Shown piece by piece: positions 1 to 64,000 of a stretch of DNA of 64,000 bases (its first letter is position 1; each line of letters begins with the position of its first letter). The notes below the pieces were generated by a model that searched no databases, was not told the origin of the DNA, and saw nothing but the letters and a program-made list of their open reading frames with translations. Source of the stretch: a virus. Taxonomy: Duplodnaviria > Caudoviricetes. The DNA lies in the IMG/VR virus record IMGVR_UViG_3300020576_004226, positions 21,322 through 85,321 of that record; one strand, written 5' to 3'. The position numbers and the translations under genes are program-made.

Positions 1-1
1 T

Positions 2-214
2 GGGGACGGGCTTTCACCACTGTACTGGCGTTTCAGAGTGCCTGATTCCAAATGGGATGCTGTCGATGGATTCATCAAAGAAGAAGACCAGGTTTGCCTG
101 ACTTGGATTGGTCCGGAACTTTCTGACCCGGCTTCCTTGGCTACTTCGGATGAATACAATGGGCTTTGCGTTCTAAGGGGAATCACAGTATTCAAACCCG
201 TGAAGTTGTTTTAA
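2..214 (+). CDS. 3' end of hypothetical protein (runs off the window start)
   Basis: Open frame from base 2 to TAA at 212-214 (GDGLSPLYWRF...KPVKLF). Confidence 0.5.
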   Translation, partial: GDGLSPLYWRFRVPDSKWDAVDGFIKEEDQVCLTWIGPELSDPASLATSDEYNGLCVLRGITVFKPVKLF

Positions 215-417
215 TAAATTGAATCAAACGAGTGCCGGCTGTAATGCCTGCTAAAGCCCTTGCAAGTTGAGAAGCGCAATCACTCAACTCGGGAAAAGGT
301 TGGGGAAGAAGAGCCCAACCCGCTCAAGAACCGCTGCCGAGTCATTATCCACCATCAGATTATGAACCACTACTCGAAAATGATGATCCACTTTATCAGA
401 ATCGAAATTATCCAAAC

Positions 418-651
418 ATGAGTCATTTACCACCCGTCGTCAAGAGGCGCCAATTTCATCCGGTAGTTTGGTCAGAAGTCACAATTCACTTTTCCAATGA
501 TCTGCACGTATCGTCAAACCAAGTTCAGAAAAGAAAAGTTTTCACAAAGCAGCAATGCACAATAACAGAAGCCGTTATTGCTCTTGTGAAACAGGAAAAA
601 GGGAAAGATGTTAGATTTTGGCCGACCGGGAAGAGCGTGTTTGTAAAGTAA
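418..651 (+). CDS. Hypothetical protein
   Basis: 77-aa ORF. The frame is also open upstream to a TGA at 268, so the start is uncertain. Confidence 0.4.
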   Translation: MSHLPPVVKRRQFHPVVWSEVTIHFSNDLHVSSNQVQKRKVFTKQQCTITEAVIALVKQEKGKDVRFWPTGKSVFVK

Positions 652-735
652 ATACAAATCTCTGACTTCAATTAAGCCGTGGCGTGTTGCAGTGAAGCGC
701 ATTCCACGGCTATTTTTATTCAAAACAATTTGGCG

Positions 736-2211
736 ATGAAACATTCTGTTTACCAGAATTTGATATTTAATTTCGTGAAGTACTCCGAAGCGAATGCGGT
801 TGTAGAAGCCGTTGCTGGCTCAGGCAAGACGACTACAGCTGTGCACGCTATGAGGCATGTGCCTTCATACATGAACATTCTGTTCGCCGCTTTCAATAAG
901 TCAATTGTTGAGGAACTTGAAAGAAGGGTGCCAGAAGGAGTGACTGTCAAGACTATGCACTCGCTTGGCTGGAGTGCAATGAAGCGCCATTACGGTGGCG
1001 ATATACAGTTGGTTGAGCGAAAGTCGTTCTCGCACGCAGAGAAGTTGTTCTACAAGATGCGAAGGGAGAAGTGGTACTGGGGCTACCTTCACAACATAAT
1101 GAAGTTGGCCGATATTGTGCGACAAAACGTGGAATTTGATGAGCAGACTATTGAGGAAGCAATGGACAAGCATGCCATAAGCATTTTGACCGGAGACGAG
1201 CCTCTTCACGTAATGCAGTTGATAAAGAGTATGTGTGGTGATTTGGATGTATTTGATTTCACTGACATGATATTCTTCCCAGCGATCAACCCGGATATCA
1301 GAATGCCCAAGTTTGATTTTGTATTTATTGACGAGTTGCAAGACCTCAACCGAGCGCAACAAGTCATGATAGAGCGCATGTTCAACAAGAAGAGCAGGTT
1401 CATAGGCGTGGGCGACTCGAGGCAAGCAATCTACGGCTTTCGAGGCAGCGACGAGCAGTCCTTCACCCGCTTCCGGCAGATGCCTAACACCTCTGGCTTG
1501 CCGCTTTCCATTTGTTACAGATGTGGAAAGGCTATTGTTGAAGAGGCCAAACTCATTGTGCCACAAATACAATGGTATCCATTCCAAGAGGATGGCAAGG
1601 TTAGGACAGGGACAGTCGATGAGATAACAGGAGGCGATTGGGTTATTTGCAGAAATACAAAGCCGCTCGTCGTTCTCGCTTTCATTCTGATATCGGATGG
1701 AAAGAAGGCGAAAATCAAGGGGAAGGAGATTGGGGAGAACATAATAGCGTTGTTGCAGTCGACAGGAGTAAATATGCAATCGGTAGCATTGCGCATATTG
1801 AAATCAAAAAGGGATCAACTATTACTTCAATATCGGGATCATTACAAAATGGAAAAACCCGAGTTGCACCCAAAGGTAATTTCGTTGGAAGAGAACATAG
1901 GAGTCATTGAATTCCTGTTCGACAAAATGGGTGGGGACGTGCGAAGAGTCATCAAGTTCTTGCAAGAAACTTTTTCTGATGACCACGCCGACATTATGCT
2001 TTCCACAATACATAAAGCAAAAGGGCTTGAGAATGACAGGGTTTTCTTCCTGCGTCCTGACCTCATACCGAGCCGCTACGCTGTTAACGCTTGGCAAAAA
2101 GAACAGGAAGAAAATCTGAAATATGTAGCAATCACGAGGGCTAAAAAGGAACTTGTTTACGTTCATGATTTCCCTTATGAGCAACTTTCAAAAATGATAC
2201 TCAATACGTGA
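736..2211 (+). CDS. UvrD/Rep-family (SF1) DNA helicase
   Basis: Motifs AVAGSGKTT (Walker A), IDELQD (Walker B), VGDSRQAIYGFRGS, STIHKAKGLE and YVAITRAK. ATG at 736 preferred over the GTG at 679. Confidence 0.92.
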   Translation: MKHSVYQNLIFNFVKYSEANAVVEAVAGSGKTTTAVHAMRHVPSYMNILFAAFNKSIVEELERRVPEGVTVKTMHSLGWSAMKRHYGGDIQLVERKSFSHAEKLFYKMRREKWYWGYLHNIMKLADIVRQNVEFDEQTIEEAMDKHAISILTGDEPLHVMQLIKSMCGDLDVFDFTDMIFFPAINPDIRMPKFDFVFIDELQDLNRAQQVMIERMFNKKSRFIGVGDSRQAIYGFRGSDEQSFTRFRQMPNTSGLPLSICYRCGKAIVEEAKLIVPQIQWYPFQEDGKVRTGTVDEITGGDWVICRNTKPLVVLAFILISDGKKAKIKGKEIGENIIALLQSTGVNMQSVALRILKSKRDQLLLQYRDHYKMEKPELHPKVISLEENIGVIEFLFDKMGGDVRRVIKFLQETFSDDHADIMLSTIHKAKGLENDRVFFLRPDLIPSRYAVNAWQKEQEENLKYVAITRAKKELVYVHDFPYEQLSKMILNT

Positions 2212-2672
2212 TGGATAACATCGAAAAAATACAACAAGAAATTCAAGAGGCCGCTTCCCGTTTCAGGGAGGTTGTCGACCGTCACGGTGTAAGGTCGTTT
2301 TTGTTTGTTATGATGCCCGGTACTGTCCAGAGGTTTTATGATTCCAACCTTTGGCCTGGAGACCCTGCGTTCCACTATTTGAGTCAGGCCGTCGCCACCG
2401 ACGCAACTTTGAAGCAAGAGTACGACCGTTGGAAGCATCAAGTCATTGGCAATCAGATGCCTTTCATGGTTATATGCACAAACAACATAGAGCAGGAATC
2501 TTGTTTGAAGTTGCACAAGCGTTATTGTGTTGTTAGCGTTTTGCGAGCGGTTGACGGATATTGTTTTGTGCTGACAGACGAATTTGGGAAACACATAAGG
2601 CCACCCGAAGGTCATTCTGGCTTTCACTCCAGCCGATTCCAGCCTGATATAATTACAATGAGCAACAATTGA
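2208..2672 (+). CDS. Hypothetical protein
   Basis: 154-aa ORF overlapping the helicase stop (GTGA coupling). Confidence 0.6.
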   Translation: MMDNIEKIQQEIQEAASRFREVVDRHGVRSFLFVMMPGTVQRFYDSNLWPGDPAFHYLSQAVATDATLKQEYDRWKHQVIGNQMPFMVICTNNIEQESCLKLHKRYCVVSVLRAVDGYCFVLTDEFGKHIRPPEGHSGFHSSRFQPDIITMSNN

Positions 2673-2673
2673 T

Positions 2674-3117
2674 ATGGCTTCTGAATTGAAAATATGGTTT
2701 GACGGAGCATGCCACAATGCCAAAGGTGCATTGACTCCTATGGGAGTCGGGCTTGTAATAAAGATGGATGATGAAACGATTGTTGAGATGGGGTATGCTC
2801 CTCCGTTGCTTGGCACAAGTAACGTGGCAGAATGGATTGGTTGTTACTTAGCAATAACAAGAGCCATCGAATTAGTTGAAAAACACCACATTCGTTCAAT
2901 AGAAATATTCTCGGATAGCCTCTTGATTGTTTCTCAGATGAACGGGCAATTTGAAGTAAGGAGTGAACAGTTGCGCCCATACTTCGATATTTGCACAACA
3001 CTATTCAAGAAAATAAAGAAATTTTCAACCATAACTCACGTGAGAAGGGAGTTCAACAAGGAAGCCGACGTACAAAGCAAAATCGGCTTGCGGAACAGCC
3101 TGTATCACCTAAACTAA
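2674..3117 (+). CDS. rnhA: Ribonuclease HI
   Basis: Motifs WFDGAC, SNVAEW, FSDSLL and HVRREFNKEAD; the D-E-D-D catalytic set is present. Confidence 0.92.
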   Translation: MASELKIWFDGACHNAKGALTPMGVGLVIKMDDETIVEMGYAPPLLGTSNVAEWIGCYLAITRAIELVEKHHIRSIEIFSDSLLIVSQMNGQFEVRSEQLRPYFDICTTLFKKIKKFSTITHVRREFNKEADVQSKIGLRNSLYHLN

Positions 3118-3122
3118 AGGTC

Positions 3123-4118
3123 ATGAAGTTTTTTACTCAATTCTCCCGCTTCTGCTCAATGTTCGCTCTTTTTACGCTTACGTCGTTTTTTGCAGAAAGC
3201 AATGTCAACTCTGGCTTCGCCAACTTCGATGAACTCGAGCAAATCGAGGCTGACTCTGTTGAATCAGAAGCAGCTGAAGTAAAAGGGTTTTTCGCTCCAC
3301 CTGCTTGGTTGTTCCAAGAAGAGGACGCGAGTCAGGCCAAAGAAGTCGCTTTGAGCGTACTGCCTGGTTCTTTGAAGAAGAAGGCCGAAAAGATGTCGGC
3401 TTCCGACTTCCTAACAATTGACCAATTGGTTAAATACGGGAAGGGTAATTTCCCCAAAACTGAATGGAACATTTTCCGATTTGAAGTTTGGCAAATAGCC
3501 GAGCGTACCAAGCAAAAATACAATGTTGGTTGCTCTGCTTATCAAATGTATGATTGGATGATGAAAACCTTTCGCTTGGAAAGCGGCTTCCGTTCTGACA
3601 TCAAGACCCCACTCGGCTCTGCTGCTGGGTTGTTCCAGTGTACAAAGGGCAACCGGGACAAACTTGGCTTTCCGAAGAACTGGCGAGACCTTTCTCCGCT
3701 CCAGCAATTACCTTGGTATCAAGTTTATTTGTGGCGTGCGCTCGACAACTTGAATTGCCCTGAGATTAAGGACAGATGCGACTTCTACATGATCAATTTC
3801 ATGCCAGCCTTCGCCGACAAATCTGATAATTCAAGACTGGCTTCCGCTTGCGGAGGAACTTGTAAAAAGTTCCATCGGAGCAAGAAGTTCTACTGTGCGT
3901 ATCATGCCAACACCGCATTTGACTTGAACAAAGATGGACGCATATTCAAATACGAGGTAGCTGCGCTCTTGACAAAGAAATTCACACCCGGTACAAAGCA
4001 TTATTTGGGTGCTATCTTTCCCTTGTTAAACAACGTCAAAGTTTCAGTAAACAACGAGCACATTGATATGCTCGCGTTTGCACTCAAGATGCCGTTAACA
4101 AATTGTCAATCGCTATGA
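3123..4118 (+). CDS. Secreted lysozyme-fold / lytic transglycosylase-like protein
   Basis: N-terminal hydrophobic signal-like segment; FRLESGF (catalytic Glu), SAAGLFQ, and YHANTAFDLNKDGRI motif typical of SLT-like phage muramidases. Confidence 0.62.
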   Translation: MKFFTQFSRFCSMFALFTLTSFFAESNVNSGFANFDELEQIEADSVESEAAEVKGFFAPPAWLFQEEDASQAKEVALSVLPGSLKKKAEKMSASDFLTIDQLVKYGKGNFPKTEWNIFRFEVWQIAERTKQKYNVGCSAYQMYDWMMKTFRLESGFRSDIKTPLGSAAGLFQCTKGNRDKLGFPKNWRDLSPLQQLPWYQVYLWRALDNLNCPEIKDRCDFYMINFMPAFADKSDNSRLASACGGTCKKFHRSKKFYCAYHANTAFDLNKDGRIFKYEVAALLTKKFTPGTKHYLGAIFPLLNNVKVSVNNEHIDMLAFALKMPLTNCQSL

Positions 4119-4444
4119 ATTCGTTGAAGAGACCTTGCTCAAAATGCCCTTTCCGTAAGGATTGTTTGAAGGGATGGTTGGGCAAGGCTCGGATGCAAGA
4201 GATTTGCGATGAAACAATCAACGGCGACGAATATTTCATATGCCACGAGACAACTGATTTGCCTGCGAGAAAGCAAAGGCTTTGCGCTGGAAAGTTGCTG
4301 CTCGAAAGCAAGGCAAACCCATACGGCAACAAGTCCACACGAATGGCAGTTGCATTTGGTTTTCTTCCTGGAGGATATGAATTTCTTGAAGGTGAAGAAC
4401 TAATTTTTGACACGGTTGAAGAAGCCGTTAAACATCATTCTTGA
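4115..4444 (+). CDS. Cys-rich hypothetical protein (DUF6283-like)
   Basis: RPCSKCPFRKD...FICHET...CAG metal-binding pattern. Confidence 0.5.
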   Translation: MNSLKRPCSKCPFRKDCLKGWLGKARMQEICDETINGDEYFICHETTDLPARKQRLCAGKLLLESKANPYGNKSTRMAVAFGFLPGGYEFLEGEELIFDTVEEAVKHHS

Positions 4445-4956
4445 TGTATGTTTACAAAACCGTTTGTTTAGTAAACGGAAAAATTTACATAGGACAATGC
4501 TGCAATTCTCCGGAGCGTTCAAGTAACTACTTGGGTAGCGGAGTATCCATTTCCAATGCAATAAGGCTATATGGTAAACAAAATTTTGTAAAAGAAATTT
4601 TGGTAAGAGACGTCCCAGGTCAAAAGCAACTTGATATACTCGAGCAAATTTACATAAAGAAATTTGGCTCTTGTAATCGTTCAATTGGGTATAATATTCT
4701 TCCTGGTAGCGCAAATGGATTTAGAGAAAACCCGGCTCGCTTGGAACATTCAAAGATTGCGGTTGCTGAATCAAATAGGAGAAGGAAATATGACGGTTCT
4801 GAAATGAGCGAACGTTTGAAGGGAAAACCAAAAACTGAAGAACACAAAGACAAAATACGTATGTCTTTGATAGGATCAAAGTTTTCTGAACAAAGGAAAC
4901 AAAACATAAGTATCGCAAAAAAGAAATATCATGAAAGACTTGAACGAAAAGTTTGA
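4444..4956 (+). mobile_element. Free-standing GIY-YIG homing endonuclease (Seg-like, NUMOD3 repeats)
   Basis: YVYKTVCLVNGKIYIGQ...YLGSG...AIRLYGKQNFVKEIL; C-terminal KPKTEEHKDKI and SEQRKQNISIAKK repeats; visibly AT-richer than neighbours. Confidence 0.85.
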
Positions 4957-6016
4957 CCTCTCCAAAAAGTTGAGCGACAAAAGACTTCGCCAATTTGCAA
5001 CAATATTGCTCGGCATTCAAGAGAAGTTGGATTTCAAAGTGTCTTCAAGGGGCTGGGCGTATCAATTAGAACAACTCCGGTGGATTAACAAAGACCAATT
5101 CGACAAGGTTGAAGAGGCAATAAACACTGCGCGTAAACGCGGCTATCTTCCCGTTGACTTTGTCGCTGAAGAGGCTGCTCGCCAATTTTCCGGTGTAGAA
5201 ATTCCTTCTACTGGAGAGCCGAGGGATATTGTACCACGCTTCCTGCATGGCATCATCGACGGCTGGAGATACTTCACTCCAGAGTGGTGGGAAGGTGAAG
5301 AATACTACATCCAAGTTGTGGTAGAAAAGATTGACTTGAAGACTCTGTTTGAACCAGTTTGTCACTCATTCCATATTCCCATCGCAAACAGCAAAGGTTG
5401 GAGCAGTGTATTACAAAGAGCGGAGTACGCTCGGCGATTCAAGCAGGCAGAAGACATGGGTTTGAAATGTGTACTTTTGTATTGCGGAGACCACGACCCT
5501 GATGGCTTGCGTATCAGCGATACCCTGCGCAAGAACCTTTCTGATTTGAGCGATATTGTTTGGGGAGACGGCACGCTCGGGTACAACCCGGAGAATTTGA
5601 TCGTTGACCGCTTTGGGCTCAACCTGGATTTCATAAACGAGAACAAATTGACCTGGATTGATAATCTCATTACAGGCTCAGGAAAGGATTTGAATGATCC
5701 AAAGCACCCAAACTACGACCTGGCGTATTTGAAAGAATACAAGAAGGCAATTGGCATCCGGAAATGCGAAGCGAATGCTATTGTGGTCATTCCAGAAGCC
5801 GCTCGGGAAATGATGAGACAGGTCATTCTCAGCTACTTGGGTGACGACGCTCCCGACCGTTTCAGAGCGAAGGTTCTGGAGGTTCGCACTGCTTATGATA
5901 AGTTCATTGAGGAAAGCGGTTTGGGCAACTCGGTAAGGGCTGCGCTCAAATTGTTTGATTCCAAAAATATTGCAGAAGATGATAGCAACGACGATTCAAC
6001 CTTACCATCTGAATAA
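4931..6016 (+). CDS. Spo11/topoisomerase VI-A-like TOPRIM-domain protein
   Basis: N-terminal SSRGWAYQL (resembles the RxxYY 5Y-CAP motif), VVEK glutamate and GDHDPDG DxD motif. Confidence 0.68.
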   Translation: MKDLNEKFDLSKKLSDKRLRQFATILLGIQEKLDFKVSSRGWAYQLEQLRWINKDQFDKVEEAINTARKRGYLPVDFVAEEAARQFSGVEIPSTGEPRDIVPRFLHGIIDGWRYFTPEWWEGEEYYIQVVVEKIDLKTLFEPVCHSFHIPIANSKGWSSVLQRAEYARRFKQAEDMGLKCVLLYCGDHDPDGLRISDTLRKNLSDLSDIVWGDGTLGYNPENLIVDRFGLNLDFINENKLTWIDNLITGSGKDLNDPKHPNYDLAYLKEYKKAIGIRKCEANAIVVIPEAAREMMRQVILSYLGDDAPDRFRAKVLEVRTAYDKFIEESGLGNSVRAALKLFDSKNIAEDDSNDDSTLPSE

Positions 6017-6026
6017 GTTGGATGAC

Positions 6027-6299
6027 ATGTTCCTTGAATACATAAGGGAGCGCCACGTAAGGATACAAGCAAGACTTCAAGAATTGATTGATTCAAACGG
6101 CATAAGAGTTAATCTGTCAGAAGTTGACTTGAACAAGCCAGAAGAGGCCAAGAATGTTCTCAAAGAGATGGGAGTAGAATTGATACAAGAAACTCACACT
6201 CATACTTTTCCTCACACCGAGATTTGGAAGATTAAGAAGGACGGCGAAGTCGTTGGTTCCTTCAAAGTTGACCAATACGGAATTGTAACAGACATATGA
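6027..6299 (+). CDS. Hypothetical protein
   Basis: ORF in the coupled gene run; ATG at 6027. Confidence 0.55.
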   Translation: MFLEYIRERHVRIQARLQELIDSNGIRVNLSEVDLNKPEEAKNVLKEMGVELIQETHTHTFPHTEIWKIKKDGEVVGSFKVDQYGIVTDI

Positions 6300-6835
6300 A
6301 ATACGCAATTCAAACAGAGGACGGCAAATCGCTCGGGCTTGCCATCGAGGATACCCGTTACGTAAACAACGAGGGCTTCCGCTGGTTCGGAATGAAGTTG
6401 TTGCTTGGGGTGTTCGCCGTCCATTTTGTCATTGTATTCCTTGGGCTGTATTTAGCGGGTTTTTACGCTGATATTCCTGGATACCAAGGCTTGGCTAAAT
6501 TGATATTGTTTGTTGTTCCGGGTATGTCGTTGTTGCTCGGTGGGGTTGAGTTGATATTCATTATGATTCTGGCTTGGGAATTGAAGACGTCAAATCATCT
6601 TGATATTGTGTTAGTCGAAATGTACACTCTGCCGGAAGATTTTCAAGACGAGGACTTCGAACGATTGATTTCCGAAGTTGACCCGGTTGAGGCTTCCTTC
6701 CCAGTGAAACAGTGCATGACATTCATAGAGCAATCAGACAAGTTTGATTCAGTAAAATATGAATATGAGACAATAGGCTTGGCTTTCGCTGGTGGCAAAA
6801 TGACTTACAAAGAATTCAGGCAAAAGGGTTGCTGA
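6296..6835 (+). CDS. Hypothetical membrane protein (2 TM)
   Basis: Two long hydrophobic stretches; ATGA overlap with the upstream gene. Confidence 0.6.
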   Translation: MKYAIQTEDGKSLGLAIEDTRYVNNEGFRWFGMKLLLGVFAVHFVIVFLGLYLAGFYADIPGYQGLAKLILFVVPGMSLLLGGVELIFIMILAWELKTSNHLDIVLVEMYTLPEDFQDEDFERLISEVDPVEASFPVKQCMTFIEQSDKFDSVKYEYETIGLAFAGGKMTYKEFRQKGC

Positions 6836-6871
6836 AATAGCCTTGCGCGTTGGATACAAAGGACATCAGCA

Positions 6872-7063
6872 ATGGAACACATAATGATTGAAATAGTTTG
6901 CTTACTTCTTTGGGCGACCGGATTCGGCTTCTCATACAGAGTCGAGCAGCATGAAATTATCCTTCAAAGGAATTGGGCTTTCTTCTTGAAGATGAACGCT
7001 TACCTATGGCCTATCACAATTCTCATTTACGCACTCCGGTGCAGACTCGAAATGATGCTATGA
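6872..7063 (+). CDS. Small hydrophobic hypothetical protein
   Basis: 63-aa ORF with ATGA overlap to the next gene. Confidence 0.45.
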   Translation: MEHIMIEIVCLLLWATGFGFSYRVEQHEIILQRNWAFFLKMNAYLWPITILIYALRCRLEMML

Positions 7064-7650
7064 GCAACCAGGAAATTGAACGTCGTAATGAGGCTATTGC
7101 CTTCATGCTCGGCTGGGTAAAAGCGAAGTCTTTTGTTTCTCATTGGACTTCCATATCAACCAACGAGCGAGTTGAACTTGCTAATGAATATTGGATTGAG
7201 AACTTAGGCGAATCGCTGGTTTACCATGTGAATGGCCTCAACTTTCATAAGAGCGATATCCTGCTTGAAGCTGCCGTCCACTTCATTGTCAACCACCACA
7301 ATGTGTCGGTTCATCGTTGTCTGTTTCCGGAAGGCTGGGAAGTGCAAATCAAGAGCAACAAAGACATCACCCGCGCAGTACATTACAACAAGACCGGAGA
7401 AAAGAAGTTTTGCCCGCTGGCATATTTGCCGTCCTCGTCACCTCGAGAGGCTCTGTTCCTGGCCTTGTCGGACTTCTCAGCCCAATTCTTGCCTACGACC
7501 ATTGAGCGCATTCTCGAGCAAATTAGCGTGCAAGAGCAAATTACCATCCACGCTGGGTCGTTCACGGCTGCGATTGACTCCAGATGCAATGACCTGGGAC
7601 TGGAGGTTTATTATGACGGCGACCTTGTGACCATTCGCCGACGCAGGTAA
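7060..7650 (+). CDS. Hypothetical protein
   Basis: ATG at 7060 coupled to the previous stop; begins MSNQEIERRNEAIAFMLGW. Confidence 0.6.
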   Translation: MSNQEIERRNEAIAFMLGWVKAKSFVSHWTSISTNERVELANEYWIENLGESLVYHVNGLNFHKSDILLEAAVHFIVNHHNVSVHRCLFPEGWEVQIKSNKDITRAVHYNKTGEKKFCPLAYLPSSSPREALFLALSDFSAQFLPTTIERILEQISVQEQITIHAGSFTAAIDSRCNDLGLEVYYDGDLVTIRRRR

Positions 7651-7688
7651 TACAAATTCGTAACAAAATCAACAATACTACACAACAC

Positions 7689-8345
7689 ATGAAACACCCA
7701 TTGCTTTTTATCGCTCTGCTGTTCTTAGCCTTCCAAGGCTTCTCCCAAGACAGCCTACAAACACCCGCTACGCTCGTAGTTGATTGCACGCTCCCATGCG
7801 ACTCCACAGTAGAACCGGAAGTGCATCTTGACCTCATTACCGTTGAAGTTGTCAAAGTCTATGACGGAGACGGCTGCCGAGCGTTGTTCCCAGATGGTAC
7901 GGTTCGCAAACTCCGATTCGCAAATTTGGATGCTCCTGACATCAAAAACGCTTATGTGGATATTGATTCCACCCAGCCATTTGCCATTGCAAGTCGAGAC
8001 AGTTTACGGCGGATGATTTTGCATAAGCAGATACAAATTGATACACTTCCTTTCGGCGACGCAAAATACAGTTACGGAAGGTTGCTTGTTGATGCCTATA
8101 CCCTACCACTTGAAGAAGGCGAACCAACGGTTTACTTGAATCAATTGATTGTATCGAAAGGCTGGGCTTGGGCGGTTTCTTCCAGGAAAAATCAAGTGCG
8201 TGCAAACGGCTTCCTGTATGGCCTGATTGAAGAAGGATTTGCCCGAGCCAAGGCTGAAAAGCAGGGTTTATGGAAAGGTAAGGGAAGGAAATACAGCCCT
8301 GGGTATTGGAGGACAAACCCATGGAGAAAGTCCAAGACCGCATAG
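7689..8345 (+). CDS. Thermonuclease (SNase family) with signal peptide
   Basis: VVKVYDGDG, KLRFANLDAPD, QPFAIASRDSL, YGRLL, AKAEKQGLW; signal peptide MKHPLLFIALLFLAFQGFSQ. Confidence 0.88.
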   Translation: MKHPLLFIALLFLAFQGFSQDSLQTPATLVVDCTLPCDSTVEPEVHLDLITVEVVKVYDGDGCRALFPDGTVRKLRFANLDAPDIKNAYVDIDSTQPFAIASRDSLRRMILHKQIQIDTLPFGDAKYSYGRLLVDAYTLPLEEGEPTVYLNQLIVSKGWAWAVSSRKNQVRANGFLYGLIEEGFARAKAEKQGLWKGKGRKYSPGYWRTNPWRKSKTA

Positions 8346-8386
8346 GTGAGGAGGTTAGTTTTTTCATAGATGTTTTTGTTTTGAGA

Positions 8387-8425
8387 ATTGCCGTGGGACT
8401 AAACCCCTGCGGCAGTTTTTGTTTT
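8387..8425 (+). terminator. Intrinsic terminator
   Basis: ATTGCCGTGGG-ACTAAA-CCCCTGCGGCAGT hairpin followed by a T-run. Confidence 0.7.
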
Positions 8426-8456
8426 CACAAGGTTATTAAAACAAAAGCGAATCAGT

Positions 8457-8945
8457 ATGATACCTAAATTCATTGTCAACTTATTCAAAACAATAGCCAA
8501 AGAGGCGAAGTTGATTGTTGACAAAAATGAGCCTTCCTGGGACGGGCGCAGGAAGTCCTATTTGAGTCCGTGCACGCCAGAGTTACACGACACAATATGC
8601 AAGGGCTGCGGGAAGAGGATAGCCGACCACGAGTTCAAAACCAACAGCACTACGGCTCGTTGGGAAATGATGAAGCGCATATATGACTTGCAGACGTGCG
8701 CTCCTTTGCCCGAGGGTTGGAGCCTACACTCTGAACCGAATGGCTTTGGCAAATGTTACACCTATTGGGCGTGCTCTGACGAGGATGACCAAGATGCGTT
8801 CTTCAAACAAAAGCGCGTCTGTGAAGGTTGCGGTCACAAATACAAAAAGCCAATTCGTTGGATAGCAGACTTCCGAGCAGATTGTCAGAATCCAAAAGGC
8901 TGCGGTTGGATGATATTCAAGGACGGCACTCAAACTTTCGATTGA
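8457..8945 (+). CDS. Hypothetical Cys-rich (Zn-finger-like) protein
   Basis: CKGC, CEGC and CQNPKGC motifs. Confidence 0.6.
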   Translation: MIPKFIVNLFKTIAKEAKLIVDKNEPSWDGRRKSYLSPCTPELHDTICKGCGKRIADHEFKTNSTTARWEMMKRIYDLQTCAPLPEGWSLHSEPNGFGKCYTYWACSDEDDQDAFFKQKRVCEGCGHKYKKPIRWIADFRADCQNPKGCGWMIFKDGTQTFD

Positions 8946-8946
8946 T

Positions 8947-9459
8947 ATGAAAAAGTACCCTAAATTCGAGGCCACCCGAGCCTACAACGCAGATGGCACT
9001 CGCATGCAGTGCAAACACATTCCAGACCTTCGCATTCTTGAGTTCCTCTATGAACACCAAGACCACCCGGTTATTGATTGGAGGAATGAGTATGACCCGA
9101 GTTCAATTATGTTCAGAACTGTTCAGGTTGTCAAAGTTGAGCCTATGGTTTTTGTAGTTGACAAGGATGTAAACGTCTCTGGTCACGAATTGAAGAAAGG
9201 ACAAAGAGTTTTGGCAAAAAACCTTACCGAAATTAAGCACAGCGACTTCACTTTGACGGTTGCCGGCTTATTCCCTCCCAACGTGCCACAAAAGTTGATT
9301 CGTGCCAAGATGAATAGCCTAATGAACCGAGGCTTGATTGAAGGAGGAGACGGCAGCCCGAGCGGAAATGGCAACCGGGTTGGAAGCCGCTTTGACGCCA
9401 AAATCACCGAGAAGGGGAAGAAGTACGTTGAATCAATAACTCATTGCGACTTGTTCTGA
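8947..9459 (+). CDS. Hypothetical protein
   Basis: 170-aa ORF tightly packed in the operon. Confidence 0.6.
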   Translation: MKKYPKFEATRAYNADGTRMQCKHIPDLRILEFLYEHQDHPVIDWRNEYDPSSIMFRTVQVVKVEPMVFVVDKDVNVSGHELKKGQRVLAKNLTEIKHSDFTLTVAGLFPPNVPQKLIRAKMNSLMNRGLIEGGDGSPSGNGNRVGSRFDAKITEKGKKYVESITHCDLF

Positions 9460-9460
9460 T

Positions 9461-9658
9461 ATGCCACGTTTCTACAACCACAAATGGGACATATTAGGCG
9501 AAGTTTGCGAACGTTGCAAATTAGAACGTCGAGCGAAGGCCATAATGGTTGGTTCCAGGAGAGCATTCAAATACGAATACTACGTCAACGGCAAGTGGGT
9601 TGAAGAAAGACCCGGCTGCCACGACAATAAACAATTCAATCAAACATACATAAGATGA
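9461..9658 (+). CDS. Small hypothetical protein
   Basis: 65-aa ORF with CERC motif; ATGA overlap with the next gene. Confidence 0.5.
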   Translation: MPRFYNHKWDILGEVCERCKLERRAKAIMVGSRRAFKYEYYVNGKWVEERPGCHDNKQFNQTYIR

Positions 9659-10065
9659 TGAACGCACTTGACTTGGAGAAATTATCCGAAACGATGGCCG
9701 TCCTAAAGACCAACCGGCATATTGAGTTAGAAGCCTTAGAGTTGATGCTAAGGGAGTCGGTTGCTAAAGGCCACAACAATACACTCATCGGCTTTATCAC
9801 TTGGCTCGAGGCAAATTTCGACATCGCTCCGAACGGTGGAGTAATTGACAAACTCAAAGAGTTTCTATTCTTCACCCGTCCTGTAGAATTTCACTTCATT
9901 CCTTCGGTAGCAAAGAAGGAGAATCTGCCTGAAGAACCTGAAGAAAATACGGCTTGCTTCCTGGAGGAGGAGACAGACGGCTTCGGCAATAACCTTATGG
10001 CATTTTGGAGAATGGAAGTTGGAAAGTGGGAATGCATACCTATTTCTGAATTAGCACAAAAATAA
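9655..10065 (+). CDS. Hypothetical protein
   Basis: 136-aa coupled ORF. Confidence 0.55.
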   Translation: MMNALDLEKLSETMAVLKTNRHIELEALELMLRESVAKGHNNTLIGFITWLEANFDIAPNGGVIDKLKEFLFFTRPVEFHFIPSVAKKENLPEEPEENTACFLEEETDGFGNNLMAFWRMEVGKWECIPISELAQK

Positions 10066-10070
10066 TCGCT

Positions 10071-10376
10071 ATGGACATTCCAACCCGGCTTTACGCGGCA
10101 ATTCGTTCCCTTCCGAAGCCTCGCAAGACCAAGTACGACAAGAATGGTACTCACGTCAAATTCTATTATCGAATTGTTGAATTAGGTAAAGTTCCCGGCT
10201 TGACAATCGCCCGAAACGGATTCATATACGCTCTTGACTCGCATCAAGCCGTTGACAAGTTAGCAAGCCGATACGACCTATGCGGTGGAGGCTTAATTGA
10301 GAAGCCGCTCCCTGACGACTGCGAAGGCCGGGAAGAAGTTCAACCAGTTTTAACACTATACAGATTCATCAAGTAA
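10071..10376 (+). CDS. Hypothetical protein
   Basis: 101-aa ORF with TAATG overlap to the next gene. Confidence 0.55.
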   Translation: MDIPTRLYAAIRSLPKPRKTKYDKNGTHVKFYYRIVELGKVPGLTIARNGFIYALDSHQAVDKLASRYDLCGGGLIEKPLPDDCEGREEVQPVLTLYRFIK

Positions 10377-10843
10377 TGGTACTCAAATACATCATCATCA
10401 AAAACTCGGGAGCCATATTGTTCCCTGAAATCATAAGCCATTCGCAGGTCGGCAACCTATTCAATCAAGAGCCGATGATACCCGAAAGCGCAGGATTCGC
10501 TGTTATGGAAGACGGCAAGTGCGTTGGGGTATATGGTAACGCCGTATCGATGAAAGGCTTACCAAGTTTACCCGGCGACGAGCACGTAATCAACGACTTC
10601 TTGTCTCCTGCAAGCCTCATCAAATATTACCACGCGTCAACTCAATCGGTAAGGGAGGAAGGCTTGGAGAAAGCGGACAAAAACAGACCTGGAATGCTCA
10701 TTGTCAAAGTGCCGGATAATTGGACAGAGCAGAACGTAAGACAATTCAGGGAGACTTGGCAACGATTGATAGAGAGTCCCGGTAATGCCGTCAAAATAAC
10801 GCTCGTGGACGTATTTGATAATACCAATCAAGTTGTCAAGTAA
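10376..10843 (+). CDS. Hypothetical protein
   Basis: 155-aa coupled ORF. Confidence 0.55.
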   Translation: MVLKYIIIKNSGAILFPEIISHSQVGNLFNQEPMIPESAGFAVMEDGKCVGVYGNAVSMKGLPSLPGDEHVINDFLSPASLIKYYHASTQSVREEGLEKADKNRPGMLIVKVPDNWTEQNVRQFRETWQRLIESPGNAVKITLVDVFDNTNQVVK

Positions 10844-10910
10844 CGGTTTGAAATTACATCATTCCAAAGTTCCAAAATACCAAAATCCATTTTAAAGATT
10901 CACATCAGCC

Positions 10911-12143
10911 ATGGCAGAGAAAATAGTGACGCAACCGAACGTTCATCAAAGTGTCAAAAGGGACAAACTTGACCCGGATATTCTTAACAAACCCGTTGAA
11001 ATAGACGAGATTGTCAAAGACCCCAATGCGTACAGGATGTGGCTCCAATTGGAGAAGGTGGATTGGCTCAATGATAAGAGGACATATGAAGCGTCAGACG
11101 GCAGTTTGATTGACCTCGCAATCATCGCACCCTGGCTGAAGAGACGTATCACCCACCTGCCCGCTAAGGAGCAGGAGCATATTTGGGACATCAAGAACAA
11201 CCACTATCAGAAGGCTCGGCTGTTAGCCAACCAATGGAAGAAGAAAGCCTTTGGGACAATACCCGGTCCAAAGAAGCAAGCCAAGGAGGGCGACGACAAC
11301 AAGCGTCAAAAGCAGATTGAGAACGCCAACGTCGCCCGATTTGCGATGCTCATACCGAGGACTCCCGAGTTGATTGAATTGTTCGGAAGGATGTTCACAA
11401 TTGATGAGGTATTCGTCATGTGCGTTGAGGACTGGGGCTTGCCGGTAAATAAGAAGATGCTGTCCGAGTTTCGCAACCATTATGCTGAAATCATTGCGGA
11501 CAAAATCAACCACCACAAGAAGTCATTTGCTGATTTGAGATTGGGCATCAAGAAGTCCCGACTGGAGGAGTTTTGTTGGATATATGCCGAGTTGAAGAAG
11601 GACTACAAGAAGACCCGTCAAGTCAAAATGATTGAGCAAATGCGGGGTGTTCTTCAGGATATTCGCAAGGAGATTGAAGGTGACAAGATCATCATCGAAG
11701 GCAACCTGGACATCAACATCGAGGCTTCCGTCAATGACCACCTTCAGAACGAGGTTCTCAAGAATTTGAGCATCCGTGATTTGATTATCGGAAGGGTAGC
11801 GGCTCGAGTGGGGAGCAACCCGGCTCTTTTGGTTTACTATTTGACCAAGTCATATTATGCCAAATTCTCGGGCACAACTGGACCAATTGAAGACACGGCT
11901 TACGAGACAATTCAATATCCAAACGACGCTGGGTACGACTTTGATATGATTGAGAAGAACCAACAGCGTCTCCTGAATGAGCCTAATCAGCCCGAGTTGG
12001 TCGCTCCTTTGCCTTCGACCGTTGATATGACCGCAGGGGAGAAACTCCGTCAGAGGCTGCTTAGCATTGCTCTCGCCAAAACCTCGGACATGGAGCGCAA
12101 CCAAACAGCCAACACCATAGTTTTATCCCCAAAGCAAAAGTAA
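10911..12143 (+). CDS. Hypothetical protein, possible small terminase subunit
   Basis: 410-aa helical protein with an LIELFGRMFT...SRLEEFCWIY...LQDIRKEIEG segment. The function call is weak inference. Confidence 0.4.
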   Translation: MAEKIVTQPNVHQSVKRDKLDPDILNKPVEIDEIVKDPNAYRMWLQLEKVDWLNDKRTYEASDGSLIDLAIIAPWLKRRITHLPAKEQEHIWDIKNNHYQKARLLANQWKKKAFGTIPGPKKQAKEGDDNKRQKQIENANVARFAMLIPRTPELIELFGRMFTIDEVFVMCVEDWGLPVNKKMLSEFRNHYAEIIADKINHHKKSFADLRLGIKKSRLEEFCWIYAELKKDYKKTRQVKMIEQMRGVLQDIRKEIEGDKIIIEGNLDINIEASVNDHLQNEVLKNLSIRDLIIGRVAARVGSNPALLVYYLTKSYYAKFSGTTGPIEDTAYETIQYPNDAGYDFDMIEKNQQRLLNEPNQPELVAPLPSTVDMTAGEKLRQRLLSIALAKTSDMERNQTANTIVLSPKQK

Positions 12144-12278
12144 CGCCATGGCAGTTTACAGAGAATAAACAGAAGCGTATGGACGCCAAAGTTCACCTTA
12201 CTGTTAAACAATATCTTGCTGATTTCTCCTCTTTCGAGGGTATTGAGGCTTTCATTGGCAACGAAATAAGACAAAACA

Positions 12279-13238
12279 ATGGGTAAGAACCACGTATTCA
12301 TCATAGCAAGGGACTCGAACACCCGGCTTCGCGTTCCTTGCTGCGTTCGCAAGTACGGCGCCAAGAAAGAGTACGGCGCTGAGAATGTCTATCCGACACG
12401 CGAGGCTTGCGCCTCTGCAATTATCCAGGATGAGGTGTTCGAATATACCCAAAGAGACGGGCAAAAGGTTCTCGTCACCCTCGCGCACATCCGAAAGCAC
12501 TGCAAATGCCTGGGAAGCGACGAGTGCGCCAAGGATGAGTTTGATATCGCTTTCCAACGCTCCGGTTTGGTGAGGAACGACTTCACCCGAGTGCTTGATA
12601 TGGGGGATGTTTTGGTCAGCAACTTCAATATGTTTTTCTGGATTTGTGACTGCGGAACAAATGAGTTGTGGGTAAGGGAAGAGGATTGTCGTTTCATCAA
12701 GAAGATTGACGCCATCCATTCCATTGGTCCAGTATTTGATCCAGAAAAACTTGACAATCTGATAATCGGCGCTGACTTCGCTACCGGAGAAGATACAACC
12801 AATTTTTCATTGTTCAAGAAGCATAACGACGGCACATTTGAGTTGCTTCCACCCGGTGAATTTCCGGTTGACTCTCCCAAGATCAACAAATTGTTCCCTA
12901 TGCACTTTGCTCATATCGGAGACGCTGATGCGAGCCGGTATCCGTTCAAGGTAAGCGATGAAGCATGGCAACAATTTCAAAAGGAATATCTCAACGCACC
13001 CGTCGCCCACAACGATGTTGCTTGTCAGGCTCTTGCTGAGTATGACCGTCTTGCTACGGCTCGGGATATTGCCATGTTCGAGCAAATCCCTGGACCAAAC
13101 GGCGAATTGATAAACGGAAGGCGTCTCAATACCCCGAGTATCCCTTTGGTAAGCATGTATTCAATAGCACAACAATACGGAACAACAGTCAAGGAAATGA
13201 AAGAACACTGGCGTTGCCATAAACAACAAGGACAATGA
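12279..13238 (+). CDS. Hypothetical protein
   Basis: 319-aa ORF, apparently composite. Confidence 0.55.
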   Translation: MGKNHVFIIARDSNTRLRVPCCVRKYGAKKEYGAENVYPTREACASAIIQDEVFEYTQRDGQKVLVTLAHIRKHCKCLGSDECAKDEFDIAFQRSGLVRNDFTRVLDMGDVLVSNFNMFFWICDCGTNELWVREEDCRFIKKIDAIHSIGPVFDPEKLDNLIIGADFATGEDTTNFSLFKKHNDGTFELLPPGEFPVDSPKINKLFPMHFAHIGDADASRYPFKVSDEAWQQFQKEYLNAPVAHNDVACQALAEYDRLATARDIAMFEQIPGPNGELINGRRLNTPSIPLVSMYSIAQQYGTTVKEMKEHWRCHKQQGQ

Positions 13239-13384
13239 TACTCGTAAACATTTGGTTCGACACGCCGCAAGGCAATTACAACTATTTGGGTATGGTAACG
13301 ACCCGCATAATCTCACCTTCAAAACTGTTCCGGAAGGCTTTCGGCTTCAACATGCCTGAGCATACGGAAGTGACTTTGATATGA
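13235..13384 (+). CDS. Small hypothetical protein (49 aa, not in the ORF track)
   Basis: MILVNIWFDTPQG...EVTLI; ATGA overlaps at both ends. Confidence 0.5.
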   Translation: MILVNIWFDTPQGNYNYLGMVTTRIISPSKLFRKAFGFNMPEHTEVTLI

Positions 13385-13677
13385 CAACATTATTGACGAC
13401 ATTCGTTGAGACGCATTACTCCTTCCATGTAAGCGCCAACGGGTATTCCTTTGTTTGTACAGTGACTTGGGACGGCAACTCCTACCGCACCTGCGTGCTC
13501 GGTAAGCCCAACAGAATTGGCAAGCAAAACCATAAGACAATGCAAGATGCCATACTGGAGTGCTTTGGCTTTTGTGGCTCTTCGGAAGGCGACGCAATCA
13601 ACTTGACAATAGACCTTACAAGGAAATTTCTCAACCTCGGCGAGCATGACGCTGTCGGCAACTTGAAGAAAATATGA
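13381..13677 (+). CDS. Hypothetical protein
   Basis: ATGA-coupled 98-aa ORF. Confidence 0.55.
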   Translation: MTTLLTTFVETHYSFHVSANGYSFVCTVTWDGNSYRTCVLGKPNRIGKQNHKTMQDAILECFGFCGSSEGDAINLTIDLTRKFLNLGEHDAVGNLKKI

Positions 13678-13946
13678 CACACAAAATTATGTTCTTTCTC
13701 ACCTTGCTGCTATTCATTTTGGCAGCTGGTTCGCTCTGGAAATGGATCAACACAAAGTACAAGCGGCCACCCGAGCCTCCTCGCTTCAATCACGAAATAT
13801 TGGAATTGTTTTGGGACAACAAAGACCGCTCCGTCGCTTCTCAGGTTTGCCGCGACCGGGTGCTGGAGAAGTTCACCTTGCGCAACCTTTGGCTGGCCTG
13901 GAAATACAAGATTGAGTTGAGGCTTTACAAATACATAGGCAAATGA
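13674..13946 (+). CDS. Hypothetical protein with N-terminal TM helix
   Basis: IMFFLTLLLFILAAGSLW hydrophobic segment; ATGA-coupled. Confidence 0.55.
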   Translation: MTHKIMFFLTLLLFILAAGSLWKWINTKYKRPPEPPRFNHEILELFWDNKDRSVASQVCRDRVLEKFTLRNLWLAWKYKIELRLYKYIGK

Positions 13947-14272
13947 GACACCGTATCAAGAAATATGATTTTGTCCTTCTGCGTTTTGAGACTCGGGAAG
14001 GAATTGATGAGAAGCGGTTTGAGAACTGCTCGGTTGGGAAGGCCGTCCGCACACTCGTATCCGACATCAAGATGCCGGTAATTCTCCACAAGGTTAACAC
14101 AAGTGAATCGCACTTGCACGTGGCTGTTCAGAAAGTCAAGAACCGTTGTAACAGTTACGAGGGCTTGGTTGATGGAAAGCCTGGAGTAAGACAACCCGGC
14201 GAAAGCGACGGGTGGGAGCGCAGAGATGCGTTCTTTGCGGAAGAAAAACGTAATTATCTCAATTCAAATTAA
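13943..14272 (+). CDS. Hypothetical protein
   Basis: ATGA-coupled 109-aa ORF. Confidence 0.55.
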   Translation: MRHRIKKYDFVLLRFETREGIDEKRFENCSVGKAVRTLVSDIKMPVILHKVNTSESHLHVAVQKVKNRCNSYEGLVDGKPGVRQPGESDGWERRDAFFAEEKRNYLNSN

Positions 14273-14279
14273 CAACATA

Positions 14280-14582
14280 ATGAAACTCGTACAAGCACAG
14301 AAACTCATGCTCATGCACGCCCTGGGCTACCTCGTCAAAATCGAAGACAATCACTATGAAGATCAACCAGCTACGGATATCTACGAGGCCACGGAAACGG
14401 ACGCTGCGGATAGTGACGGAGAAGTGAAGGAAGGCGAGATCGTCTATGACAGTTCGGTTTACTCGGCTCGGCCATTGCGTGTTGTGAATGCTGAAAGCGT
14501 GAAGACCTACATTCCATTTGATTGGAAGAATCAGGAGGTTGACCCGAACACAGATGTTTCAATTGACGACCTCCCGTTCTAA
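14280..14582 (+). CDS. Hypothetical protein
   Basis: ATG at 14280 after an A-rich leader. Confidence 0.55.
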   Translation: MKLVQAQKLMLMHALGYLVKIEDNHYEDQPATDIYEATETDAADSDGEVKEGEIVYDSSVYSARPLRVVNAESVKTYIPFDWKNQEVDPNTDVSIDDLPF

Positions 14583-14585
14583 GCC

Positions 14586-15128
14586 ATGAGAATCATAACT
14601 ACAAACCGCTCTGCAGACGTACATGCTCAGGTTGAAGGGAGACCCGAAATTTGGGGCTGTGGACCAACTCGAAATGCCGCCATTGGCAACTTGATTGCCG
14701 CTCATCAGGAATTATTCAACGTATCGGTACTTGACCAAGGCCAAACTTTACCCAACGATATGAAAAGGAAAATCATCATCAAGCATGAAGTCCCTGACGG
14801 CTTCTACGACGACATCATGGTCACTGCGCTTGAAGGAGGCATCAACTACTGGTGCTCAAAGGCGACCGCTAAGGACGGTAACTTCTTTGGTGCAGAGTTT
14901 GTTTCAGACGTGATATCTAAGGGAGGCATTGTCATTATCCACCCGGACGACGAAAGTGGCGAGGAGCCAAAAGAGTTGACCGCAGACATGATTGATTTGG
15001 CGCTTCAGCAACTCATCGACCGCCATGGCCAGGAATGGATTGACAAACTGATGTCCCAGGATATTGACGCTGGAGACGCAGACACCATTATTCAACAAGC
15101 CATATTCGGCGAACAAATCTTTGGATAG
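14586..15128 (+). CDS. Hypothetical protein (possible fusion of two small genes)
   Basis: 180-aa ORF with an internal MKRKIIIK segment and TALEGGINYW motif. Confidence 0.55.
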   Translation: MRIITTNRSADVHAQVEGRPEIWGCGPTRNAAIGNLIAAHQELFNVSVLDQGQTLPNDMKRKIIIKHEVPDGFYDDIMVTALEGGINYWCSKATAKDGNFFGAEFVSDVISKGGIVIIHPDDESGEEPKELTADMIDLALQQLIDRHGQEWIDKLMSQDIDAGDADTIIQQAIFGEQIFG

Positions 15129-15130
15129 CC

Positions 15131-15361
15131 ATGTCATACTTTGAGAACAAGGCAAAACTCAAAACGGCTCTTGAAGTCATTGAGTCAGACCGTCGCACCA
15201 AGACTCAATATGATTTGAGGGAGAAAAACCGAAAATTGGAGCGAATCGTGGCTACTTTAGTTGTTGCTCTGCTTGCCGGGTTCATTATATTCTTTGTATT
15301 ACCAAAGCCTAAACAAAATGGTCTGGATAGACGCCACCAAGGGACTACCGCGCAAGAATGA
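15131..15361 (+). CDS. Small membrane-anchored hypothetical protein
   Basis: Coiled-coil segment plus one TM (IVATLVVALLAGFIIFFVL). Confidence 0.5.
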   Translation: MSYFENKAKLKTALEVIESDRRTKTQYDLREKNRKLERIVATLVVALLAGFIIFFVLPKPKQNGLDRRHQGTTAQE

Positions 15362-15569
15362 CGCAACCCAGCGCAATCAAAACCTCAACTACAGCGTGCG
15401 GGTAATTGTTTGCGTATATCACACCAATGGCAACTTTGAGTCGCTTTCGTTTGGACGCTACTCATTCGAGTCTGGCGAATGGATGGTAGAGGGCTTCGGC
15501 GGCAATTGGGTGATTACTCATTGGACTTATCAAATACACCCTGTTACAAAACAAATCATTTTAGAATAA
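15318..15569 (+). CDS. Hypothetical protein
   Basis: MVWIDATKGLP...W...VTHW pattern seen in small phage proteins. Confidence 0.5.
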   Translation: MVWIDATKGLPRKNDATQRNQNLNYSVRVIVCVYHTNGNFESLSFGRYSFESGEWMVEGFGGNWVITHWTYQIHPVTKQIILE

Positions 15570-15570
15570 T

Positions 15571-16083
15571 ATGGAATCAAAGAACAAAATGTCCGAGTTG
15601 AGTGTTGCAAACGGACAGTACGCTCGTTCTCGCAACCTATACAGAATGAATCTTGGTCCGCATGCTTTGAGTAACGATACAGAAGACGGCGTGCCTCAAC
15701 CCACTTCATTGGATTCGCCCGACGTTTGGCTGCTGTATGCCGATGTTATTCAACATAAGCAGAAGAAGGAGGCATTGAAGGCTGCTCTACAGCGTTGCAT
15801 CAATGCTTGCGAATACCTCGTCAAATTAGTTCAACGCAATTCTCCCAGTATCAGCAATAAAGATCAATGGAGAACGCTCGTGTACCCGTATGAGTATTGC
15901 CAGAATGAGGCACGCGTTGACTTCAACAGCCTTCAACAACCAATAATTGCTCAAGCCTTTGCTGAACAATTGGGCAAGCAAATATTTGATTTCAACGGAG
16001 GTGAATACTCCGCTTGCTATGTTGAATATATGCAACAGCCTCCGAACGACCATGATGGAGTGCGCTTCTATTTTGTCAAGTAA
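15571..16083 (+). CDS. Hypothetical protein
   Basis: 170-aa ORF. Confidence 0.55.
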   Translation: MESKNKMSELSVANGQYARSRNLYRMNLGPHALSNDTEDGVPQPTSLDSPDVWLLYADVIQHKQKKEALKAALQRCINACEYLVKLVQRNSPSISNKDQWRTLVYPYEYCQNEARVDFNSLQQPIIAQAFAEQLGKQIFDFNGGEYSACYVEYMQQPPNDHDGVRFYFVK

Positions 16084-16120
16084 AACAAGCAAAGTTTTTT
16101 AATACATAACGCACCACGCA

Positions 16121-16432
16121 ATGAGATTCATACTCCTTTTTTCGCTCCTGTTCGTCTGCTTTTCAGCTTCGGCTCAAACCGATTCCAACGGCAATATTTC
16201 AATCCAACCTGGAGACATCATTCGATTCACACCACATTTTGATGCTACAAAACCAATTGAGGTGAAGTACACCAAGTCATGGCAACCCGCTGGTCAGTCG
16301 TACACGTTGTATGGATACAAGCAGATTGTTATACTTAAACAAAACCGAAACGGCTCGTTTGAGTTCGCCAAATACAGAGACGCATTCATGGCAGCAGTAG
16401 AAGACTACAGGTCTTTGACTCAAAGAAATTGA
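16121..16432 (+). CDS. Secreted hypothetical protein
   Basis: Signal peptide MRFILLFSLLFVCFSASA|Q. Confidence 0.6.
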   Translation: MRFILLFSLLFVCFSASAQTDSNGNISIQPGDIIRFTPHFDATKPIEVKYTKSWQPAGQSYTLYGYKQIVILKQNRNGSFEFAKYRDAFMAAVEDYRSLTQRN

Positions 16433-16437
16433 AGAAT

Positions 16438-16511
16438 ATCCAGTGGGGAAGGGAGGCCGCGCAAAGTGTCGCTTGAAAGCGTTCCGACAGAGCCGAACTT
16501 CCCCTATGGAT
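16438..16511 (+). other. Extended intergenic RNA hairpin (candidate cis-regulatory or processing element)
   Basis: Nested pairings ATCCA/TGGAT, GGGGAAG/CTTCCCC, GGC/GCC and TGTCG/CGACA. Confidence 0.45.
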
Positions 16512-16534
16512 TTTAAACACAACAACAAAAAGTT

Positions 16535-16771
16535 ATGAGCAACCTGATTAACACATTCGACCCGGCTGCGCTTGACAGCAAAGACTACCCAGCTGTACTT
16601 TTGTTCTTTGCCAATTTGAAGAAGAAAGCCGAGCAACACGGCTTCTCAGGTTTTGAATTGGCGGTGAATGAAGATGGAGTTGTGGATGTACTCGGATTTG
16701 AGCAAGAAGACGGCACTGTTCACCCCAACACAATAGCCGAGATTGACAGGCTTTTGGAACCTTATTTGTAA
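16535..16771 (+). CDS. Hypothetical protein
   Basis: 78-aa ORF. Confidence 0.55.
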   Translation: MSNLINTFDPAALDSKDYPAVLLFFANLKKKAEQHGFSGFELAVNEDGVVDVLGFEQEDGTVHPNTIAEIDRLLEPYL

Positions 16772-16774
16772 GAC

Positions 16775-17059
16775 ATGTACACATTCAAATTCACAGCAAA
16801 CAAGGTCGCGGTCATGTTTGTTATAGGCTTCCTTTGCTACAATATCGCAGGGCAGCTGACTCGCTGGTTGTACGAGCACGATGTGTTTATTGTGCTCTGC
16901 TTCATTTTCATACTCTGGGGTATTTCCTACTTCCCAGTTTGGATTGTTGATTGGGCTTTATACAAAATGGCTGAATGGACAGAAGACGCCAAACGGAAAG
17001 CGAACGCGCAGAAGTATGGCCACACCTACACCAAGTTCAAAGAGACAAAAAAGAAATGA
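16775..17059 (+). CDS. Hypothetical membrane protein (2 TM)
   Basis: Two hydrophobic segments and a basic C-terminus. Confidence 0.55.
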   Translation: MYTFKFTANKVAVMFVIGFLCYNIAGQLTRWLYEHDVFIVLCFIFILWGISYFPVWIVDWALYKMAEWTEDAKRKANAQKYGHTYTKFKETKKK

Positions 17060-17895
17060 CATACAGCAACTTCCAATTCGCAAAACCCATCACATTTGAC
17101 CGCCACTCGGCTTCCAGAGCATTGACCCGGTACATTGTCTTTCCAGCTGGAGACAACCGCACTGCCATAATTATGACGCTTGACGTCCCATTCGAGGAAG
17201 TGCCTCGCTATATGAGGAATGATTGGCAAGTAACTTCTTGCGACAGTGAGGAGGAGTTTGTTTCTCGCTTTGGTAAGCCGCTTTACGACCTCATCGTTGC
17301 GGAGTACGCCAAGGTAGAGGACAAAGATGCCGCTAAGCGTGAATTAGGTGTTAAATTAGCAGCGATCATTCATCAGATTCCAGCAGCCATTGCTTCCGAG
17401 ATTGAGAGCAGCACTCTGGTTGACCCGGAAGCGGTTTGGAAAGCCAAGTTCGCCTTCATTCAAAACCTCCATCGCCTCAACAATATCAAAGACCATATGT
17501 ATGGAATGATGGGAGCGGAAGAGGCTGCCGGGTATTATTCCAAGGAGGTTGAGCAAGAGTTTGAAGCCTTCCTTACTGTCAACGGACAATACGTGCTCCA
17601 TATTTTGGCGGCAATCAACCCTTTGTACGAAAAACACGGACACAACACTACAATTCAGATGGACTTTGAAGTCCCTATCATGTCGGAACAACCAGACGCA
17701 ATGCAGATGAGGCGCCACAACCGAGCGCACAGCTCCGCTGGAGTAAAGACGTTCAAGCAAATGCTCGAGGTGTTCTTGGAACGGGTGCGGCTCGTCAGGG
17801 AGGAAGAAAGCCTTGCAACAATATCGGCTTTGATGGTGGCTCATACTATGTGCCATGAAGCAATACGAGGTTTCAAACTTTTTGAACAAGAATAG
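17056..17895 (+). CDS. Hypothetical protein
   Basis: ATGA-coupled start at 17056; about 279 aa. Confidence 0.6.
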   Translation: MTYSNFQFAKPITFDRHSASRALTRYIVFPAGDNRTAIIMTLDVPFEEVPRYMRNDWQVTSCDSEEEFVSRFGKPLYDLIVAEYAKVEDKDAAKRELGVKLAAIIHQIPAAIASEIESSTLVDPEAVWKAKFAFIQNLHRLNNIKDHMYGMMGAEEAAGYYSKEVEQEFEAFLTVNGQYVLHILAAINPLYEKHGHNTTIQMDFEVPIMSEQPDAMQMRRHNRAHSSAGVKTFKQMLEVFLERVRLVREEESLATISALMVAHTMCHEAIRGFKLFEQE

Positions 17896-17981
17896 GGGCA
17901 GTTATCACTTACTTACCACCGTTATTAGAGTGGACAACGTATTGATTCTCTGAAACTTATCATCAAAAAGATTGACTTAAC

Positions 17982-19955
17982 ATGTCGGATTTGCAACAAG
18001 ATTACACGGCGGCAGGATTTGCTGCGCCTTCGGACACACGGCTTCCTGAATCACTATTGAGAACAGCGCACAGCCAAAAACAAACAGTAAACCCAAACAA
18101 AGTATTGAGCGAATTGACCGTATGGATGAAATACGCTCGCTACATCCGGGACAAACAACGGCGTGAAACATGGACAGAGATTTGCGACCGTAATCGGGAA
18201 ATGCACCTGGAAAAATACCCTTGCCTTGCCGAGACAATCAACCGTATTTATGACGAGTTGGTAATTCCCAAGAAGATTCTCCCCTCAATGCGTTCCATGC
18301 AGTTTGCCGGCAGAGCAATTAAGCAACAAAACAGCCGAATGTTCAACTGCGCCTACGCTCCGATTGATTCCATTGACTCATTTGGCGAAATTATGTTCCT
18401 GTTACTCGGTGGTACAGGCATGGGCTATTCAGTTCAACAACGCCACATTCAACAACTACCTTCTATCACCCGTCCAATGACTGGTTCGGTTGAGGAGTTT
18501 GTCGTTGATGATTCGATTGAAGGCTGGGGTGACGCTGTCAAACAACTCATGGAATGCTACACCGAGTCAGGCCATGGATACCCTAAGTTTGATTTGAGTC
18601 ATATTCGCCCAAGAGGAGCTGAATTGGTAACGTCAGGCGGCAAAGCACCTGGACCAGAACCGCTTCGCCTTTGCTTGACTCGAGTTGAGGAGATTCTGCA
18701 GCGTCATCAGACCGGAGAGCGGCTTACCGACGTGGAAGTACATGACATCATTTGTCACATTGCGGATGCGGTTTACGCAGGTGGTATTCGCCGAGCGGCT
18801 TTGATTTGTTTATTCGACCGCTCTTCCATTGATATGCTCAACTGTAAAAGCGGAGCATGGTGGGAAAACAACCCGCAAAGAGGCCGCGCAAACAATTCTG
18901 CCGTACTTCCAAGAGGCGAAGTAAGCGAAGCCGAGTTCAAACAAATTTGGGCTGCCGTGGAGGCTTCTGGTTCCGGTGAACCTGGCGTGTATTGGACAAA
19001 TGACGAGGACTGGGGAACCAACCCTTGCGTTGAGACAGCCTTGCGTCCATACCAGTTCTGCAACCTCGTTGAAATCAATGCTTCTGACATCACTTCAGAA
19101 AAGGATTTGTACGCTCGGGTTTGGGGAGCAACCGTCCTTGGAACGCTTCAAGCAGGTTACACTGATTTCAACTACCTGCGCAGTTGTTGGAAGGAGAACA
19201 CTGAGAAGGACGCATTGCTGGGCGTTTCCATGACAGGTCTCGCTTCGCGTCGTCTCGAGCAATTAGGGACAAATCTCGCGCAACTCGCTCAGTTCGCTAA
19301 GGAGGTGAACGTATCATTTGCCGAAAAGATTGACATAAACCCTTCCGCACGTATCACTTGTATCAAGCCTGCAGGCACAACCTCACTCACGCTTGGCACC
19401 TCGTCAGGCGTACACGCTTGGCACGATGAATACTACATTCGCCGGGTGCGCGTTGGGAAGCAAGAAGCCATATACAATTTCCTGGCTACCAACAACCCTG
19501 AATTGGTTGAAGATTGCAAGTTCAACCCGACTGCTACTGCGGTTGTTTCTATGCCGCAGCGTGCTCCGGTCGGCTCTTTGATTCGCACAGGTGAGACGGC
19601 TCTGGAAATGCTCGAAAGGGTAAAACATATTTACATGAATTGGGTGTTGGGAGGACATGCGGACGGCATCAACACCCATAATATCAGCGCCACAATTTCG
19701 TTGCTTCCCGAGGAGTGGGAAAAGGTTGGTAATTGGATGTGGCACAACCGTGATTGCTACAACGGCATTAGCGTCCTTCCGTTTGACGGAGGCACTTACG
19801 TACAGGCGCCATTTGAGACAATCACCGAGGAACAATACCACTCAATGCTTCCGCTCGTTGGTGATATTGATTTGAGTCAAGTTTTGGAAGCGCAAGACGG
19901 GACAGACCTCGTACACGAATTGGCTTGCGCTGGAGGAGTTTGCGAGATCAATTGA
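17982..19955 (+). CDS. nrdJ: Class II (adenosylcobalamin-dependent) ribonucleotide reductase
   Basis: LPSMRSMQFAG, FNCAY, TNPCVETAL...CNL, TCIKPAGTTSL and C-terminal CAGGVCEIN; no beta-subunit gene adjacent. Confidence 0.92.
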   Translation: MSDLQQDYTAAGFAAPSDTRLPESLLRTAHSQKQTVNPNKVLSELTVWMKYARYIRDKQRRETWTEICDRNREMHLEKYPCLAETINRIYDELVIPKKILPSMRSMQFAGRAIKQQNSRMFNCAYAPIDSIDSFGEIMFLLLGGTGMGYSVQQRHIQQLPSITRPMTGSVEEFVVDDSIEGWGDAVKQLMECYTESGHGYPKFDLSHIRPRGAELVTSGGKAPGPEPLRLCLTRVEEILQRHQTGERLTDVEVHDIICHIADAVYAGGIRRAALICLFDRSSIDMLNCKSGAWWENNPQRGRANNSAVLPRGEVSEAEFKQIWAAVEASGSGEPGVYWTNDEDWGTNPCVETALRPYQFCNLVEINASDITSEKDLYARVWGATVLGTLQAGYTDFNYLRSCWKENTEKDALLGVSMTGLASRRLEQLGTNLAQLAQFAKEVNVSFAEKIDINPSARITCIKPAGTTSLTLGTSSGVHAWHDEYYIRRVRVGKQEAIYNFLATNNPELVEDCKFNPTATAVVSMPQRAPVGSLIRTGETALEMLERVKHIYMNWVLGGHADGINTHNISATISLLPEEWEKVGNWMWHNRDCYNGISVLPFDGGTYVQAPFETITEEQYHSMLPLVGDIDLSQVLEAQDGTDLVHELACAGGVCEIN

Positions 19956-19983
19956 TTGACAAAAATTCATGGGATTATACAAG

Positions 19984-20026
19984 CAAGAAGGTAGCGTTGA
20001 AAAGCAGCGTTACCTTTCTTGTTTTT
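19984..20026 (+). terminator. Intrinsic terminator after nrdJ
   Basis: CAAGAAGGTAGCG...CGTTACCTTTCTTG followed by TTTTT. Confidence 0.7.
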
Positions 20027-20046
20027 AAACAACTTAACAACGTTTT

Positions 20047-20538
20047 ATGCAAAAGAAAGTTTCAATCAAATTATTGCGCGACCTGGCTGTAATGCCTTCC
20101 TACGCTACTGAAGGCTCGGCTGGGCTTGACGTTTGCGCTTGCTTTACTTCAGCTGCTGACTTGAAGAGCCCAGAAGGTGTTGTTTCCATGATCGGAGACA
20201 CGCTTTTTATCTCACCCGGCCAACGTGTTCTCATTCCAACGGGACTCGCATTGTCAATGCCAGAAAACACCGAGGCGCAAGTGCGTCCACGCTCCGGTCT
20301 CGCTCTGAAGCAGGGCTTGACGGTTCTCAACGCACCGGGAACAATTGACAGCGACTACCGTGGAGAAGTAGGCATCATCCTCATCAATCTTTCTCAGACT
20401 GTTCAGCAAGTCAAAAGCGGCGACCGCATTGCCCAGTTGGTATTTGCAGAGGTTTGGAAGCCTACCGAATTGGAGGAGGTTGTTGACTTGGACGCAACTC
20501 AAAGAGGCGCAGGTGGATTCGGTTCTACTGGGAAGTAA
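20047..20538 (+). CDS. dut: Trimeric dUTPase
   Basis: GSAGLD, RPRSGLALK, GTIDSDYRGEVGIIL, GDRIAQLV and RGAGGFGSTG (motifs I-V). Confidence 0.97.
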   Translation: MQKKVSIKLLRDLAVMPSYATEGSAGLDVCACFTSAADLKSPEGVVSMIGDTLFISPGQRVLIPTGLALSMPENTEAQVRPRSGLALKQGLTVLNAPGTIDSDYRGEVGIILINLSQTVQQVKSGDRIAQLVFAEVWKPTELEEVVDLDATQRGAGGFGSTGK

Positions 20539-20565
20539 TTGCTAAAGGTCAGGTAACAATCATTT

Positions 20566-20604
20566 GAGCCTGGAGTTGTCATTTCGGCACGCTCCAGGCT
20601 TTCT
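20566..20604 (+). terminator. Intrinsic terminator after dut
   Basis: GAGCCTGGAG...CTCCAGGCTT followed by a T-rich tail. Confidence 0.65.
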
Positions 20605-20638
20605 TGTATCAAATATAGTCTTTACAAATAATTGAATC

Positions 20639-21124
20639 ATGGCAGATCAAAAGATATCCGAATTGACCTCCACCGGGACGCTCCAAGCAACCGATGAGCG
20701 GCCAATTGCGAGGAGCGGACAGAATTACAAAATAACAGCTGCGAACGAGGCTAAATTCTTTGGCATCAAGATACAACTCTCGAGTGTAGGGTACATCCCA
20801 GGGGCAACAGGCAACCCGGATAGCAATAAGGTTGCACCCGGCTCGGATGGATTCTACTATTTGTTCGACGCCAACGGAGACGCCATAAAGATTCTTGATT
20901 TGTTGGCTGGGCAGGTCATTGTGCAAGATAAGTTTTACGAGCACACACAGGGTGTTTCTTCCGCAACTTGGACTGTAAACCATAATCTAAACAAATACCC
21001 GGCTGTTCAGGCTTATGACTCCGGAGGTACGCAGGTTGCAATATTAGAGGTGAACCACACAAATGTAAACACATGTGTAGTCACTCTTGCTTTCAGCACG
21101 TCAGGTAAGGTATACTGCAATTGA
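20639..21124 (+). CDS. Virion/fibre-associated protein
   Basis: ADQKISEL N-terminus and C-terminal HTQ...ATWTVNHNLNKYP domain commonly found in phage fibre modules. Confidence 0.55.
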   Translation: MADQKISELTSTGTLQATDERPIARSGQNYKITAANEAKFFGIKIQLSSVGYIPGATGNPDSNKVAPGSDGFYYLFDANGDAIKILDLLAGQVIVQDKFYEHTQGVSSATWTVNHNLNKYPAVQAYDSGGTQVAILEVNHTNVNTCVVTLAFSTSGKVYCN

Positions 21125-21165
21125 ACTTGATAAATTTCATCAGTCATAACAAATAATTTCCGAAC

Positions 21166-22590
21166 ATGGCAGCTCCTGCTTTATCACAATTAAACATGAA
21201 CGGGCTTGAGATTCTCAATGCTCGGTTCCAAAATTTGGCGGCCAACCCTGGAACACCCGGTGTAGGCCAATACTACTACAATACGAGCACGCTCAAATTG
21301 AGAATCTACAACGGTTCTACTTGGGATGAACTTGGCACTGGTAGTGGTACGGTAACTTCCGTTGCTCAAACCGTTCCAACAGGTTTTGCCATCGCTGGTT
21401 CGCCAATTACTGGCTCTGGCACTTTGGCAATCACGGCTTCCGGTACAAGCGGTGGTATCCTATATTACGCTTCCACAACAACATTCGGCGTTTCCGCTCT
21501 TTTGACGGCCAACGGTGTTATGATTGGTGGTGGCGCAGGAGCTGCTCCTTCAACAATCGCCGTGGGTACGAACAACCAAGTGCTGAGAGGCAACACTGGC
21601 GCTGCTCCAACATTCGGCTCTCTGGTTCAAGCGGACTTACCGTCCTCTGTTCCAGTTTCCTACTGGGCTGCAGCAACAGCCAACGTCGCAATGGGAACGT
21701 TCAAAATCACTGGCCTCGGCGACCCAACCAACCCACAAGACGCTGCCACAAAAGCATACGTTGACCAAGTGGCGCAAGGGCTTGATGTAAAAGGTTCTGT
21801 GCGTGTAGCGACAACGGCGAACGGCACTCTTGCTACAGCCTTTGCGAACGCTCAAACGGTTGACGGTGTTACACTCGCAACCAACGACCGCATCCTCATC
21901 AAAAACCAATCCGCTCCAGCAGAGAACGGAGTTTACGTTGTTCAGGCTTCTGGCGCTCCGGTTCGTGCAACAGACTTTGACGCTTGGACTGATGTTCCTG
22001 GCGCCTTCTTCTTTGTAGAGGTTGGGACGACCAATGCCGATACAGGTTGGGTTTGTACTTCTGACCAAGGCGGCACGCTCAACACAACTGCAATCAACTT
22101 CGCACAATTCTCTGGCGCAGGTTCCATCACAGCTGGCGCTGGTATGACCAAGACTGGTAACACGCTTGATGTTGTTGCCTTTGACTCCTCCATCACCGTA
22201 AACGCCGACAGCATCCAGGTCGCAGTGGACAACTCAACCATTGAGGTTTCTACAGGTTTGCGCGTGAAAGACAGTGGTATCACTTTCGCAAAAATCGCCT
22301 CGGGTGTTTGGGGTACTTCGCTTGATACTACAGGCTCGGTTGTCAATGTAAAGGGATACACTTTCGTGACCAACTTTACAGTCGCCCGGATTCGCGTTAT
22401 CAGCCAATCCATTGTGAACGGCTCAAACACCATCACTCACTCCCTGGGAACGGCTGATGTAGCGGTACACGTTCTTGACGCTTCAAACCGCCATGTTGAC
22501 ATTATTGATGTTGTGAATACGAATACCACGACGGTGACAATTCAGAACGATAGCACAACCTTCTCCGGAAAGGTTATTGTCATCGGCTAA
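21166..22590 (+). CDS. Phage fibre protein
   Basis: G/T/A-rich; DPTNPQDAATKAYVD and VRVATT...QTVDGV...DRILIKNQ...ENGVYVV domain. Confidence 0.7.
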   Translation: MAAPALSQLNMNGLEILNARFQNLAANPGTPGVGQYYYNTSTLKLRIYNGSTWDELGTGSGTVTSVAQTVPTGFAIAGSPITGSGTLAITASGTSGGILYYASTTTFGVSALLTANGVMIGGGAGAAPSTIAVGTNNQVLRGNTGAAPTFGSLVQADLPSSVPVSYWAAATANVAMGTFKITGLGDPTNPQDAATKAYVDQVAQGLDVKGSVRVATTANGTLATAFANAQTVDGVTLATNDRILIKNQSAPAENGVYVVQASGAPVRATDFDAWTDVPGAFFFVEVGTTNADTGWVCTSDQGGTLNTTAINFAQFSGAGSITAGAGMTKTGNTLDVVAFDSSITVNADSIQVAVDNSTIEVSTGLRVKDSGITFAKIASGVWGTSLDTTGSVVNVKGYTFVTNFTVARIRVISQSIVNGSNTITHSLGTADVAVHVLDASNRHVDIIDVVNTNTTTVTIQNDSTTFSGKVIVIG

Positions 22591-22618
22591 TCAAGCCTTT
22601 CTTTTCAAAGTTTGCAAG

Positions 22619-22658
22619 GACAGGAGTCTCAGGGTACAACTTCTGGACTCCTGTCTTA
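22619..22658 (+). terminator. Hairpin/terminator between fibre genes
   Basis: GACAGGAGTC...GACTCCTGTC 10-bp stem followed by TTAAT. Confidence 0.55.
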
Positions 22659-22679
22659 ATTTAAAACACAACACGAATA

Positions 22680-25600
22680 ATGGCGGCACCAGCTAAGTCA
22701 ATACTTGATATGGGGAGCAATAAGATAATTGCTCTCCTGGATGGCACGGCCAACACCGATGCCATTAATCTTGGGCAATTGAATAGCAGCCAAGACGCCC
22801 AACCATTCAAAAAGAAAGTAAGGGCTGCTACAACCGCAAACATAACATTAAGTGGAACGCAAACGGTTGACGGAGTTGGTCTTCTGGCCAACGAGCGTTG
22901 CCTTGTCAAAGATCAATCAACAGCGTCTCAAAATGGCATATACGTGGTTTCAGCTGGAGCGTGGAGCCGGGCAACGGACGCTGATGTAACAGCTGACTTT
23001 GCTGATGGGCAGACCGTGCAAGTCGCCGAGGGTACTCTTCATGCCGATTCTTTGTGGGTGTTGACAACAGATTCGGCAATCACCGTAGGAACAACGAGTT
23101 TGGCGTATAAGCGACTAAGCAGGGCTAACCAGGCTACCGCTGGTACGTATGGCTCGGCATCGCAGGTGCCAGTAGCAGTGCTCAACGACGATGGAACGGT
23201 CTCGAGTTTTACTAACACTGCCATTTCTATAGGCGCATCTGGAGTTACCGGATTGACTGCTGGGCAAGTATTGTATGGAGGCTCTGGAGGAGCAATAGCC
23301 CAAGACGCCAATATATTTTGGGACAGCTCATTGTTGAATTTCAAAATAGGGCAGCCTGCATCCGGAACAGCTCGTATTATAGCAAAGGGAAGCACAACGA
23401 ATGATACAGGCTACATTTTACAAGGCTTCAATTCTACTCCAACTGAGACCATACGTGTAAGTAACGACGGGTATTATCAAGGAAACGGTCTTGGGAAAAT
23501 CGGTAAGGTAACTACATCTGACTTCGCCATTGTCGCAACTTTAGATCAATCAATTACCCTATCAGATACTTCAGGAAGCCGAGACTTCTATGGGATAAAA
23601 TCAGGAGTAGCCCCTACTTCTGGCACGGCGACCTTCAATTTCATAAATTTAGGTGGTAGCATAAACCAGACCGGAGGTGCCAATGGCATCACGTCTGGTG
23701 TGAAGGTAGGAACGACTTTGACAGCAGCAGCTGATTATAGAGCTGTTTGGATTGCCACTACTTCTCAAAAAGGACTTTGGCAGGATAGCGCGACACCAAC
23801 CAACTTGTTGGCTGGCAAGACTGGATTGGGAACACAAACAAGTCCTTCTTACATACTTGATATAGGCGATACAGGAGGTATACGCATTCCAGTGGGAACA
23901 ACTGCTCAACGTCCCACAACCAATACAGGTGTAATTCGCTATAATACAGATTTGACGCAATATGAGGGCTGGAATGGTTCTGCTTGGTCTGCGCTCGGGG
24001 CTGGTTCTGTATCTATTTCGGCATTAGTTGCAGCTACAGGCAACAATACCATAGACAATACCAACTTTGCGCAGACTTGGAACTGGTCAACTTTGACTAC
24101 TGGAACCGCTTTGACGATGACATCAAGCGGCATGACAACGGGAAGCCTCGTTTCTTTGAGTGCGTCGAATGCTTCGCTAAACTCATCAAATGGAGTTTTG
24201 TATGTCGGTAATGGAAGTAGCTCAACAAGCGGCACTGTTTTCAAAGTACAGTCTAACAACAACGTAGCTGGGGCTGGCTTGATTGTTAGAGCGAATGCTT
24301 ACGTTGGCATAGGCACGACATCTCCGGTTGCTCCGCTTTCAGTAGCTGGTATTCCATTTGTTTCCAATATAGGTGTTTCTGGTATGCTTGTTTCCTTAGA
24401 TGGAAGTCTTGGAATAACAGACAATGTGACAGCTGTAAGCGGCACGGTTGCTAATACCGCAGTCGTAGGAGTTCCAATCACCACAATATACGCAGCCAAT
24501 ACGTCGGTCACTTACACAAATGCAAGTAGTGTTTACATAGCAGGTGCACCCGCAGCTGGAACAAACCTGACTATAACAAATCCGTATTCTTTGTATGTAA
24601 ACGCAGGGAATGCTTATTTTGGAGGCAGTATTGGAGTCGGTATCAAGCCTGTTTATCCGATTGACGTTAACAGTACAGGAGCGATTCGCATTCCAGTGGG
24701 GACAGCGGCACAACAACCAACAGCAGCTGCAGGTTTGATCAGGCTTAATTCAACCAATCCATCGTTTGATTACCACGATGGCACGGCGTGGAGAACGGTC
24801 ATAACAACTGCGGTTGCTGCAGTTGGGCAAGGCTCTGGAAACAATCAGTTGACTTATTTCTCAACTGTCGGCAATATAACGTCGAATGCAAATGGGTCGT
24901 TCAATGGGACATACATGGGACTCGGGGTTACGTTTACCACAGGCCAAAGATTGACAATCGTAGGTTCTGGCGCAACTTCCGCTACATATGCATTGAGAGT
25001 GCATAACAGTGGAGGAACAAACAACCAATTGGTTGTTAGAAATGATGGAAGAGTTGGTATTTTAGTTGATCCACTTTATACATTTCACGTCAACGGAGTT
25101 GCTTCTATAGGCGATTCTGTTACTGCTTCAAACTCAACGAGGGCTTTAAACTTAGCATCAACTACAGCGGTTATGCGTATATTGCGTATTTCTGCCGATT
25201 CCATCACCGCTGCTCCTGCCTTTGAGTTGATGCACAGAACAACCAGCGATGGTTCTAACGACGTTTATTATGATGTATTTGCAGACACAACTGGTTTATC
25301 GTTTCGAGATAGATTCAATCTTGCTGACATAAAAGTTCTGCAAATAGGCGTAAACGGAAAAGCAACGAACAGGTGTGTTGACGCAGCAACAGCAGCACTC
25401 GTTACGACCCAGACATACAGCCTAAACTCATCCGGAACAGCAGCGGCAAACTTCGGTGCGAGAACATTATGGCAATTGGAAAGTAGCACAACAAATGACC
25501 AAGACGCTGCGAGTATTGATACTTATTGGACTGTGGCAACTCACGGCACAAGAACTGCTGGAATGTCCTTTAAAATTGTTACGAGCGCAGCGGCATTGGC

Positions 25601-25973
25601 AGAAATATTTCTTCTGAATAATGGTTTAGCAAAAACGACAGGGAATAGTCAAGCAACTGGTCAGTCTTGGGCAGGTCAGTTCGCTTTGACCGATGGGGCG
25701 ACTATTAACACCAACTGGAATAATGGTAATACCCAGACCGTTACACTTGCTGGCAACCGCACAATGGCTACTCCAACAAATCCTCAAACCGGAGCGACGT
25801 ACACGTACATAATCAAGCAAGACGCGACTGGTGGTCGAACGCTTACTTGGTACACAATACGTTGGGCGGGTGGTGTTGCTCCGACTTTGACAGCCACTGC
25901 GAATAAGTGGGACATTATCACTTTGAAGTATGATGGAACAAACTATTTTGGAACGGCTTCGCTAAATTTCTAA
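22680..25973 (+). CDS. Long fibre protein (1097 aa)
   Basis: Same N-terminal VRAATT/QTVDGV domain as the upstream gene; two IRIPVGTxAQ repeats; C-terminal TLAGNRT...IKQDATGGRTLTW...DIITLKYDG adaptor-type domain. Confidence 0.75.
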   Translation: MAAPAKSILDMGSNKIIALLDGTANTDAINLGQLNSSQDAQPFKKKVRAATTANITLSGTQTVDGVGLLANERCLVKDQSTASQNGIYVVSAGAWSRATDADVTADFADGQTVQVAEGTLHADSLWVLTTDSAITVGTTSLAYKRLSRANQATAGTYGSASQVPVAVLNDDGTVSSFTNTAISIGASGVTGLTAGQVLYGGSGGAIAQDANIFWDSSLLNFKIGQPASGTARIIAKGSTTNDTGYILQGFNSTPTETIRVSNDGYYQGNGLGKIGKVTTSDFAIVATLDQSITLSDTSGSRDFYGIKSGVAPTSGTATFNFINLGGSINQTGGANGITSGVKVGTTLTAAADYRAVWIATTSQKGLWQDSATPTNLLAGKTGLGTQTSPSYILDIGDTGGIRIPVGTTAQRPTTNTGVIRYNTDLTQYEGWNGSAWSALGAGSVSISALVAATGNNTIDNTNFAQTWNWSTLTTGTALTMTSSGMTTGSLVSLSASNASLNSSNGVLYVGNGSSSTSGTVFKVQSNNNVAGAGLIVRANAYVGIGTTSPVAPLSVAGIPFVSNIGVSGMLVSLDGSLGITDNVTAVSGTVANTAVVGVPITTIYAANTSVTYTNASSVYIAGAPAAGTNLTITNPYSLYVNAGNAYFGGSIGVGIKPVYPIDVNSTGAIRIPVGTAAQQPTAAAGLIRLNSTNPSFDYHDGTAWRTVITTAVAAVGQGSGNNQLTYFSTVGNITSNANGSFNGTYMGLGVTFTTGQRLTIVGSGATSATYALRVHNSGGTNNQLVVRNDGRVGILVDPLYTFHVNGVASIGDSVTASNSTRALNLASTTAVMRILRISADSITAAPAFELMHRTTSDGSNDVYYDVFADTTGLSFRDRFNLADIKVLQIGVNGKATNRCVDAATAALVTTQTYSLNSSGTAAANFGARTLWQLESSTTNDQDAASIDTYWTVATHGTRTAGMSFKIVTSAAALAEIFLLNNGLAKTTGNSQATGQSWAGQFALTDGATINTNWNNGNTQTVTLAGNRTMATPTNPQTGATYTYIIKQDATGGRTLTWYTIRWAGGVAPTLTATANKWDIITLKYDGTNYFGTASLNF

Positions 25974-25976
25974 TCA

Positions 25977-26499
25977 ATGTCTCAAATCACTTCTTACTAC
26001 CCAACAGCCTCGGCAGGAGCGGCTTCGGTAACTCTTGGTGCTGGCACCGATATAGTAACAGCCGTACAAACAAATGGATACAGATACTGGCTACATCTAT
26101 GCTGCGTCAAGAGGAGGTGTGAAAGCAGCCAATTATACGGTTGATGCTAATGCTATACAGTTTGATGCTGCCATAGCAAGCGTCACCATATATGCTTGGT
26201 GCGCAGCGGGTACAGGCACAACTACAGGTCTTGCAGCAGATTGCGGAGTAAGAATAGGCACAACAGTTTACCTTTCTGGTTCTCCTGTTTCAGTTACCTC
26301 GCAAACTTACGGGCTTGTCTCAAAGACGTTTGCGTTGAACCCGGCGACATCTTCTGCTTGGACTAAATATGATATTGACGCACTTCAAATAGTCATATCA
26401 TTGAATGGAGGTTCTGGCACAGCGTTATTGAAATGTAGTCAAGTTTATGCTGATGTACAATACGAGCCGACTACTGACGCTATTATGTTCGGCTCTTAA
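25977..26499 (+). pseudogene. Fibre-tip/adhesin-like gene split by a 1-nt frameshift
   Basis: MSQITSYYPTASAG...TAVQTN (frame from 25977) continues as DTDTGYIYAASRGG... in the +1 frame (ORF 26074-26499); junction at about 26071-26076. Confidence 0.55.
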
Positions 26500-26515
26500 A
26501 ATCACAATATCAAAA

Positions 26516-26896
26516 ATGGCAAATCTGAATTACACTCTCGCAAAAGATTTGGTTGTCTCTTCTCGTGGAGACTTGCAAATGGCTTATTTCTTGTTCAAAG
26601 CAGCTGAACACGGACTCACTTACAACGTCATAACAGATGCTCGTAATTCGATCATCTATATGACGCTCCAAGTATATCATGAAGAAACAGGAGTTTTGTT
26701 GTACGATCTTGAGCGTTGGACTGTCACTAAAGAAGGCTTTCCTGTTACCGACGAAAAGGGAGAAATAATCAATTATGTAAACCGATATGATGATGTCATC
26801 AACTACCTGAATAGTGAGGGATGTTTGACGAAAGACGGATTGGAATGGGCAAAGAGCACGCCTTTCAACGGAGGTGTTGTAGGAGATTGGATTTGA
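26516..26896 (+). CDS. Hypothetical protein
   Basis: ATG at 26516 after an A-rich leader. Confidence 0.55.
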   Translation: MANLNYTLAKDLVVSSRGDLQMAYFLFKAAEHGLTYNVITDARNSIIYMTLQVYHEETGVLLYDLERWTVTKEGFPVTDEKGEIINYVNRYDDVINYLNSEGCLTKDGLEWAKSTPFNGGVVGDWI

Positions 26897-26931
26897 TAAA
26901 TCAAAGTTTTTTATTCAAAATTCAACAAACA

Positions 26932-27270
26932 ATGGCAAAAGCAAAACAAAGTATCGCCCCATCTAAAAATAAAGATGAAGTTTTCATCCTTCCTGGATAT
27001 TTGTTCGAAGATGTTCAAAAACTCGAGAACGCCAAGAGAGAGCTTCAAGTCAAACTCAAACTTGTAGAGTCTGAATACAACAAAACGGCTGCAGAAGTAC
27101 AAGGCATTGAGGGAGCAATTTACGCCTATTTCAGAACTAATGCATTGGCAAATGGGCAGATGAAAGAAGGACATGTCATTGAGTACCAAGGCGACTTCAA
27201 GTATAAGGTAAAAGAAGCCAATACCACTGATGCCGTTTCTGACGGAGCGGCTGAAGAAGGAAAGGTATAG
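26932..27270 (+). CDS. Hypothetical coiled-coil protein
   Basis: ATG at 26932; central heptad-like helix. Confidence 0.55.
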   Translation: MAKAKQSIAPSKNKDEVFILPGYLFEDVQKLENAKRELQVKLKLVESEYNKTAAEVQGIEGAIYAYFRTNALANGQMKEGHVIEYQGDFKYKVKEANTTDAVSDGAAEEGKV

Positions 27271-27305
27271 GCAAAATAATTTTACCAATTAAAATTATCA
27301 ATCAC

Positions 27306-27677
27306 ATGTTCAAGAAATTGCTTCCATTTCTGAAGGGTTTGCTCCGGCACAGTATTTCCATTGCCAGCGGGGTGTTGGTCATGTCTGGCATTCTCAGCGA
27401 GACCCAATCAATCGAAATCATTGGCTATGTTACAGCTTTGATCGCCACGATTCAGTCTGTTTCGTCCAGCACAAAAGAGACTTTCGTCCAGCAATTCCAA
27501 GGTGCCATTCGTCACATTTTGACGTTCCTTGGAGGTGTAGGATTCCTGAAAGGGTGGTTTAGTTCGGAGCTGTTTATGGAAGTCGCTGCTTCTGTTTCGA
27601 CCATAATCGGGCTTGTTTGGAGTTACATGGCTAAGAAAGACCTGCCGCCAATTACACCGAACACTCCGGAGTCGTAA
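27306..27677 (+). CDS. Putative holin with internal tandem duplication
   Basis: Two repeats GLLRHSISIASGVL...IQSV and GAIRHILTFLGGVG...VWSY, resembling small 2-TM phage holins. Confidence 0.55.
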   Translation: MFKKLLPFLKGLLRHSISIASGVLVMSGILSETQSIEIIGYVTALIATIQSVSSSTKETFVQQFQGAIRHILTFLGGVGFLKGWFSSELFMEVAASVSTIIGLVWSYMAKKDLPPITPNTPES

Positions 27678-27710
27678 GCCGGGAATACCAAGGTTTTCAT
27701 TTCAGGACAC

Positions 27711-27752
27711 AAGTGCCTCTTGTTTGGGTCTCCCATCTGAGAGGCACTTTTC
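27711..27752 (+). terminator. Intrinsic terminator closing the fibre module
   Basis: AAGTGCCTCT...AGAGGCACTT stem followed by TT. Confidence 0.65.
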
Positions 27753-27764
27753 AATTATCACAAC

Positions 27765-28106
27765 ATGGCAAAGAAAAACTGGAAAAGCGATGATGATTTT
27801 GGCAACGACAGTGCTTCCTATGACGACATAAAAGGAGCAGCCCGAAAGCCTCGTCATATCAAATACTTCATAACATTTGAAGGTAAAATGATACAACCTG
27901 GCAATATCGAACGTGTTGACCAGAATGAGACAGCTAATGAAGAAAGCCTCGGTGGTGAGGATGATTGTTTGATATTCAATTTGATATTACACATGAAAGA
28001 CTATCCTTTCGTGCTCACATTTCCATTTTACACGGAGGAGAGTCGGGCAGATGCGCTCGTTTTGCTCCAGGCTCAAATGGTTGATAACCGTATTTCTGTA
28101 CAATGA
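27765..28106 (+). CDS. Hypothetical protein
   Basis: 113-aa ORF, ATGA-coupled to the next gene. Confidence 0.55.
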   Translation: MAKKNWKSDDDFGNDSASYDDIKGAARKPRHIKYFITFEGKMIQPGNIERVDQNETANEESLGGEDDCLIFNLILHMKDYPFVLTFPFYTEESRADALVLLQAQMVDNRISVQ

Positions 28107-28330
28107 ACTTTACAAACGATCACACCTGGGAAATTACATTCATGAGCCTGCATGAGAACCCACCGCAAGAGGACACAATTGAGATGCATTGGTCAGAAGA
28201 AATTCCACCAAATGACCGTATGATTGAAGCCATACTTGTTCAGCGTCCAGAACTTGTTCGCTTTAAACACCATATCAGCGTTCAACGATATCAGCGTGTG
28301 GATACGCAATATCAATCAACGATCATATGA
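28103..28330 (+). CDS. Hypothetical protein
   Basis: 75-aa ORF, ATGA overlaps at both ends. Confidence 0.5.
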   Translation: MNFTNDHTWEITFMSLHENPPQEDTIEMHWSEEIPPNDRMIEAILVQRPELVRFKHHISVQRYQRVDTQYQSTII

Positions 28331-28977
28331 AAGGAAATTACATTGTTCTCGACTGCGAGACGGGAGGGCTCAAATCAACTGAAAATCCCATCACACAAAT
28401 CGCCTTACTGGGTCTTGATGCAAAAACCGGGAAGGAGCTGGGACGCTATGAGACTTACATAAAGCCTTACAATGATTTTACGATCAACCCGGTCGCATTG
28501 TCGAAGACCATGGTAGATATCAACGACGTTATGCGAGGTGCTGACTTTAAGGTTGTTGTCAAGAATATCATTGACTTTTGCAAAATGGTCGCTGGAGGCA
28601 AATTAGGACAATGGACGGCGCCAATCATAGTCGGCCACAACGTTCCTTTCGACATAGCCTTCATAGAAGTGTTATTCTACCTTGCTGACAAGCGAATGAC
28701 AGATTGCTTCGCCAATAACAATGGAATTGTGTATCACCGGGACACCCAGCAGATGGCAAGGGACTTTTGGCCAAAGGAAGCCTCAATCAAACTCGGCGAT
28801 TGTTGCGAGCGGGCAGGAATACGTCTTGTTGACGCGCACGGTGCAATGAATGATGTCATTGCAACAAAAAATCTTTTCCTTTGGTATCGTTCGCGCATCA
28901 GCAATACCTCGGGCGCAGTCAATCAAACAGAATCAACGGAAGTTACAACAAATCATCGTAAATTTTTCTCAATTTGA
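28327..28977 (+). CDS. DEDDh 3'-5' exonuclease (DnaQ/RNase T-like)
   Basis: VLDCETGG, VGHNVPFDIAF, RDTQQMA and AHGAMNDV. Confidence 0.9.
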   Translation: MKGNYIVLDCETGGLKSTENPITQIALLGLDAKTGKELGRYETYIKPYNDFTINPVALSKTMVDINDVMRGADFKVVVKNIIDFCKMVAGGKLGQWTAPIIVGHNVPFDIAFIEVLFYLADKRMTDCFANNNGIVYHRDTQQMARDFWPKEASIKLGDCCERAGIRLVDAHGAMNDVIATKNLFLWYRSRISNTSGAVNQTESTEVTTNHRKFFSI

Positions 28978-28978
28978 C

Positions 28979-29773
28979 ATGGCAGACAACATTAAACAAA
29001 TCTTGAACGTACCCGAGGCCACGGAAGAACAATTGGTCATTGCAGAACAGGAAAGCGAAGGCATTGAAATTCATGACATCAATTCTCCTGAAGGCTTGGA
29101 GAAGTTGGGCTACATGCGCAAAATTCCATTGTTCATCGGAACCACTGCAGCTCACATGAATTTCGGTTCTGTTGTTGAGTTTATTCAGCAAAAGTTCCAA
29201 GAGGAATACCCGGACGTAATGCCTATCATTATGGACGTGCCGACCTCGCGTCAGGTTGAGAAGTTCATCTTCTCCAAGACAAGGGAAATCAACAAAATCA
29301 TTGAATTCCAGAAACTTCGCCAAAGTCCAGAGAATGTTCAACAGGTTCTTTCGGCTGCGATGCGATTGAAGTCTTTGATGGGTGCTAAGCCTTTCCGACT
29401 CAAAACTTGCGTTGACCGCACTAAGCACACGTACAAGAACGCTTCAGACTTGCTCGTTCTGATGTACGTTATGGGCTTTGTTGTACGGTGGAAAGCGGAG
29501 GGCGAATGGATGTACCAAATCATTTCCAGCCAAGCAGACTTTGAAGCCTTCGCCCAGCGTCGCATTGAGGAAGCCGCTCAACTTATTTATGAGCAGGAAA
29601 TGTACATTGATCAACTCCGCAAACTTGCCAACTTCAAGCCGAACGATGCTGAGATTCTCAATGAGGCTTTGATGCCGGCTGAAGATGTTGTTCCTGAAGT
29701 GGTTGAGAAGACCAAGAAGCCACGGCGCAAAAAGAATGACTTGGTCAAACGCGAAACACCCGAATCAGAATGA
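28979..29773 (+). CDS. Hypothetical protein directly upstream of terL
   Basis: About 264 aa, ATGA-coupled to terL. Confidence 0.6.
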   Translation: MADNIKQILNVPEATEEQLVIAEQESEGIEIHDINSPEGLEKLGYMRKIPLFIGTTAAHMNFGSVVEFIQQKFQEEYPDVMPIIMDVPTSRQVEKFIFSKTREINKIIEFQKLRQSPENVQQVLSAAMRLKSLMGAKPFRLKTCVDRTKHTYKNASDLLVLMYVMGFVVRWKAEGEWMYQIISSQADFEAFAQRRIEEAAQLIYEQEMYIDQLRKLANFKPNDAEILNEALMPAEDVVPEVVEKTKKPRRKKNDLVKRETPESE

Positions 29774-31467
29774 TTGCCACTGATAGCAAAACATTCCAAG
29801 CACAGATCAATGAACAGGCAACACTAACAAAGTTGACCGAGACAGCCCGCATTGTTGAGGAAATCATAAGCAACCTCGAGCCAGAGGCACTTTCCCAGAT
29901 TTTCTCGCAATGCGGGAATGACTTTAATCACACTTACGACATATTGTTTGACGAGTCTTACCGTGTACTTTTTGGCTCCAGAGGTGTAATCAAAGAAGCG
30001 CACCTCGGGTACATGGACAGACTTGCTGAAAATATGGAGGAGACGCTGAGAATAGAAAGCCTCAACTACTTCCTTGCGAGTGTGTTCCCTGAATTTGATA
30101 TCAACTGGCACCACTTGGAATGGGGAAATATGGCTCAACAATATAGGAGACTTGCCATCGAAGCACCACGCGACCATGGCAAGTCTTACTATTTTTCCAA
30201 TGTCTTCCCAGCTTGGAAAATGTATCGCTACAAGCCCAAAAATGCATTCATTGGCAACCCGAGACCGGACATTTACCTTTCCGAATTTGGCGCACTGATA
30301 ACCAACGAGGCTTCACTTGGGGAAGAACTGCTCGAGATTCTGAAGAACTCAATAGAAAGCAACCCTATTTTGCGCGATAGACTTTACCCAGGCAAAGGTT
30401 CAGCCGCCCAAACGAGTTGGGCTATGCGCAAAATAAAGTGCAGGAACGGTGCGCGTCTTATCACCAAATCTTATGGGACCAAGTTTCGTGGACGTCACCC
30501 TGGATGGATGGTATGCGATGACTTCATGGATGACTCGAGCCTGTATTCAAAAGAACAACGGGAGAAGTTTGTCAATTACTTTCAATCGGTCTTGATGAAC
30601 GCGGTTCTGAAGGAAGGACAAGTCATCAATGTCGGGACGCCATTCCATGAGAACGACCTTTTCGGCGTATTGAAGAAGCGGAAGGGCTGGAGGGTATTTG
30701 TGTATCCTGCCATTACTCCAGAAGGCCGGGTGCTTTGGTCAAGCCGCTATTCATTCCAAGACCTCATGGATAAGCGTGACGAAAATGGACCCATTGCCTT
30801 CTCGCGTGAGCAGCTGTGCAAACCCATTGTTAGTGACGCTTCAATTTTCCCCTACTCGCTTGTATCCAAAGCCTTCAAAGGAATGGAGAATTACAGGCTG
30901 GTACAGAACCGTGAATCCTTCCCAATAAGGTTCAACCGAGTTGTGACTGCGGGCGACTTTGCTATGTCAGCAAACACTGGCGCCGACTACACCGTATTCA
31001 TGACATTTGGCATTGACAATGATGACAACCGTTGGCTGTTAAACTTCTGGAGAGCCAAGGGTAAAACATTCCAAGAGCAGATGCTCCAGTTGAGGCGTAT
31101 CAACACCGAGTTTCGCCCTGATTGTATCATGCTCGAGTCAAACCAATTCCAACAGATTTTCGTTCAAGAAGCCGACCGCCAAGGACTTCCCGTTTTGCCG
31201 CATAATACCAACACCAACAAGTATGACATGAAGGAAGGCGTGCCCGGTTTGGCGTTGACATTTGAGCGTCAAAAGTTCCGCTTCCCGAGGGGCGACCAAT
31301 TTAGTATTGATGCTACTGACCTTGTTGCTTCAGAATTGGGTTCTATTGCGTATACTGATAAAGGACTTCAAGGAGTTGGTGAACATGACGATACTGTTAT
31401 GTGCCTTTGGATTGCCGAATGCAATGTCAGGTATGTTTCGACAGGCTTTAAGTTCTCCACTGCTTGA
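29770..31467 (+). CDS. terL: Terminase large subunit
   Basis: IEAPRDHGKS (Walker A), VCDDF (Walker B), VGTP, nuclease TAGDFA...DYT and GEHDDTVMCLW. Confidence 0.92.
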   Translation: MIATDSKTFQAQINEQATLTKLTETARIVEEIISNLEPEALSQIFSQCGNDFNHTYDILFDESYRVLFGSRGVIKEAHLGYMDRLAENMEETLRIESLNYFLASVFPEFDINWHHLEWGNMAQQYRRLAIEAPRDHGKSYYFSNVFPAWKMYRYKPKNAFIGNPRPDIYLSEFGALITNEASLGEELLEILKNSIESNPILRDRLYPGKGSAAQTSWAMRKIKCRNGARLITKSYGTKFRGRHPGWMVCDDFMDDSSLYSKEQREKFVNYFQSVLMNAVLKEGQVINVGTPFHENDLFGVLKKRKGWRVFVYPAITPEGRVLWSSRYSFQDLMDKRDENGPIAFSREQLCKPIVSDASIFPYSLVSKAFKGMENYRLVQNRESFPIRFNRVVTAGDFAMSANTGADYTVFMTFGIDNDDNRWLLNFWRAKGKTFQEQMLQLRRINTEFRPDCIMLESNQFQQIFVQEADRQGLPVLPHNTNTNKYDMKEGVPGLALTFERQKFRFPRGDQFSIDATDLVASELGSIAYTDKGLQGVGEHDDTVMCLWIAECNVRYVSTGFKFSTA

Positions 31468-31516
31468 TGAAACTTGAAGCAGTTATTTTTGAATAAACGT
31501 CATTACAATTACAACA

Positions 31517-32308
31517 ATGAGCGATTATAGCATTTTAGATTTTGACGGGCGCAACGGACGTGCTCTGAATTTGGAAGGGTTCACGAACTTCCAAAAGCCT
31601 ATTCCCGTATCGGATATCGAGAAAGCCGTTGCGGAAGGCACAATCGTAGCAATTTCTCCGGAAGGGCTTTCCAGGCTCAACGACGACCTTGCCAAAGCAA
31701 TCAAAACAGACTTTGAAGGGATTGACAAGTTCAATTCTGCTGTCTTGGAGATTCGCACCTATCGCAACGTGATTGTTGACCGAGGTGGCAAACATGTTGA
31801 ATACCTCATCAAAGCCGTTCCACAAAAGGAAGAGGCCGCTGACAACCTCGAAAAAGGCGATGAATACTGGGCATTGCGCGGTGGAATTGCCGAGGGTGAA
31901 AAGCAGATTCCCCTGAAGAAAACTGGAGCGGAAATCAAAACTGCTTTCGAAGGCGTTATCACTCGTCTCAAACTTGAAAATGGTATCCTTTCCGCTAAGA
32001 TGTCGGAGTGCGTTGTCGCTTTGGGTAAGTCGCCTACTGACCAGCCATATGACTCATTCGACCGCACAATTGGCAACCGTTACTCCTGGGAAGACTGCCG
32101 TGCGCTTGACCCGGTTGAAGGAGCGATGAACACTGTCAATATGGAGTCTGCTCCCGCAACTGCCAACCATTGCCGCATGTACAATTCAGCCTTCGAAACT
32201 CTGTGTAGCAACATTAAGGCCATCAAGATGGCAAGTGCTTACATAGCCAACGTAGAAGACAATAAGTCATACGACCTCAAACCTGACTTGTATCTACTTT
32301 TGTTCTAA
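31517..32308 (+). CDS. Putative head-associated protein with KA maturation motifs
   Basis: IEKA, LAKA, LIKA and LEKG motifs; N-terminal module paralogous to ORF 40663. Confidence 0.55.
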   Translation: MSDYSILDFDGRNGRALNLEGFTNFQKPIPVSDIEKAVAEGTIVAISPEGLSRLNDDLAKAIKTDFEGIDKFNSAVLEIRTYRNVIVDRGGKHVEYLIKAVPQKEEAADNLEKGDEYWALRGGIAEGEKQIPLKKTGAEIKTAFEGVITRLKLENGILSAKMSECVVALGKSPTDQPYDSFDRTIGNRYSWEDCRALDPVEGAMNTVNMESAPATANHCRMYNSAFETLCSNIKAIKMASAYIANVEDNKSYDLKPDLYLLLF

Positions 32309-32341
32309 ACCATCACACACAAACTTGTCAATACAAAAGAA

Positions 32342-33019
32342 ATGAATAAGCAAGTATCCATCTATCTCCGGAACAGCTCCAACAACAGCATCCGCATGAA
32401 TGGTTTCTCCCTGGAGGACAATAAAATCATGCTCCACAGTGTTGATACCAGCGCAACCTTTGACACGGCTTTGGCAGCCAACCTGCGCCAACCGTTTCAA
32501 ATCGGCTTGACTTACACCTACGCCGAAATTGCGGACTTTTTCCTTGTTCAGATCAAGCATGTTGTTGATTTCACACCCAATGCTATCATTGAGCAAGAAG
32601 GAGTTGCCGACGTCAATTTGAGCACCAAACTTGGCGCCGCAACAATCGTCGTCAAAGGTAACAACGTGTCAATCGCAGACGGTGACGGCACTCCGAGCCT
32701 GACTGACCACACTGACTTTGGCACCCAAGCGGCTTCCTCTGGCTCTGTGACTCGCACCTTCTCTATCACCAACACTGGCCTCGGCTCATTGCTTCTTTCC
32801 GGCAGCCCTGCGGTTGTTTTGGCTGGAACCAATGCAGATCAATTCTCGGTTGTCCAGCCTATCAATAAGGTTGTGAAGCCTGGAGCGGTTGTGACGTTCT
32901 CTGTAACATTCGACCCAAGTTCGTCTGGAGCAAAAACTGCCACACTCTCGTTGGCGAACAACGACTCTGGCTCGGGTAAGAACCCATTCAACTTTACCAT
33001 TGGTGGCACTGGCTCGTAA
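32342..33019 (+). CDS. Protein with C-terminal choice-of-anchor-D (Ig-like) domain; possible capsid decoration protein
   Basis: VKGNNVSIADGDGTPS..DHTDFG...TRTFSITNTG...FSVTFDPSSSGAKTATLSLANND..NPFNFTIGGTG. Confidence 0.7.
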   Translation: MNKQVSIYLRNSSNNSIRMNGFSLEDNKIMLHSVDTSATFDTALAANLRQPFQIGLTYTYAEIADFFLVQIKHVVDFTPNAIIEQEGVADVNLSTKLGAATIVVKGNNVSIADGDGTPSLTDHTDFGTQAASSGSVTRTFSITNTGLGSLLLSGSPAVVLAGTNADQFSVVQPINKVVKPGAVVTFSVTFDPSSSGAKTATLSLANNDSGSGKNPFNFTIGGTGS

Positions 33020-33083
33020 TACCAAGGTTTTTTAAGATATCAACCGACACAACAATAGTTTCGCCAACCAATTTTACAAGCGC

Positions 33084-33569
33084 ATGAGAAACAAACTTTC
33101 TTTGCTCCTGGGTTGTTTGACGCTGGTTTTGTTTGGTTTGTTCACCACTCCTGTTCAGGCTGAAGACAATTCGCCAACGCAGGTCTTTGTGGATCAAGCC
33201 GACCTTTCCTTCGATCAAGCCGTACCATCTGCCGTTCTGCTTTTGAACGCTCCGCTGCCCATTCTGTCGCCTCAATCCATTTTGGAAGTCCCCGGCGATG
33301 TTGGTTCCATTGCAACCGGAAATTTCGATGCTGATTGGCCTCCTGGCTCCACCACCGCGCAAGCAATAAATTTTGACAACTTGCTGAGGTGTGGATATCA
33401 TGAAAATTACGGCTATACCAACCTGAACTGGCAAAGCAACCAAAACTCCTGCTACAACACCACATTAACCGGAATTGATATTGACCGATCATGTGGCTTG
33501 AATCAGGATGTTACTCCGCTCGTTACCAGCACAGCCAATCAAACCACCCGGCATGTTCTGATGTGTTAG
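33084..33569 (+). CDS. Secreted hypothetical protein
   Basis: Signal peptide MRNKLSLLLGCLTLVLFGLFTTPVQA|E. Confidence 0.55.
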   Translation: MRNKLSLLLGCLTLVLFGLFTTPVQAEDNSPTQVFVDQADLSFDQAVPSAVLLLNAPLPILSPQSILEVPGDVGSIATGNFDADWPPGSTTAQAINFDNLLRCGYHENYGYTNLNWQSNQNSCYNTTLTGIDIDRSCGLNQDVTPLVTSTANQTTRHVLMC

Positions 33570-33604
33570 CGAGAAGCATGCACAAATGTCCCCCACGATT
33601 GAAG

Positions 33605-33647
33605 AAGTCGCTGCCTTGCTTGACCGCTCGGTAGCGACTTTTATTTT
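33605..33647 (+). terminator. Intrinsic terminator
   Basis: AAGTCGCTGCC...GGTAGCGACTT followed by TTATTTT. Confidence 0.6.
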
Positions 33648-33666
33648 GCACAAGGTTTTTAAGCAT

Positions 33667-34329
33667 ATGGACAATAAATATGTTATATGGTTTTTAGGAG
33701 CAAATGCTTCCGGCAAGTCAACTTTGTCTGCACTCATCCAGAGGGAATTGAGCGAACGTTACCCGAGGCGCAAGGACGCAAGAACTGATTTTGTGATTGA
33801 TCAAAGCAACGGAGTCATATTGACTTTGACGTCAACGAATAGTGCCAACTTAGGTAAGTTCAATCACCCTGTTCTTTATGAAGGAAAGGTCAAAACCAAT
33901 GCATGCTGCGGCACTGACACGCTCCCAAAGAAGGATTTGATAGGGAGGGCTTTGGAGGTTGCTGGCTCAAATGAAATTAAATTCATTTTTGTTGAGGGTA
34001 TTATGGCCACCCGACAATGGGTTGACCTATTCCCGGAAGGCTATCGAATTTTGCTCATATTGCTTGATATTGACATTGAGAACTGCATCCTGCGCCTTAC
34101 CCAGCGAAGAAGTGAGAAGTCCGGTCTCGAGCAAAGAGAGGTGCTCGAATCGCTGACCGAGAAGACGGTGGAGAACGTCACCGGGAAAATAAACGGCTTC
34201 CGCAGGATGTACGATGACCTGGTTTTGAGGCGAGATATTGTAGGAATGAAGTACGCTGTGGACCAAAGTTTTAACAGCGTCGAGATATCCAAACACATAG
34301 CAAATCTTTTAATTCATGGAAAAATTTGA
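33667..34329 (+). CDS. P-loop nucleotide kinase 1 (hypermodification-associated)
   Basis: WFLGANASGKST (Walker A), FIFVEG (Walker B-like) and RLTQRR lid; ATG at 33667. Confidence 0.75.
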   Translation: MDNKYVIWFLGANASGKSTLSALIQRELSERYPRRKDARTDFVIDQSNGVILTLTSTNSANLGKFNHPVLYEGKVKTNACCGTDTLPKKDLIGRALEVAGSNEIKFIFVEGIMATRQWVDLFPEGYRILLILLDIDIENCILRLTQRRSEKSGLEQREVLESLTEKTVENVTGKINGFRRMYDDLVLRRDIVGMKYAVDQSFNSVEISKHIANLLIHGKI

Positions 34330-35218
34330 GACCCACGTGCTCATCATCGGGGCTGGCTTGTTCGGCTCCATGACCCAGAAACTCCTTCGCTCCAAAGGCA
34401 TTGAGTCATTGATTGTTGACCGACGCGACCCGCTCTCCGCAAGCAAGTGCTCTTCAGGAATTTGGCGTCCAGGCTGGGCTGGAAAAATTGCTCCGCAAGT
34501 TGAGCAAAGTATCCCAACAATCAGCCTTTTCACGGCGATTGACACGCTTCCAATTTATGATGCCGACAAGGACACTGAGACAAGCATCGACTTCATTGAT
34601 TGCAACAACATTCTAAATGAAGACTTCCTGGAGGGTGATGTTATTGGCTGTAATTTTGTTGACAATCGCCCGAACGCCAAAGTGCGCTCCGTAATTGTTG
34701 ATGTTGACGGAGTCAAAGTGGAAATTGGTTGCACACAACTCGTCATTTGCGCAGGAGCATTTACCAACGCAGTGCTCGAGAAACTCAAACTCCCTGTTCT
34801 TTACGGGCTTGACGCGCATTGGGGAGCGGTTCTGCACTGCCGAGAGAAATTGACGCAAAACTTCATCCAGAATTGGGCTCCATACAAGCAATTGTACGGC
34901 TTAAACTTGATTCGAGACGGTAAAGAGGTGTCATACTTCACAATGGGTATGTCAGCAAAAAATCCTCCAAAGGGAGGTGACAACCGAACGCTTGCCATAG
35001 GTGAGAAAATGGAGGCCGCAGCCCGAGGCTTCAAAATGAAAAACATCATTGAGATACCCGAGGGCAACCGTCCTTTCTTTGCCGAGAAGGACGTTGATTT
35101 TGTCAACAAGCATACTGTCAACGTCTGGTCAGCAACTGGAGGCGCAAAAAACAGCACTCTGTTGTGCGGATATGTCGCTCAACGTCTTTTTCAAGAAATA
35201 ACAGGCCATGCCCAATAG
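34316..35218 (+). CDS. FAD-dependent oxidoreductase (DAO-like; candidate flavin-dependent lyase)
   Basis: LIIGAGLFG (GxGxxG), VDRRDPLSASKCSSG, ICAGA and ATGGAKNSTL. Confidence 0.82.
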   Translation: MEKFETHVLIIGAGLFGSMTQKLLRSKGIESLIVDRRDPLSASKCSSGIWRPGWAGKIAPQVEQSIPTISLFTAIDTLPIYDADKDTETSIDFIDCNNILNEDFLEGDVIGCNFVDNRPNAKVRSVIVDVDGVKVEIGCTQLVICAGAFTNAVLEKLKLPVLYGLDAHWGAVLHCREKLTQNFIQNWAPYKQLYGLNLIRDGKEVSYFTMGMSAKNPPKGGDNRTLAIGEKMEAAARGFKMKNIIEIPEGNRPFFAEKDVDFVNKHTVNVWSATGGAKNSTLLCGYVAQRLFQEITGHAQ

Positions 35219-35387
35219 TATGGAATGGAAATCAAAGTTAATTTTGCAAATAAAACACGGCATGCATAACGGCACAATCAAGCGTTCGATGGCACAAGAG
35301 ATTGTAAATTTGATGCGCGAGAATAAGCCGTTTCGGTTGTTGTACAACCAAAACCGAGGCTACGTGGGATTCCAGTACACATCATAA
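35208..35387 (+). CDS. Small hypothetical protein (59 aa, not in the ORF track)
   Basis: MPNSMEWKSKL...YVGFQYTS, overlapping the FAD gene stop. Confidence 0.45.
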   Translation: MPNSMEWKSKLILQIKHGMHNGTIKRSMAQEIVNLMRENKPFRLLYNQNRGYVGFQYTS

Positions 35388-35411
35388 GTTTAACCAAAAC
35401 TATTTAGCACC

Positions 35412-35720
35412 ATGGCAAAGGCCACCGACAAAAAGACTGCAAGCAAAGCAGCACCCGCTACCAAGCCGGCATCCAAACTCACCCCTGACGCAAAGGGCAA
35501 CTACCCGCACCAATTGTACTCTGTGAAGCAGAAGACTTTTGTTGATCTGGCCAAGAAGCCTCTGCCTGTTTTGACTTCCACCGGACGCGGCGCATACATG
35601 TGCAAAGGTCAGGATGTTGAAGGAAACACGCTGGCGATGATCGTGAGCAAATTGGTTGCTGCCAACTGGGTTGAACGCAAACTCGCTGTGTACGCAGAAG
35701 GTTCTGAACCGGAAGCGTAG
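35412..35720 (+). CDS. Small basic protein, possible nucleoid/DNA-binding protein (DUF5679/Cren7-CC1-like)
   Basis: K/A/P-rich tail MAKATDKKTASKAAPATKPASK plus YSVKQK...TGRGAYMCKG..EGNTLAMIVSK beta core. Confidence 0.45.
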   Translation: MAKATDKKTASKAAPATKPASKLTPDAKGNYPHQLYSVKQKTFVDLAKKPLPVLTSTGRGAYMCKGQDVEGNTLAMIVSKLVAANWVERKLAVYAEGSEPEA

Positions 35721-35748
35721 TCTGTCCGACTGTTTGCGTTTTTCTACT

Positions 35749-35792
35749 TCCTGCCGGGACACCTCTCCATGGTTAAGACCCGGCAGGATTTT
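35749..35792 (+). terminator. Intrinsic terminator
   Basis: TCCTGCCGGG...CCCGGCAGGA 10-bp stem followed by TTTT. Confidence 0.65.
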
Positions 35793-35806
35793 AATTTTGA
35801 AACATC

Positions 35807-36394
35807 ATGAAATTCAAGCAAATATCAAAAACTGAATTGTACCCTTGGCTGAATTATATCAGCAAAACCTTCCGTGGGATAATGCCTCCCAAAGAAAAGA
35901 AATTCCTTGGCGAAATTCGGGTTGGGGTTTTGTACAATTGCACAATGGTGGTCTTGGAAGATGAAGAAGTTGATGGTCACCCGTTCTTGTCCCTTATCAG
36001 TTACACAATCACAAAAAGGTATCTGAACATCTATTTTATGTACACAACTCCAGGCTTCCGTGGTATAGGACTCAACAATGCCATTTTGGATTATGTCATG
36101 GAAAATCACGCAGCTGAGATCGACCGTATATACGTCATCACCTCAACACTCGACAGCGTGGCGTTCTATTTCAACAAGGGCTTCAAGTTTTGGGGCTTAG
36201 ACAAAAACCGTTGCCTTGTCGCAGAGTTTGATATAACAGCAACTGAACAACCGCGCAAGTCAGAGAAGGTGTGTAAGGAACTTTACTTGGGAGAGCCTTT
36301 GAATGACGAGCGAATTGTTGACGAGTTGACGATGAATCAAAATCCAAATTACAATCACTCCGTCAAAGAATTGATGGCAAAGAAGATTCTATGA
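35807..36394 (+). CDS. GNAT-family acetyltransferase
   Basis: FMYTTPGFRGIGLNNAIL (motif A, R/QxxGxG) and VAFYFNKGFKFWG (motif B). Confidence 0.8.
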   Translation: MKFKQISKTELYPWLNYISKTFRGIMPPKEKKFLGEIRVGVLYNCTMVVLEDEEVDGHPFLSLISYTITKRYLNIYFMYTTPGFRGIGLNNAILDYVMENHAAEIDRIYVITSTLDSVAFYFNKGFKFWGLDKNRCLVAEFDITATEQPRKSEKVCKELYLGEPLNDERIVDELTMNQNPNYNHSVKELMAKKIL

Positions 36395-37353
36395 GCGACA
36401 CTAAAATCTACAAAGACTTTGACCTTTACAGCCGAGCGTTGATGGGCAGCAATGATGTCGACCCGACGTATCCGGTAATCAAGTCAATCGTTGAGAAAGA
36501 GGGATTTGACCCTTATTGGTTTTCATTCGTGTATGTAGCGTTCTACAGCCTGGAGACGGCAATCAAAATGTGCCGGGAAATGCCAACTCACGAGGCTTGG
36601 GACAGTAAGTTGTTTGCTCAAAAGCGGAGCAGCCGAGAGTGGAGCAAATTCGGTCACGAGCGCAGGGGAACTGCGAGGAACATCTTGACCCAAATCAATA
36701 ATTTCGAGCATATAAAGTTGTTCTTGGAATACTTCACAACTCCCACCGGAGAAATTGACCCGAGCCAATATCCAAAAGAATGGGCAAAACTACACCAAGA
36801 CCAAGCCTCATTCAGAGCAGCTCTTCAGACTTTACCGTTCCACGGCGGCTGGGCTTCTTTTAAGTTGGCTGAGATATGGGAGAAGGCTTTTGATTGGAGT
36901 CACTTTGAGATTCCAGACCTTGGAGTCATTGGCCGCGACCCGAATAGCAACGATGGTCCAGTTGGTGGCTTACGTTGGCTCTACGGAAGGGAGCACACCT
37001 ACGATGACACTTGGTATGGCATATGGGATGATCTTGGCTCTAAGTTGGCGAGAGCGTGGCGAGTCGACATCGGGAGAGTTGAGACGTGCTTCTGCAAATT
37101 CCATAAGTTGGTAAGCGGCAAGTATTACATTGGTCATGACATACACGAGTTTCACGAGTTGGAGCCTGTATTGGGTCGGAGGGTTTACCGCTCCATAATG
37201 GAAGAACATTTTGACCCGGAAATTTGGCAAGACTTCCACGGTGTACAAAAACAATTCAAATCAGTTTACGCAACCAAAGGCAATTTGTTATTCAGCAACT
37301 TCGCTGACAAACACCCAGAGGCTGACGTACTACAAATTATGTTGGATCAATGA
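36391..37353 (+). CDS. Amino acid:DNA transferase (aGPT-Pplase2/ADDT-like, HhH glycosylase fold)
   Basis: DVDPTYPV, WFSFVYVAFY, ERRG, GGWASFKLAEIW, GPVGGL and ETCFCKFHKLVSGKYYIGHDIHE. Confidence 0.78.
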   Translation: MSDTKIYKDFDLYSRALMGSNDVDPTYPVIKSIVEKEGFDPYWFSFVYVAFYSLETAIKMCREMPTHEAWDSKLFAQKRSSREWSKFGHERRGTARNILTQINNFEHIKLFLEYFTTPTGEIDPSQYPKEWAKLHQDQASFRAALQTLPFHGGWASFKLAEIWEKAFDWSHFEIPDLGVIGRDPNSNDGPVGGLRWLYGREHTYDDTWYGIWDDLGSKLARAWRVDIGRVETCFCKFHKLVSGKYYIGHDIHEFHELEPVLGRRVYRSIMEEHFDPEIWQDFHGVQKQFKSVYATKGNLLFSNFADKHPEADVLQIMLDQ

Positions 37354-37721
37354 AAAAGAAAGGAATGGAGGAGGACGTTGTGCGACTTCTCACTATCAAT
37401 ACTTCAACTGGCAAAGTTAGCAAACACATGCTGGTCGGCTCCAAGCGAGTTTTCATCGATTTGGAGCGTTGTCGCTGTCACGTTCCTGGGGAGTCGAAAT
37501 ACCAATACAAGCATCTTGGTGTAGGTTGGAACGACTGCGAGTTGAACGTGGAAGACCCGAGCCTCGTCATTGTATTGCCTAATTGGCGGGTGCGCTTTGC
37601 CCAGAAAATTTGGGAGGGCGTGTTCTGCGACGACTTCGACAGCGGCAAGAATGATACGATATTGTTGAACATAAAAGACTTGACCCGTTATGTGGGACAA
37701 GGCAAATGGAAGAAAATATGA
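37350..37721 (+). CDS. Hypothetical protein within the modification operon
   Basis: 123 aa, ATGA-coupled on both sides. Confidence 0.55.
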   Translation: MKKKGMEEDVVRLLTINTSTGKVSKHMLVGSKRVFIDLERCRCHVPGESKYQYKHLGVGWNDCELNVEDPSLVIVLPNWRVRFAQKIWEGVFCDDFDSGKNDTILLNIKDLTRYVGQGKWKKI

Positions 37722-38353
37722 AGATTTTATGGTTGATAGGCTCTATGGCCTCTGGCAAAACCACGCAACACAAGTTGCTCATCGAGTTGCTCGGCGACGG
37801 TACGCTTGATGTCAATAATGGCTGCAAAGACCCGCTCCCTTTTTGCTTTTCAGTTTCTGGCGAGGTTGGTTCGCTTGGGCTTCTGAAAGAAGGAGTACAA
37901 ACTTGTGGAATTGACCCGGTTTACGGCGACCTCAAAAAAGAAGGGCTTCGCCGCTCCATTGCGATGGCTCACGAGAAAGGCGCAGAGTTGATTATTATGG
38001 AGGGTGCACAAGCGTCTATGGAATGGTACAAGCAAGTCATTCTACCGCAATACTACGATGCGGAGCTGTACGTCGTCCACCTGTCAATATCTTATGACCA
38101 CAACTTGCAAAGACTCCGGCAACGGCGGTGGCTAAAAACTCACGACACATTGGAAGGCTTCACTGGCTCTGACCAGATGGTTTTGGAAGACCGGACGTAT
38201 GACAATGTGCTCGGAAAGAACAAACAATACCGCAGCCTATTCCGGGCATTAACAAAGCAGTCTGAAAAGGACGGCTTCAAGACTCTGGAGATTGATGCGC
38301 TGCTTGATCGTTATCAAATTCTTGAACAAATTGCTGAATTCATATATGCCTAA
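37718..38353 (+). CDS. P-loop nucleotide kinase 2 (hypermodification-associated)
   Basis: WLIGSMASGKTT, LIIMEG and RLRQRR lid; paralogous to ORF 33667. Confidence 0.75.
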   Translation: MKILWLIGSMASGKTTQHKLLIELLGDGTLDVNNGCKDPLPFCFSVSGEVGSLGLLKEGVQTCGIDPVYGDLKKEGLRRSIAMAHEKGAELIIMEGAQASMEWYKQVILPQYYDAELYVVHLSISYDHNLQRLRQRRWLKTHDTLEGFTGSDQMVLEDRTYDNVLGKNKQYRSLFRALTKQSEKDGFKTLEIDALLDRYQILEQIAEFIYA

Positions 38354-39044
38354 ATCACTCATTTTCTGCGACGACTCCCTGAAAGTATTGAAGCGTTTCC
38401 CGGCTCGCCACTTCGCTGTCAGCTGCTTCTCTCCACCCTATGGCGTCAATTCCTTCTTTGATATCAGAACCGACTTTGACAGCCCAGAAAGCAAGTTCCT
38501 CACTTATTTTCAGGAGATCACTCGGGTGTGCGATATCACTGCAATCAATTTCACCCAGTTGCTTGAAGGTGACAAGCGCAATTCCCTCTTCATTGAGAAA
38601 TTGATTATCAACGCGGCTTGCATGGGTGTCAACCTTTACGACCGTTGGGTAATTGAGAAGCCTTCGGTGAAGCCGAGGAGAGGCGAACGTCCTTTGAGCG
38701 GCTATGAGTTTGTGCTGCTGTTTTTGAACCCTAACATGACCGAGAAGGACGTTGTTTTGAACCAAGATGCTTACAACTTCCGTACAAACATAAAGGCTTC
38801 CGGACACGCAAACTACAAGAAGTCGGATGAATTCCGTTACACTGGAACCACCCCGTATTTCCCTGAGATTCCACGTCAGGTCATTTCCATATATGGCAGT
38901 GGTCGGGTGCTTGATCCATTTTCTGGCTCCGGTACGACGTTGGTTGAGGCTTTGAAGTTGGGGAAGGATTGCGTTGGGGTTGATATCATTCCGGAAATTG
39001 TTGAATTTTCAAGAAACAATTGCAGACAATATGAAAGTCACTGA
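38346..39044 (+). CDS. Amino-DNA methyltransferase, beta class (N4-C/N6-A)
   Basis: N-terminal SPPY (motif IV), C-terminal VLDPFSGSGTT (motif I) and GVDI. Confidence 0.85.
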   Translation: MPKSLIFCDDSLKVLKRFPARHFAVSCFSPPYGVNSFFDIRTDFDSPESKFLTYFQEITRVCDITAINFTQLLEGDKRNSLFIEKLIINAACMGVNLYDRWVIEKPSVKPRRGERPLSGYEFVLLFLNPNMTEKDVVLNQDAYNFRTNIKASGHANYKKSDEFRYTGTTPYFPEIPRQVISIYGSGRVLDPFSGSGTTLVEALKLGKDCVGVDIIPEIVEFSRNNCRQYESH

Positions 39045-40095
39045 TATGCGCGACATAGTTGGCTACAATTTCGCCAACGGCATTGACCTGAGAAAGCCGC
39101 TCGAGTGGGTCGGTTCTCTTCCCAGCCCCGAGGTTGACGTGGATGAAGCGCACCTTGCCACGTTCTTTGAGATCATGAAAGAACGCCAAAAAATTTGGGT
39201 CAGGCGTTCGCTCCTTGACAAACCCGCTCCGTGGACTAAAAATCCCATTCTGCGCGACTACAAGTACACCAATGTGTACAGGGAACTTGATCGAGCAAGC
39301 CAATTCATGATTAAGCACATCTTGACCCAAGATATGACGATTGAAGAAAAACTGTTCAAATTGCTCGTTTTCCGTTTCTACAACCAACCCGATTCTTTCC
39401 GGCAGAACGGCGGCTTGATTGACCTTCCGAGTTATGAAAATTGGGACGTCAAAAAGATTTGGGCGCAAACAGTGGCACAGCGTCAAAAGTCCAACCCTTG
39501 GCACGTCGCTTACATGATGAACATGGCGTTCGCTCCGAAGTTGGAGAAGCCTTGGAGCAAGCCTGGACTGTACAAAGACTGGGCATACACTCACATTGTA
39601 TTCAATGCTATTCATAAGGTGATACCCGGCTTGGTTACTGTGCTCGATCAAGCCAAAAGACCGGAAGACATAATTGAATGCCTGGAAACAATTCCTGCTG
39701 TCTCCACTTTCCAATCGCACGAATTTTACATTGACTTCACATATTTCAGCCGTTACTCGGAAGACGACGCCATAATGAGTTTTGACGCGAATGATTTTAC
39801 AAATGTGGGTCCAGGGGCATCGCTCGGGTTGCGGTTGATATTCCCATCAATGCGTCCAGCCGACCAGAAAGCAGGGCTTTACTACCTACACGAATTGGCT
39901 GAGAATTACTTGGGGGAGGACTTTCCGTATCTCGTGTGGAATAAAGATCAAAAGAAATATTATGTTGTACACGAGTACGACCGCAATCTGTTCACGCTTC
40001 ACCAAATTGAAATGTTTTTGTGCGAATTTTCTAAGTACTGGAAAATGGTAATTGGTGCAGGAAAGCAGAGATCAAAATTCAAACCACATGTGTAA
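39031..40095 (+). CDS. 5-hmdU DNA kinase helical domain protein (aGPT-Pplase1-like)
   Basis: ERQKIW..R...PAPWTKNPILRDYKYTNVYRELDR, FRFYNQP, FQSHEFYIDFTY, VGPGASLGL and IEMFLCEFSKY. Confidence 0.82.
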   Translation: MKVTDMRDIVGYNFANGIDLRKPLEWVGSLPSPEVDVDEAHLATFFEIMKERQKIWVRRSLLDKPAPWTKNPILRDYKYTNVYRELDRASQFMIKHILTQDMTIEEKLFKLLVFRFYNQPDSFRQNGGLIDLPSYENWDVKKIWAQTVAQRQKSNPWHVAYMMNMAFAPKLEKPWSKPGLYKDWAYTHIVFNAIHKVIPGLVTVLDQAKRPEDIIECLETIPAVSTFQSHEFYIDFTYFSRYSEDDAIMSFDANDFTNVGPGASLGLRLIFPSMRPADQKAGLYYLHELAENYLGEDFPYLVWNKDQKKYYVVHEYDRNLFTLHQIEMFLCEFSKYWKMVIGAGKQRSKFKPHV

Positions 40096-40612
40096 CAAAG
40101 GCATGAGAATTCATTCTGAAGAATTCAAGCGAAAAATAAGAGAAAAACTCAATCCTCCTGGTAGAAGTTATTCGACAACGAAAGGCTGTAAATTGACTTT
40201 GAGTGAATCCCAGAGGGAAGATTTGAGAAACAGAGCCAAGAAAAATAATGAGCGTGGTTTCGAGAATAAAGGTGGTCGTTGCCAATTTTATCAAGTCGAT
40301 GGCATCGTTTTGCAAGGTCGCTACGAGTTGGTGTATTATCTTGGATGCAGTGAAAAACCCAAGCGAGCACCACGGATAAAAACTCCTTTCGGTTGGTATT
40401 CTCCTGATTTTGAGTTTGAAGATAGATTTGTAGAAATTAAATCAATTTACACAATCAAAACTTGCATTGCCAACGGACAGTACAAGAAAATTGCTTGGGT
40501 CAGAAAAAATATCAAAAACATTGAAATCAAGGTTCTCAATGAGGAAGATTCTCGGTTGTTCTTGTTGCAGCATGACATATCGAAGTTGCGATACCGACCG
40601 TCAAAGAATTAG
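40088..40612 (+). mobile_element. Putative free-standing PD-(D/E)XK endonuclease (homing-endonuclease-like)
   Basis: WYSPDFEFEDRFVEIKS motif, QGRYE and a basic N-terminal region; AT-richer; overlaps the upstream stop. Confidence 0.6.
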
Positions 40613-40662
40613 TAAACAGGTATTTTAACTTCATTTGAACACGAACTAATTTTCCAATTTCA

Positions 40663-42159
40663 ATGGATACTTTACAAGAACTCAAACGTCAAAGAGGAGT
40701 TATTGCACGCAATATCTTATCAACCATCCAGTTGCCTGCTTCAGATGGGCTTCCAGTATATCACGAATCAGATTTTGAAAAGGCCGTCTCAGATGGCTTG
40801 ATCGAAGTTTTTGAGGTTGAGAAAGTTTCCCAATTTGTTCGCAATTTACAGAAAGCCGAGGTTGACGCCAACGGAGACACCACGCTTCTTGAGGAAATTG
40901 AGAAGGCAAGAAGGGATGTTTCCAAACTTATCAAAGTAAAGAAGCAAGACAAGCGTGGAAAAATGACCACTGTATATGTCCGGGCTGGCGAAAAAGCGAA
41001 AGAAGGCGATTCTGGAAAAAAGTCTGAGGCCGCTTCTGGAGATGGCGGCGAAGCAAAAATAGGTAAAATATCTCGTTCGCATGCCGAGTCCAATCCAGAT
41101 GATGCCATTCATACCTACTCAAAGGAAATTGCGCACCACTCCGGTATGTCGCACGATGAATACAATAAGTTGCATCCGGCTTCAAAGAAGGAATTGCTGA
41201 AAACCCTTCTCACTCATCCAGCGCACAATGCGGAAGGAAGTAAGACTGTTCCTGCAGATGACAAGAAGGAAGAGCCTGATTACCACTCGCTCGGCAGGAT
41301 TTTGTCTCATGACTTTGATCATACGAAAAAACACTTAGGTGACAAATATGTTTCAAAAGACGGCAAAAGAATTGATCAACACGCCATATTGGCAGATCAT
41401 CCAGGAGACAAATTAAAACAAGCAGCCGACAAATTGGATGATGCTAAGAAAGGCAAAAGCGATCACAAAGACCTCGGTAAAGTTCACCCGGTTGACTGGG
41501 ATGGACCGAGCAAGGTGAAGGTTGTCGGCGCTGACGACAAGCAAGTACATGTGAAGCGAGTTGGAAAGGATGGCAAGGAAATGCAGGGAGATGAACACAG
41601 CATGTCATATTCGCACAAGGAATGGGATGAGGAAAAACAAACAGGAAAAGCACTTCACGGACAAGACCCAAAGGCTTTTGGAGATGATAACCCAGACGAA
41701 TCTCATGGCCAAAAAGGTAAACGTCCAAAAGAATGGAAAAATCCTGATTACTATAAAAATTGGGATGTGGATGAGCTAAAGGGAGCTATAAAACATGGAG
41801 AAGATACAGCTGACTACGAGGAGGGAGATGAGATTCACCAAGAATTAGAAGCAATGAAAGTGGCTTTGAAATCAAAAGCAAAGCAAGAAAAATCTCATGT
41901 CCAATCTCTTTCAGAAGATTTATTTGAGAATTACATCAATCCTTCGATGAATTGGAAGAATGACATGAAGCAAATTTGGGAGAAAAACGGAAAGCCTTCA
42001 AAGATTGCAATGCACACAAAGTTGAATGAATTACTTTCAAATGAGTATGATTCCGCTTCAGAAGGTGGTTTTCCGTATGAAGGAACTAAAGAAGAATTCA
42101 TCAATGCTGTACGTTCTGACATTTTGTCGGCAATTTTTGGAGAAACAAATAAAGGATAA
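40663..42159 (+). CDS. Putative head-packaged (internal/cargo) protein
   Basis: FEKA, LQKA and IEKA sites in the first 82 aa, then a basic hairpin and K/D/H-rich low-complexity modules; directly upstream of the portal. Confidence 0.55.
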   Translation: MDTLQELKRQRGVIARNILSTIQLPASDGLPVYHESDFEKAVSDGLIEVFEVEKVSQFVRNLQKAEVDANGDTTLLEEIEKARRDVSKLIKVKKQDKRGKMTTVYVRAGEKAKEGDSGKKSEAASGDGGEAKIGKISRSHAESNPDDAIHTYSKEIAHHSGMSHDEYNKLHPASKKELLKTLLTHPAHNAEGSKTVPADDKKEEPDYHSLGRILSHDFDHTKKHLGDKYVSKDGKRIDQHAILADHPGDKLKQAADKLDDAKKGKSDHKDLGKVHPVDWDGPSKVKVVGADDKQVHVKRVGKDGKEMQGDEHSMSYSHKEWDEEKQTGKALHGQDPKAFGDDNPDESHGQKGKRPKEWKNPDYYKNWDVDELKGAIKHGEDTADYEEGDEIHQELEAMKVALKSKAKQEKSHVQSLSEDLFENYINPSMNWKNDMKQIWEKNGKPSKIAMHTKLNELLSNEYDSASEGGFPYEGTKEEFINAVRSDILSAIFGETNKG

Positions 42160-43826
42160 TGAGCGACACAAAACCTCACAAATTAGACGCCATTTCTGGT
42201 GCTATAGCTAAATTGGAATTGCTCCGGCTGAAGACGCTGGAGCAAAGCCTTGTTTCTAATGATCCACATGAGATAATGAAGGCTGAAACTGTGCTCGCTT
42301 CTGTTCAGAATAGGGATGAAAGCGATCGCAAGAGCTATCAAATTGATCCAAACGATTTTTACAGTGCATTTGGATACAAGGAGCGCAGAACTGGGATGTC
42401 TTATGGATTGTTGCGTAATATGGCTAAAACGCCTATTATCAACGCCATTATTCGAACCCGTATCAACCAAGTCGCATCGTTCAGTGAACCACAGGAAGAT
42501 AGGTATTCTTTGGGTTTTGTTATTGAGAAGAAGCCACTTCGTCATGATGACAAAGATTCATCAAAGAAATTGACGAAGCAAGAGATGAAGGAAATTGACT
42601 TTTTGACCGATTTCATCAATAATTGCGGAGTAAACAATTCATTTGAGGGAGACGATTTTGACACGTTCATAAGGAAAATCACTCGAGATTCACTCATATA
42701 CGATCAAATGTGCTTTGAGATTGTTCCTGACCGTAAAGGCTTCCCGATGGAGTTCATGGCGGTTGACGCGAGCACAATTCGCATTGCGGAGTCGTTTGAC
42801 GACGACGAGTACAAGCGGCTCATTTCGCAGGGACATCACTCTGCTTCTATACAAGGCCGCCAAGTCAAAGGCTACTACCCCAATTTTGTACAAATTTGGC
42901 AGAATGAGATTCGAGCTGAATTTTACCCTTGGGAAATGTGCATGGGTATTCGCAACCCAACAACTGACGTGCGCTCCAATGGCTATGGCATTTCAGAACT
43001 TGAAGAATTGGTTTCGACAATCACCTCGCTGCTTTGGGGTGAAGAGTACAACAGACGCTTCTTCAAACAAGGCTCAATGCCAAAGGGTATGTTCCGTGTA
43101 AGCGGAAATGTTAGCGAGACCCGGCTGCGCGAGTTTCGCCAATTTTGGCAAAGCACAATGCAAGGTGTTTGGAACAGCTGGAGGCTTCCGATTATCCAGT
43201 CTGACCAGATTGAGTATGTTGACCTCCAGAAGACCAACCAGGAAATGGAGTTTTCAAACTGGATTGAGTTCCTCATCAAAGTGTCGTGCGCCATATACTC
43301 AATAGACCCTGCCGAGGTGAACTTTCCGCTCTCCGGTGGGGCAAACTCCAGCACGCTCTTCGAAGGCAGCAACGAGCAGCGTCTCGAGCATTCTCGTGAC
43401 AAAGGCTTGGCGCCTATATTGCGCTTCCTCCAGAAGCGTATAAATAAATTCCTTGTCGGTGCTTTTTATGGAGGCAAATACCGTTTCCGTTTTGTAGGAA
43501 TAGATGCTTTGACACCACAGGATGAGCAAGAAATGGACGTGAAGGCTTTGAGCAATTACGAAACACTTGACGAGGTTCGGGTGCGTCGTGGTTTGAGTGC
43601 GCTCGGTGAAGACAAAGGAGGCAATTTGATCATGAACCCCAATTACATGCAATTCGCCAATCAAAAGGCGATGGAAGACAGCGGAGCAGGAATGCCCGGT
43701 CAACCCGGCATGGATGGTATGGGTCAAATGCAAGATGGAGAAGGCGAGGCTGCTCCAGGAAAAGAAGAAGATCAAAATCCGTTCACTAAGTCAATTGAGG
43801 ATTATTTGAAAAAACTCAATTCTTGA
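42159..43826 (+). CDS. Portal protein
   Basis: LRNMAKTP...IIRTRINQV, RDSLIYDQ, AVDASTIR, GYGISELE, FFKQGSMPKG, DMEF/EMEF-type motif and IDPAEVNF; position in the head module. Confidence 0.9.
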   Translation: MSDTKPHKLDAISGAIAKLELLRLKTLEQSLVSNDPHEIMKAETVLASVQNRDESDRKSYQIDPNDFYSAFGYKERRTGMSYGLLRNMAKTPIINAIIRTRINQVASFSEPQEDRYSLGFVIEKKPLRHDDKDSSKKLTKQEMKEIDFLTDFINNCGVNNSFEGDDFDTFIRKITRDSLIYDQMCFEIVPDRKGFPMEFMAVDASTIRIAESFDDDEYKRLISQGHHSASIQGRQVKGYYPNFVQIWQNEIRAEFYPWEMCMGIRNPTTDVRSNGYGISELEELVSTITSLLWGEEYNRRFFKQGSMPKGMFRVSGNVSETRLREFRQFWQSTMQGVWNSWRLPIIQSDQIEYVDLQKTNQEMEFSNWIEFLIKVSCAIYSIDPAEVNFPLSGGANSSTLFEGSNEQRLEHSRDKGLAPILRFLQKRINKFLVGAFYGGKYRFRFVGIDALTPQDEQEMDVKALSNYETLDEVRVRRGLSALGEDKGGNLIMNPNYMQFANQKAMEDSGAGMPGQPGMDGMGQMQDGEGEAAPGKEEDQNPFTKSIEDYLKKLNS

Positions 43827-43847
43827 CTGCAATAATCTCTGAAAGTT

Positions 43848-44267
43848 ATGCTTTTTCTACAAGCTGTCACACCTGATTCTACAGCCATTACAGGCGTGTT
43901 TGGCATTTCTCCTACAACAGTTTACGGCGTGCTCGCTGGATTGTTGTTCTTAGCGGTTACTGTTTTAGGCAGACTCTATATTTTGAGTCATGATAAATTG
44001 ATGACTGCGAAGGATGCCGAAATCAAGAAGGCTGAGGAGTCCATTGCTCAACTGGTTTCTGAAAACCGCGAACTTCATAAGCAAATGTATGAGATGGGAT
44101 TATCAAACATCAGGACATTGGAAAAATTCGGCGTTTTGCTCGAGAATTTCCTGACTGAAAATCGTTCGGCTCAAAAAGAGCTGATGGTCAATATACGCGA
44201 CCTTACTGATTCAATCAAGAAGTCACTTGAATTCAGTCGCGAGTTGGTCCAAAATAAAAATAAATAA
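43848..44267 (+). CDS. Putative holin/antiholin (1 TM plus coiled coil)
   Basis: VYGVLAGLLFLAVTVLGRLY TM segment; directly upstream of the endolysin. Confidence 0.55.
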   Translation: MLFLQAVTPDSTAITGVFGISPTTVYGVLAGLLFLAVTVLGRLYILSHDKLMTAKDAEIKKAEESIAQLVSENRELHKQMYEMGLSNIRTLEKFGVLLENFLTENRSAQKELMVNIRDLTDSIKKSLEFSRELVQNKNK

Positions 44268-44270
44268 GCC

Positions 44271-45089
44271 ATGCAAATTATCACAGAATCAAGCGGCAGA
44301 CGCTACCGAATACTCATGAAATTGCTGGCCAAGGTCGGCTCCAACGACATCGTCCACTTTCAGGCTTCGAAGGGCTTGACAAAAGACGGCAGATTTGGCT
44401 TGATGTCATATGGTAAGTTGTACGAGGCTCTTCTGTCTCCCATCAACATCCCTTTCCATGATTACCCGGTTGGGCAAGTGTTCCCCAAAACTCAAATTAT
44501 CATACATCACTCCGCTGGGTGGGACAATGCGAGAGGCATGTTTCAGGATTGGGACAAGGACGCACGTCGTGGAGTTTGTACAGCTTGTGGTATTGACGAC
44601 GGTGGGCGGCTCTACAGAGGCTTCGGTGAAGAATTTTGGGGGCATGCCTTGGGCGTCGAAGAAGTTGAATTTCGCAAGCGAGGGATCAAAAACATGAACA
44701 ATTTGACACTCAACCGACAGGCTGTCCAGTTGGAGATTTGTTCATTCGGAGGCTTGACTGATAATGGCAACGGAGCATACAAGACTTGGGCTGGGAACAT
44801 TTTGCCAGACGCTAAGGCAGACAAAGTGCCTTTTCGTGGATACCCGGCTTTTGAACGCTACACAGAAAAAGAAATTGAGACACTTGAGACTTGGATCGTT
44901 TTGAACGCCATGAGATTTGATATTCCCTTGGACTACAAAGGAACAGCGTTTTGGAATGTAAACGACCGTGCGCTCTCCGGAGAGCCTGGAGTTTGGGGGC
45001 ACTGTTCTTTTCGCCAAGACAAGTCAGACCCATATCCGCAACCACAACTCATTTCAATGTTACAAAACTTGTTGTCTTATGAATCTTAA
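44271..45089 (+). CDS. Endolysin, N-acetylmuramoyl-L-alanine amidase (Amidase_2)
   Basis: IIIHHSAG, GHALG, QLEICSFG and GHCSFRQDKSDPYP Zn-amidase motifs. Confidence 0.85.
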   Translation: MQIITESSGRRYRILMKLLAKVGSNDIVHFQASKGLTKDGRFGLMSYGKLYEALLSPINIPFHDYPVGQVFPKTQIIIHHSAGWDNARGMFQDWDKDARRGVCTACGIDDGGRLYRGFGEEFWGHALGVEEVEFRKRGIKNMNNLTLNRQAVQLEICSFGGLTDNGNGAYKTWAGNILPDAKADKVPFRGYPAFERYTEKEIETLETWIVLNAMRFDIPLDYKGTAFWNVNDRALSGEPGVWGHCSFRQDKSDPYPQPQLISMLQNLLSYES

Positions 45090-45738
45090 TTTTGATGTTA
45101 AAAAGCAGCGCAACACACTCGGTATCATCATACTGGTTTGCCTTGCGCTCGTGTGCTTCCTGTTCTGGCGCCTTGCCTCCATAGCCACGCGGAATCAAGA
45201 ATCGCAGTTACTTGCGAATGTTGATAAAATTTCCAGAGCGCAAGCCGACGCTCAAATTGACACAATCCAAAAGTCCTGGGAAGCCAAGTTGGCTGAGAAG
45301 GAAGGAGAATTGGAACGGTACAAAGAAATGCTTGCCAAAAAAGGCTCGCAGACCGTTGCGCTCATCCAAACTCGCCTGGAATACCGCGACACTGGCTCAA
45401 TCAGGACTCAGGTTGTTTTTATAGACACCACCGATACACCCGAGGTTGAATTTGTTTACCCTGAATACACCGGCAAATTCAATGATGGATGGATTGAATT
45501 GTCAATAACCGCCAACTGCGATTCCATTGCATATGATGTTTCGACTCGAGACAGCATTTTGGTGTTATTCAGGTCTGAAAGAACCGGGTTTTTGAAGCCA
45601 AGAAAGACGACCGCTTACCTGTATTCTCAGTCGCCACATACAATTTCCAATACACAGGCTTTCCAGTCTGTAGTTCTGCCGCAGCGACCCGGCTTTTTTG
45701 TTCGCATATTCAGAGCCATATTCAATGGAAAAGGTTAA
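45079..45738 (+). CDS. Putative spanin-like (Rz-like) protein
   Basis: N-terminal TM and periplasmic coiled coil; overlaps the endolysin stop. Confidence 0.5.
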   Translation: MNLNFDVKKQRNTLGIIILVCLALVCFLFWRLASIATRNQESQLLANVDKISRAQADAQIDTIQKSWEAKLAEKEGELERYKEMLAKKGSQTVALIQTRLEYRDTGSIRTQVVFIDTTDTPEVEFVYPEYTGKFNDGWIELSITANCDSIAYDVSTRDSILVLFRSERTGFLKPRKTTAYLYSQSPHTISNTQAFQSVVLPQRPGFFVRIFRAIFNGKG

Positions 45739-45880
45739 AGATAAACCAAGATTCAAAGCCGCCAAGGAAATTGAAGCGGAGTTCAAGACTGCGTACTCCA
45801 AGTTCCTTGGCGACTTGGTAAAATTTGCTCTTCAAAATGTTCAACTTCAATCAAATACAGGAACTTCTACAGGCAGTTGA
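45725..45880 (+). CDS. Small hypothetical protein
   Basis: 51 aa, overlapping both neighbours. Confidence 0.35.
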   Translation: MEKVKDKPRFKAAKEIEAEFKTAYSKFLGDLVKFALQNVQLQSNTGTSTGS

Positions 45881-46751
45881 GAAGATGCATGTCACCTTCA
45901 TCGGCGACCAGTTGGGTTCTGATATTTTGACAGAAGAAGACAAGAATATTTTGAAGGGTTTTGGAATTGATTGGCGTGAGAAGTATACAGCCTCTGGAAA
46001 GATGGATGAGATGTTCCGTCTCGGCATGTTAGCAGAGGCTCTCGGGCAAGATATCACTCGTGGCATGCCTTATTCCAAGTTAAAAAAGTATTTGTCCTCG
46101 GGCAACCTCTTGCCTCTTACCGCAGCTGAAAGGAACGCATTGACAGCTGCCAAATTCCAAGCATACAATGACATAAAGGGTTTAGGCAACCGGGTGAGTC
46201 ACGACTTCTCGCAGGTGTTCGTTGAGGTTGACCAGAAGTTGCGAGCCGCTTATGAGACACTCATACGAACCGAGGCTGAGAAGGCAATTCTTTTGAGAAA
46301 GACGTCAAGGGAGTTGGCTTCTGTTTTGCGTGGGAAAACTCTTGATTGGAGCCGAGATTTTGATAGGATTGCCGACTACATTATGCATTCGGCTCTTGAT
46401 TCTGGAATTGCACAGCAGATATTGAAGACACATGGAGCGGACGCTGAAGTGTTCAAAGACGTTTATCCTGGGGCTTGTAAACAGTGCATTAAGGCTTATC
46501 TCACAGCTGGTATTGGATCAAGACCCAAGATATTTAAGTTGAGGGACATTTTGGCGAACGGAAGCAATATCGGGAAAAAGCAAGACCAATGGCTTCCCGT
46601 TATTGGACCACATCACCCTTGGTGCCGTTGTACACTTCAGCAAAAGCCGATGGACACTGAATGGGATGATGCTAACAGAGACTTCAAACCTGTAAGAAAT
46701 ACCCGAGGCGTGGTAAGGGTTAGCAAGCCTAAAATCTATGTGGAGTATTAA
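45837..46751 (+). CDS. MuF/SPP1 gp7-like minor head protein
   Basis: DWSRDFDRIA, ACKQC and GPHHPWCRC motifs. Confidence 0.75.
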   Translation: MFNFNQIQELLQAVEKMHVTFIGDQLGSDILTEEDKNILKGFGIDWREKYTASGKMDEMFRLGMLAEALGQDITRGMPYSKLKKYLSSGNLLPLTAAERNALTAAKFQAYNDIKGLGNRVSHDFSQVFVEVDQKLRAAYETLIRTEAEKAILLRKTSRELASVLRGKTLDWSRDFDRIADYIMHSALDSGIAQQILKTHGADAEVFKDVYPGACKQCIKAYLTAGIGSRPKIFKLRDILANGSNIGKKQDQWLPVIGPHHPWCRCTLQQKPMDTEWDDANRDFKPVRNTRGVVRVSKPKIYVEY

Positions 46752-46770
46752 ACAGGTTTTGACAAAACAT

Positions 46771-46782
46771 CAAAGTTATCAA
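46771..46782 (+). promoter_or_regulatory. Example of the recurrent CA(A)RGTTWT upstream motif (candidate phage promoter)
   Basis: CAAAGTTATCAA 28 nt before the ATG; similar motifs at 8428, 16090, 26902, 56401 and 58938 lie 28-32 nt before ATGs. Confidence 0.4.
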
Positions 46783-46798
46783 TATCAAAATAAACGTC

Positions 46799-48838
46799 AT
46801 GTTTGAATTAGAAAAAGCATACGACACGCTGGCACTTGTTGCTGCCAATACGCAAAAGATTGCCAACACGGATATCCAGAAAGCCGAGGCGCAACTACAT
46901 GCTGTCAAGCGACTTGTTCGCCCTACTGATGGCACGAAGCCTTATTACCGCACTTATTGGGTTGCAGACTACAATCAGGCAGGAGAGGCTCGCCACGCCA
47001 TTCATTCCATTGACAAAGTGAGAAAGGAGCTGGAAGAAAAGAAGGCGGCAATGGAAAAAAGACCCGACGATGATTGGTTCAAAAGACAACATGGCGAAAC
47101 TAAGGCGACTCACGACAGACTTACCGCTCGTATTGCTTCTTTGGAGGCTCCAGGAGGAGCGGTGAAGATTGAAGACAAAATACCAACCAAAAAGCCGGGT
47201 GTCGCTGGCTTCCAAGTGAAGGAAGAGCGCATCAAGCAAATTGATGCCGAGGTGTCTGAAGTCGCAGAGCAGTGGAAGGAATGGGACAAAAATGGTCCAG
47301 ACAAAATCCGCAAGCAAACCGTAGCCGACTACAAACAGGCTTGGAAAGATACAGGCTTGGATATCGATGACAACAGCAGACACTTCAGTCTGTCTGTGAA
47401 AGATTCTGAAGGGAAGGAGCTGATGACTATTGGGCATGATATGTCCTGGGGTGGCCGGGAAAAACGCAAGCCAGAGTTTGAAATGAGGATGAGACATTCT
47501 TCTTTCAAGACGAGCGACCCAGCTGATTTCAGCAAGTTCGCAGAGTTGACCGAGGCGATGGCAAAGGTGAAGTCTGTTACGGAGAATCCAAAAATGATGG
47601 AAAGGCTCGGCAAATTGCGTTCTGATTACGAGGACGCTGATATGCAAGGAAATTACACCAATGAATTCTCCGACAAGATTGAGAATTTGAAGAAAGAACG
47701 CAGGACGCTTGAAGAGCAAGCCAAAGCCGAGAAGATGGTTGAAGCCTTGCGCGAGATTGGCTCCGATTCGTTCGAGATGAAAGACCCATACAGATTCGGC
47801 GAAGGCCGTAGGAGTTCATCTTACCGATACGCAAAAATCACAAAGCAAACACCAAAACAGGTTGTTGTTGCTTTCTCAGATTCGGCGGCTGAAGGTTCGT
47901 TTTACCAGACAAAAACTTTCCCGACTGAACAATTCGAAAAGTTCGCCAAAGAGCATATTGATCTTGACGCGCACCTCCCTGATTACACCGGAGAAGTCAA
48001 GGGTACAGCGGTTGAAACAGCCGAGCATAAAGACACCGCAAAGAAATTGGGAGTCAAACCTGCAAAGTTGGGTAATATGATCAACGAAGATCACAAGAAG
48101 GAAGTCGCTGGCAAGGCTGGTTCCATTGCTGACAATAAAGCAAACAAACCTGAACCAAAGACGACCACTTCGATAGCTCAGGCTGCTTACCAGAAGAAAA
48201 AAGAAGCTGAATCAACCGCTCCTGAAAAACATACAATGGATACAGAAAACAACAAAAAGGTTGTTGGATTTGATAAGTATGTTCACCCAACATACGGAGA
48301 GTACAACAAGGGCGACCAAGTTGTATTCGAGCACAAGGGTGAAATGAAGGGAGGAAAAGTCATTCGAGTTAATGTTTACCAGCGTTTCCCAAATCCATAC
48401 GTTGTAATGGAGGGTTCTGACGGCAAGAGATATGAGTTGGTCATCAGCAAAGTGAATGTGTATAAGGATGGAGAAGCGGGAAAAGTAGCGCAGACCAAGG
48501 GAGGCATAAAATTTGAGGGTGTTCTTTCACCCTTGGTCTGGGAAAAAGTGAAGAAAGAAATTGAAGTAGGTTTTGGAAGTTTGGATGATTTAGATGAGCA
48601 CCCTGATGAAATAACTCCAAAGGAATTTAACAATGGTTTTTGTCAGTATTTCGCGCAGGCTTTGAATAAGATTGATTCAAGTTTCGTCATAAAGAGAGGC
48701 TCTGACTTTAAAGAAGCGGAAAGGCTTACGAGGAACTACCACGAGTTTGTTACAAAGGATGGGAAGTTTTACGATGCTGAGTCACCCGAAGGAGTCAACA
48801 AAGTGACAGACTTGAAGTTCTACAAAAGATTCCAATAA
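46799..48838 (+). CDS. Multidomain putative ejected/cargo protein with C-terminal papain-like Cys-His-Asp domain
   Basis: LEKA and IQKA sites, basic hairpin, coiled coils, SH3-like segment, and C-terminal NGFCQYFA...YHEFV...FYDAE. Confidence 0.55.
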   Translation: MFELEKAYDTLALVAANTQKIANTDIQKAEAQLHAVKRLVRPTDGTKPYYRTYWVADYNQAGEARHAIHSIDKVRKELEEKKAAMEKRPDDDWFKRQHGETKATHDRLTARIASLEAPGGAVKIEDKIPTKKPGVAGFQVKEERIKQIDAEVSEVAEQWKEWDKNGPDKIRKQTVADYKQAWKDTGLDIDDNSRHFSLSVKDSEGKELMTIGHDMSWGGREKRKPEFEMRMRHSSFKTSDPADFSKFAELTEAMAKVKSVTENPKMMERLGKLRSDYEDADMQGNYTNEFSDKIENLKKERRTLEEQAKAEKMVEALREIGSDSFEMKDPYRFGEGRRSSSYRYAKITKQTPKQVVVAFSDSAAEGSFYQTKTFPTEQFEKFAKEHIDLDAHLPDYTGEVKGTAVETAEHKDTAKKLGVKPAKLGNMINEDHKKEVAGKAGSIADNKANKPEPKTTTSIAQAAYQKKKEAESTAPEKHTMDTENNKKVVGFDKYVHPTYGEYNKGDQVVFEHKGEMKGGKVIRVNVYQRFPNPYVVMEGSDGKRYELVISKVNVYKDGEAGKVAQTKGGIKFEGVLSPLVWEKVKKEIEVGFGSLDDLDEHPDEITPKEFNNGFCQYFAQALNKIDSSFVIKRGSDFKEAERLTRNYHEFVTKDGKFYDAESPEGVNKVTDLKFYKRFQ

Positions 48839-48869
48839 GATAGATTGTTTTCATTTGGTTTTTGGGTTT

Positions 48870-48905
48870 AGGCTGAGGTTGCGCAAGCAGCCTTGGCCTT
48901 TTTTG
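48870..48905 (+). terminator. Intrinsic terminator
   Basis: AGGCTGAGGTTGC-GCAA-GCAGCCTTGGCCT followed by a T-run. Confidence 0.8.
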
Positions 48906-48934
48906 TTTGCTGAAATCAGATATCAAATGGACCA

Positions 48935-49333
48935 ATGGATGTCATAGAAGAAAAAATAAAAGGCTCTGCAGGCTTGTCGAGAATTGAGATGCCGCAGATT
49001 GATTACGACGACTTGCAGCGCACAATCGCCGCTTTGTTGTCAAAAGGTGTATTCATAAAAGTAAGACGTTACCCGGCTTCCAAACTCAAATTCGCTCAAA
49101 ATGATATTGACAACGCCAAGGTTCAAGGAAAAGTTGACTCCAAATCCAAACAATTCAAAGAAAGGATTTACTTTGTCTCTCGAGGCTTATTTGTCGCTGA
49201 CGGTCACCATGACCTGGCGCAAGGGCTGAAAGTTGCACCTCGCACAAAATTAACATGTCTCGTTTGCAACGTATCCATATACGAACTCGTTGACATTCTA
49301 AACTCATTTAAGTTTACCACCAATGAAGAATAA
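48935..49333 (+). CDS. ParB/Srx-like domain protein
   Basis: MPQID...LKFAQ..ID..KV...FVSRGLFVADGHH (canonical form DGHHR). Confidence 0.6.
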   Translation: MDVIEEKIKGSAGLSRIEMPQIDYDDLQRTIAALLSKGVFIKVRRYPASKLKFAQNDIDNAKVQGKVDSKSKQFKERIYFVSRGLFVADGHHDLAQGLKVAPRTKLTCLVCNVSIYELVDILNSFKFTTNEE

Positions 49334-51236
49334 TTTTGGATTCTTTATGCCAGCCGAAATTGTCAAGTCTAAGGACAAAGACGGCGTGGAAAAAATGCAA
49401 ATTGCCGGCATTGCCTCAACAACCGACGAGGACACCGACGAGGAGATTCTGCTGCCCAAGGGCTTTGATCTTTCGTACTTCACCGAGAGCGGTTTTGTCA
49501 ACTGGCACCATCGCCAAAAAGACAAGCCTTCCGCTATCATCGGAGAACCTTCGGCAGCCAAAGTCATTGACGGAGGTAAGAAAATGCACGTTGTTTGCGA
49601 CCTTTACGACACTCCACTGGCACAAGAAGTTTTTGCGCTTGGTAAGGTGCTCGAGTCTCAAAGCACTTCCGGTCGGCGGCTCGGCTTCTCCATTGAGGGA
49701 AAGGTTTTGGAACGCGACAAAAACAACCCGCGCATTGTTACCAAGGCTGCCATAACCGGGTGCGCAATCACTTATCAGCCAAAAAACAAAGCAACAATTG
49801 CCGAAATTGTGAAGGCTGATGGAAGCACGCCGGATGTTGACCTTACACCTGATATGGATGGTCTGCTTGAAGACCTGAAATTGATGAAGGCAGCTGGCGC
49901 CTCGAGTAAAGAGATTCTGAAGGCTTGCTCCAGCGATTTGGACGCTCAAAGTTTTGAAGGAGAAATCAAAAAAGTTGAAGGCGACGAGGATGAAGAGAAA
50001 GAAGGAGCTGATGAAGTTGAGAAGGCAATTGGAGGCAAATACACATCCAAATACATAAAAAATGGTAAATGGGTTTACGTGTATGAGCATCCCAAAAGAG
50101 AACAAAAATTGCGTGAGATTGACGCTGAAATCAGATTCCACAAAAGACAGCGTGCTACAGCGGAAAGCGACCAAGAAAATGATCAAGATGTGATTGACAA
50201 CAAGGAAGATGGCAATCACCCTTCTGTAGCGCACCACGGCAAAATTCTTGCTAAGATTGATAAGAAAATCGCATCGCTCCACAAGCGCAAAACAAAGTAC
50301 GCTGACAAACATGTTGAGGGTGAATTTGTGCCAAAACAGCTCTTTGATGCTTGGCAACAATTGGGAGGTAAGATTGAGAAGACGCTTGATGCTGGCTCCG
50401 CATCTGGCCAGGCTATCGCTCCTTCTTCTGTAGATGACAAACTAAAAGACAACCGACCCGGCTTTCTTTCAAAAGCAAGCATAGAGGGATTCTTGATTAT
50501 GTCAGGTATTGAAGTCCCAACTGATGACTTTATCAATTTTGTACTCAAAGTAAAAAATCACGACGCAATGGCAAATCTTAATTCAAACGCCGATACCATC
50601 ACCAAAGCCGACATGGATGCTGCTTTGGGTCTGCTTGAAAAGGCAAAGGCATACAAGGCTGACCAGCCTGATGAACTCGACCCTGAAGAGGACGACGATG
50701 AAAAGGAAAAGGAAGGTGATGGCGACAATGATGGCGATGAAGTTGAAAAAGGCTTCAACGACGAACTTGGCTCCGCTACCATCCCCAACATGACCATCGA
50801 AAAGGCAGTGCGTGAGTTGGCAACCAACTACTCCGCTGGTTTTGGCGCTGTAGAAACTCTCCTGAAGGGCTTCCAAAGCGAATTGGAAAAAAGCCGGGAA
50901 GAGACCGCTCTGCTCCGCAACAAATTGGAAGAGTTTGAAAGTGCTCCGGCAGTTGGCCGCAAGGCGCTCACTCGCCTCTCCCCTGCTCAACCAATTGAAA
51001 AGGCTTTTGACCTGGCTGATGCTGATAACGGCATTTCCAAAGCAGGCAACGTCAAACAGCTCTCCGTTTCTCGTCAGAAGGCTGCTATCTGTACCGAACT
51101 TGAAAAATTGGCGTTCCCAGCAAATGGCTTCAATGAGCCAATGGCAAAGGCTATGACCACGTTCGAAAGCAGCAGCCAACTTGACCCTACTGCAGTTGAG
51201 CAACTGCGCAAACAAGGCTTCGAAATCATTGCTTAA
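49323..51236 (+). CDS. Prohead protease fused to an insertion domain and C-terminal scaffold
   Basis: IAGIAST..EDTDEE, VNWHH, IIGEP, LGFSIEG and CAITYQPKN (HK97-type S78-like protease); acidic linker; many xxKA sites. Confidence 0.85.
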   Translation: MKNNFGFFMPAEIVKSKDKDGVEKMQIAGIASTTDEDTDEEILLPKGFDLSYFTESGFVNWHHRQKDKPSAIIGEPSAAKVIDGGKKMHVVCDLYDTPLAQEVFALGKVLESQSTSGRRLGFSIEGKVLERDKNNPRIVTKAAITGCAITYQPKNKATIAEIVKADGSTPDVDLTPDMDGLLEDLKLMKAAGASSKEILKACSSDLDAQSFEGEIKKVEGDEDEEKEGADEVEKAIGGKYTSKYIKNGKWVYVYEHPKREQKLREIDAEIRFHKRQRATAESDQENDQDVIDNKEDGNHPSVAHHGKILAKIDKKIASLHKRKTKYADKHVEGEFVPKQLFDAWQQLGGKIEKTLDAGSASGQAIAPSSVDDKLKDNRPGFLSKASIEGFLIMSGIEVPTDDFINFVLKVKNHDAMANLNSNADTITKADMDAALGLLEKAKAYKADQPDELDPEEDDDEKEKEGDGDNDGDEVEKGFNDELGSATIPNMTIEKAVRELATNYSAGFGAVETLLKGFQSELEKSREETALLRNKLEEFESAPAVGRKALTRLSPAQPIEKAFDLADADNGISKAGNVKQLSVSRQKAAICTELEKLAFPANGFNEPMAKAMTTFESSSQLDPTAVEQLRKQGFEIIA

Positions 51237-51305
51237 TAGGCTGTTTCACAGCGAATCGTAATCAAGACCGTCCACACTATCACACCATTTTAACGCACTG
51301 TTATC

Positions 51306-52811
51306 ATGAATCCAACATTGAATCTCGCAGACTATGCGATGAGTGCGGCTGAAAATGAGGTATTCCACGGTGGTACATCTCAGGATGAACTCGGACAATT
51401 GTCCAAAGCCTTGGAAGGAGGTCTCATTACTGGCCGCGAAACGACCAACTCTACCACTGCGAGCGGTTCTCCGCTCAAAGTAGAATCCCTGGAGAAGACA
51501 CTGAAAGTTGTCACGTTCCAGGAGCAGCAAATCGCATCGTGGAAATTGTTCCCAAAAGACAAAGCCTTTAACACGGTTGAGGAATTCAACCAAGTGACAG
51601 GCTACGGCTCTGAAGAAAATTCTGCGTTCCTGATTGAAGGTGAATTGCCCGGCGAAGAAGACAGCACTTACGTGCGTCGTGCGCAATTGGTCAAATTCAT
51701 GGGTGTTACCCGTTCGGTATCACACGTGATGACGCTTGTCAACACCAACGTTGGCAACATCATTGACCAGTATGCACGCGAAGGCACTTTGAGCATCCTC
51801 CAGCGGCTTGACCGCTCCCTGTTCTTTGCCGACAGCCGACTTGACCCACAGGCTTTCAACGGTCTGTATGCACAGCACGAATCACACGACGGTATCAACT
51901 ACGTAAACGGCTCTTTGGCTGGTTACTTGGACAGCGAACTGGTAATTGACATGCGTGGCAACGTCCTGACACCCACTGCAGTTGAGCGTGCAATGGAGGC
52001 TATTTCTGAGAACTACGGTATTGGCACCCACTTGTTTGGTCCCAACAAAGTGTTTTCGAACTACGCCAACCAAATGCAGCAATTCCAACGCTACAACCTG
52101 AATGCTGACAACAACGGCTTGATGCCTGGCAACAACATTCCTGGCCAGGTGACCAACTTTGGCAATGTAGATTTTGTGCGCGACGTATTCCTTCGCCGTC
52201 CTCGTACGGTTGAAGTGGGTGTCAACTCGGGCGCAACTTCCGCTAAGGCTCCATTGTCTGTTACCGCTGGTGGTACTCCGTTGACGCTTGTTGCTTCCGA
52301 CGCATTGGGCAAATGGGCTGCCGCTGACGCTGGCTCCTACACCTGGGGTGTGCGCGCTGTGAATCGCTTTGGCAAGTCTGCGCTCGTTGTACTCGACAGC
52401 ACTCCGCTGGCTCTCGTGGCTGGTAAGGCTGCTGACTTGAACTTCACGGCTTCCGGCTCCGGCGAACCTGCTACCTACTTTGAGATTTACCGCTCCAAAA
52501 ACGGCTCGATCACTCAATTCGATTTTGCCTACAACGTAAACGCTTCCCAACTTGCCGCTGGGTATGACGGTGCTGCCGCTGGTTCCATCCGTGACCGCAA
52601 CCGCTTCATCCCTGCGACTGACCAAGCAATGCTTGTTGAGAACCGTCAAAACGTTATGACTTACAAACAGCTGGCTCCTCTGATGAAGATGGACTTGGCG
52701 GTTGTGTCTCCGGCTTACCGTTTCATGATCCTGCAGTACGGTACGGTTATGTTCTTTGCTCCGCGTAAAGGCGTTCGTTTCATCAACATCGGTGAAAACG
52801 TTCCTGCCTAA
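51306..52811 (+). CDS. Major capsid protein (Herelleviridae-like)
   Basis: LSKAL propeptide junction, ESLEKTLK, NTVEEFNQ, EGELP.EEDSTYVRR..VKFMG and FNGL; followed by a strong terminator. Confidence 0.9.
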   Translation: MNPTLNLADYAMSAAENEVFHGGTSQDELGQLSKALEGGLITGRETTNSTTASGSPLKVESLEKTLKVVTFQEQQIASWKLFPKDKAFNTVEEFNQVTGYGSEENSAFLIEGELPGEEDSTYVRRAQLVKFMGVTRSVSHVMTLVNTNVGNIIDQYAREGTLSILQRLDRSLFFADSRLDPQAFNGLYAQHESHDGINYVNGSLAGYLDSELVIDMRGNVLTPTAVERAMEAISENYGIGTHLFGPNKVFSNYANQMQQFQRYNLNADNNGLMPGNNIPGQVTNFGNVDFVRDVFLRRPRTVEVGVNSGATSAKAPLSVTAGGTPLTLVASDALGKWAAADAGSYTWGVRAVNRFGKSALVVLDSTPLALVAGKAADLNFTASGSGEPATYFEIYRSKNGSITQFDFAYNVNASQLAAGYDGAAAGSIRDRNRFIPATDQAMLVENRQNVMTYKQLAPLMKMDLAVVSPAYRFMILQYGTVMFFAPRKGVRFINIGENVPA

Positions 52812-52839
52812 TGCTGCGTAATTCAACGGCCAATTAGTG

Positions 52840-52880
52840 AAAAATGAGGCTGGGAGGGCAACTTCTCAGCCTCATTTTTT
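52840..52880 (+). terminator. Intrinsic terminator after the major capsid gene
   Basis: AAAAATGAGGCTGGGAG-GGCAA-CTTCTCAGCCTCATTTTTT. Confidence 0.85.
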
Positions 52881-52923
52881 GTATCACAGTTAAGATGTAT
52901 TTATTGTAAACTGAATTAACAAC

Positions 52924-53295
52924 ATGAGCAAAAAAGTCAAATTTCGTTTCGCGCTCCCACAACGCGCCACAACCCTGAACACAGGAACAGAAGTCGTCAA
53001 GATTGAGGACAACTGTGCTTGGCTTTCTCAGGTAGACGCCCAGGTCTTTCTTGAAAACAAACTCGGCAAGATTGAAGAAGGCGAATTGGAGGTTGTAGAT
53101 GGAGCAGGTGATCCACAAGGCGATGAAGGCGCAGCAGACAACAAGGAAATGCTCAAAGCACTTTTGAAAAAGAGCGTTGATGAACTTCAAGCGTTGGCTG
53201 TTGAATCAGAATTACCCGAGGAAGAATGGAAGGGCTTGACTAAGCCGAACTTGGTCAACTACCTCATTGAAAAAGCGTTCAACAAACCCGAGTAA
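52924..53295 (+). CDS. Hypothetical protein with C-terminal Rho-N/HeH-like helix pair
   Basis: KSVDELQALA...LTKPNLVNYL; post-capsid position. Confidence 0.5.
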   Translation: MSKKVKFRFALPQRATTLNTGTEVVKIEDNCAWLSQVDAQVFLENKLGKIEEGELEVVDGAGDPQGDEGAADNKEMLKALLKKSVDELQALAVESELPEEEWKGLTKPNLVNYLIEKAFNKPE

Positions 53296-54086
53296 TGCCG
53301 ACACTCAATTTCACAACGAAATACAAAACAGGTGGTGGTCTGGTAATGTCAGTAGATGACTTACTTGGCCGCTACCTGTTCGGCATTCCTATGTGCACTC
53401 AAAATGGTGTACAGATGAATACCGATGACATAGCCTTGTTCATTGGCGCAGCACAGCAATGGATTGAGACAACATTGGAAATAAAACTCCAAAAGCAAAT
53501 ATATCACGAGCGTTGTGACTTCATCTATGACCAATGGAAGAGCTGGGGGTACATAAAGGCGACCTTGCCGATCAACAAAGTGCACAAGTTGGACGGCTTC
53601 CTCAACTCTGTTCAGCAAGTGACGTATCCAAACCAATGGGTATCAATTTACATGAACGAGAATGACCCTGAGCGTGCCATGCGAAATTTGTACATTGTTC
53701 CCAACGGCGCAGGCACTCCGCAGAATTACGGCTCGGTTCTGTACCTTGGAATCACCCCACACATGGGATTCTACAGCATGGACTTTGTTCCGAATTATTG
53801 GGACGTGGTTTACTGCACAGGATTCGACAAGATTCCCGAGAACATCATGAATTTGGTGGGTAAAATGGCTGCTCTGCAAGTCTTGAATATCGTGGGCGAC
53901 GTTCTGTATTCCCCTGGGATAGCGTCCTCGAGCCTGTCTTTCGATGGCCTAAGTCAAAGTATTTCGACAACGGCTTCCCAAGGCAACCTCTTCAAAGGAA
54001 GAATTGGGCAATATCAAACTGAAATCACAAACGAATTGAAGATGCTCCGTGAGTTCTACCGAGGCATCTCTTTCATGGCACTATAA
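53295..54086 (+). CDS. Head-tail adaptor / neck protein
   Basis: YLFGIP, VPNYWDVVYCTGF, IPENIMNLVGKMAA and GIASSSLSFDGLSQS; synteny. Confidence 0.7.
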   Translation: MPTLNFTTKYKTGGGLVMSVDDLLGRYLFGIPMCTQNGVQMNTDDIALFIGAAQQWIETTLEIKLQKQIYHERCDFIYDQWKSWGYIKATLPINKVHKLDGFLNSVQQVTYPNQWVSIYMNENDPERAMRNLYIVPNGAGTPQNYGSVLYLGITPHMGFYSMDFVPNYWDVVYCTGFDKIPENIMNLVGKMAALQVLNIVGDVLYSPGIASSSLSFDGLSQSISTTASQGNLFKGRIGQYQTEITNELKMLREFYRGISFMAL

Positions 54087-54087
54087 A

Positions 54088-54903
54088 ATGGCTGCGCACG
54101 ACAAACCCATACTCACAGAAACTCCGCTTGACTTGTCGAGCATGGCGGTCGCTCCTTACCTCAACGCTAAGGACTTCAAACAGTCTATTTCCAACCACGG
54201 ATATGACATCATGCTGGAGAAGGCTTTGTTCTGTCCTTGCAAAGATAAGGCGAACGGGCATGTTGATGTGGGTTGCAAAAATTGCGGCGCAACAGGCTGG
54301 ATATTCGTGAACAAAACCAAGACGAGGGCTTTGATAAGCCACATCAATCAGCAAACAAAATTCCTCAACTGGACAGAGGAGAATGTTGGAACAATCAATA
54401 TTTCCACCACAGCCGAGGACAAAGTCGGGTACATGGACAGAGTGACAATATTGGATGTGGAGACGGTGTTTTCTCAAATTGCCCATGTCAGAAAGTCGAG
54501 TAGCAACAAATTGTTCGCTTTTTTGGCTTATGAACCCGTGGAAATTGAGGCCATTTACTTGTTCGAGAATGCAAGTTCTCCGCTCATACCAGTCGCTGCG
54601 AATCAATATACCATACAGAATAACAAAATCATTCTTGATGATATTTTCTTGGCTGCTTTGGCTGGCGTGACCGACCCGCAACTACAATACCTAAACTTGA
54701 CGGTGCGTTACTATCACCTTCCGGTTTACCACATAATTGATATCAACCGAGAGGTGATGAAGAATCGCTCGAAAGACTGCGCAACCGGAGGCAAGACTTT
54801 GAAGGAGCTGCCAATTTCAAGTGTGGGCAAAAAGCCCCACACTATGTTTGAAACACCGAACTTTACTGGAGAAGGCTTGTTCGATAACACAATTTACCCA
54901 TGA
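54088..54903 (+). CDS. Neck / head-closure protein
   Basis: FCPC...CKNCGATGW motif; synteny with Herelleviridae-like neck genes. Confidence 0.6.
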   Translation: MAAHDKPILTETPLDLSSMAVAPYLNAKDFKQSISNHGYDIMLEKALFCPCKDKANGHVDVGCKNCGATGWIFVNKTKTRALISHINQQTKFLNWTEENVGTINISTTAEDKVGYMDRVTILDVETVFSQIAHVRKSSSNKLFAFLAYEPVEIEAIYLFENASSPLIPVAANQYTIQNNKIILDDIFLAALAGVTDPQLQYLNLTVRYYHLPVYHIIDINREVMKNRSKDCATGGKTLKELPISSVGKKPHTMFETPNFTGEGLFDNTIYP

Positions 54904-55694
54904 GATTCAGAGTTGATTTGAGTGACGTTATAGCCGAGTTCAATTTACAGGCGGCTGCTGCGGGTGCAATGACTCAACAAGTCGTTGACGACGTTACCAC
55001 AGCTGTGCTCATCAACTGGAGGGCTGCCGCTAAGAGGGAATTGAAGTCCACTCGCAATGAGTACATCCGCTCCATATACATGGGAGAGCAGAGCAAATTC
55101 AAGAATGTGTTGATATTGCGTGGAACGCTTCCCAACATGCTTGAATTCGGAGCGCAGCCATTCGACCTCAAAGATGGATTTGCCAGGTCTTCGAAGGCTA
55201 AGCACACAAAGGACGGCGGCTGGTATTTGACAATTCCTTTCCGTTGGTCTACACCCGGCTCAATCGGGGAAAATTCTGCGTTCTCGAGTGCTATGCCGCA
55301 GGACGTGCACCAACTTGCCCGGCAACTTAGACCGCGCACGAGCACCGTAGGTCGCTCAACTCCTGGCCAGTCATTGGCAGCTGGCAGTTTACCAGCGAGG
55401 CACCAAACTCGAGGCACGAGAGGCGCAGCGTCCAATGCACTCACCGGGCAAACCTTCCCGGCTTACCAGCATAAGAGTCCTCTGTTGGCAGGTTTGCAGC
55501 GTAACCAACAAACGTACGCAAGCGCAACCCAAAACTCATATTCGACCTTTCGCCGCGTCTCGAGCAAATCTGACCCAAACTCGTGGATTCATACTGGCAT
55601 ACAAGCCCATGACCTCGCAACCAAGGCGTTCCAAGCCACCGACTTTGATACCATTGTGAACAATTCTGTTGACCGCTTTTTATCCAGCCTTTGA
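54900..55694 (+). CDS. Neck / tail-completion protein
   Basis: PNMLEFGAQPFDLKDG, YLTIPFR and FRRVSSKSDPNSWIHTG; synteny. Confidence 0.6.
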   Translation: MRFRVDLSDVIAEFNLQAAAAGAMTQQVVDDVTTAVLINWRAAAKRELKSTRNEYIRSIYMGEQSKFKNVLILRGTLPNMLEFGAQPFDLKDGFARSSKAKHTKDGGWYLTIPFRWSTPGSIGENSAFSSAMPQDVHQLARQLRPRTSTVGRSTPGQSLAAGSLPARHQTRGTRGAASNALTGQTFPAYQHKSPLLAGLQRNQQTYASATQNSYSTFRRVSSKSDPNSWIHTGIQAHDLATKAFQATDFDTIVNNSVDRFLSSL

Positions 55695-55695
55695 T

Positions 55696-56379
55696 ATGAT
55701 AGTTTTGATTCCTGAATTGATTATCTATGACAACTTGATAAAGTTGTTTAATTTCATCAATATTGATTTCGCAGCGCACGGCAACGAGTCTGATACTTTG
55801 TTGTATCACATTTTCAAGACAGACATCAATTCGGCCAATTTGACGTTCAACAAGACTGATTATTACCAACAGGCCAAAACGATGTTCATATTGAGAAATA
55901 ACGATTCACCGAGGAAGTTGGAAGTCAATATGGGATTCAATATGGAGCGTGCGCATTTCCCCACAATCCATATAATGATGCCAACGGAGTCTCCTGGAAT
56001 GAGTCCAATAGGCACTAACCAAGGGTATGCCGCAGGGATTGGAGGAGACGTTGTTGGGGAGGAATATCAAGTGTTCACGGTTGGTTTTTCGGCGGCTTAC
56101 AGCCTTCTCATAACATCTGACAATTCATTGGAGGTTTTGTTGACTTACATACTTCTGAAAAGTGGCTTCATAGGGTTGAAGACCCAAATGGAACTTGACG
56201 GATTCCAAAACGTTACTTTCGGCGGTTCTGATATGATGTTCAATTCTGACTTGATGCCGCAGAACATATATTCAAGGAATTTTAATCTCAATTTTGGCTA
56301 TGACTTCTCAGGCCGCGATATATTCGCACTGGGCAGTGTAAATTCAATAACAACAGTCCCTTCGGTCAACTCCAATTGA
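55696..56379 (+). CDS. Putative tail terminator protein
   Basis: Position directly before the sheath; about 227 aa. Confidence 0.5.
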   Translation: MIVLIPELIIYDNLIKLFNFINIDFAAHGNESDTLLYHIFKTDINSANLTFNKTDYYQQAKTMFILRNNDSPRKLEVNMGFNMERAHFPTIHIMMPTESPGMSPIGTNQGYAAGIGGDVVGEEYQVFTVGFSAAYSLLITSDNSLEVLLTYILLKSGFIGLKTQMELDGFQNVTFGGSDMMFNSDLMPQNIYSRNFNLNFGYDFSGRDIFALGSVNSITTVPSVNSN

Positions 56380-56431
56380 TCAAAGGGCTGTACGTTCATT
56401 CAGTTATCAAACAATTCAAATTGATTTATCC

Positions 56432-56722
56432 ATGCTCATCGACGAATTTTGCGATATTTATGCAGTAGCCCAACGCGACCGGGTTGCCTCAAAGAAATAC
56501 TTCACGGCTCGTGGCGTAGTTGAGGCAACAGAAGACGAATGGATAGCAAATTTTGAAACGGCGCAATTCAACCTTGGAAGAGCAGGAAAGCCGCAACTCA
56601 AAGAACTCATCGTCAAAAGCGTTGAACAACTTGTTGAAATTGCTCAACAATACCCTGAAGAGGAGTGGAGAGACATCTCAACCAACAAGGCTAAATTAGC
56701 CAAATACTTGTCAAACAAATAA
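56432..56722 (+). CDS. Hypothetical protein
   Basis: 96 aa; C-terminus resembles that of ORF 52924 (KSVEQLVEIA...EEEW...NKAKLAKYL). Confidence 0.5.
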   Translation: MLIDEFCDIYAVAQRDRVASKKYFTARGVVEATEDEWIANFETAQFNLGRAGKPQLKELIVKSVEQLVEIAQQYPEEEWRDISTNKAKLAKYLSNK

Positions 56723-56733
56723 TTTCTTGAATC

Positions 56734-58350
56734 ATGCCAAGCAAAGTGCAATTTGGAAATAAGACCGTACTTGAACCCGGCGCATATACACGGGTGATAG
56801 GCGGTGTGACGGAGGCTCCAGAGTCTTCCTCACTTGGAACCGTCTTGATCATCGATACTGGCCTCGGGGCTGGTTGGGGTGGAGGTTCTGGCGTGAACGG
56901 CGCACTCCATCAAGACCTTGGTTCGGTGTATGAATTCGACAGCCTTCGCGACTTCCAACGTTGGATGCGCGGCGGTATCCTTTGGGATGTTGCTCAATAC
57001 ATCTTCAAACCTGTCATCGCTCAACGAGGTGCTCAAAAACTCCTCTTTGTGAGCGCAAAAACATCAATCCAAGCCACACTGTCGAAGACGCTTACCAATG
57101 GCACCATTTCGGTCAAAACCGTTGCGGAAGGCGTTGGGGCGAACGGGACAATTACTTCAACCCACCTGGACACCGGGTTTGCCGCTAAACTGGTTGCTGG
57201 TGTTGCTGACACTTCCAAATTTGTTTGGCAAGGCTGGGTTGGAACCTACCGTGGCGCCGATACTGCTGGCGTTCCTTTGAATGACATCGCCGTGGCTAAC
57301 TCCACTCCAGAATTGGTCATTCAGTCGCCCGAGGTTGCGAACATCACAGAATTGGCGGCTTGGATGCAAGATGACGCTGTCTTCCAACAGTGGTTCCGGC
57401 TGAACACGTTTACCGCCACAACTGGCTTGGGTGTTCTTGTTGCTGGCGACATCACAACTTACTCCCTTTCGGCTTTCACCGGAGCAACCGAAACTTACGG
57501 CTCTGGAGATTTGGACGACGTTTTGGAAGCCATTGGCGAGGTTGATTACACCTTCATCCTTACCGACAAATACGGCGCAACCAACGGCATTGGCACCGAG
57601 AACACCAAAATCTTTACCCATATCACAACCGAGGCAGTTTATGAGAAATTCATGATTGTCGGCGGTGGTAAGGACGCCACGGAGTTTGACCAAGCCTCTA
57701 CCAGTTCGATGGCGATGGCTCGGTACTACAATTCCAGCAAGGTGTACATTCCTCACGGTGACATCAAGAAAGTGCGCTCCGGTGGAGGCTACCGGACTTA
57801 CCCAACCATCTACTTGGCGGCTCAAATCGCTGGACGTTTGGCTGGGCTCGAGCCGCAAGTCCCTGCCACTTGGAAGCCCATTTCGGTTGACGCTGTAGTA
57901 CATGAGTTGACGCTCAAACAGCGTGAGAAGGCACTCTTGGGAGGCGTCCTCCACCTGAAGAAAGTACAAGGGCAATGGGTTATCAACCAAGAGATCAACT
58001 CCATGCAGAAGAATAACCAAATGATTTACCCTGATGGTAATTCGCCCGAGGGTTCAATCATGCGGATTGCGTCACTGCTCAACAAGGAGCTCAAACTCAA
58101 CGCAGAGCGCCAATTCGTTGGCCAGAACGTGGCGACGGCTTCTCCGGCAGACGTGAAGTCATTCATCGAAAGTTACTTGATTCTCCGCACAGCGAAGACC
58201 AACTCGGACAACCTGATTCTCAACTTTGTGAATGTATCCGTGACATACAACAACGGCGACTACACCATCTCTTACGGCTTCACGCCAAATGGTCCAGTCA
58301 ACCGCTTGTTTATCACCGGAATCATGCTCAATATCAACGTAAGCGCATAA
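56734..58350 (+). CDS. Contractile tail sheath protein
   Basis: EPGAYTRV, AAQIAGRLAGLEPQVPATWK, REKALLGGVL, INQEINS and SIMRIASLLNKEL. Confidence 0.9.
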   Translation: MPSKVQFGNKTVLEPGAYTRVIGGVTEAPESSSLGTVLIIDTGLGAGWGGGSGVNGALHQDLGSVYEFDSLRDFQRWMRGGILWDVAQYIFKPVIAQRGAQKLLFVSAKTSIQATLSKTLTNGTISVKTVAEGVGANGTITSTHLDTGFAAKLVAGVADTSKFVWQGWVGTYRGADTAGVPLNDIAVANSTPELVIQSPEVANITELAAWMQDDAVFQQWFRLNTFTATTGLGVLVAGDITTYSLSAFTGATETYGSGDLDDVLEAIGEVDYTFILTDKYGATNGIGTENTKIFTHITTEAVYEKFMIVGGGKDATEFDQASTSSMAMARYYNSSKVYIPHGDIKKVRSGGGYRTYPTIYLAAQIAGRLAGLEPQVPATWKPISVDAVVHELTLKQREKALLGGVLHLKKVQGQWVINQEINSMQKNNQMIYPDGNSPEGSIMRIASLLNKELKLNAERQFVGQNVATASPADVKSFIESYLILRTAKTNSDNLILNFVNVSVTYNNGDYTISYGFTPNGPVNRLFITGIMLNINVSA

Positions 58351-58364
58351 AACTTTAAATAACA

Positions 58365-58853
58365 ATGGCAAAGGTACTTACCGCTCCTCTGGCAGTCATC
58401 AAAATCGGTGGCGTTGCCATTGGCAAAATGCAAAATATCTCGTTTGACGAGAACATGAACCGAGTGGCTGTTCGTGGTATTGGCAACCTCACACCGGATG
58501 AAGTTCCGGCTGTAACCTGGGATGGAACGTTCACTTGTTCCCAGTACACAATTGACTTCTCAAAGGCGCTGAACCAACTCACTGACGGCAAGGCTGTACA
58601 GCGTGTGGTAAATACCATTGATGAATTCGTTGATACTGTTCTGTTGCAGGAAGAGGGACTCACCGTGGACATCATGCGCAAGGTTGTGGATACTGCTGAC
58701 CCGGTTACGGGCGTGAAGACCAGCAAACTTGAAATCTTCATGAGCGTAAAGGGTTGCTTCCAAAACCGCGACGGTATGTCTATCGCCGAGGGACAAATTT
58801 CGCAGCGCAACGCTTCCTTCATGTACATCAATCCAATCATTTACCCGCAATAA
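58365..58853 (+). CDS. Tail tube protein
   Basis: IKIGGVAIGKMQNISFDE..NRVAVRGIG..TPDEVP; follows the sheath gene. Confidence 0.82.
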   Translation: MAKVLTAPLAVIKIGGVAIGKMQNISFDENMNRVAVRGIGNLTPDEVPAVTWDGTFTCSQYTIDFSKALNQLTDGKAVQRVVNTIDEFVDTVLLQEEGLTVDIMRKVVDTADPVTGVKTSKLEIFMSVKGCFQNRDGMSIAEGQISQRNASFMYINPIIYPQ

Positions 58854-58890
58854 AAGAGGCACCTTCGGCCAAATTTATTTGCGCAAATAT

Positions 58891-58932
58891 ATGGAGTTGC
58901 TCCGCTCGAACAGCGGTGTGACTCCATTTTTT
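58891..58932 (+). terminator. Intrinsic terminator after the tail tube gene
   Basis: ATGGAGT..CCGCT-CGAAC-AGCGG..ACTCCAT followed by TTTTT. Confidence 0.7.
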
Positions 58933-58969
58933 GTTGGCAAGGTTTTTGAATAAAAAATTCATTTCCGTT

Positions 58970-59374
58970 ATGGACCAACTACAAATCACGATTTTTGATA
59001 AAAAGTATTTCGTCACCTTCCCGACGGTTGACCAATTTATTCAGATTGAGGCCACCAAAATGAGCCTTTCCACTGGAATGTACGGGCAAATGATGGCGGC
59101 TCGTAGTCGCACATCTAACATGGCTCTTGATCTCATAGATGCCTTCGCTACCTTCCTGGTAATTCTCCCTGAATTGAAGGCAGAAGGCGGCTTGCCAGAG
59201 GACATCAACAGCCTCACACCTCCACAAATTGCTCAACTTCTTATTGCCTTCAAGACCCAGTACTACCCTTGGTTCAATGGCATCATGAAAGGTATTGAAG
59301 ATCAAGTCAAACAAGCACAAAAGGCTTTGGCAGATGCAGAAGAACAATACCAAGAAGAAACTGCTCCCAACTAA
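58970..59374 (+). CDS. Tail assembly chaperone
   Basis: Between tube and tape measure; FPTVDQFIQIEATK and DLIDAFATF. Confidence 0.65.
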   Translation: MDQLQITIFDKKYFVTFPTVDQFIQIEATKMSLSTGMYGQMMAARSRTSNMALDLIDAFATFLVILPELKAEGGLPEDINSLTPPQIAQLLIAFKTQYYPWFNGIMKGIEDQVKQAQKALADAEEQYQEETAPN

Positions 59375-59726
59375 AATCCTTCCCGGCTTGGTAAAGCCGA
59401 GGATTGGCAATTTGCGCTCATTAGTAATCAACTGGAACAACGATTATCCGGTTGATTACTGGTGGCGTAAACGCTATAATGTTGCGTTCGGTAGCGAACA
59501 GCACAAGCAGATGTCTTTTATCGAAATGACGTTTGAGTACATTGAGTATGTTGAGTATAGAATCATCGAAATTGAGCAAATTCTGGAATCTAAGCGCAAA
59601 ACAGATATCAAAAACAATGAACTATTCACACAAACTTCACCTGGGAAGGAGATTGTACACATGACCAAAAAAGAGGCCGCTGAAGAGTACGACAATCTTG
59701 ACCTTTCCCAATTCAATGATAAGTAA
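59295..59726 (+). CDS. Second tail assembly chaperone segment (start uncertain)
   Basis: NWNNDYPVDYWWRKRYNVAFGSEQH; overlaps the upstream gene in the +1 frame; no ATG at the expected start. Confidence 0.55.
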   Translation: MKIKSNKHKRLWQMQKNNTKKKLLPTKILPGLVKPRIGNLRSLVINWNNDYPVDYWWRKRYNVAFGSEQHKQMSFIEMTFEYIEYVEYRIIEIEQILESKRKTDIKNNELFTQTSPGKEIVHMTKKEAAEEYDNLDLSQFNDK

Positions 59727-61984
59727 TGTCCACAGTATCACGCAGAATTGAAATATCGGGTAGCGACGCTGGTTTTGGGCGTATGGCTTCAAACTTGGCT
59801 GACGACCTACAACGGTCGTTTGAAAGTGCCAATGAGGAGCTGGAGCGCATGTCAGGGAACGCCACCGATTTTACAGACATCCTGGAGGGGAGGATGGGAG
59901 CCATTGAGACATCAGTCCAACAGGCTTTCGCTGCGATGCAACGGCGGCTCGACCAACAAAAACTTTCTGGCAACGAGCGCATTCGCCAAATGCGTGAAGA
60001 ATTGACGCAAGCCGAACGCGCATTGCGCATTGAGACCGAGCGTGCCCGACTTGCTGAGAAAATGCGTTTTCAAAATCGCATGCGAGATGCGGTTGACGCC
60101 AATGCTACACCTGAAGAACAACGGTCAATTCGAGATGAGCACAGACAAAACTCGCAAGGCATCGAAGAAGCCTTTGCCGTACAAGTACTTCAACTTCGGA
60201 ATCTGCGTGGACTTGCAGCTGCCGACGCACAAAACATTCGTGCTGATAGTGGAGGGGGTGGTGACGACAAAGACAAAAACAATGAAAATCAAGGTAGAGC
60301 ACATGCAACAGTGCTTGGTGGGGCTTTCCGGTCTGTCATGTCAGGCGTACTCCAGGGACTTGGAGTTGCCGGACTTTTCAGCATAGCAGGTTTCATTGGC
60401 AAAATGCTCAACGAGGGCATTGAACTTGACAACGCAGAGGCAAGTACTCGAGGCTTAGGAATGAGGAACGTGAAGGGAGGCACTCAATTTGGCAAGAAGC
60501 GTGCCGAGATGCTCCAGTATTCACGCGAGACGGCGGTGGCTGCCGGAAGGGCTGACTACGATGCACTCAACAACCTAACAGTCGAGAAGCGGTTCTCCCA
60601 GGATGAAAACTCTTTGCAAGGGCTTACCGCTGGTCTGCGCACCGAGGGCAAAGGAAGAAAGGCAGGTGACGTCACGGTTGAGATGCTGAATTACTTCAAA
60701 CGCTCCGACCTGTTCAACGTGAAGCGTGGAGACTTCACCCAATTAGGTGAGAAAATCCAATTCAACACGAGGATGCTCGAGATGCAAGGCGGGCAGATGC
60801 AGATGACGAACGCCACAACCAATGCCCAGATACTTGAACTCTTCGGCAAAGCGGGCATAGGAGACCAACGCTCAATGGGGTTTGTCGAGTCAATAAACTC
60901 GAGTATCACCAACCCCAACAACGACTTCTCCAAGGCATTCATAATGAGGTCGTTGAGGGAGCGCAACCCGGATGCCTCGTTGTTTGAATTGATGAAGAAG
61001 CAGGAGGAGGGTATTTTTGGTGAAGGCAACTTTGGCCAAATGCTCGGCGACCTTCAGAGGACTTTCCAGGGAGACCAATTGAAAATGAGTGTGGCACAGC
61101 TGTTCGGATTGAAGAATCACCAAGCGGAACAAATTTCCGGCATGAGCCCAGCGGACGCAGCTCGTATTGGAAGTCAAGAAGACATCAACACATATTTGAA
61201 GGGACAGGGTGAAACTCCTATGACTGCTCAAACCGGGCAAGGAGGAGTCGGTGTGATGAGCCGACGTATGGCAGAAATGAATGATTGGTTTGCTGGCAAC
61301 GGAGTGCAAGCCATACGCAAAATTGACGAGTACATAACAACATATGAGAAGGGAGGCGTGAGTGCTTTGACGTCCAAAATGATGGATGACATCACCGGAG
61401 CGATTGAACGTGGGTTCAACAAAGCAACCGACTACTTGAAAGAACAATTCTCTGCGAAGAACATGAATAAGGCTTTGGGAATTGACACGGAAGGCGTAAT
61501 GGGTCTTGATGGCAAACCGCTTTCTGGGACACAAGGCTCTGTTGAAAACCTCGTCAAGAAAAGCATGTTTGTTGGGGGAGGCTCTACTCAGCAAAAACAA
61601 GACTGGATCAATCAGGGCTTTGATTACGAGCAAACTAAATTGATGCCTCCTGCGCTTACTACATATGAGCCTCAATATTCCAGGAGCAACCTCGACAGCA
61701 GAAGAGGGAAAGACTATGTGGTTATGAAAGGCAACGACTTGGCTGGTTCTTTGAAGGGCAAGGAAGTTGAAGCAGAACTGCCGGACAAGACATATGGTTC
61801 CTACACAGCGGCGCAGATTGTTGAGTTATTCGCTTACGCTGTCCAGAACGGTCTTGAAAAAATCACTTTGGAACAAAGTAAACAAATCCTGGAGCAAGGC
61901 TTCGCCCCGACCGCTGAGACTCTGAAGCAGTTGCAAATCAACAACCTCCACAACACAAACAAAACGTATTCAACGCAGAAGTAA
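59726..61984 (+). CDS. Tape measure protein
   Basis: 752 aa, helical, rich in A/G/Q/M; follows the chaperones. Confidence 0.75.
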   Translation: MSTVSRRIEISGSDAGFGRMASNLADDLQRSFESANEELERMSGNATDFTDILEGRMGAIETSVQQAFAAMQRRLDQQKLSGNERIRQMREELTQAERALRIETERARLAEKMRFQNRMRDAVDANATPEEQRSIRDEHRQNSQGIEEAFAVQVLQLRNLRGLAAADAQNIRADSGGGGDDKDKNNENQGRAHATVLGGAFRSVMSGVLQGLGVAGLFSIAGFIGKMLNEGIELDNAEASTRGLGMRNVKGGTQFGKKRAEMLQYSRETAVAAGRADYDALNNLTVEKRFSQDENSLQGLTAGLRTEGKGRKAGDVTVEMLNYFKRSDLFNVKRGDFTQLGEKIQFNTRMLEMQGGQMQMTNATTNAQILELFGKAGIGDQRSMGFVESINSSITNPNNDFSKAFIMRSLRERNPDASLFELMKKQEEGIFGEGNFGQMLGDLQRTFQGDQLKMSVAQLFGLKNHQAEQISGMSPADAARIGSQEDINTYLKGQGETPMTAQTGQGGVGVMSRRMAEMNDWFAGNGVQAIRKIDEYITTYEKGGVSALTSKMMDDITGAIERGFNKATDYLKEQFSAKNMNKALGIDTEGVMGLDGKPLSGTQGSVENLVKKSMFVGGGSTQQKQDWINQGFDYEQTKLMPPALTTYEPQYSRSNLDSRRGKDYVVMKGNDLAGSLKGKEVEAELPDKTYGSYTAAQIVELFAYAVQNGLEKITLEQSKQILEQGFAPTAETLKQLQINNLHNTNKTYSTQK

Positions 61985-64000
61985 TGGCATACGTAGAAAT
62001 CATACACAACAACCCAAAGATCAAAAATGTAGTTGATTTTTGCGAGGAATATGGCATCCAGCTGGACGGGAACTTCACCCGGTTTAGCCTTGTTTCATAT
62101 GAAGGCAATGACAAGCGTATTGAGGCGGCTTACTTTGGCAACCCCGAGGCCGCCAATCCTGACCGACTCGAGGCTCCTGTTATGATTAGAGTGCCGCAGG
62201 AAAGGATGCAAAAAGAGTACATCGTCACAGCTGGAAATTTGCTGTTTCCTAACAGAGACTTCAAAGCCTTTTTCAGTGATGAAATCAAAAAAATCATACA
62301 ACACCCTGGGTATGTTCCACTGAACGGCCAAACAAAGGTAAAGGCCGCAAGTCGTGGAAAGGACACAACCATACGAAAAATTCACAACAATGTTTCAGTG
62401 TGGATTTGGTGTCGTGCGCTCGGTGACGATTTTGAACCTGGCAAATTGGTCAACGTCACTCCGTTCCTCGAATCGGTCACAATCACCAATACAGAATCTG
62501 GTGGAAATTTCAGCCTCAAATTGGCGCCCATAAAGAGCAAATTTGTTGACGGAGAAGGATGGCGCATTGATGAGACATCAATTTCTCAATATTTCTTCAA
62601 CGACAATTACCAATACCTTTCTCGTGTTTCCGCAACAAAAATTGTCGATGACGTCACACGTTGGCAAGAATACTTTTTCCACAATGTGATAAGTTCCAAT
62701 GACGTTGTGTTTCTCCAGTTTGAGGTGCTTGATATGGAGAAGAACCGGGTAAGTGACGAGTCATTTTACAACAACCTATTCATTTCTACGGCTTCGCTCC
62801 CTGGACGCAATTTTGACATGATTGGTTTGGTTGACTCCAATTCCATAAACCAATCCCCGGCTGATTCTGGCGTGAGTATAAGTGTCGGCGGTCGTGACTT
62901 GATGAAACTGCTTTTGGAAGATGGTTGTTACTTCTTTCCGCTCGACTTTGCTTCCGAGAATGGCGGCTTTGTAAACACAGATTCTGACAACCCTTCCTTC
63001 AGGAGGCTCGTCAACGGAGAACTTGTGTTCTTCAATGCTTATGTTGACCGCAGTATTGAATTCTCCCTTCGATTCATCTTCAACCTTTTAGCAAACATAA
63101 AGGTGTGTGACAACAGGCTGTTCCAGCACTATCCTGAGAAGGTGTATCGGTATGAATCGAAAGACACAACTGCTTCCGCTCAACAACAAAAGGGAGTCGG
63201 CTCGTTTAACGCCAACCAATACAATAAGGTGGATGTTGATGGCATTTGGAACGTGATTAGGCTTGTAGTTGACCCAGAAATAGGAGGCCGTCGTATTGTG
63301 GACAGCAGCATATCAACAGACAGTGGAAGTCTCATCAATTTCGTACATAAGGTTTGTCAAGACCCATTCGTTGAATTTTATGGGGAGACGTTCGGAGACA
63401 AATACTACTTTATTGCTCGCAAACATCCTTTTACTGGGAAGTCAGTGGCGTCATACATTAAACAGGAACTTGTCATTGACATCAATGACGACGTTGTTTA
63501 CGGCGCAGATTTGAAGTTCGACGACAGTGAGGTGTACTCCTGGTATAGATTGACCCCGAGGGGAAACTTTTTCGGTGATAGCAAGGGTATCAGTCTGCTC
63601 CAATTCCCGGCTATTTTCTTTGCTCGTTACGCTGAAATTTGGGGGAGTCGCCCGCTTTCAGTTGTGTCAAATTACATTGACTACCATGACCTCCCAAATT
63701 CTACCAACTGGGTTGACCTCGACTACCTGACCAAGCAACCCACCCAGGTTTTGGCGTATATTGTCGAGACGCATGCGTTGCTCCCGTTTACAAGAACTGG
63801 AACAATCAGCATTCTCGGCGACAGGAGAATCAAAAAGGGCATGTTTATTCGCTTCACGCCGACCTCTGAAATATACTATGTTGAATCTGTAACAAACTCT
63901 TGGGCTTTCAACGCTGGATCAAATGACCGGGTGACCAACATTACAGTAAGCCGAGGCATGGTGGAACGTTTTATGGATATGTCTCAAAGAATCAATTACT
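61984..64000 (+). CDS. Baseplate hub / tail-tip protein (gp27-like), truncated by the window end; absent from the ORF track
   Basis: ATG at 61984 (TAATG overlap) with a frame that reads open to the end; GRDLMKLLLED and TGTISILGDRRIKKGMFI...YYVESV...TNITVSRG. Confidence 0.7.
   Translation, partial: MAYVEIIHNNPKIKNVVDFCEEYGIQLDGNFTRFSLVSYEGNDKRIEAAYFGNPEAANPDRLEAPVMIRVPQERMQKEYIVTAGNLLFPNRDFKAFFSDEIKKIIQHPGYVPLNGQTKVKAASRGKDTTIRKIHNNVSVWIWCRALGDDFEPGKLVNVTPFLESVTITNTESGGNFSLKLAPIKSKFVDGEGWRIDETSISQYFFNDNYQYLSRVSATKIVDDVTRWQEYFFHNVISSNDVVFLQFEVLDMEKNRVSDESFYNNLFISTASLPGRNFDMIGLVDSNSINQSPADSGVSISVGGRDLMKLLLEDGCYFFPLDFASENGGFVNTDSDNPSFRRLVNGELVFFNAYVDRSIEFSLRFIFNLLANIKVCDNRLFQHYPEKVYRYESKDTTASAQQQKGVGSFNANQYNKVDVDGIWNVIRLVVDPEIGGRRIVDSSISTDSGSLINFVHKVCQDPFVEFYGETFGDKYYFIARKHPFTGKSVASYIKQELVIDINDDVVYGADLKFDDSEVYSWYRLTPRGNFFGDSKGISLLQFPAIFFARYAEIWGSRPLSVVSNYIDYHDLPNSTNWVDLDYLTKQPTQVLAYIVETHALLPFTRTGTISILGDRRIKKGMFIRFTPTSEIYYVESVTNSWAFNAGSNDRVTNITVSRGMVERFMDMSQRINY

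Follow-up and report, generated by a model that had tools for sequence, protein, structure and literature searches.

A run of ten genes in an uncultured phage genome probably encodes a post-replicative thymidine hypermodification pathway of the PaMx11 type, accompanied by an accessory methyltransferase to which we ascribe a putative N-methylation. The product, as predicted from sequence, is likely a base of the 5-aminomethyl-dU or 5-acetylaminomethyl-dU type. The core enzyme set is already known, and it is the methyltransferase that is the new point of the operon. The window, by which we mean the entire 64,000-nucleotide stretch analyzed, belongs to an 85-kb record that is 76% complete relative to a genome of about 110 kb.

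The ten genes occupy positions 33586 to 40095 of the + strand, are overlapping or closely spaced, and are flanked by the genes for the large terminase (TerL) and the portal (Table 1). The preliminary description had reported a tightly coupled run from 33667 to 40095, and all of the open reading frames it described were present on that strand. Overlaps were found at the junctions of K1/FAD (14 nt), FAD/p59 (11 nt), GNAT/AADT (4 nt), AADT/p123 (4 nt), p123/K2 (16 nt), K2/MTase (8 nt), and MTase/Pplase1 (14 nt), with gaps of 24 nt between p59 and p102 and 86 nt between p102 and GNAT. No terminator-like sites were found on the + strand within 33586 to 40095. The core of K1, FAD, AADT, and Pplase1 is kept ahead of the portal gene in nine related loci. 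The suggested affinity of the phage with those of Bacteroidota is plausible from its sequence, as its TerL is closest, among those of cultured phages, to the TerL of Bacteroides phages (35% identity, E 4e-104).

Table 1. Genes of the predicted thymidine hypermodification operon and the gene following it. L005 and L021 are related loci.
Gene	Position	Strand	Assignment	Basis
K1	33586..34329	+	Candidate 5-hmdU DNA kinase of the P-loop type	Weak matches to PF18748 and PF18751; Walker A GANASGKST
FAD	34316..35218	+	Predicted N-alpha-glycinylthymine lyase/oxidase, homologue of PaMx11 gp47 (NGTO)	Match to 8Z2O/8Z79
p59	35208..35387	+	Role unassigned	Kept in L005 and L021
p102	35412..35720	+	Small basic protein, Lys/Ala/Pro-rich N-terminal tail	Conserved cluster member
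GNAT	35807..36394	+	Candidate 5-NmdU N-acetyltransferase	PF13508; predicted fold; motif A RGIGL
AADT	36391..37353	+	Predicted glycine-specific amino-acid:DNA transferase from a divergent subfamily of clade-2 aGPT-Pplases	PF18724 and subfamily profile
p123	37350..37721	+		Homologues only in L005 and L021
K2	37706..38353	+	Second P-loop kinase, K1 paralogue	Walker A GSMASGKTT; BLASTP to K1
MTase	38346..39044	+	Beta-class amino-methyltransferase, rare subfamily; 232 aa, start most likely at ATG 38346	PF01555; motif IV SPPY (29-32); motif I FSGSGTT (192-198)
Pplase1	39031..40095	+	Clade-1 aGPT-Pplase (HMUDK_hel), AADT paralogue; 354 aa, start most likely at ATG 39031	PF18723 (3e-44); invariant E-x3-C-E
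p186	40088..40612	+	PD-(D/E)xK-like, system membership uncertain	Motif PDFEF..FVEIKS

We infer the chemistry of four successive steps. In the first, K1, K2, or both would phosphorylate 5-hmdU within the DNA polymer to form 5-PmdU, as suggested by family-level similarity. K1 matched PF18748 (HMUDK_HMUD1) at 9.3e-5 and PF18751 weakly, both below the Pfam cut-off, and 6 of 20 members of the K1 family matched PF18748, with a best value of 6.9e-16. K1 was found in 9/9 related loci. It had been correctly recognized as a P-loop kinase but given a start at 33667, which is the internal Met28; the start at 33586 is probably the right one because the K1 proteins of relatives are called at 241-245 aa and that of L005 aligns over 239 residues. 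K2 had likewise been recognized as a second P-loop kinase; it has a Walker A motif, and BLASTP revealed its full-length paralogy with K1 (26% identity, E 1e-13). K2 had no match in Pfam, and BLAST of either kinase against phage records, from which they are too divergent, gave no detectable similarity.

In the second step, Cys235 and Glu231 of AADT would displace the phosphate and join glycine by its alpha-amine, giving N-alpha-GlyT. The ADDT assignment made earlier was supported. AADT alone matched PF18724 (ADDT) at 4.4e-4, below the Pfam cut-off. PF18724 is present in most of its 85 homologues, and the subfamily profile matched the solved AADTs 25qc, which was assigned to YuA Pplase2 by residue numbering (2.6e-11), and 8Z2M (1.8e-8). 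The catalytic E231 and C235 are invariant in the subfamily. Also invariant are AADT residues D24, E90, K158, K236, Y245, and D250, corresponding to D24, E96, K159, K248, Y257, and D262 of the YuA glycine pocket, of which K248 and Y257 are the residues converting a diamine transferase to glycine (PMC13458397). It is improbable that AADT instead loads another alpha-amino acid, with flavin cleavage leading to the same 5-aminomethyl-dU by way of a different intermediate and by-product. The subfamily is at most 21-28% identical to cultured-phage AADTs, the nearest being uncharacterized actinophage proteins, and AADT is approximately 30 residues longer than gp46, but all six pocket residues are retained, both specificity switches included, and the lyase keeps the Arg proposed as binder of the glycyl carboxylate.

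The glycyl adduct would then be oxidized at the N-C-alpha bond by the gp47-like flavoenzyme, freeing 5-aminomethyl-dU. The FAD protein matched 8Z2O/8Z79 over its full length (residues 5-295, E 4e-16) and DAO/FAD Pfam families at 1.8e-9, and its gene was found in all related loci. Residues W51, P179-Y180, Q182, R242, and K268 of gp47 are present as W54, P189-Y190, Q192, R252, and K278, while F52 and Y244 are replaced by Ala55 and Phe254. In the fourth step, predicted from fold, GNAT would acetylate the amine of 5-aminomethyl-dU to yield 5-acetylaminomethyl-dU. The GNAT protein matched PF13508 at 2.5e-4, below the Pfam cut-off, and its AF2 model (pLDDT 82.7) gave 446 Foldseek matches in the PDB at E<=0.001, those listed being GNAT-type acetyltransferases. 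The gene is restricted to the close relatives L003, L005, and L021, and its product had zero BLAST-level similarity to phage records, including PaMx11 gp48. Homology to PaMx11 and YuA enzymes of solved structure, the conserved active-site residues, and the GNAT fold together support the PaMx11-like route offered in the preliminary description.

Prior to these steps, a dUMP hydroxymethylase and an HD 5'-deoxynucleotidase adjoining DnaE would allow replication with 5-hmdU replacing T. An absence of 5-hmdU synthesis genes from the genome had been named beforehand as grounds for rejecting the pathway, and in the 85-kb record we indeed found no hydroxymethylase, ThyX, TET/JBP, or dCMP deaminase. 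This is best explained by contig truncation, because the record is incomplete and begins 15 nt before dnaE, where relatives have a TS-like gene. This gene lies directly upstream of dnaE in both G001 (complete) and G002 (71% complete). Its product retains the catalytic Cys, with Asn occupying the position that sets dUMP specificity, and among phage proteins it best matches those of M6/PaMx11-like Pseudomonas phages. The hydroxymethylase, as the pre-replicative part of the pathway, is probably encoded just past the 5' end of the contig. The absence of TS-like, ThyX, and TET/JBP genes alike might instead mark the operon as a non-functional remnant in a phage unable to make 5-hmdU. We regard this as highly improbable, since the record is cut exactly at the TS-like site of its relatives, all of the genes are intact and overlapping, and synonymous differences to L005 exceed non-synonymous ones in every gene compared.

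Pplase1 had been described as a 5-hmdU DNA kinase helical-domain protein. The proposed HMM search returned the HMUDK_hel family, but the protein is not the kinase itself, being a clade-1 aGPT-Pplase and paralogue of AADT. It was found in all related loci, has the invariant pattern IE...CE..KY, and matched M6 ORF055 (gp55) and records annotated 'aGPT-Pplase1'; phage records use both the helical-domain and the aGPT-Pplase name for it. Its Glu/Cys pair looks catalytic, and 5-PmdU is its probable substrate, in concert with K2. M6 gp55 is dispensable for GlyT formation in vitro (PMC8989533) and therefore must have another role. K2 and Pplase1, possibly with MTase, could form a second module acting on 5-PmdU sites that AADT leaves, making a second modification or turning these sites into another base, such that virion DNA would contain two thymine derivatives. 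K2 orthologues lie immediately 5' of Pplase1 in L003, L010, and L011, and a kinase adjoins or is near Pplase1 in L020, L023, L025, and L027. Pplase1 also shares the invariant Glu-x3-Cys with AADT, but has Glu in place of the carboxylate-binding Lys of glycine transferases. We nonetheless consider a second module rather unlikely, as L007, L008, L009, and L012 carry Pplase1 with one detected kinase each, and the studies consulted report no biochemical activity for clade-1 proteins; a longer kinase-Pplase1 fusion was also sought and none found, which is weak evidence.

Three small open reading frames had been put forward as extra components, but only the 102-aa p102 is kept across the lineage. 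In L003, L005, L021, and L007-L011, a profile located p102 either next to FAD or in the interval from AADT to Pplase1, and the ESM Atlas provided a lead to DUF5679-like small domains only. Conservation of p59 is limited to L005 (87%) and L021 (68%), with no match in a family search. The two loci with p123 homologues are also the two relatives in which the MTase occurs, and L003 is without p123; family and fold searches with p123 gave no lead. The p186 gene also follows Pplase1 in L005 and G001 (L011), and its product had no match in Pfam.

The MTase matched PF01555 (N6_N4_Mtase) at 3e-13. Its AF2 model (pLDDT 89.8) matched N4C and N6A MTases alike, superposing equally on PvuII, A. vaga N4CMT, CcrM, RsrI, and MboIIA, and the target-recognition-domain region is short and variable. 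The subfamily is rare, with only 16 clusters (50% identity) recovered from 1.84 billion representatives. Of the seven contexts that were informative, five lay inside thymidine-hypermodification clusters, versus 1/80 loci of generic phage N6/N4 MTases (Fisher p 3e-6), the five (window lineage, L020, L023, L024, and L025) representing perhaps only three independent architectures. Judged by these contexts, the subfamily appears largely confined to hypermodification clusters, recurring in unrelated phages. Within the window lineage, the gene behaves as a recently exchanged accessory cassette: it is 97.1% identical in nucleotides to that of L005 (19 synonymous and 1 non-synonymous codon differences) versus 74-87% for neighboring genes, and neither the close relative L003 nor the complete relative G001 carries it.

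Our preferred, though tentative, reading is that the MTase would N-methylate the free amine of 5-NmdU or the adduct, converting part of the T sites to methylaminomethyl or N-methyl-N-acetyl derivatives. The preliminary suggestion that it could add chemistry gains comparative support from the contexts above, but as a possibility. About as likely, the enzyme would methylate N4 of cytosine or N6 of adenine in particular DNA sequences, as ordinary DNA methyltransferases do, and leave modified thymine alone, being clustered here only through a tendency of anti-restriction genes to move and be expressed as a group. The canonical SPPY and FxGxG motifs of a PF01555 member, the equal fit of the model to known enzymes, and the dispensability of the gene in the lineage are all consistent with such an enzyme. 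The L019 subfamily member has no detected hypermodification gene alongside, a generic PF01555 MTase lies some 2 kb away from the hypermodification cluster in L027, and N6/N4 MTases appear in a list of domains that accompany phage 5mYOX clusters (PMC13229309). Against an ordinary MTase are the embedding of the subfamily among hypermodification genes, the short and variable target-recognition-domain region, and the 45% identity between the L020 and window MTases, compared with 21-26% for AADT, FAD, and Pplase1. If N-methylation of the thymine derivative is correct, the MTase may add a methylation step so far undescribed for DNA.

The enzyme classes are the same as those of the gp46-gp49 route of Pseudomonas phage PaMx11 to 5-acetylaminomethyl-dU (PMC8989533; structures 8Z2M, 8Z2N, 8Z2O, and 8Z79, PMC11472151). 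Both have a P-loop 5-hmdU DNA kinase, of which the window has two; a clade-2 aGPT-Pplase with catalytic Cys/Glu and a GNAT, each too divergent for BLAST; and a flavin-dependent lyase, full-length homologous with the substrate residues kept other than at Ala55 and Phe254. The extra genes of the window are p59, p102, p123, and the embedded N6/N4-type MTase. PaMx11 is an unrelated virus with another gene order, whereas the window phage has a DnaE-type polymerase and a TerL nearest those of Bacteroides phages. All pocket residues of Pplase2, the glycine:DNA transferase of Pseudomonas phage YuA, have AADT counterparts, with sequence similarity detected at the profile level only, while Pplase2 of Acinetobacter phage SH-Ab 15599 is a diaminopropane transferase (PMC13458397), in contrast to the predicted glycine specificity of AADT. 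M6 gp55 is a clade-1 Pplase paralogue such as the window encodes. Precedent for two kinases is found in Salmonella phage ViI (PMC8989533), whose 5-NeOmdU pathway has the 5-HMUDK paralogues gp67 and gp243 and, as in the window, a clade-1/clade-2 pair of aGPT-Pplases. ViI joins serine via its oxygen prior to decarboxylation by a PLP enzyme, whereas no PLP-dependent or radical-SAM enzymes were detected in the window cluster.

According to Lee et al., gp47 is homologous to the FAD domain of MnmC (PMC8989533). In E. coli MnmC, acting on tRNA wobble uridine, the FAD domain converts cmnm5U to nm5U and the SAM domain converts nm5U to mnm5U. The window MTase differs as a separate protein of the beta-class N6_N4 type whose methylation of 5-NmdU in DNA is only putative, but a flavin lyase and a SAM methyltransferase are found together in the window, L020, L023, and L024, and would supply counterparts of both MnmC steps on DNA.

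The preliminary description had recognized a tightly coupled run of kinase, oxidoreductase, transferase and methyltransferase genes, and this cluster proved to be real. All ten genes were located on the + strand, and small start-codon corrections were made to the boundaries initially drawn for the first kinase (K1), the methyltransferase (MTase) and the last gene. The source is a linear IMG/VR virus record of 85,321 bp, rated 76% complete by CheckV, of which the window covers bases 21322-85321; the large ORFs all lie on its + strand. The cluster is situated between the large terminase gene (29770-31467) and the portal gene (42159-43826). Outside the window, the record encodes a DnaE-type polymerase, an HD YfbR-like 5'-deoxynucleotidase, RecA, and Mre11/Rad50-like proteins. 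Adjacent cluster genes overlap by 4-16 nt except at two gaps of 24 and 86 nt, and no terminator-like sites were found on the + strand within the ten-gene run. A sigma-70 promoter scan was uninformative, as the host is likely one of the Bacteroidota. Such a host is plausible because the nearest cultured terminases are those of Bacteroides thetaiotaomicron phages (35% identity, E 4e-104). The cluster searched as nucleotide sequence against 50,697 phage records gave no match.

Genes of the cluster and its flanks in the window, and gene orders around MTase subfamily members (L-numbers are comparison loci; K1 and K2 are the two P-loop kinases, AADT the amino-acid:DNA transferase, Pplase1 the clade-1 aGPT-Pplase; p-numbers are small ORFs by length in aa)
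Feature or locus	Position	Strand	Description or gene order	Remark
p161	33084-33569		N-terminal signal-peptide-like segment	just upstream of K1; conserved only in L005 (44%)
K1	33586-34329	+	P-loop kinase	
FAD protein	34316-35218	+	flavin lyase homologue	
p59	35208-35387	+	small ORF	
p102	35412-35720	+	small ORF	
GNAT	35807-36394	+	GNAT-fold protein	
AADT	36391-37353	+	candidate amino-acid:DNA transferase	
p123	37350-37721	+	small ORF	
K2	37706-38353	+	second P-loop kinase	
MTase	38346-39044	+	N6_N4-type methyltransferase	
Pplase1	39031-40095	+	clade-1 aGPT-Pplase, HMUDK_hel	
p186	40088-40612	+	PD-(D/E)xK-like (PDFEF..FVEIKS)	directly after Pplase1
Window lineage			K2-MTase-Pplase1	
L020			AADT-MTase-FAD-kinase-GNAT-Pplase1	small phage, Terminase_3 terminase
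L023			FAD-MTase-kinase-244aa-Pplase1-GIY-YIG-TS-HD-PolA	
L024			FAD-54aa-MTase-kinase-GNAT	
L025	1359-3726		GATase_6-AADT-MTase-190aa-kinase-Pplase1	flavin lyase not detected on 7-kb contig
L019				related to L023; contig without detected hypermodification genes
L022				4-kb contig; hypermodification genes likewise not detected

Rather than a new system, the cluster most likely represents the PaMx11-type pathway, carried here by a new viral lineage. This reading, already made in the preliminary description, holds on the homology of the flavoenzyme to PaMx11 gp47, the catalytic and pocket residues of the AADT, and the GNAT fold. The gene labels given at that stage fared unevenly in Pfam and PHROGs searches: HMUDK_hel (3e-44) and N6_N4_Mtase (3e-13) were strongly matched, and ADDT, HMUDK_HMUD1, and GNAT were matched weakly, below their cut-offs. 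The FAD protein aligned full-length (residues 5-295) with the solved PaMx11 gp47 (8Z2O, E 4.3e-16), scored 38 bits against PF01266 (cut-off 27.9), and carries the FAD-binding GxGxxG motif as IIGAGLFGS. Solved gp47 holds the flipped base in a cage and binds the glycyl carboxylate through W51, P179-Y180, Q182, R242, and K268 (PMC11472151), and these residues are conserved in the FAD protein as W54, P189-Y190, Q192, R252, and K278. Two further gp47 residues, F52 and Y244, are replaced by Ala and Phe.

The AADT protein alone scored 20.5 bits against PF18724, under the cut-off of 26.2. Its proposed place in this family was nonetheless borne out by its homologues (n = 85, close to moderate), most of which carry the PF18724 annotation, and by a 34-sequence subfamily profile, which matched the solved AADTs 25qc (2.6e-11) and PaMx11 gp46 (8Z2M, 1.8e-8). 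Within the motif VETCFCK, E231 and C235 do not vary in any of the 34 sequences and line up with the E-x3-C of both structures; the catalytic cysteine of gp46 is Cys247, and the AADT thus has both the Cys and the neighboring Glu. The glycine pocket of YuA Pplase2, formed by D24, E96, K159, K248, Y257, and D262, maps by low-identity alignments onto D24, E90, K158, K236, Y245, and D250 of the AADT, all six of which are invariant in the subfamily alignment. In a diaminopropane transferase, mutating just the counterparts of K248 and Y257 was enough for a switch to glycine transfer (PMC13458397). Because the six pocket residues are invariant and the K248/Y257 equivalents switch the donor, glycine is predicted to be the donor for the AADT.

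The AF2 model of the GNAT protein (pLDDT 82.7) had 446 Foldseek matches in the PDB at E<=0.001, the matches listed being GNAT-type acetyltransferases, and the protein has an acetyl-CoA motif A (RGIGL). Because tblastn at E 0.1 against the 50,697 phage records gave no match, PaMx11 gp48 included, the modeled protein appears analogous to gp48 in position and fold only. K1, the candidate 5-hmdU DNA kinase, and K2 are paralogues (26% identity, E 1e-13). Against PF18748, K1 scored a weak 22.4 bits (cut-off 27) and 6 of 20 members of the K1/K2 family gave matches, the best at 6.9e-16; K2 had no Pfam match. Neither kinase matched cultured-phage kinases by tblastn, and the assignment of K1, K2, and GNAT therefore rests on profiles and fold.

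The preliminary description had proposed searching the rest of the genome for a dUMP hydroxymethylase and a dCMP deaminase. No thymidylate synthase (TS) homologue, ThyX, TET/JBP, or dCMP deaminase was present in the 85-kb, 76%-complete record, which would speak against the pathway as a whole. We rejected that reading, since the contig is truncated exactly where such a gene would be expected from the relatives. Two relatives, G001 (complete, 110,210 bp, with terminal repeats) and G002, have a TS-like gene immediately upstream of dnaE; in G001 the HD gene follows dnaE, as it does in this phage. Because our contig starts 15 nt before the dnaE start and the relatives have the TS-like gene just upstream, the missing 5-hmdU source gene would most simply be a truncation artefact. 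Specificity for dUMP or dCMP is marked by N177 in TS and D179 in T4 gp42. In the TS-like protein the catalytic Cys is retained and this discriminating position is occupied by Asn; among phages, the protein is matched best by the TS/dUMP-hydroxymethylase genes of M6/PaMx11-like Pseudomonas phages.

Other nucleotide metabolism genes were observed in these regions. The HD YfbR-like 5'-deoxynucleotidase gene follows dnaE in this genome (L001:3504-4190, upstream of the window) and in G001 (L017:5550-6212), and it follows the TS-like gene in two other loci (L023:5478-6089 and L027:15569-16261). This repeated association of TS and HD genes suggests that thymidine-hypermodifying phages remove a canonical dNMP, perhaps dTMP. 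Directly upstream of the TS-like gene and dnaE, G001 also encodes the aspartate 1-decarboxylase PanD (L017:129-638; PF02261, 2.7e-44), and beta-alanine supplied by the phage itself, next to its hydroxymethylase, could there go into a different adduct. A 657-aa protein in the window (17982-19955) has sub-threshold ribonucleotide reductase matches (PF02867, PF21995, and PF17975) and may be a very divergent member of that family.

The last gene of the cluster, initially termed a helical-domain protein, encodes a clade-1 aGPT-Pplase; both names are attached to the same proteins in phage records. The expected HMUDK_hel domain was confirmed at 151.9 bits against PF18723 (curated cut-off 25), and the protein matched phrog_2396 (1.4e-45) and M6 ORF055. 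The pattern I-E-x3-C-E-x2-K-Y is kept in all 12 aligned Pplase1 homologues. Its Glu-x3-Cys spacing is that of the AADT catalytic pair, and Pplase1 has Glu at the position of the carboxylate-binding Lys in glycine transferases. The M6 paralogue gp55 is dispensable for GlyT formation in vitro (PMC8989533). Pplase1 is probably catalytically active, with 5-PmdU as its substrate and often a kinase gene beside its own, and K2 and Pplase1 may add a further, separate product.

We also considered that the MTase gene had split a once-fused kinase/helical-domain gene. This was rejected, as the MTase-less locus L003 has K2 and Pplase1 as separate genes, which overlap there and leave no space for an MTase. 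No longer, fused forms of Pplase1 were found in the length band searched, which excluded fusions of ~570 aa, and this negative result counts as weak evidence. A related-locus search with the HMUDK_hel protein alone returned nothing, and one with the AADT alignment returned four IMG/VR loci.

K1, the FAD protein, AADT, and Pplase1 are kept just before the portal in nine related loci. Within the lineage, GNAT is found only in a close subclade (the window, L003, L005, and L021), and the MTase is restricted to the window, L005/L006, and L021; PF01555 genes are missing altogether from G001. K2 is present in L003, L005, L010, L011, and L021, directly before Pplase1 wherever no MTase intervenes. The small ORF p102 is a conserved cluster member (L003, L005, L021, and L007-L011), and homologues of p59 and p123 were found in L005 and L021 only. 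Pfam, PHROGs, and NCBIfam gave no match for p59, p102, p123, p161, or p186, and in the ESM Atlas p102 had no more than a weak DUF5679-like lead and p123 no usable match.

Several loci depart from this arrangement. G001 has two tandem K2-like paralogues before Pplase1 (L011:10924-11598 and L011:11595-12218), besides K1. The flavin lyase gene of L007 is split into two overlapping ORFs of 185 and 121 aa (6580-7402), which may reflect a frameshift or an assembly error. In L008, where GNAT and K2 were not detected, a MazG-like (PRA-PH) pyrophosphohydrolase gene (9188-9787) stands between those for the flavin lyase and AADT. A GIY-YIG endonuclease gene lies between AADT and p123 in the closest relative (L005:10103-10618 and L006:3339-3854), and another between Pplase1 and TS in L023 (3858-4445); mobile genes seem to insert preferentially into hypermodification clusters. 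The p186 gene is kept at the same place in L005, with an extra N-terminal zinc-finger-like segment, and in G001, and its product could be a homing endonuclease or a system-linked nuclease.

The MTase scored 50.7 bits against PF01555 (cut-off 26.7) and carries SPPY at 29-32 (motif IV) and FSGSGTT at 192-198 (motif I). Its model (pLDDT 89.8) is a compact beta-class amino-methyltransferase, whose top Foldseek matches are N4C and N6A MTases, equally good, and the fold therefore leaves the substrate undecided. Besides motif-level matches, only four real relatives were found among 5.8 billion clustered proteins, and an exhaustive HMMER search of 1.84 billion representatives gave 16 full-length subfamily clusters followed by a sharp drop in score. 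A related-locus search with the MTase alignment returned only generic PF01555 MTases of <=27% full-length identity, and these served as the control set. Pplase1 or AADT was nearby in 1 of 80 generic phage PF01555 loci (870 kb), that one being the closest outgroup, whereas five of seven contexts of the MTase subfamily lie in hypermodification clusters (Fisher p 3e-6). These five positives, not all independent of one another, include at least three architectures. In L025, a member of the same subfamily is joined to a different tailoring set, and in the L023 cluster no GNAT was detected on the contig.

The MTases of the window and L020 are 45% identical, compared with 21-26% for AADT, the FAD protein, and Pplase1. 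The MTase genes of the window and L005 share 97.1% nucleotide identity, with 19 synonymous and 1 non-synonymous codon differences, and for the neighboring genes this identity is 74-87%. This pattern indicates that the MTase gene is a recently exchanged cassette under purifying selection. Taken together, the MTase results are good evidence for a functional link between its subfamily and thymidine-hypermodification clusters.

Thymidine hypermodifications shield phage DNA from restriction and other nucleases, and the enzymes involved serve as tools with which chemistry can be written onto DNA. Since the core pathway is already characterized, the cluster by itself would be one more member. It extends the pathway to a widespread group of uncultured phages of roughly 100-110 kb, with terminases nearest those of Bacteroides phages. 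The added value is the rare MTase subfamily, found mostly inside 5-hmdU-derived modification clusters. A second concrete lead is the invariant Glu-x3-Cys of Pplase1. Besides the MTase subfamily and Pplase1 with its partner K2, the conserved p102 merits attention.

We tentatively propose, at a little below an even chance, that the MTase subfamily is devoted to tailoring and adds an N-methyl group to the amine that hypermodified thymine exposes. One such reaction would convert 5-aminomethyl-dU to 5-methylaminomethyl-dU, the DNA counterpart of tRNA mnm5U, and the MTase and GNAT together could form an N-methyl-N-acetyl derivative. Methylation of the appended amine would predict new bases, detectable by LC-MS as +14 u on 257 or 299 u. 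No paper was found on an MTase-type step or on methylaminomethyl-dU in phage DNA; the proposal, if true, would give the N6/N4 amino-methyltransferase fold a reaction new to it and yield DNA bases for which we found no report. Lee et al. (PMC8989533) noted the homology of PaMx11 gp47 to the FAD domain of MnmC, a tRNA enzyme that methylates nm5U with its second domain, and a lyase and an MTase acting on DNA would complete the parallel with this two-step logic of tRNA modification.
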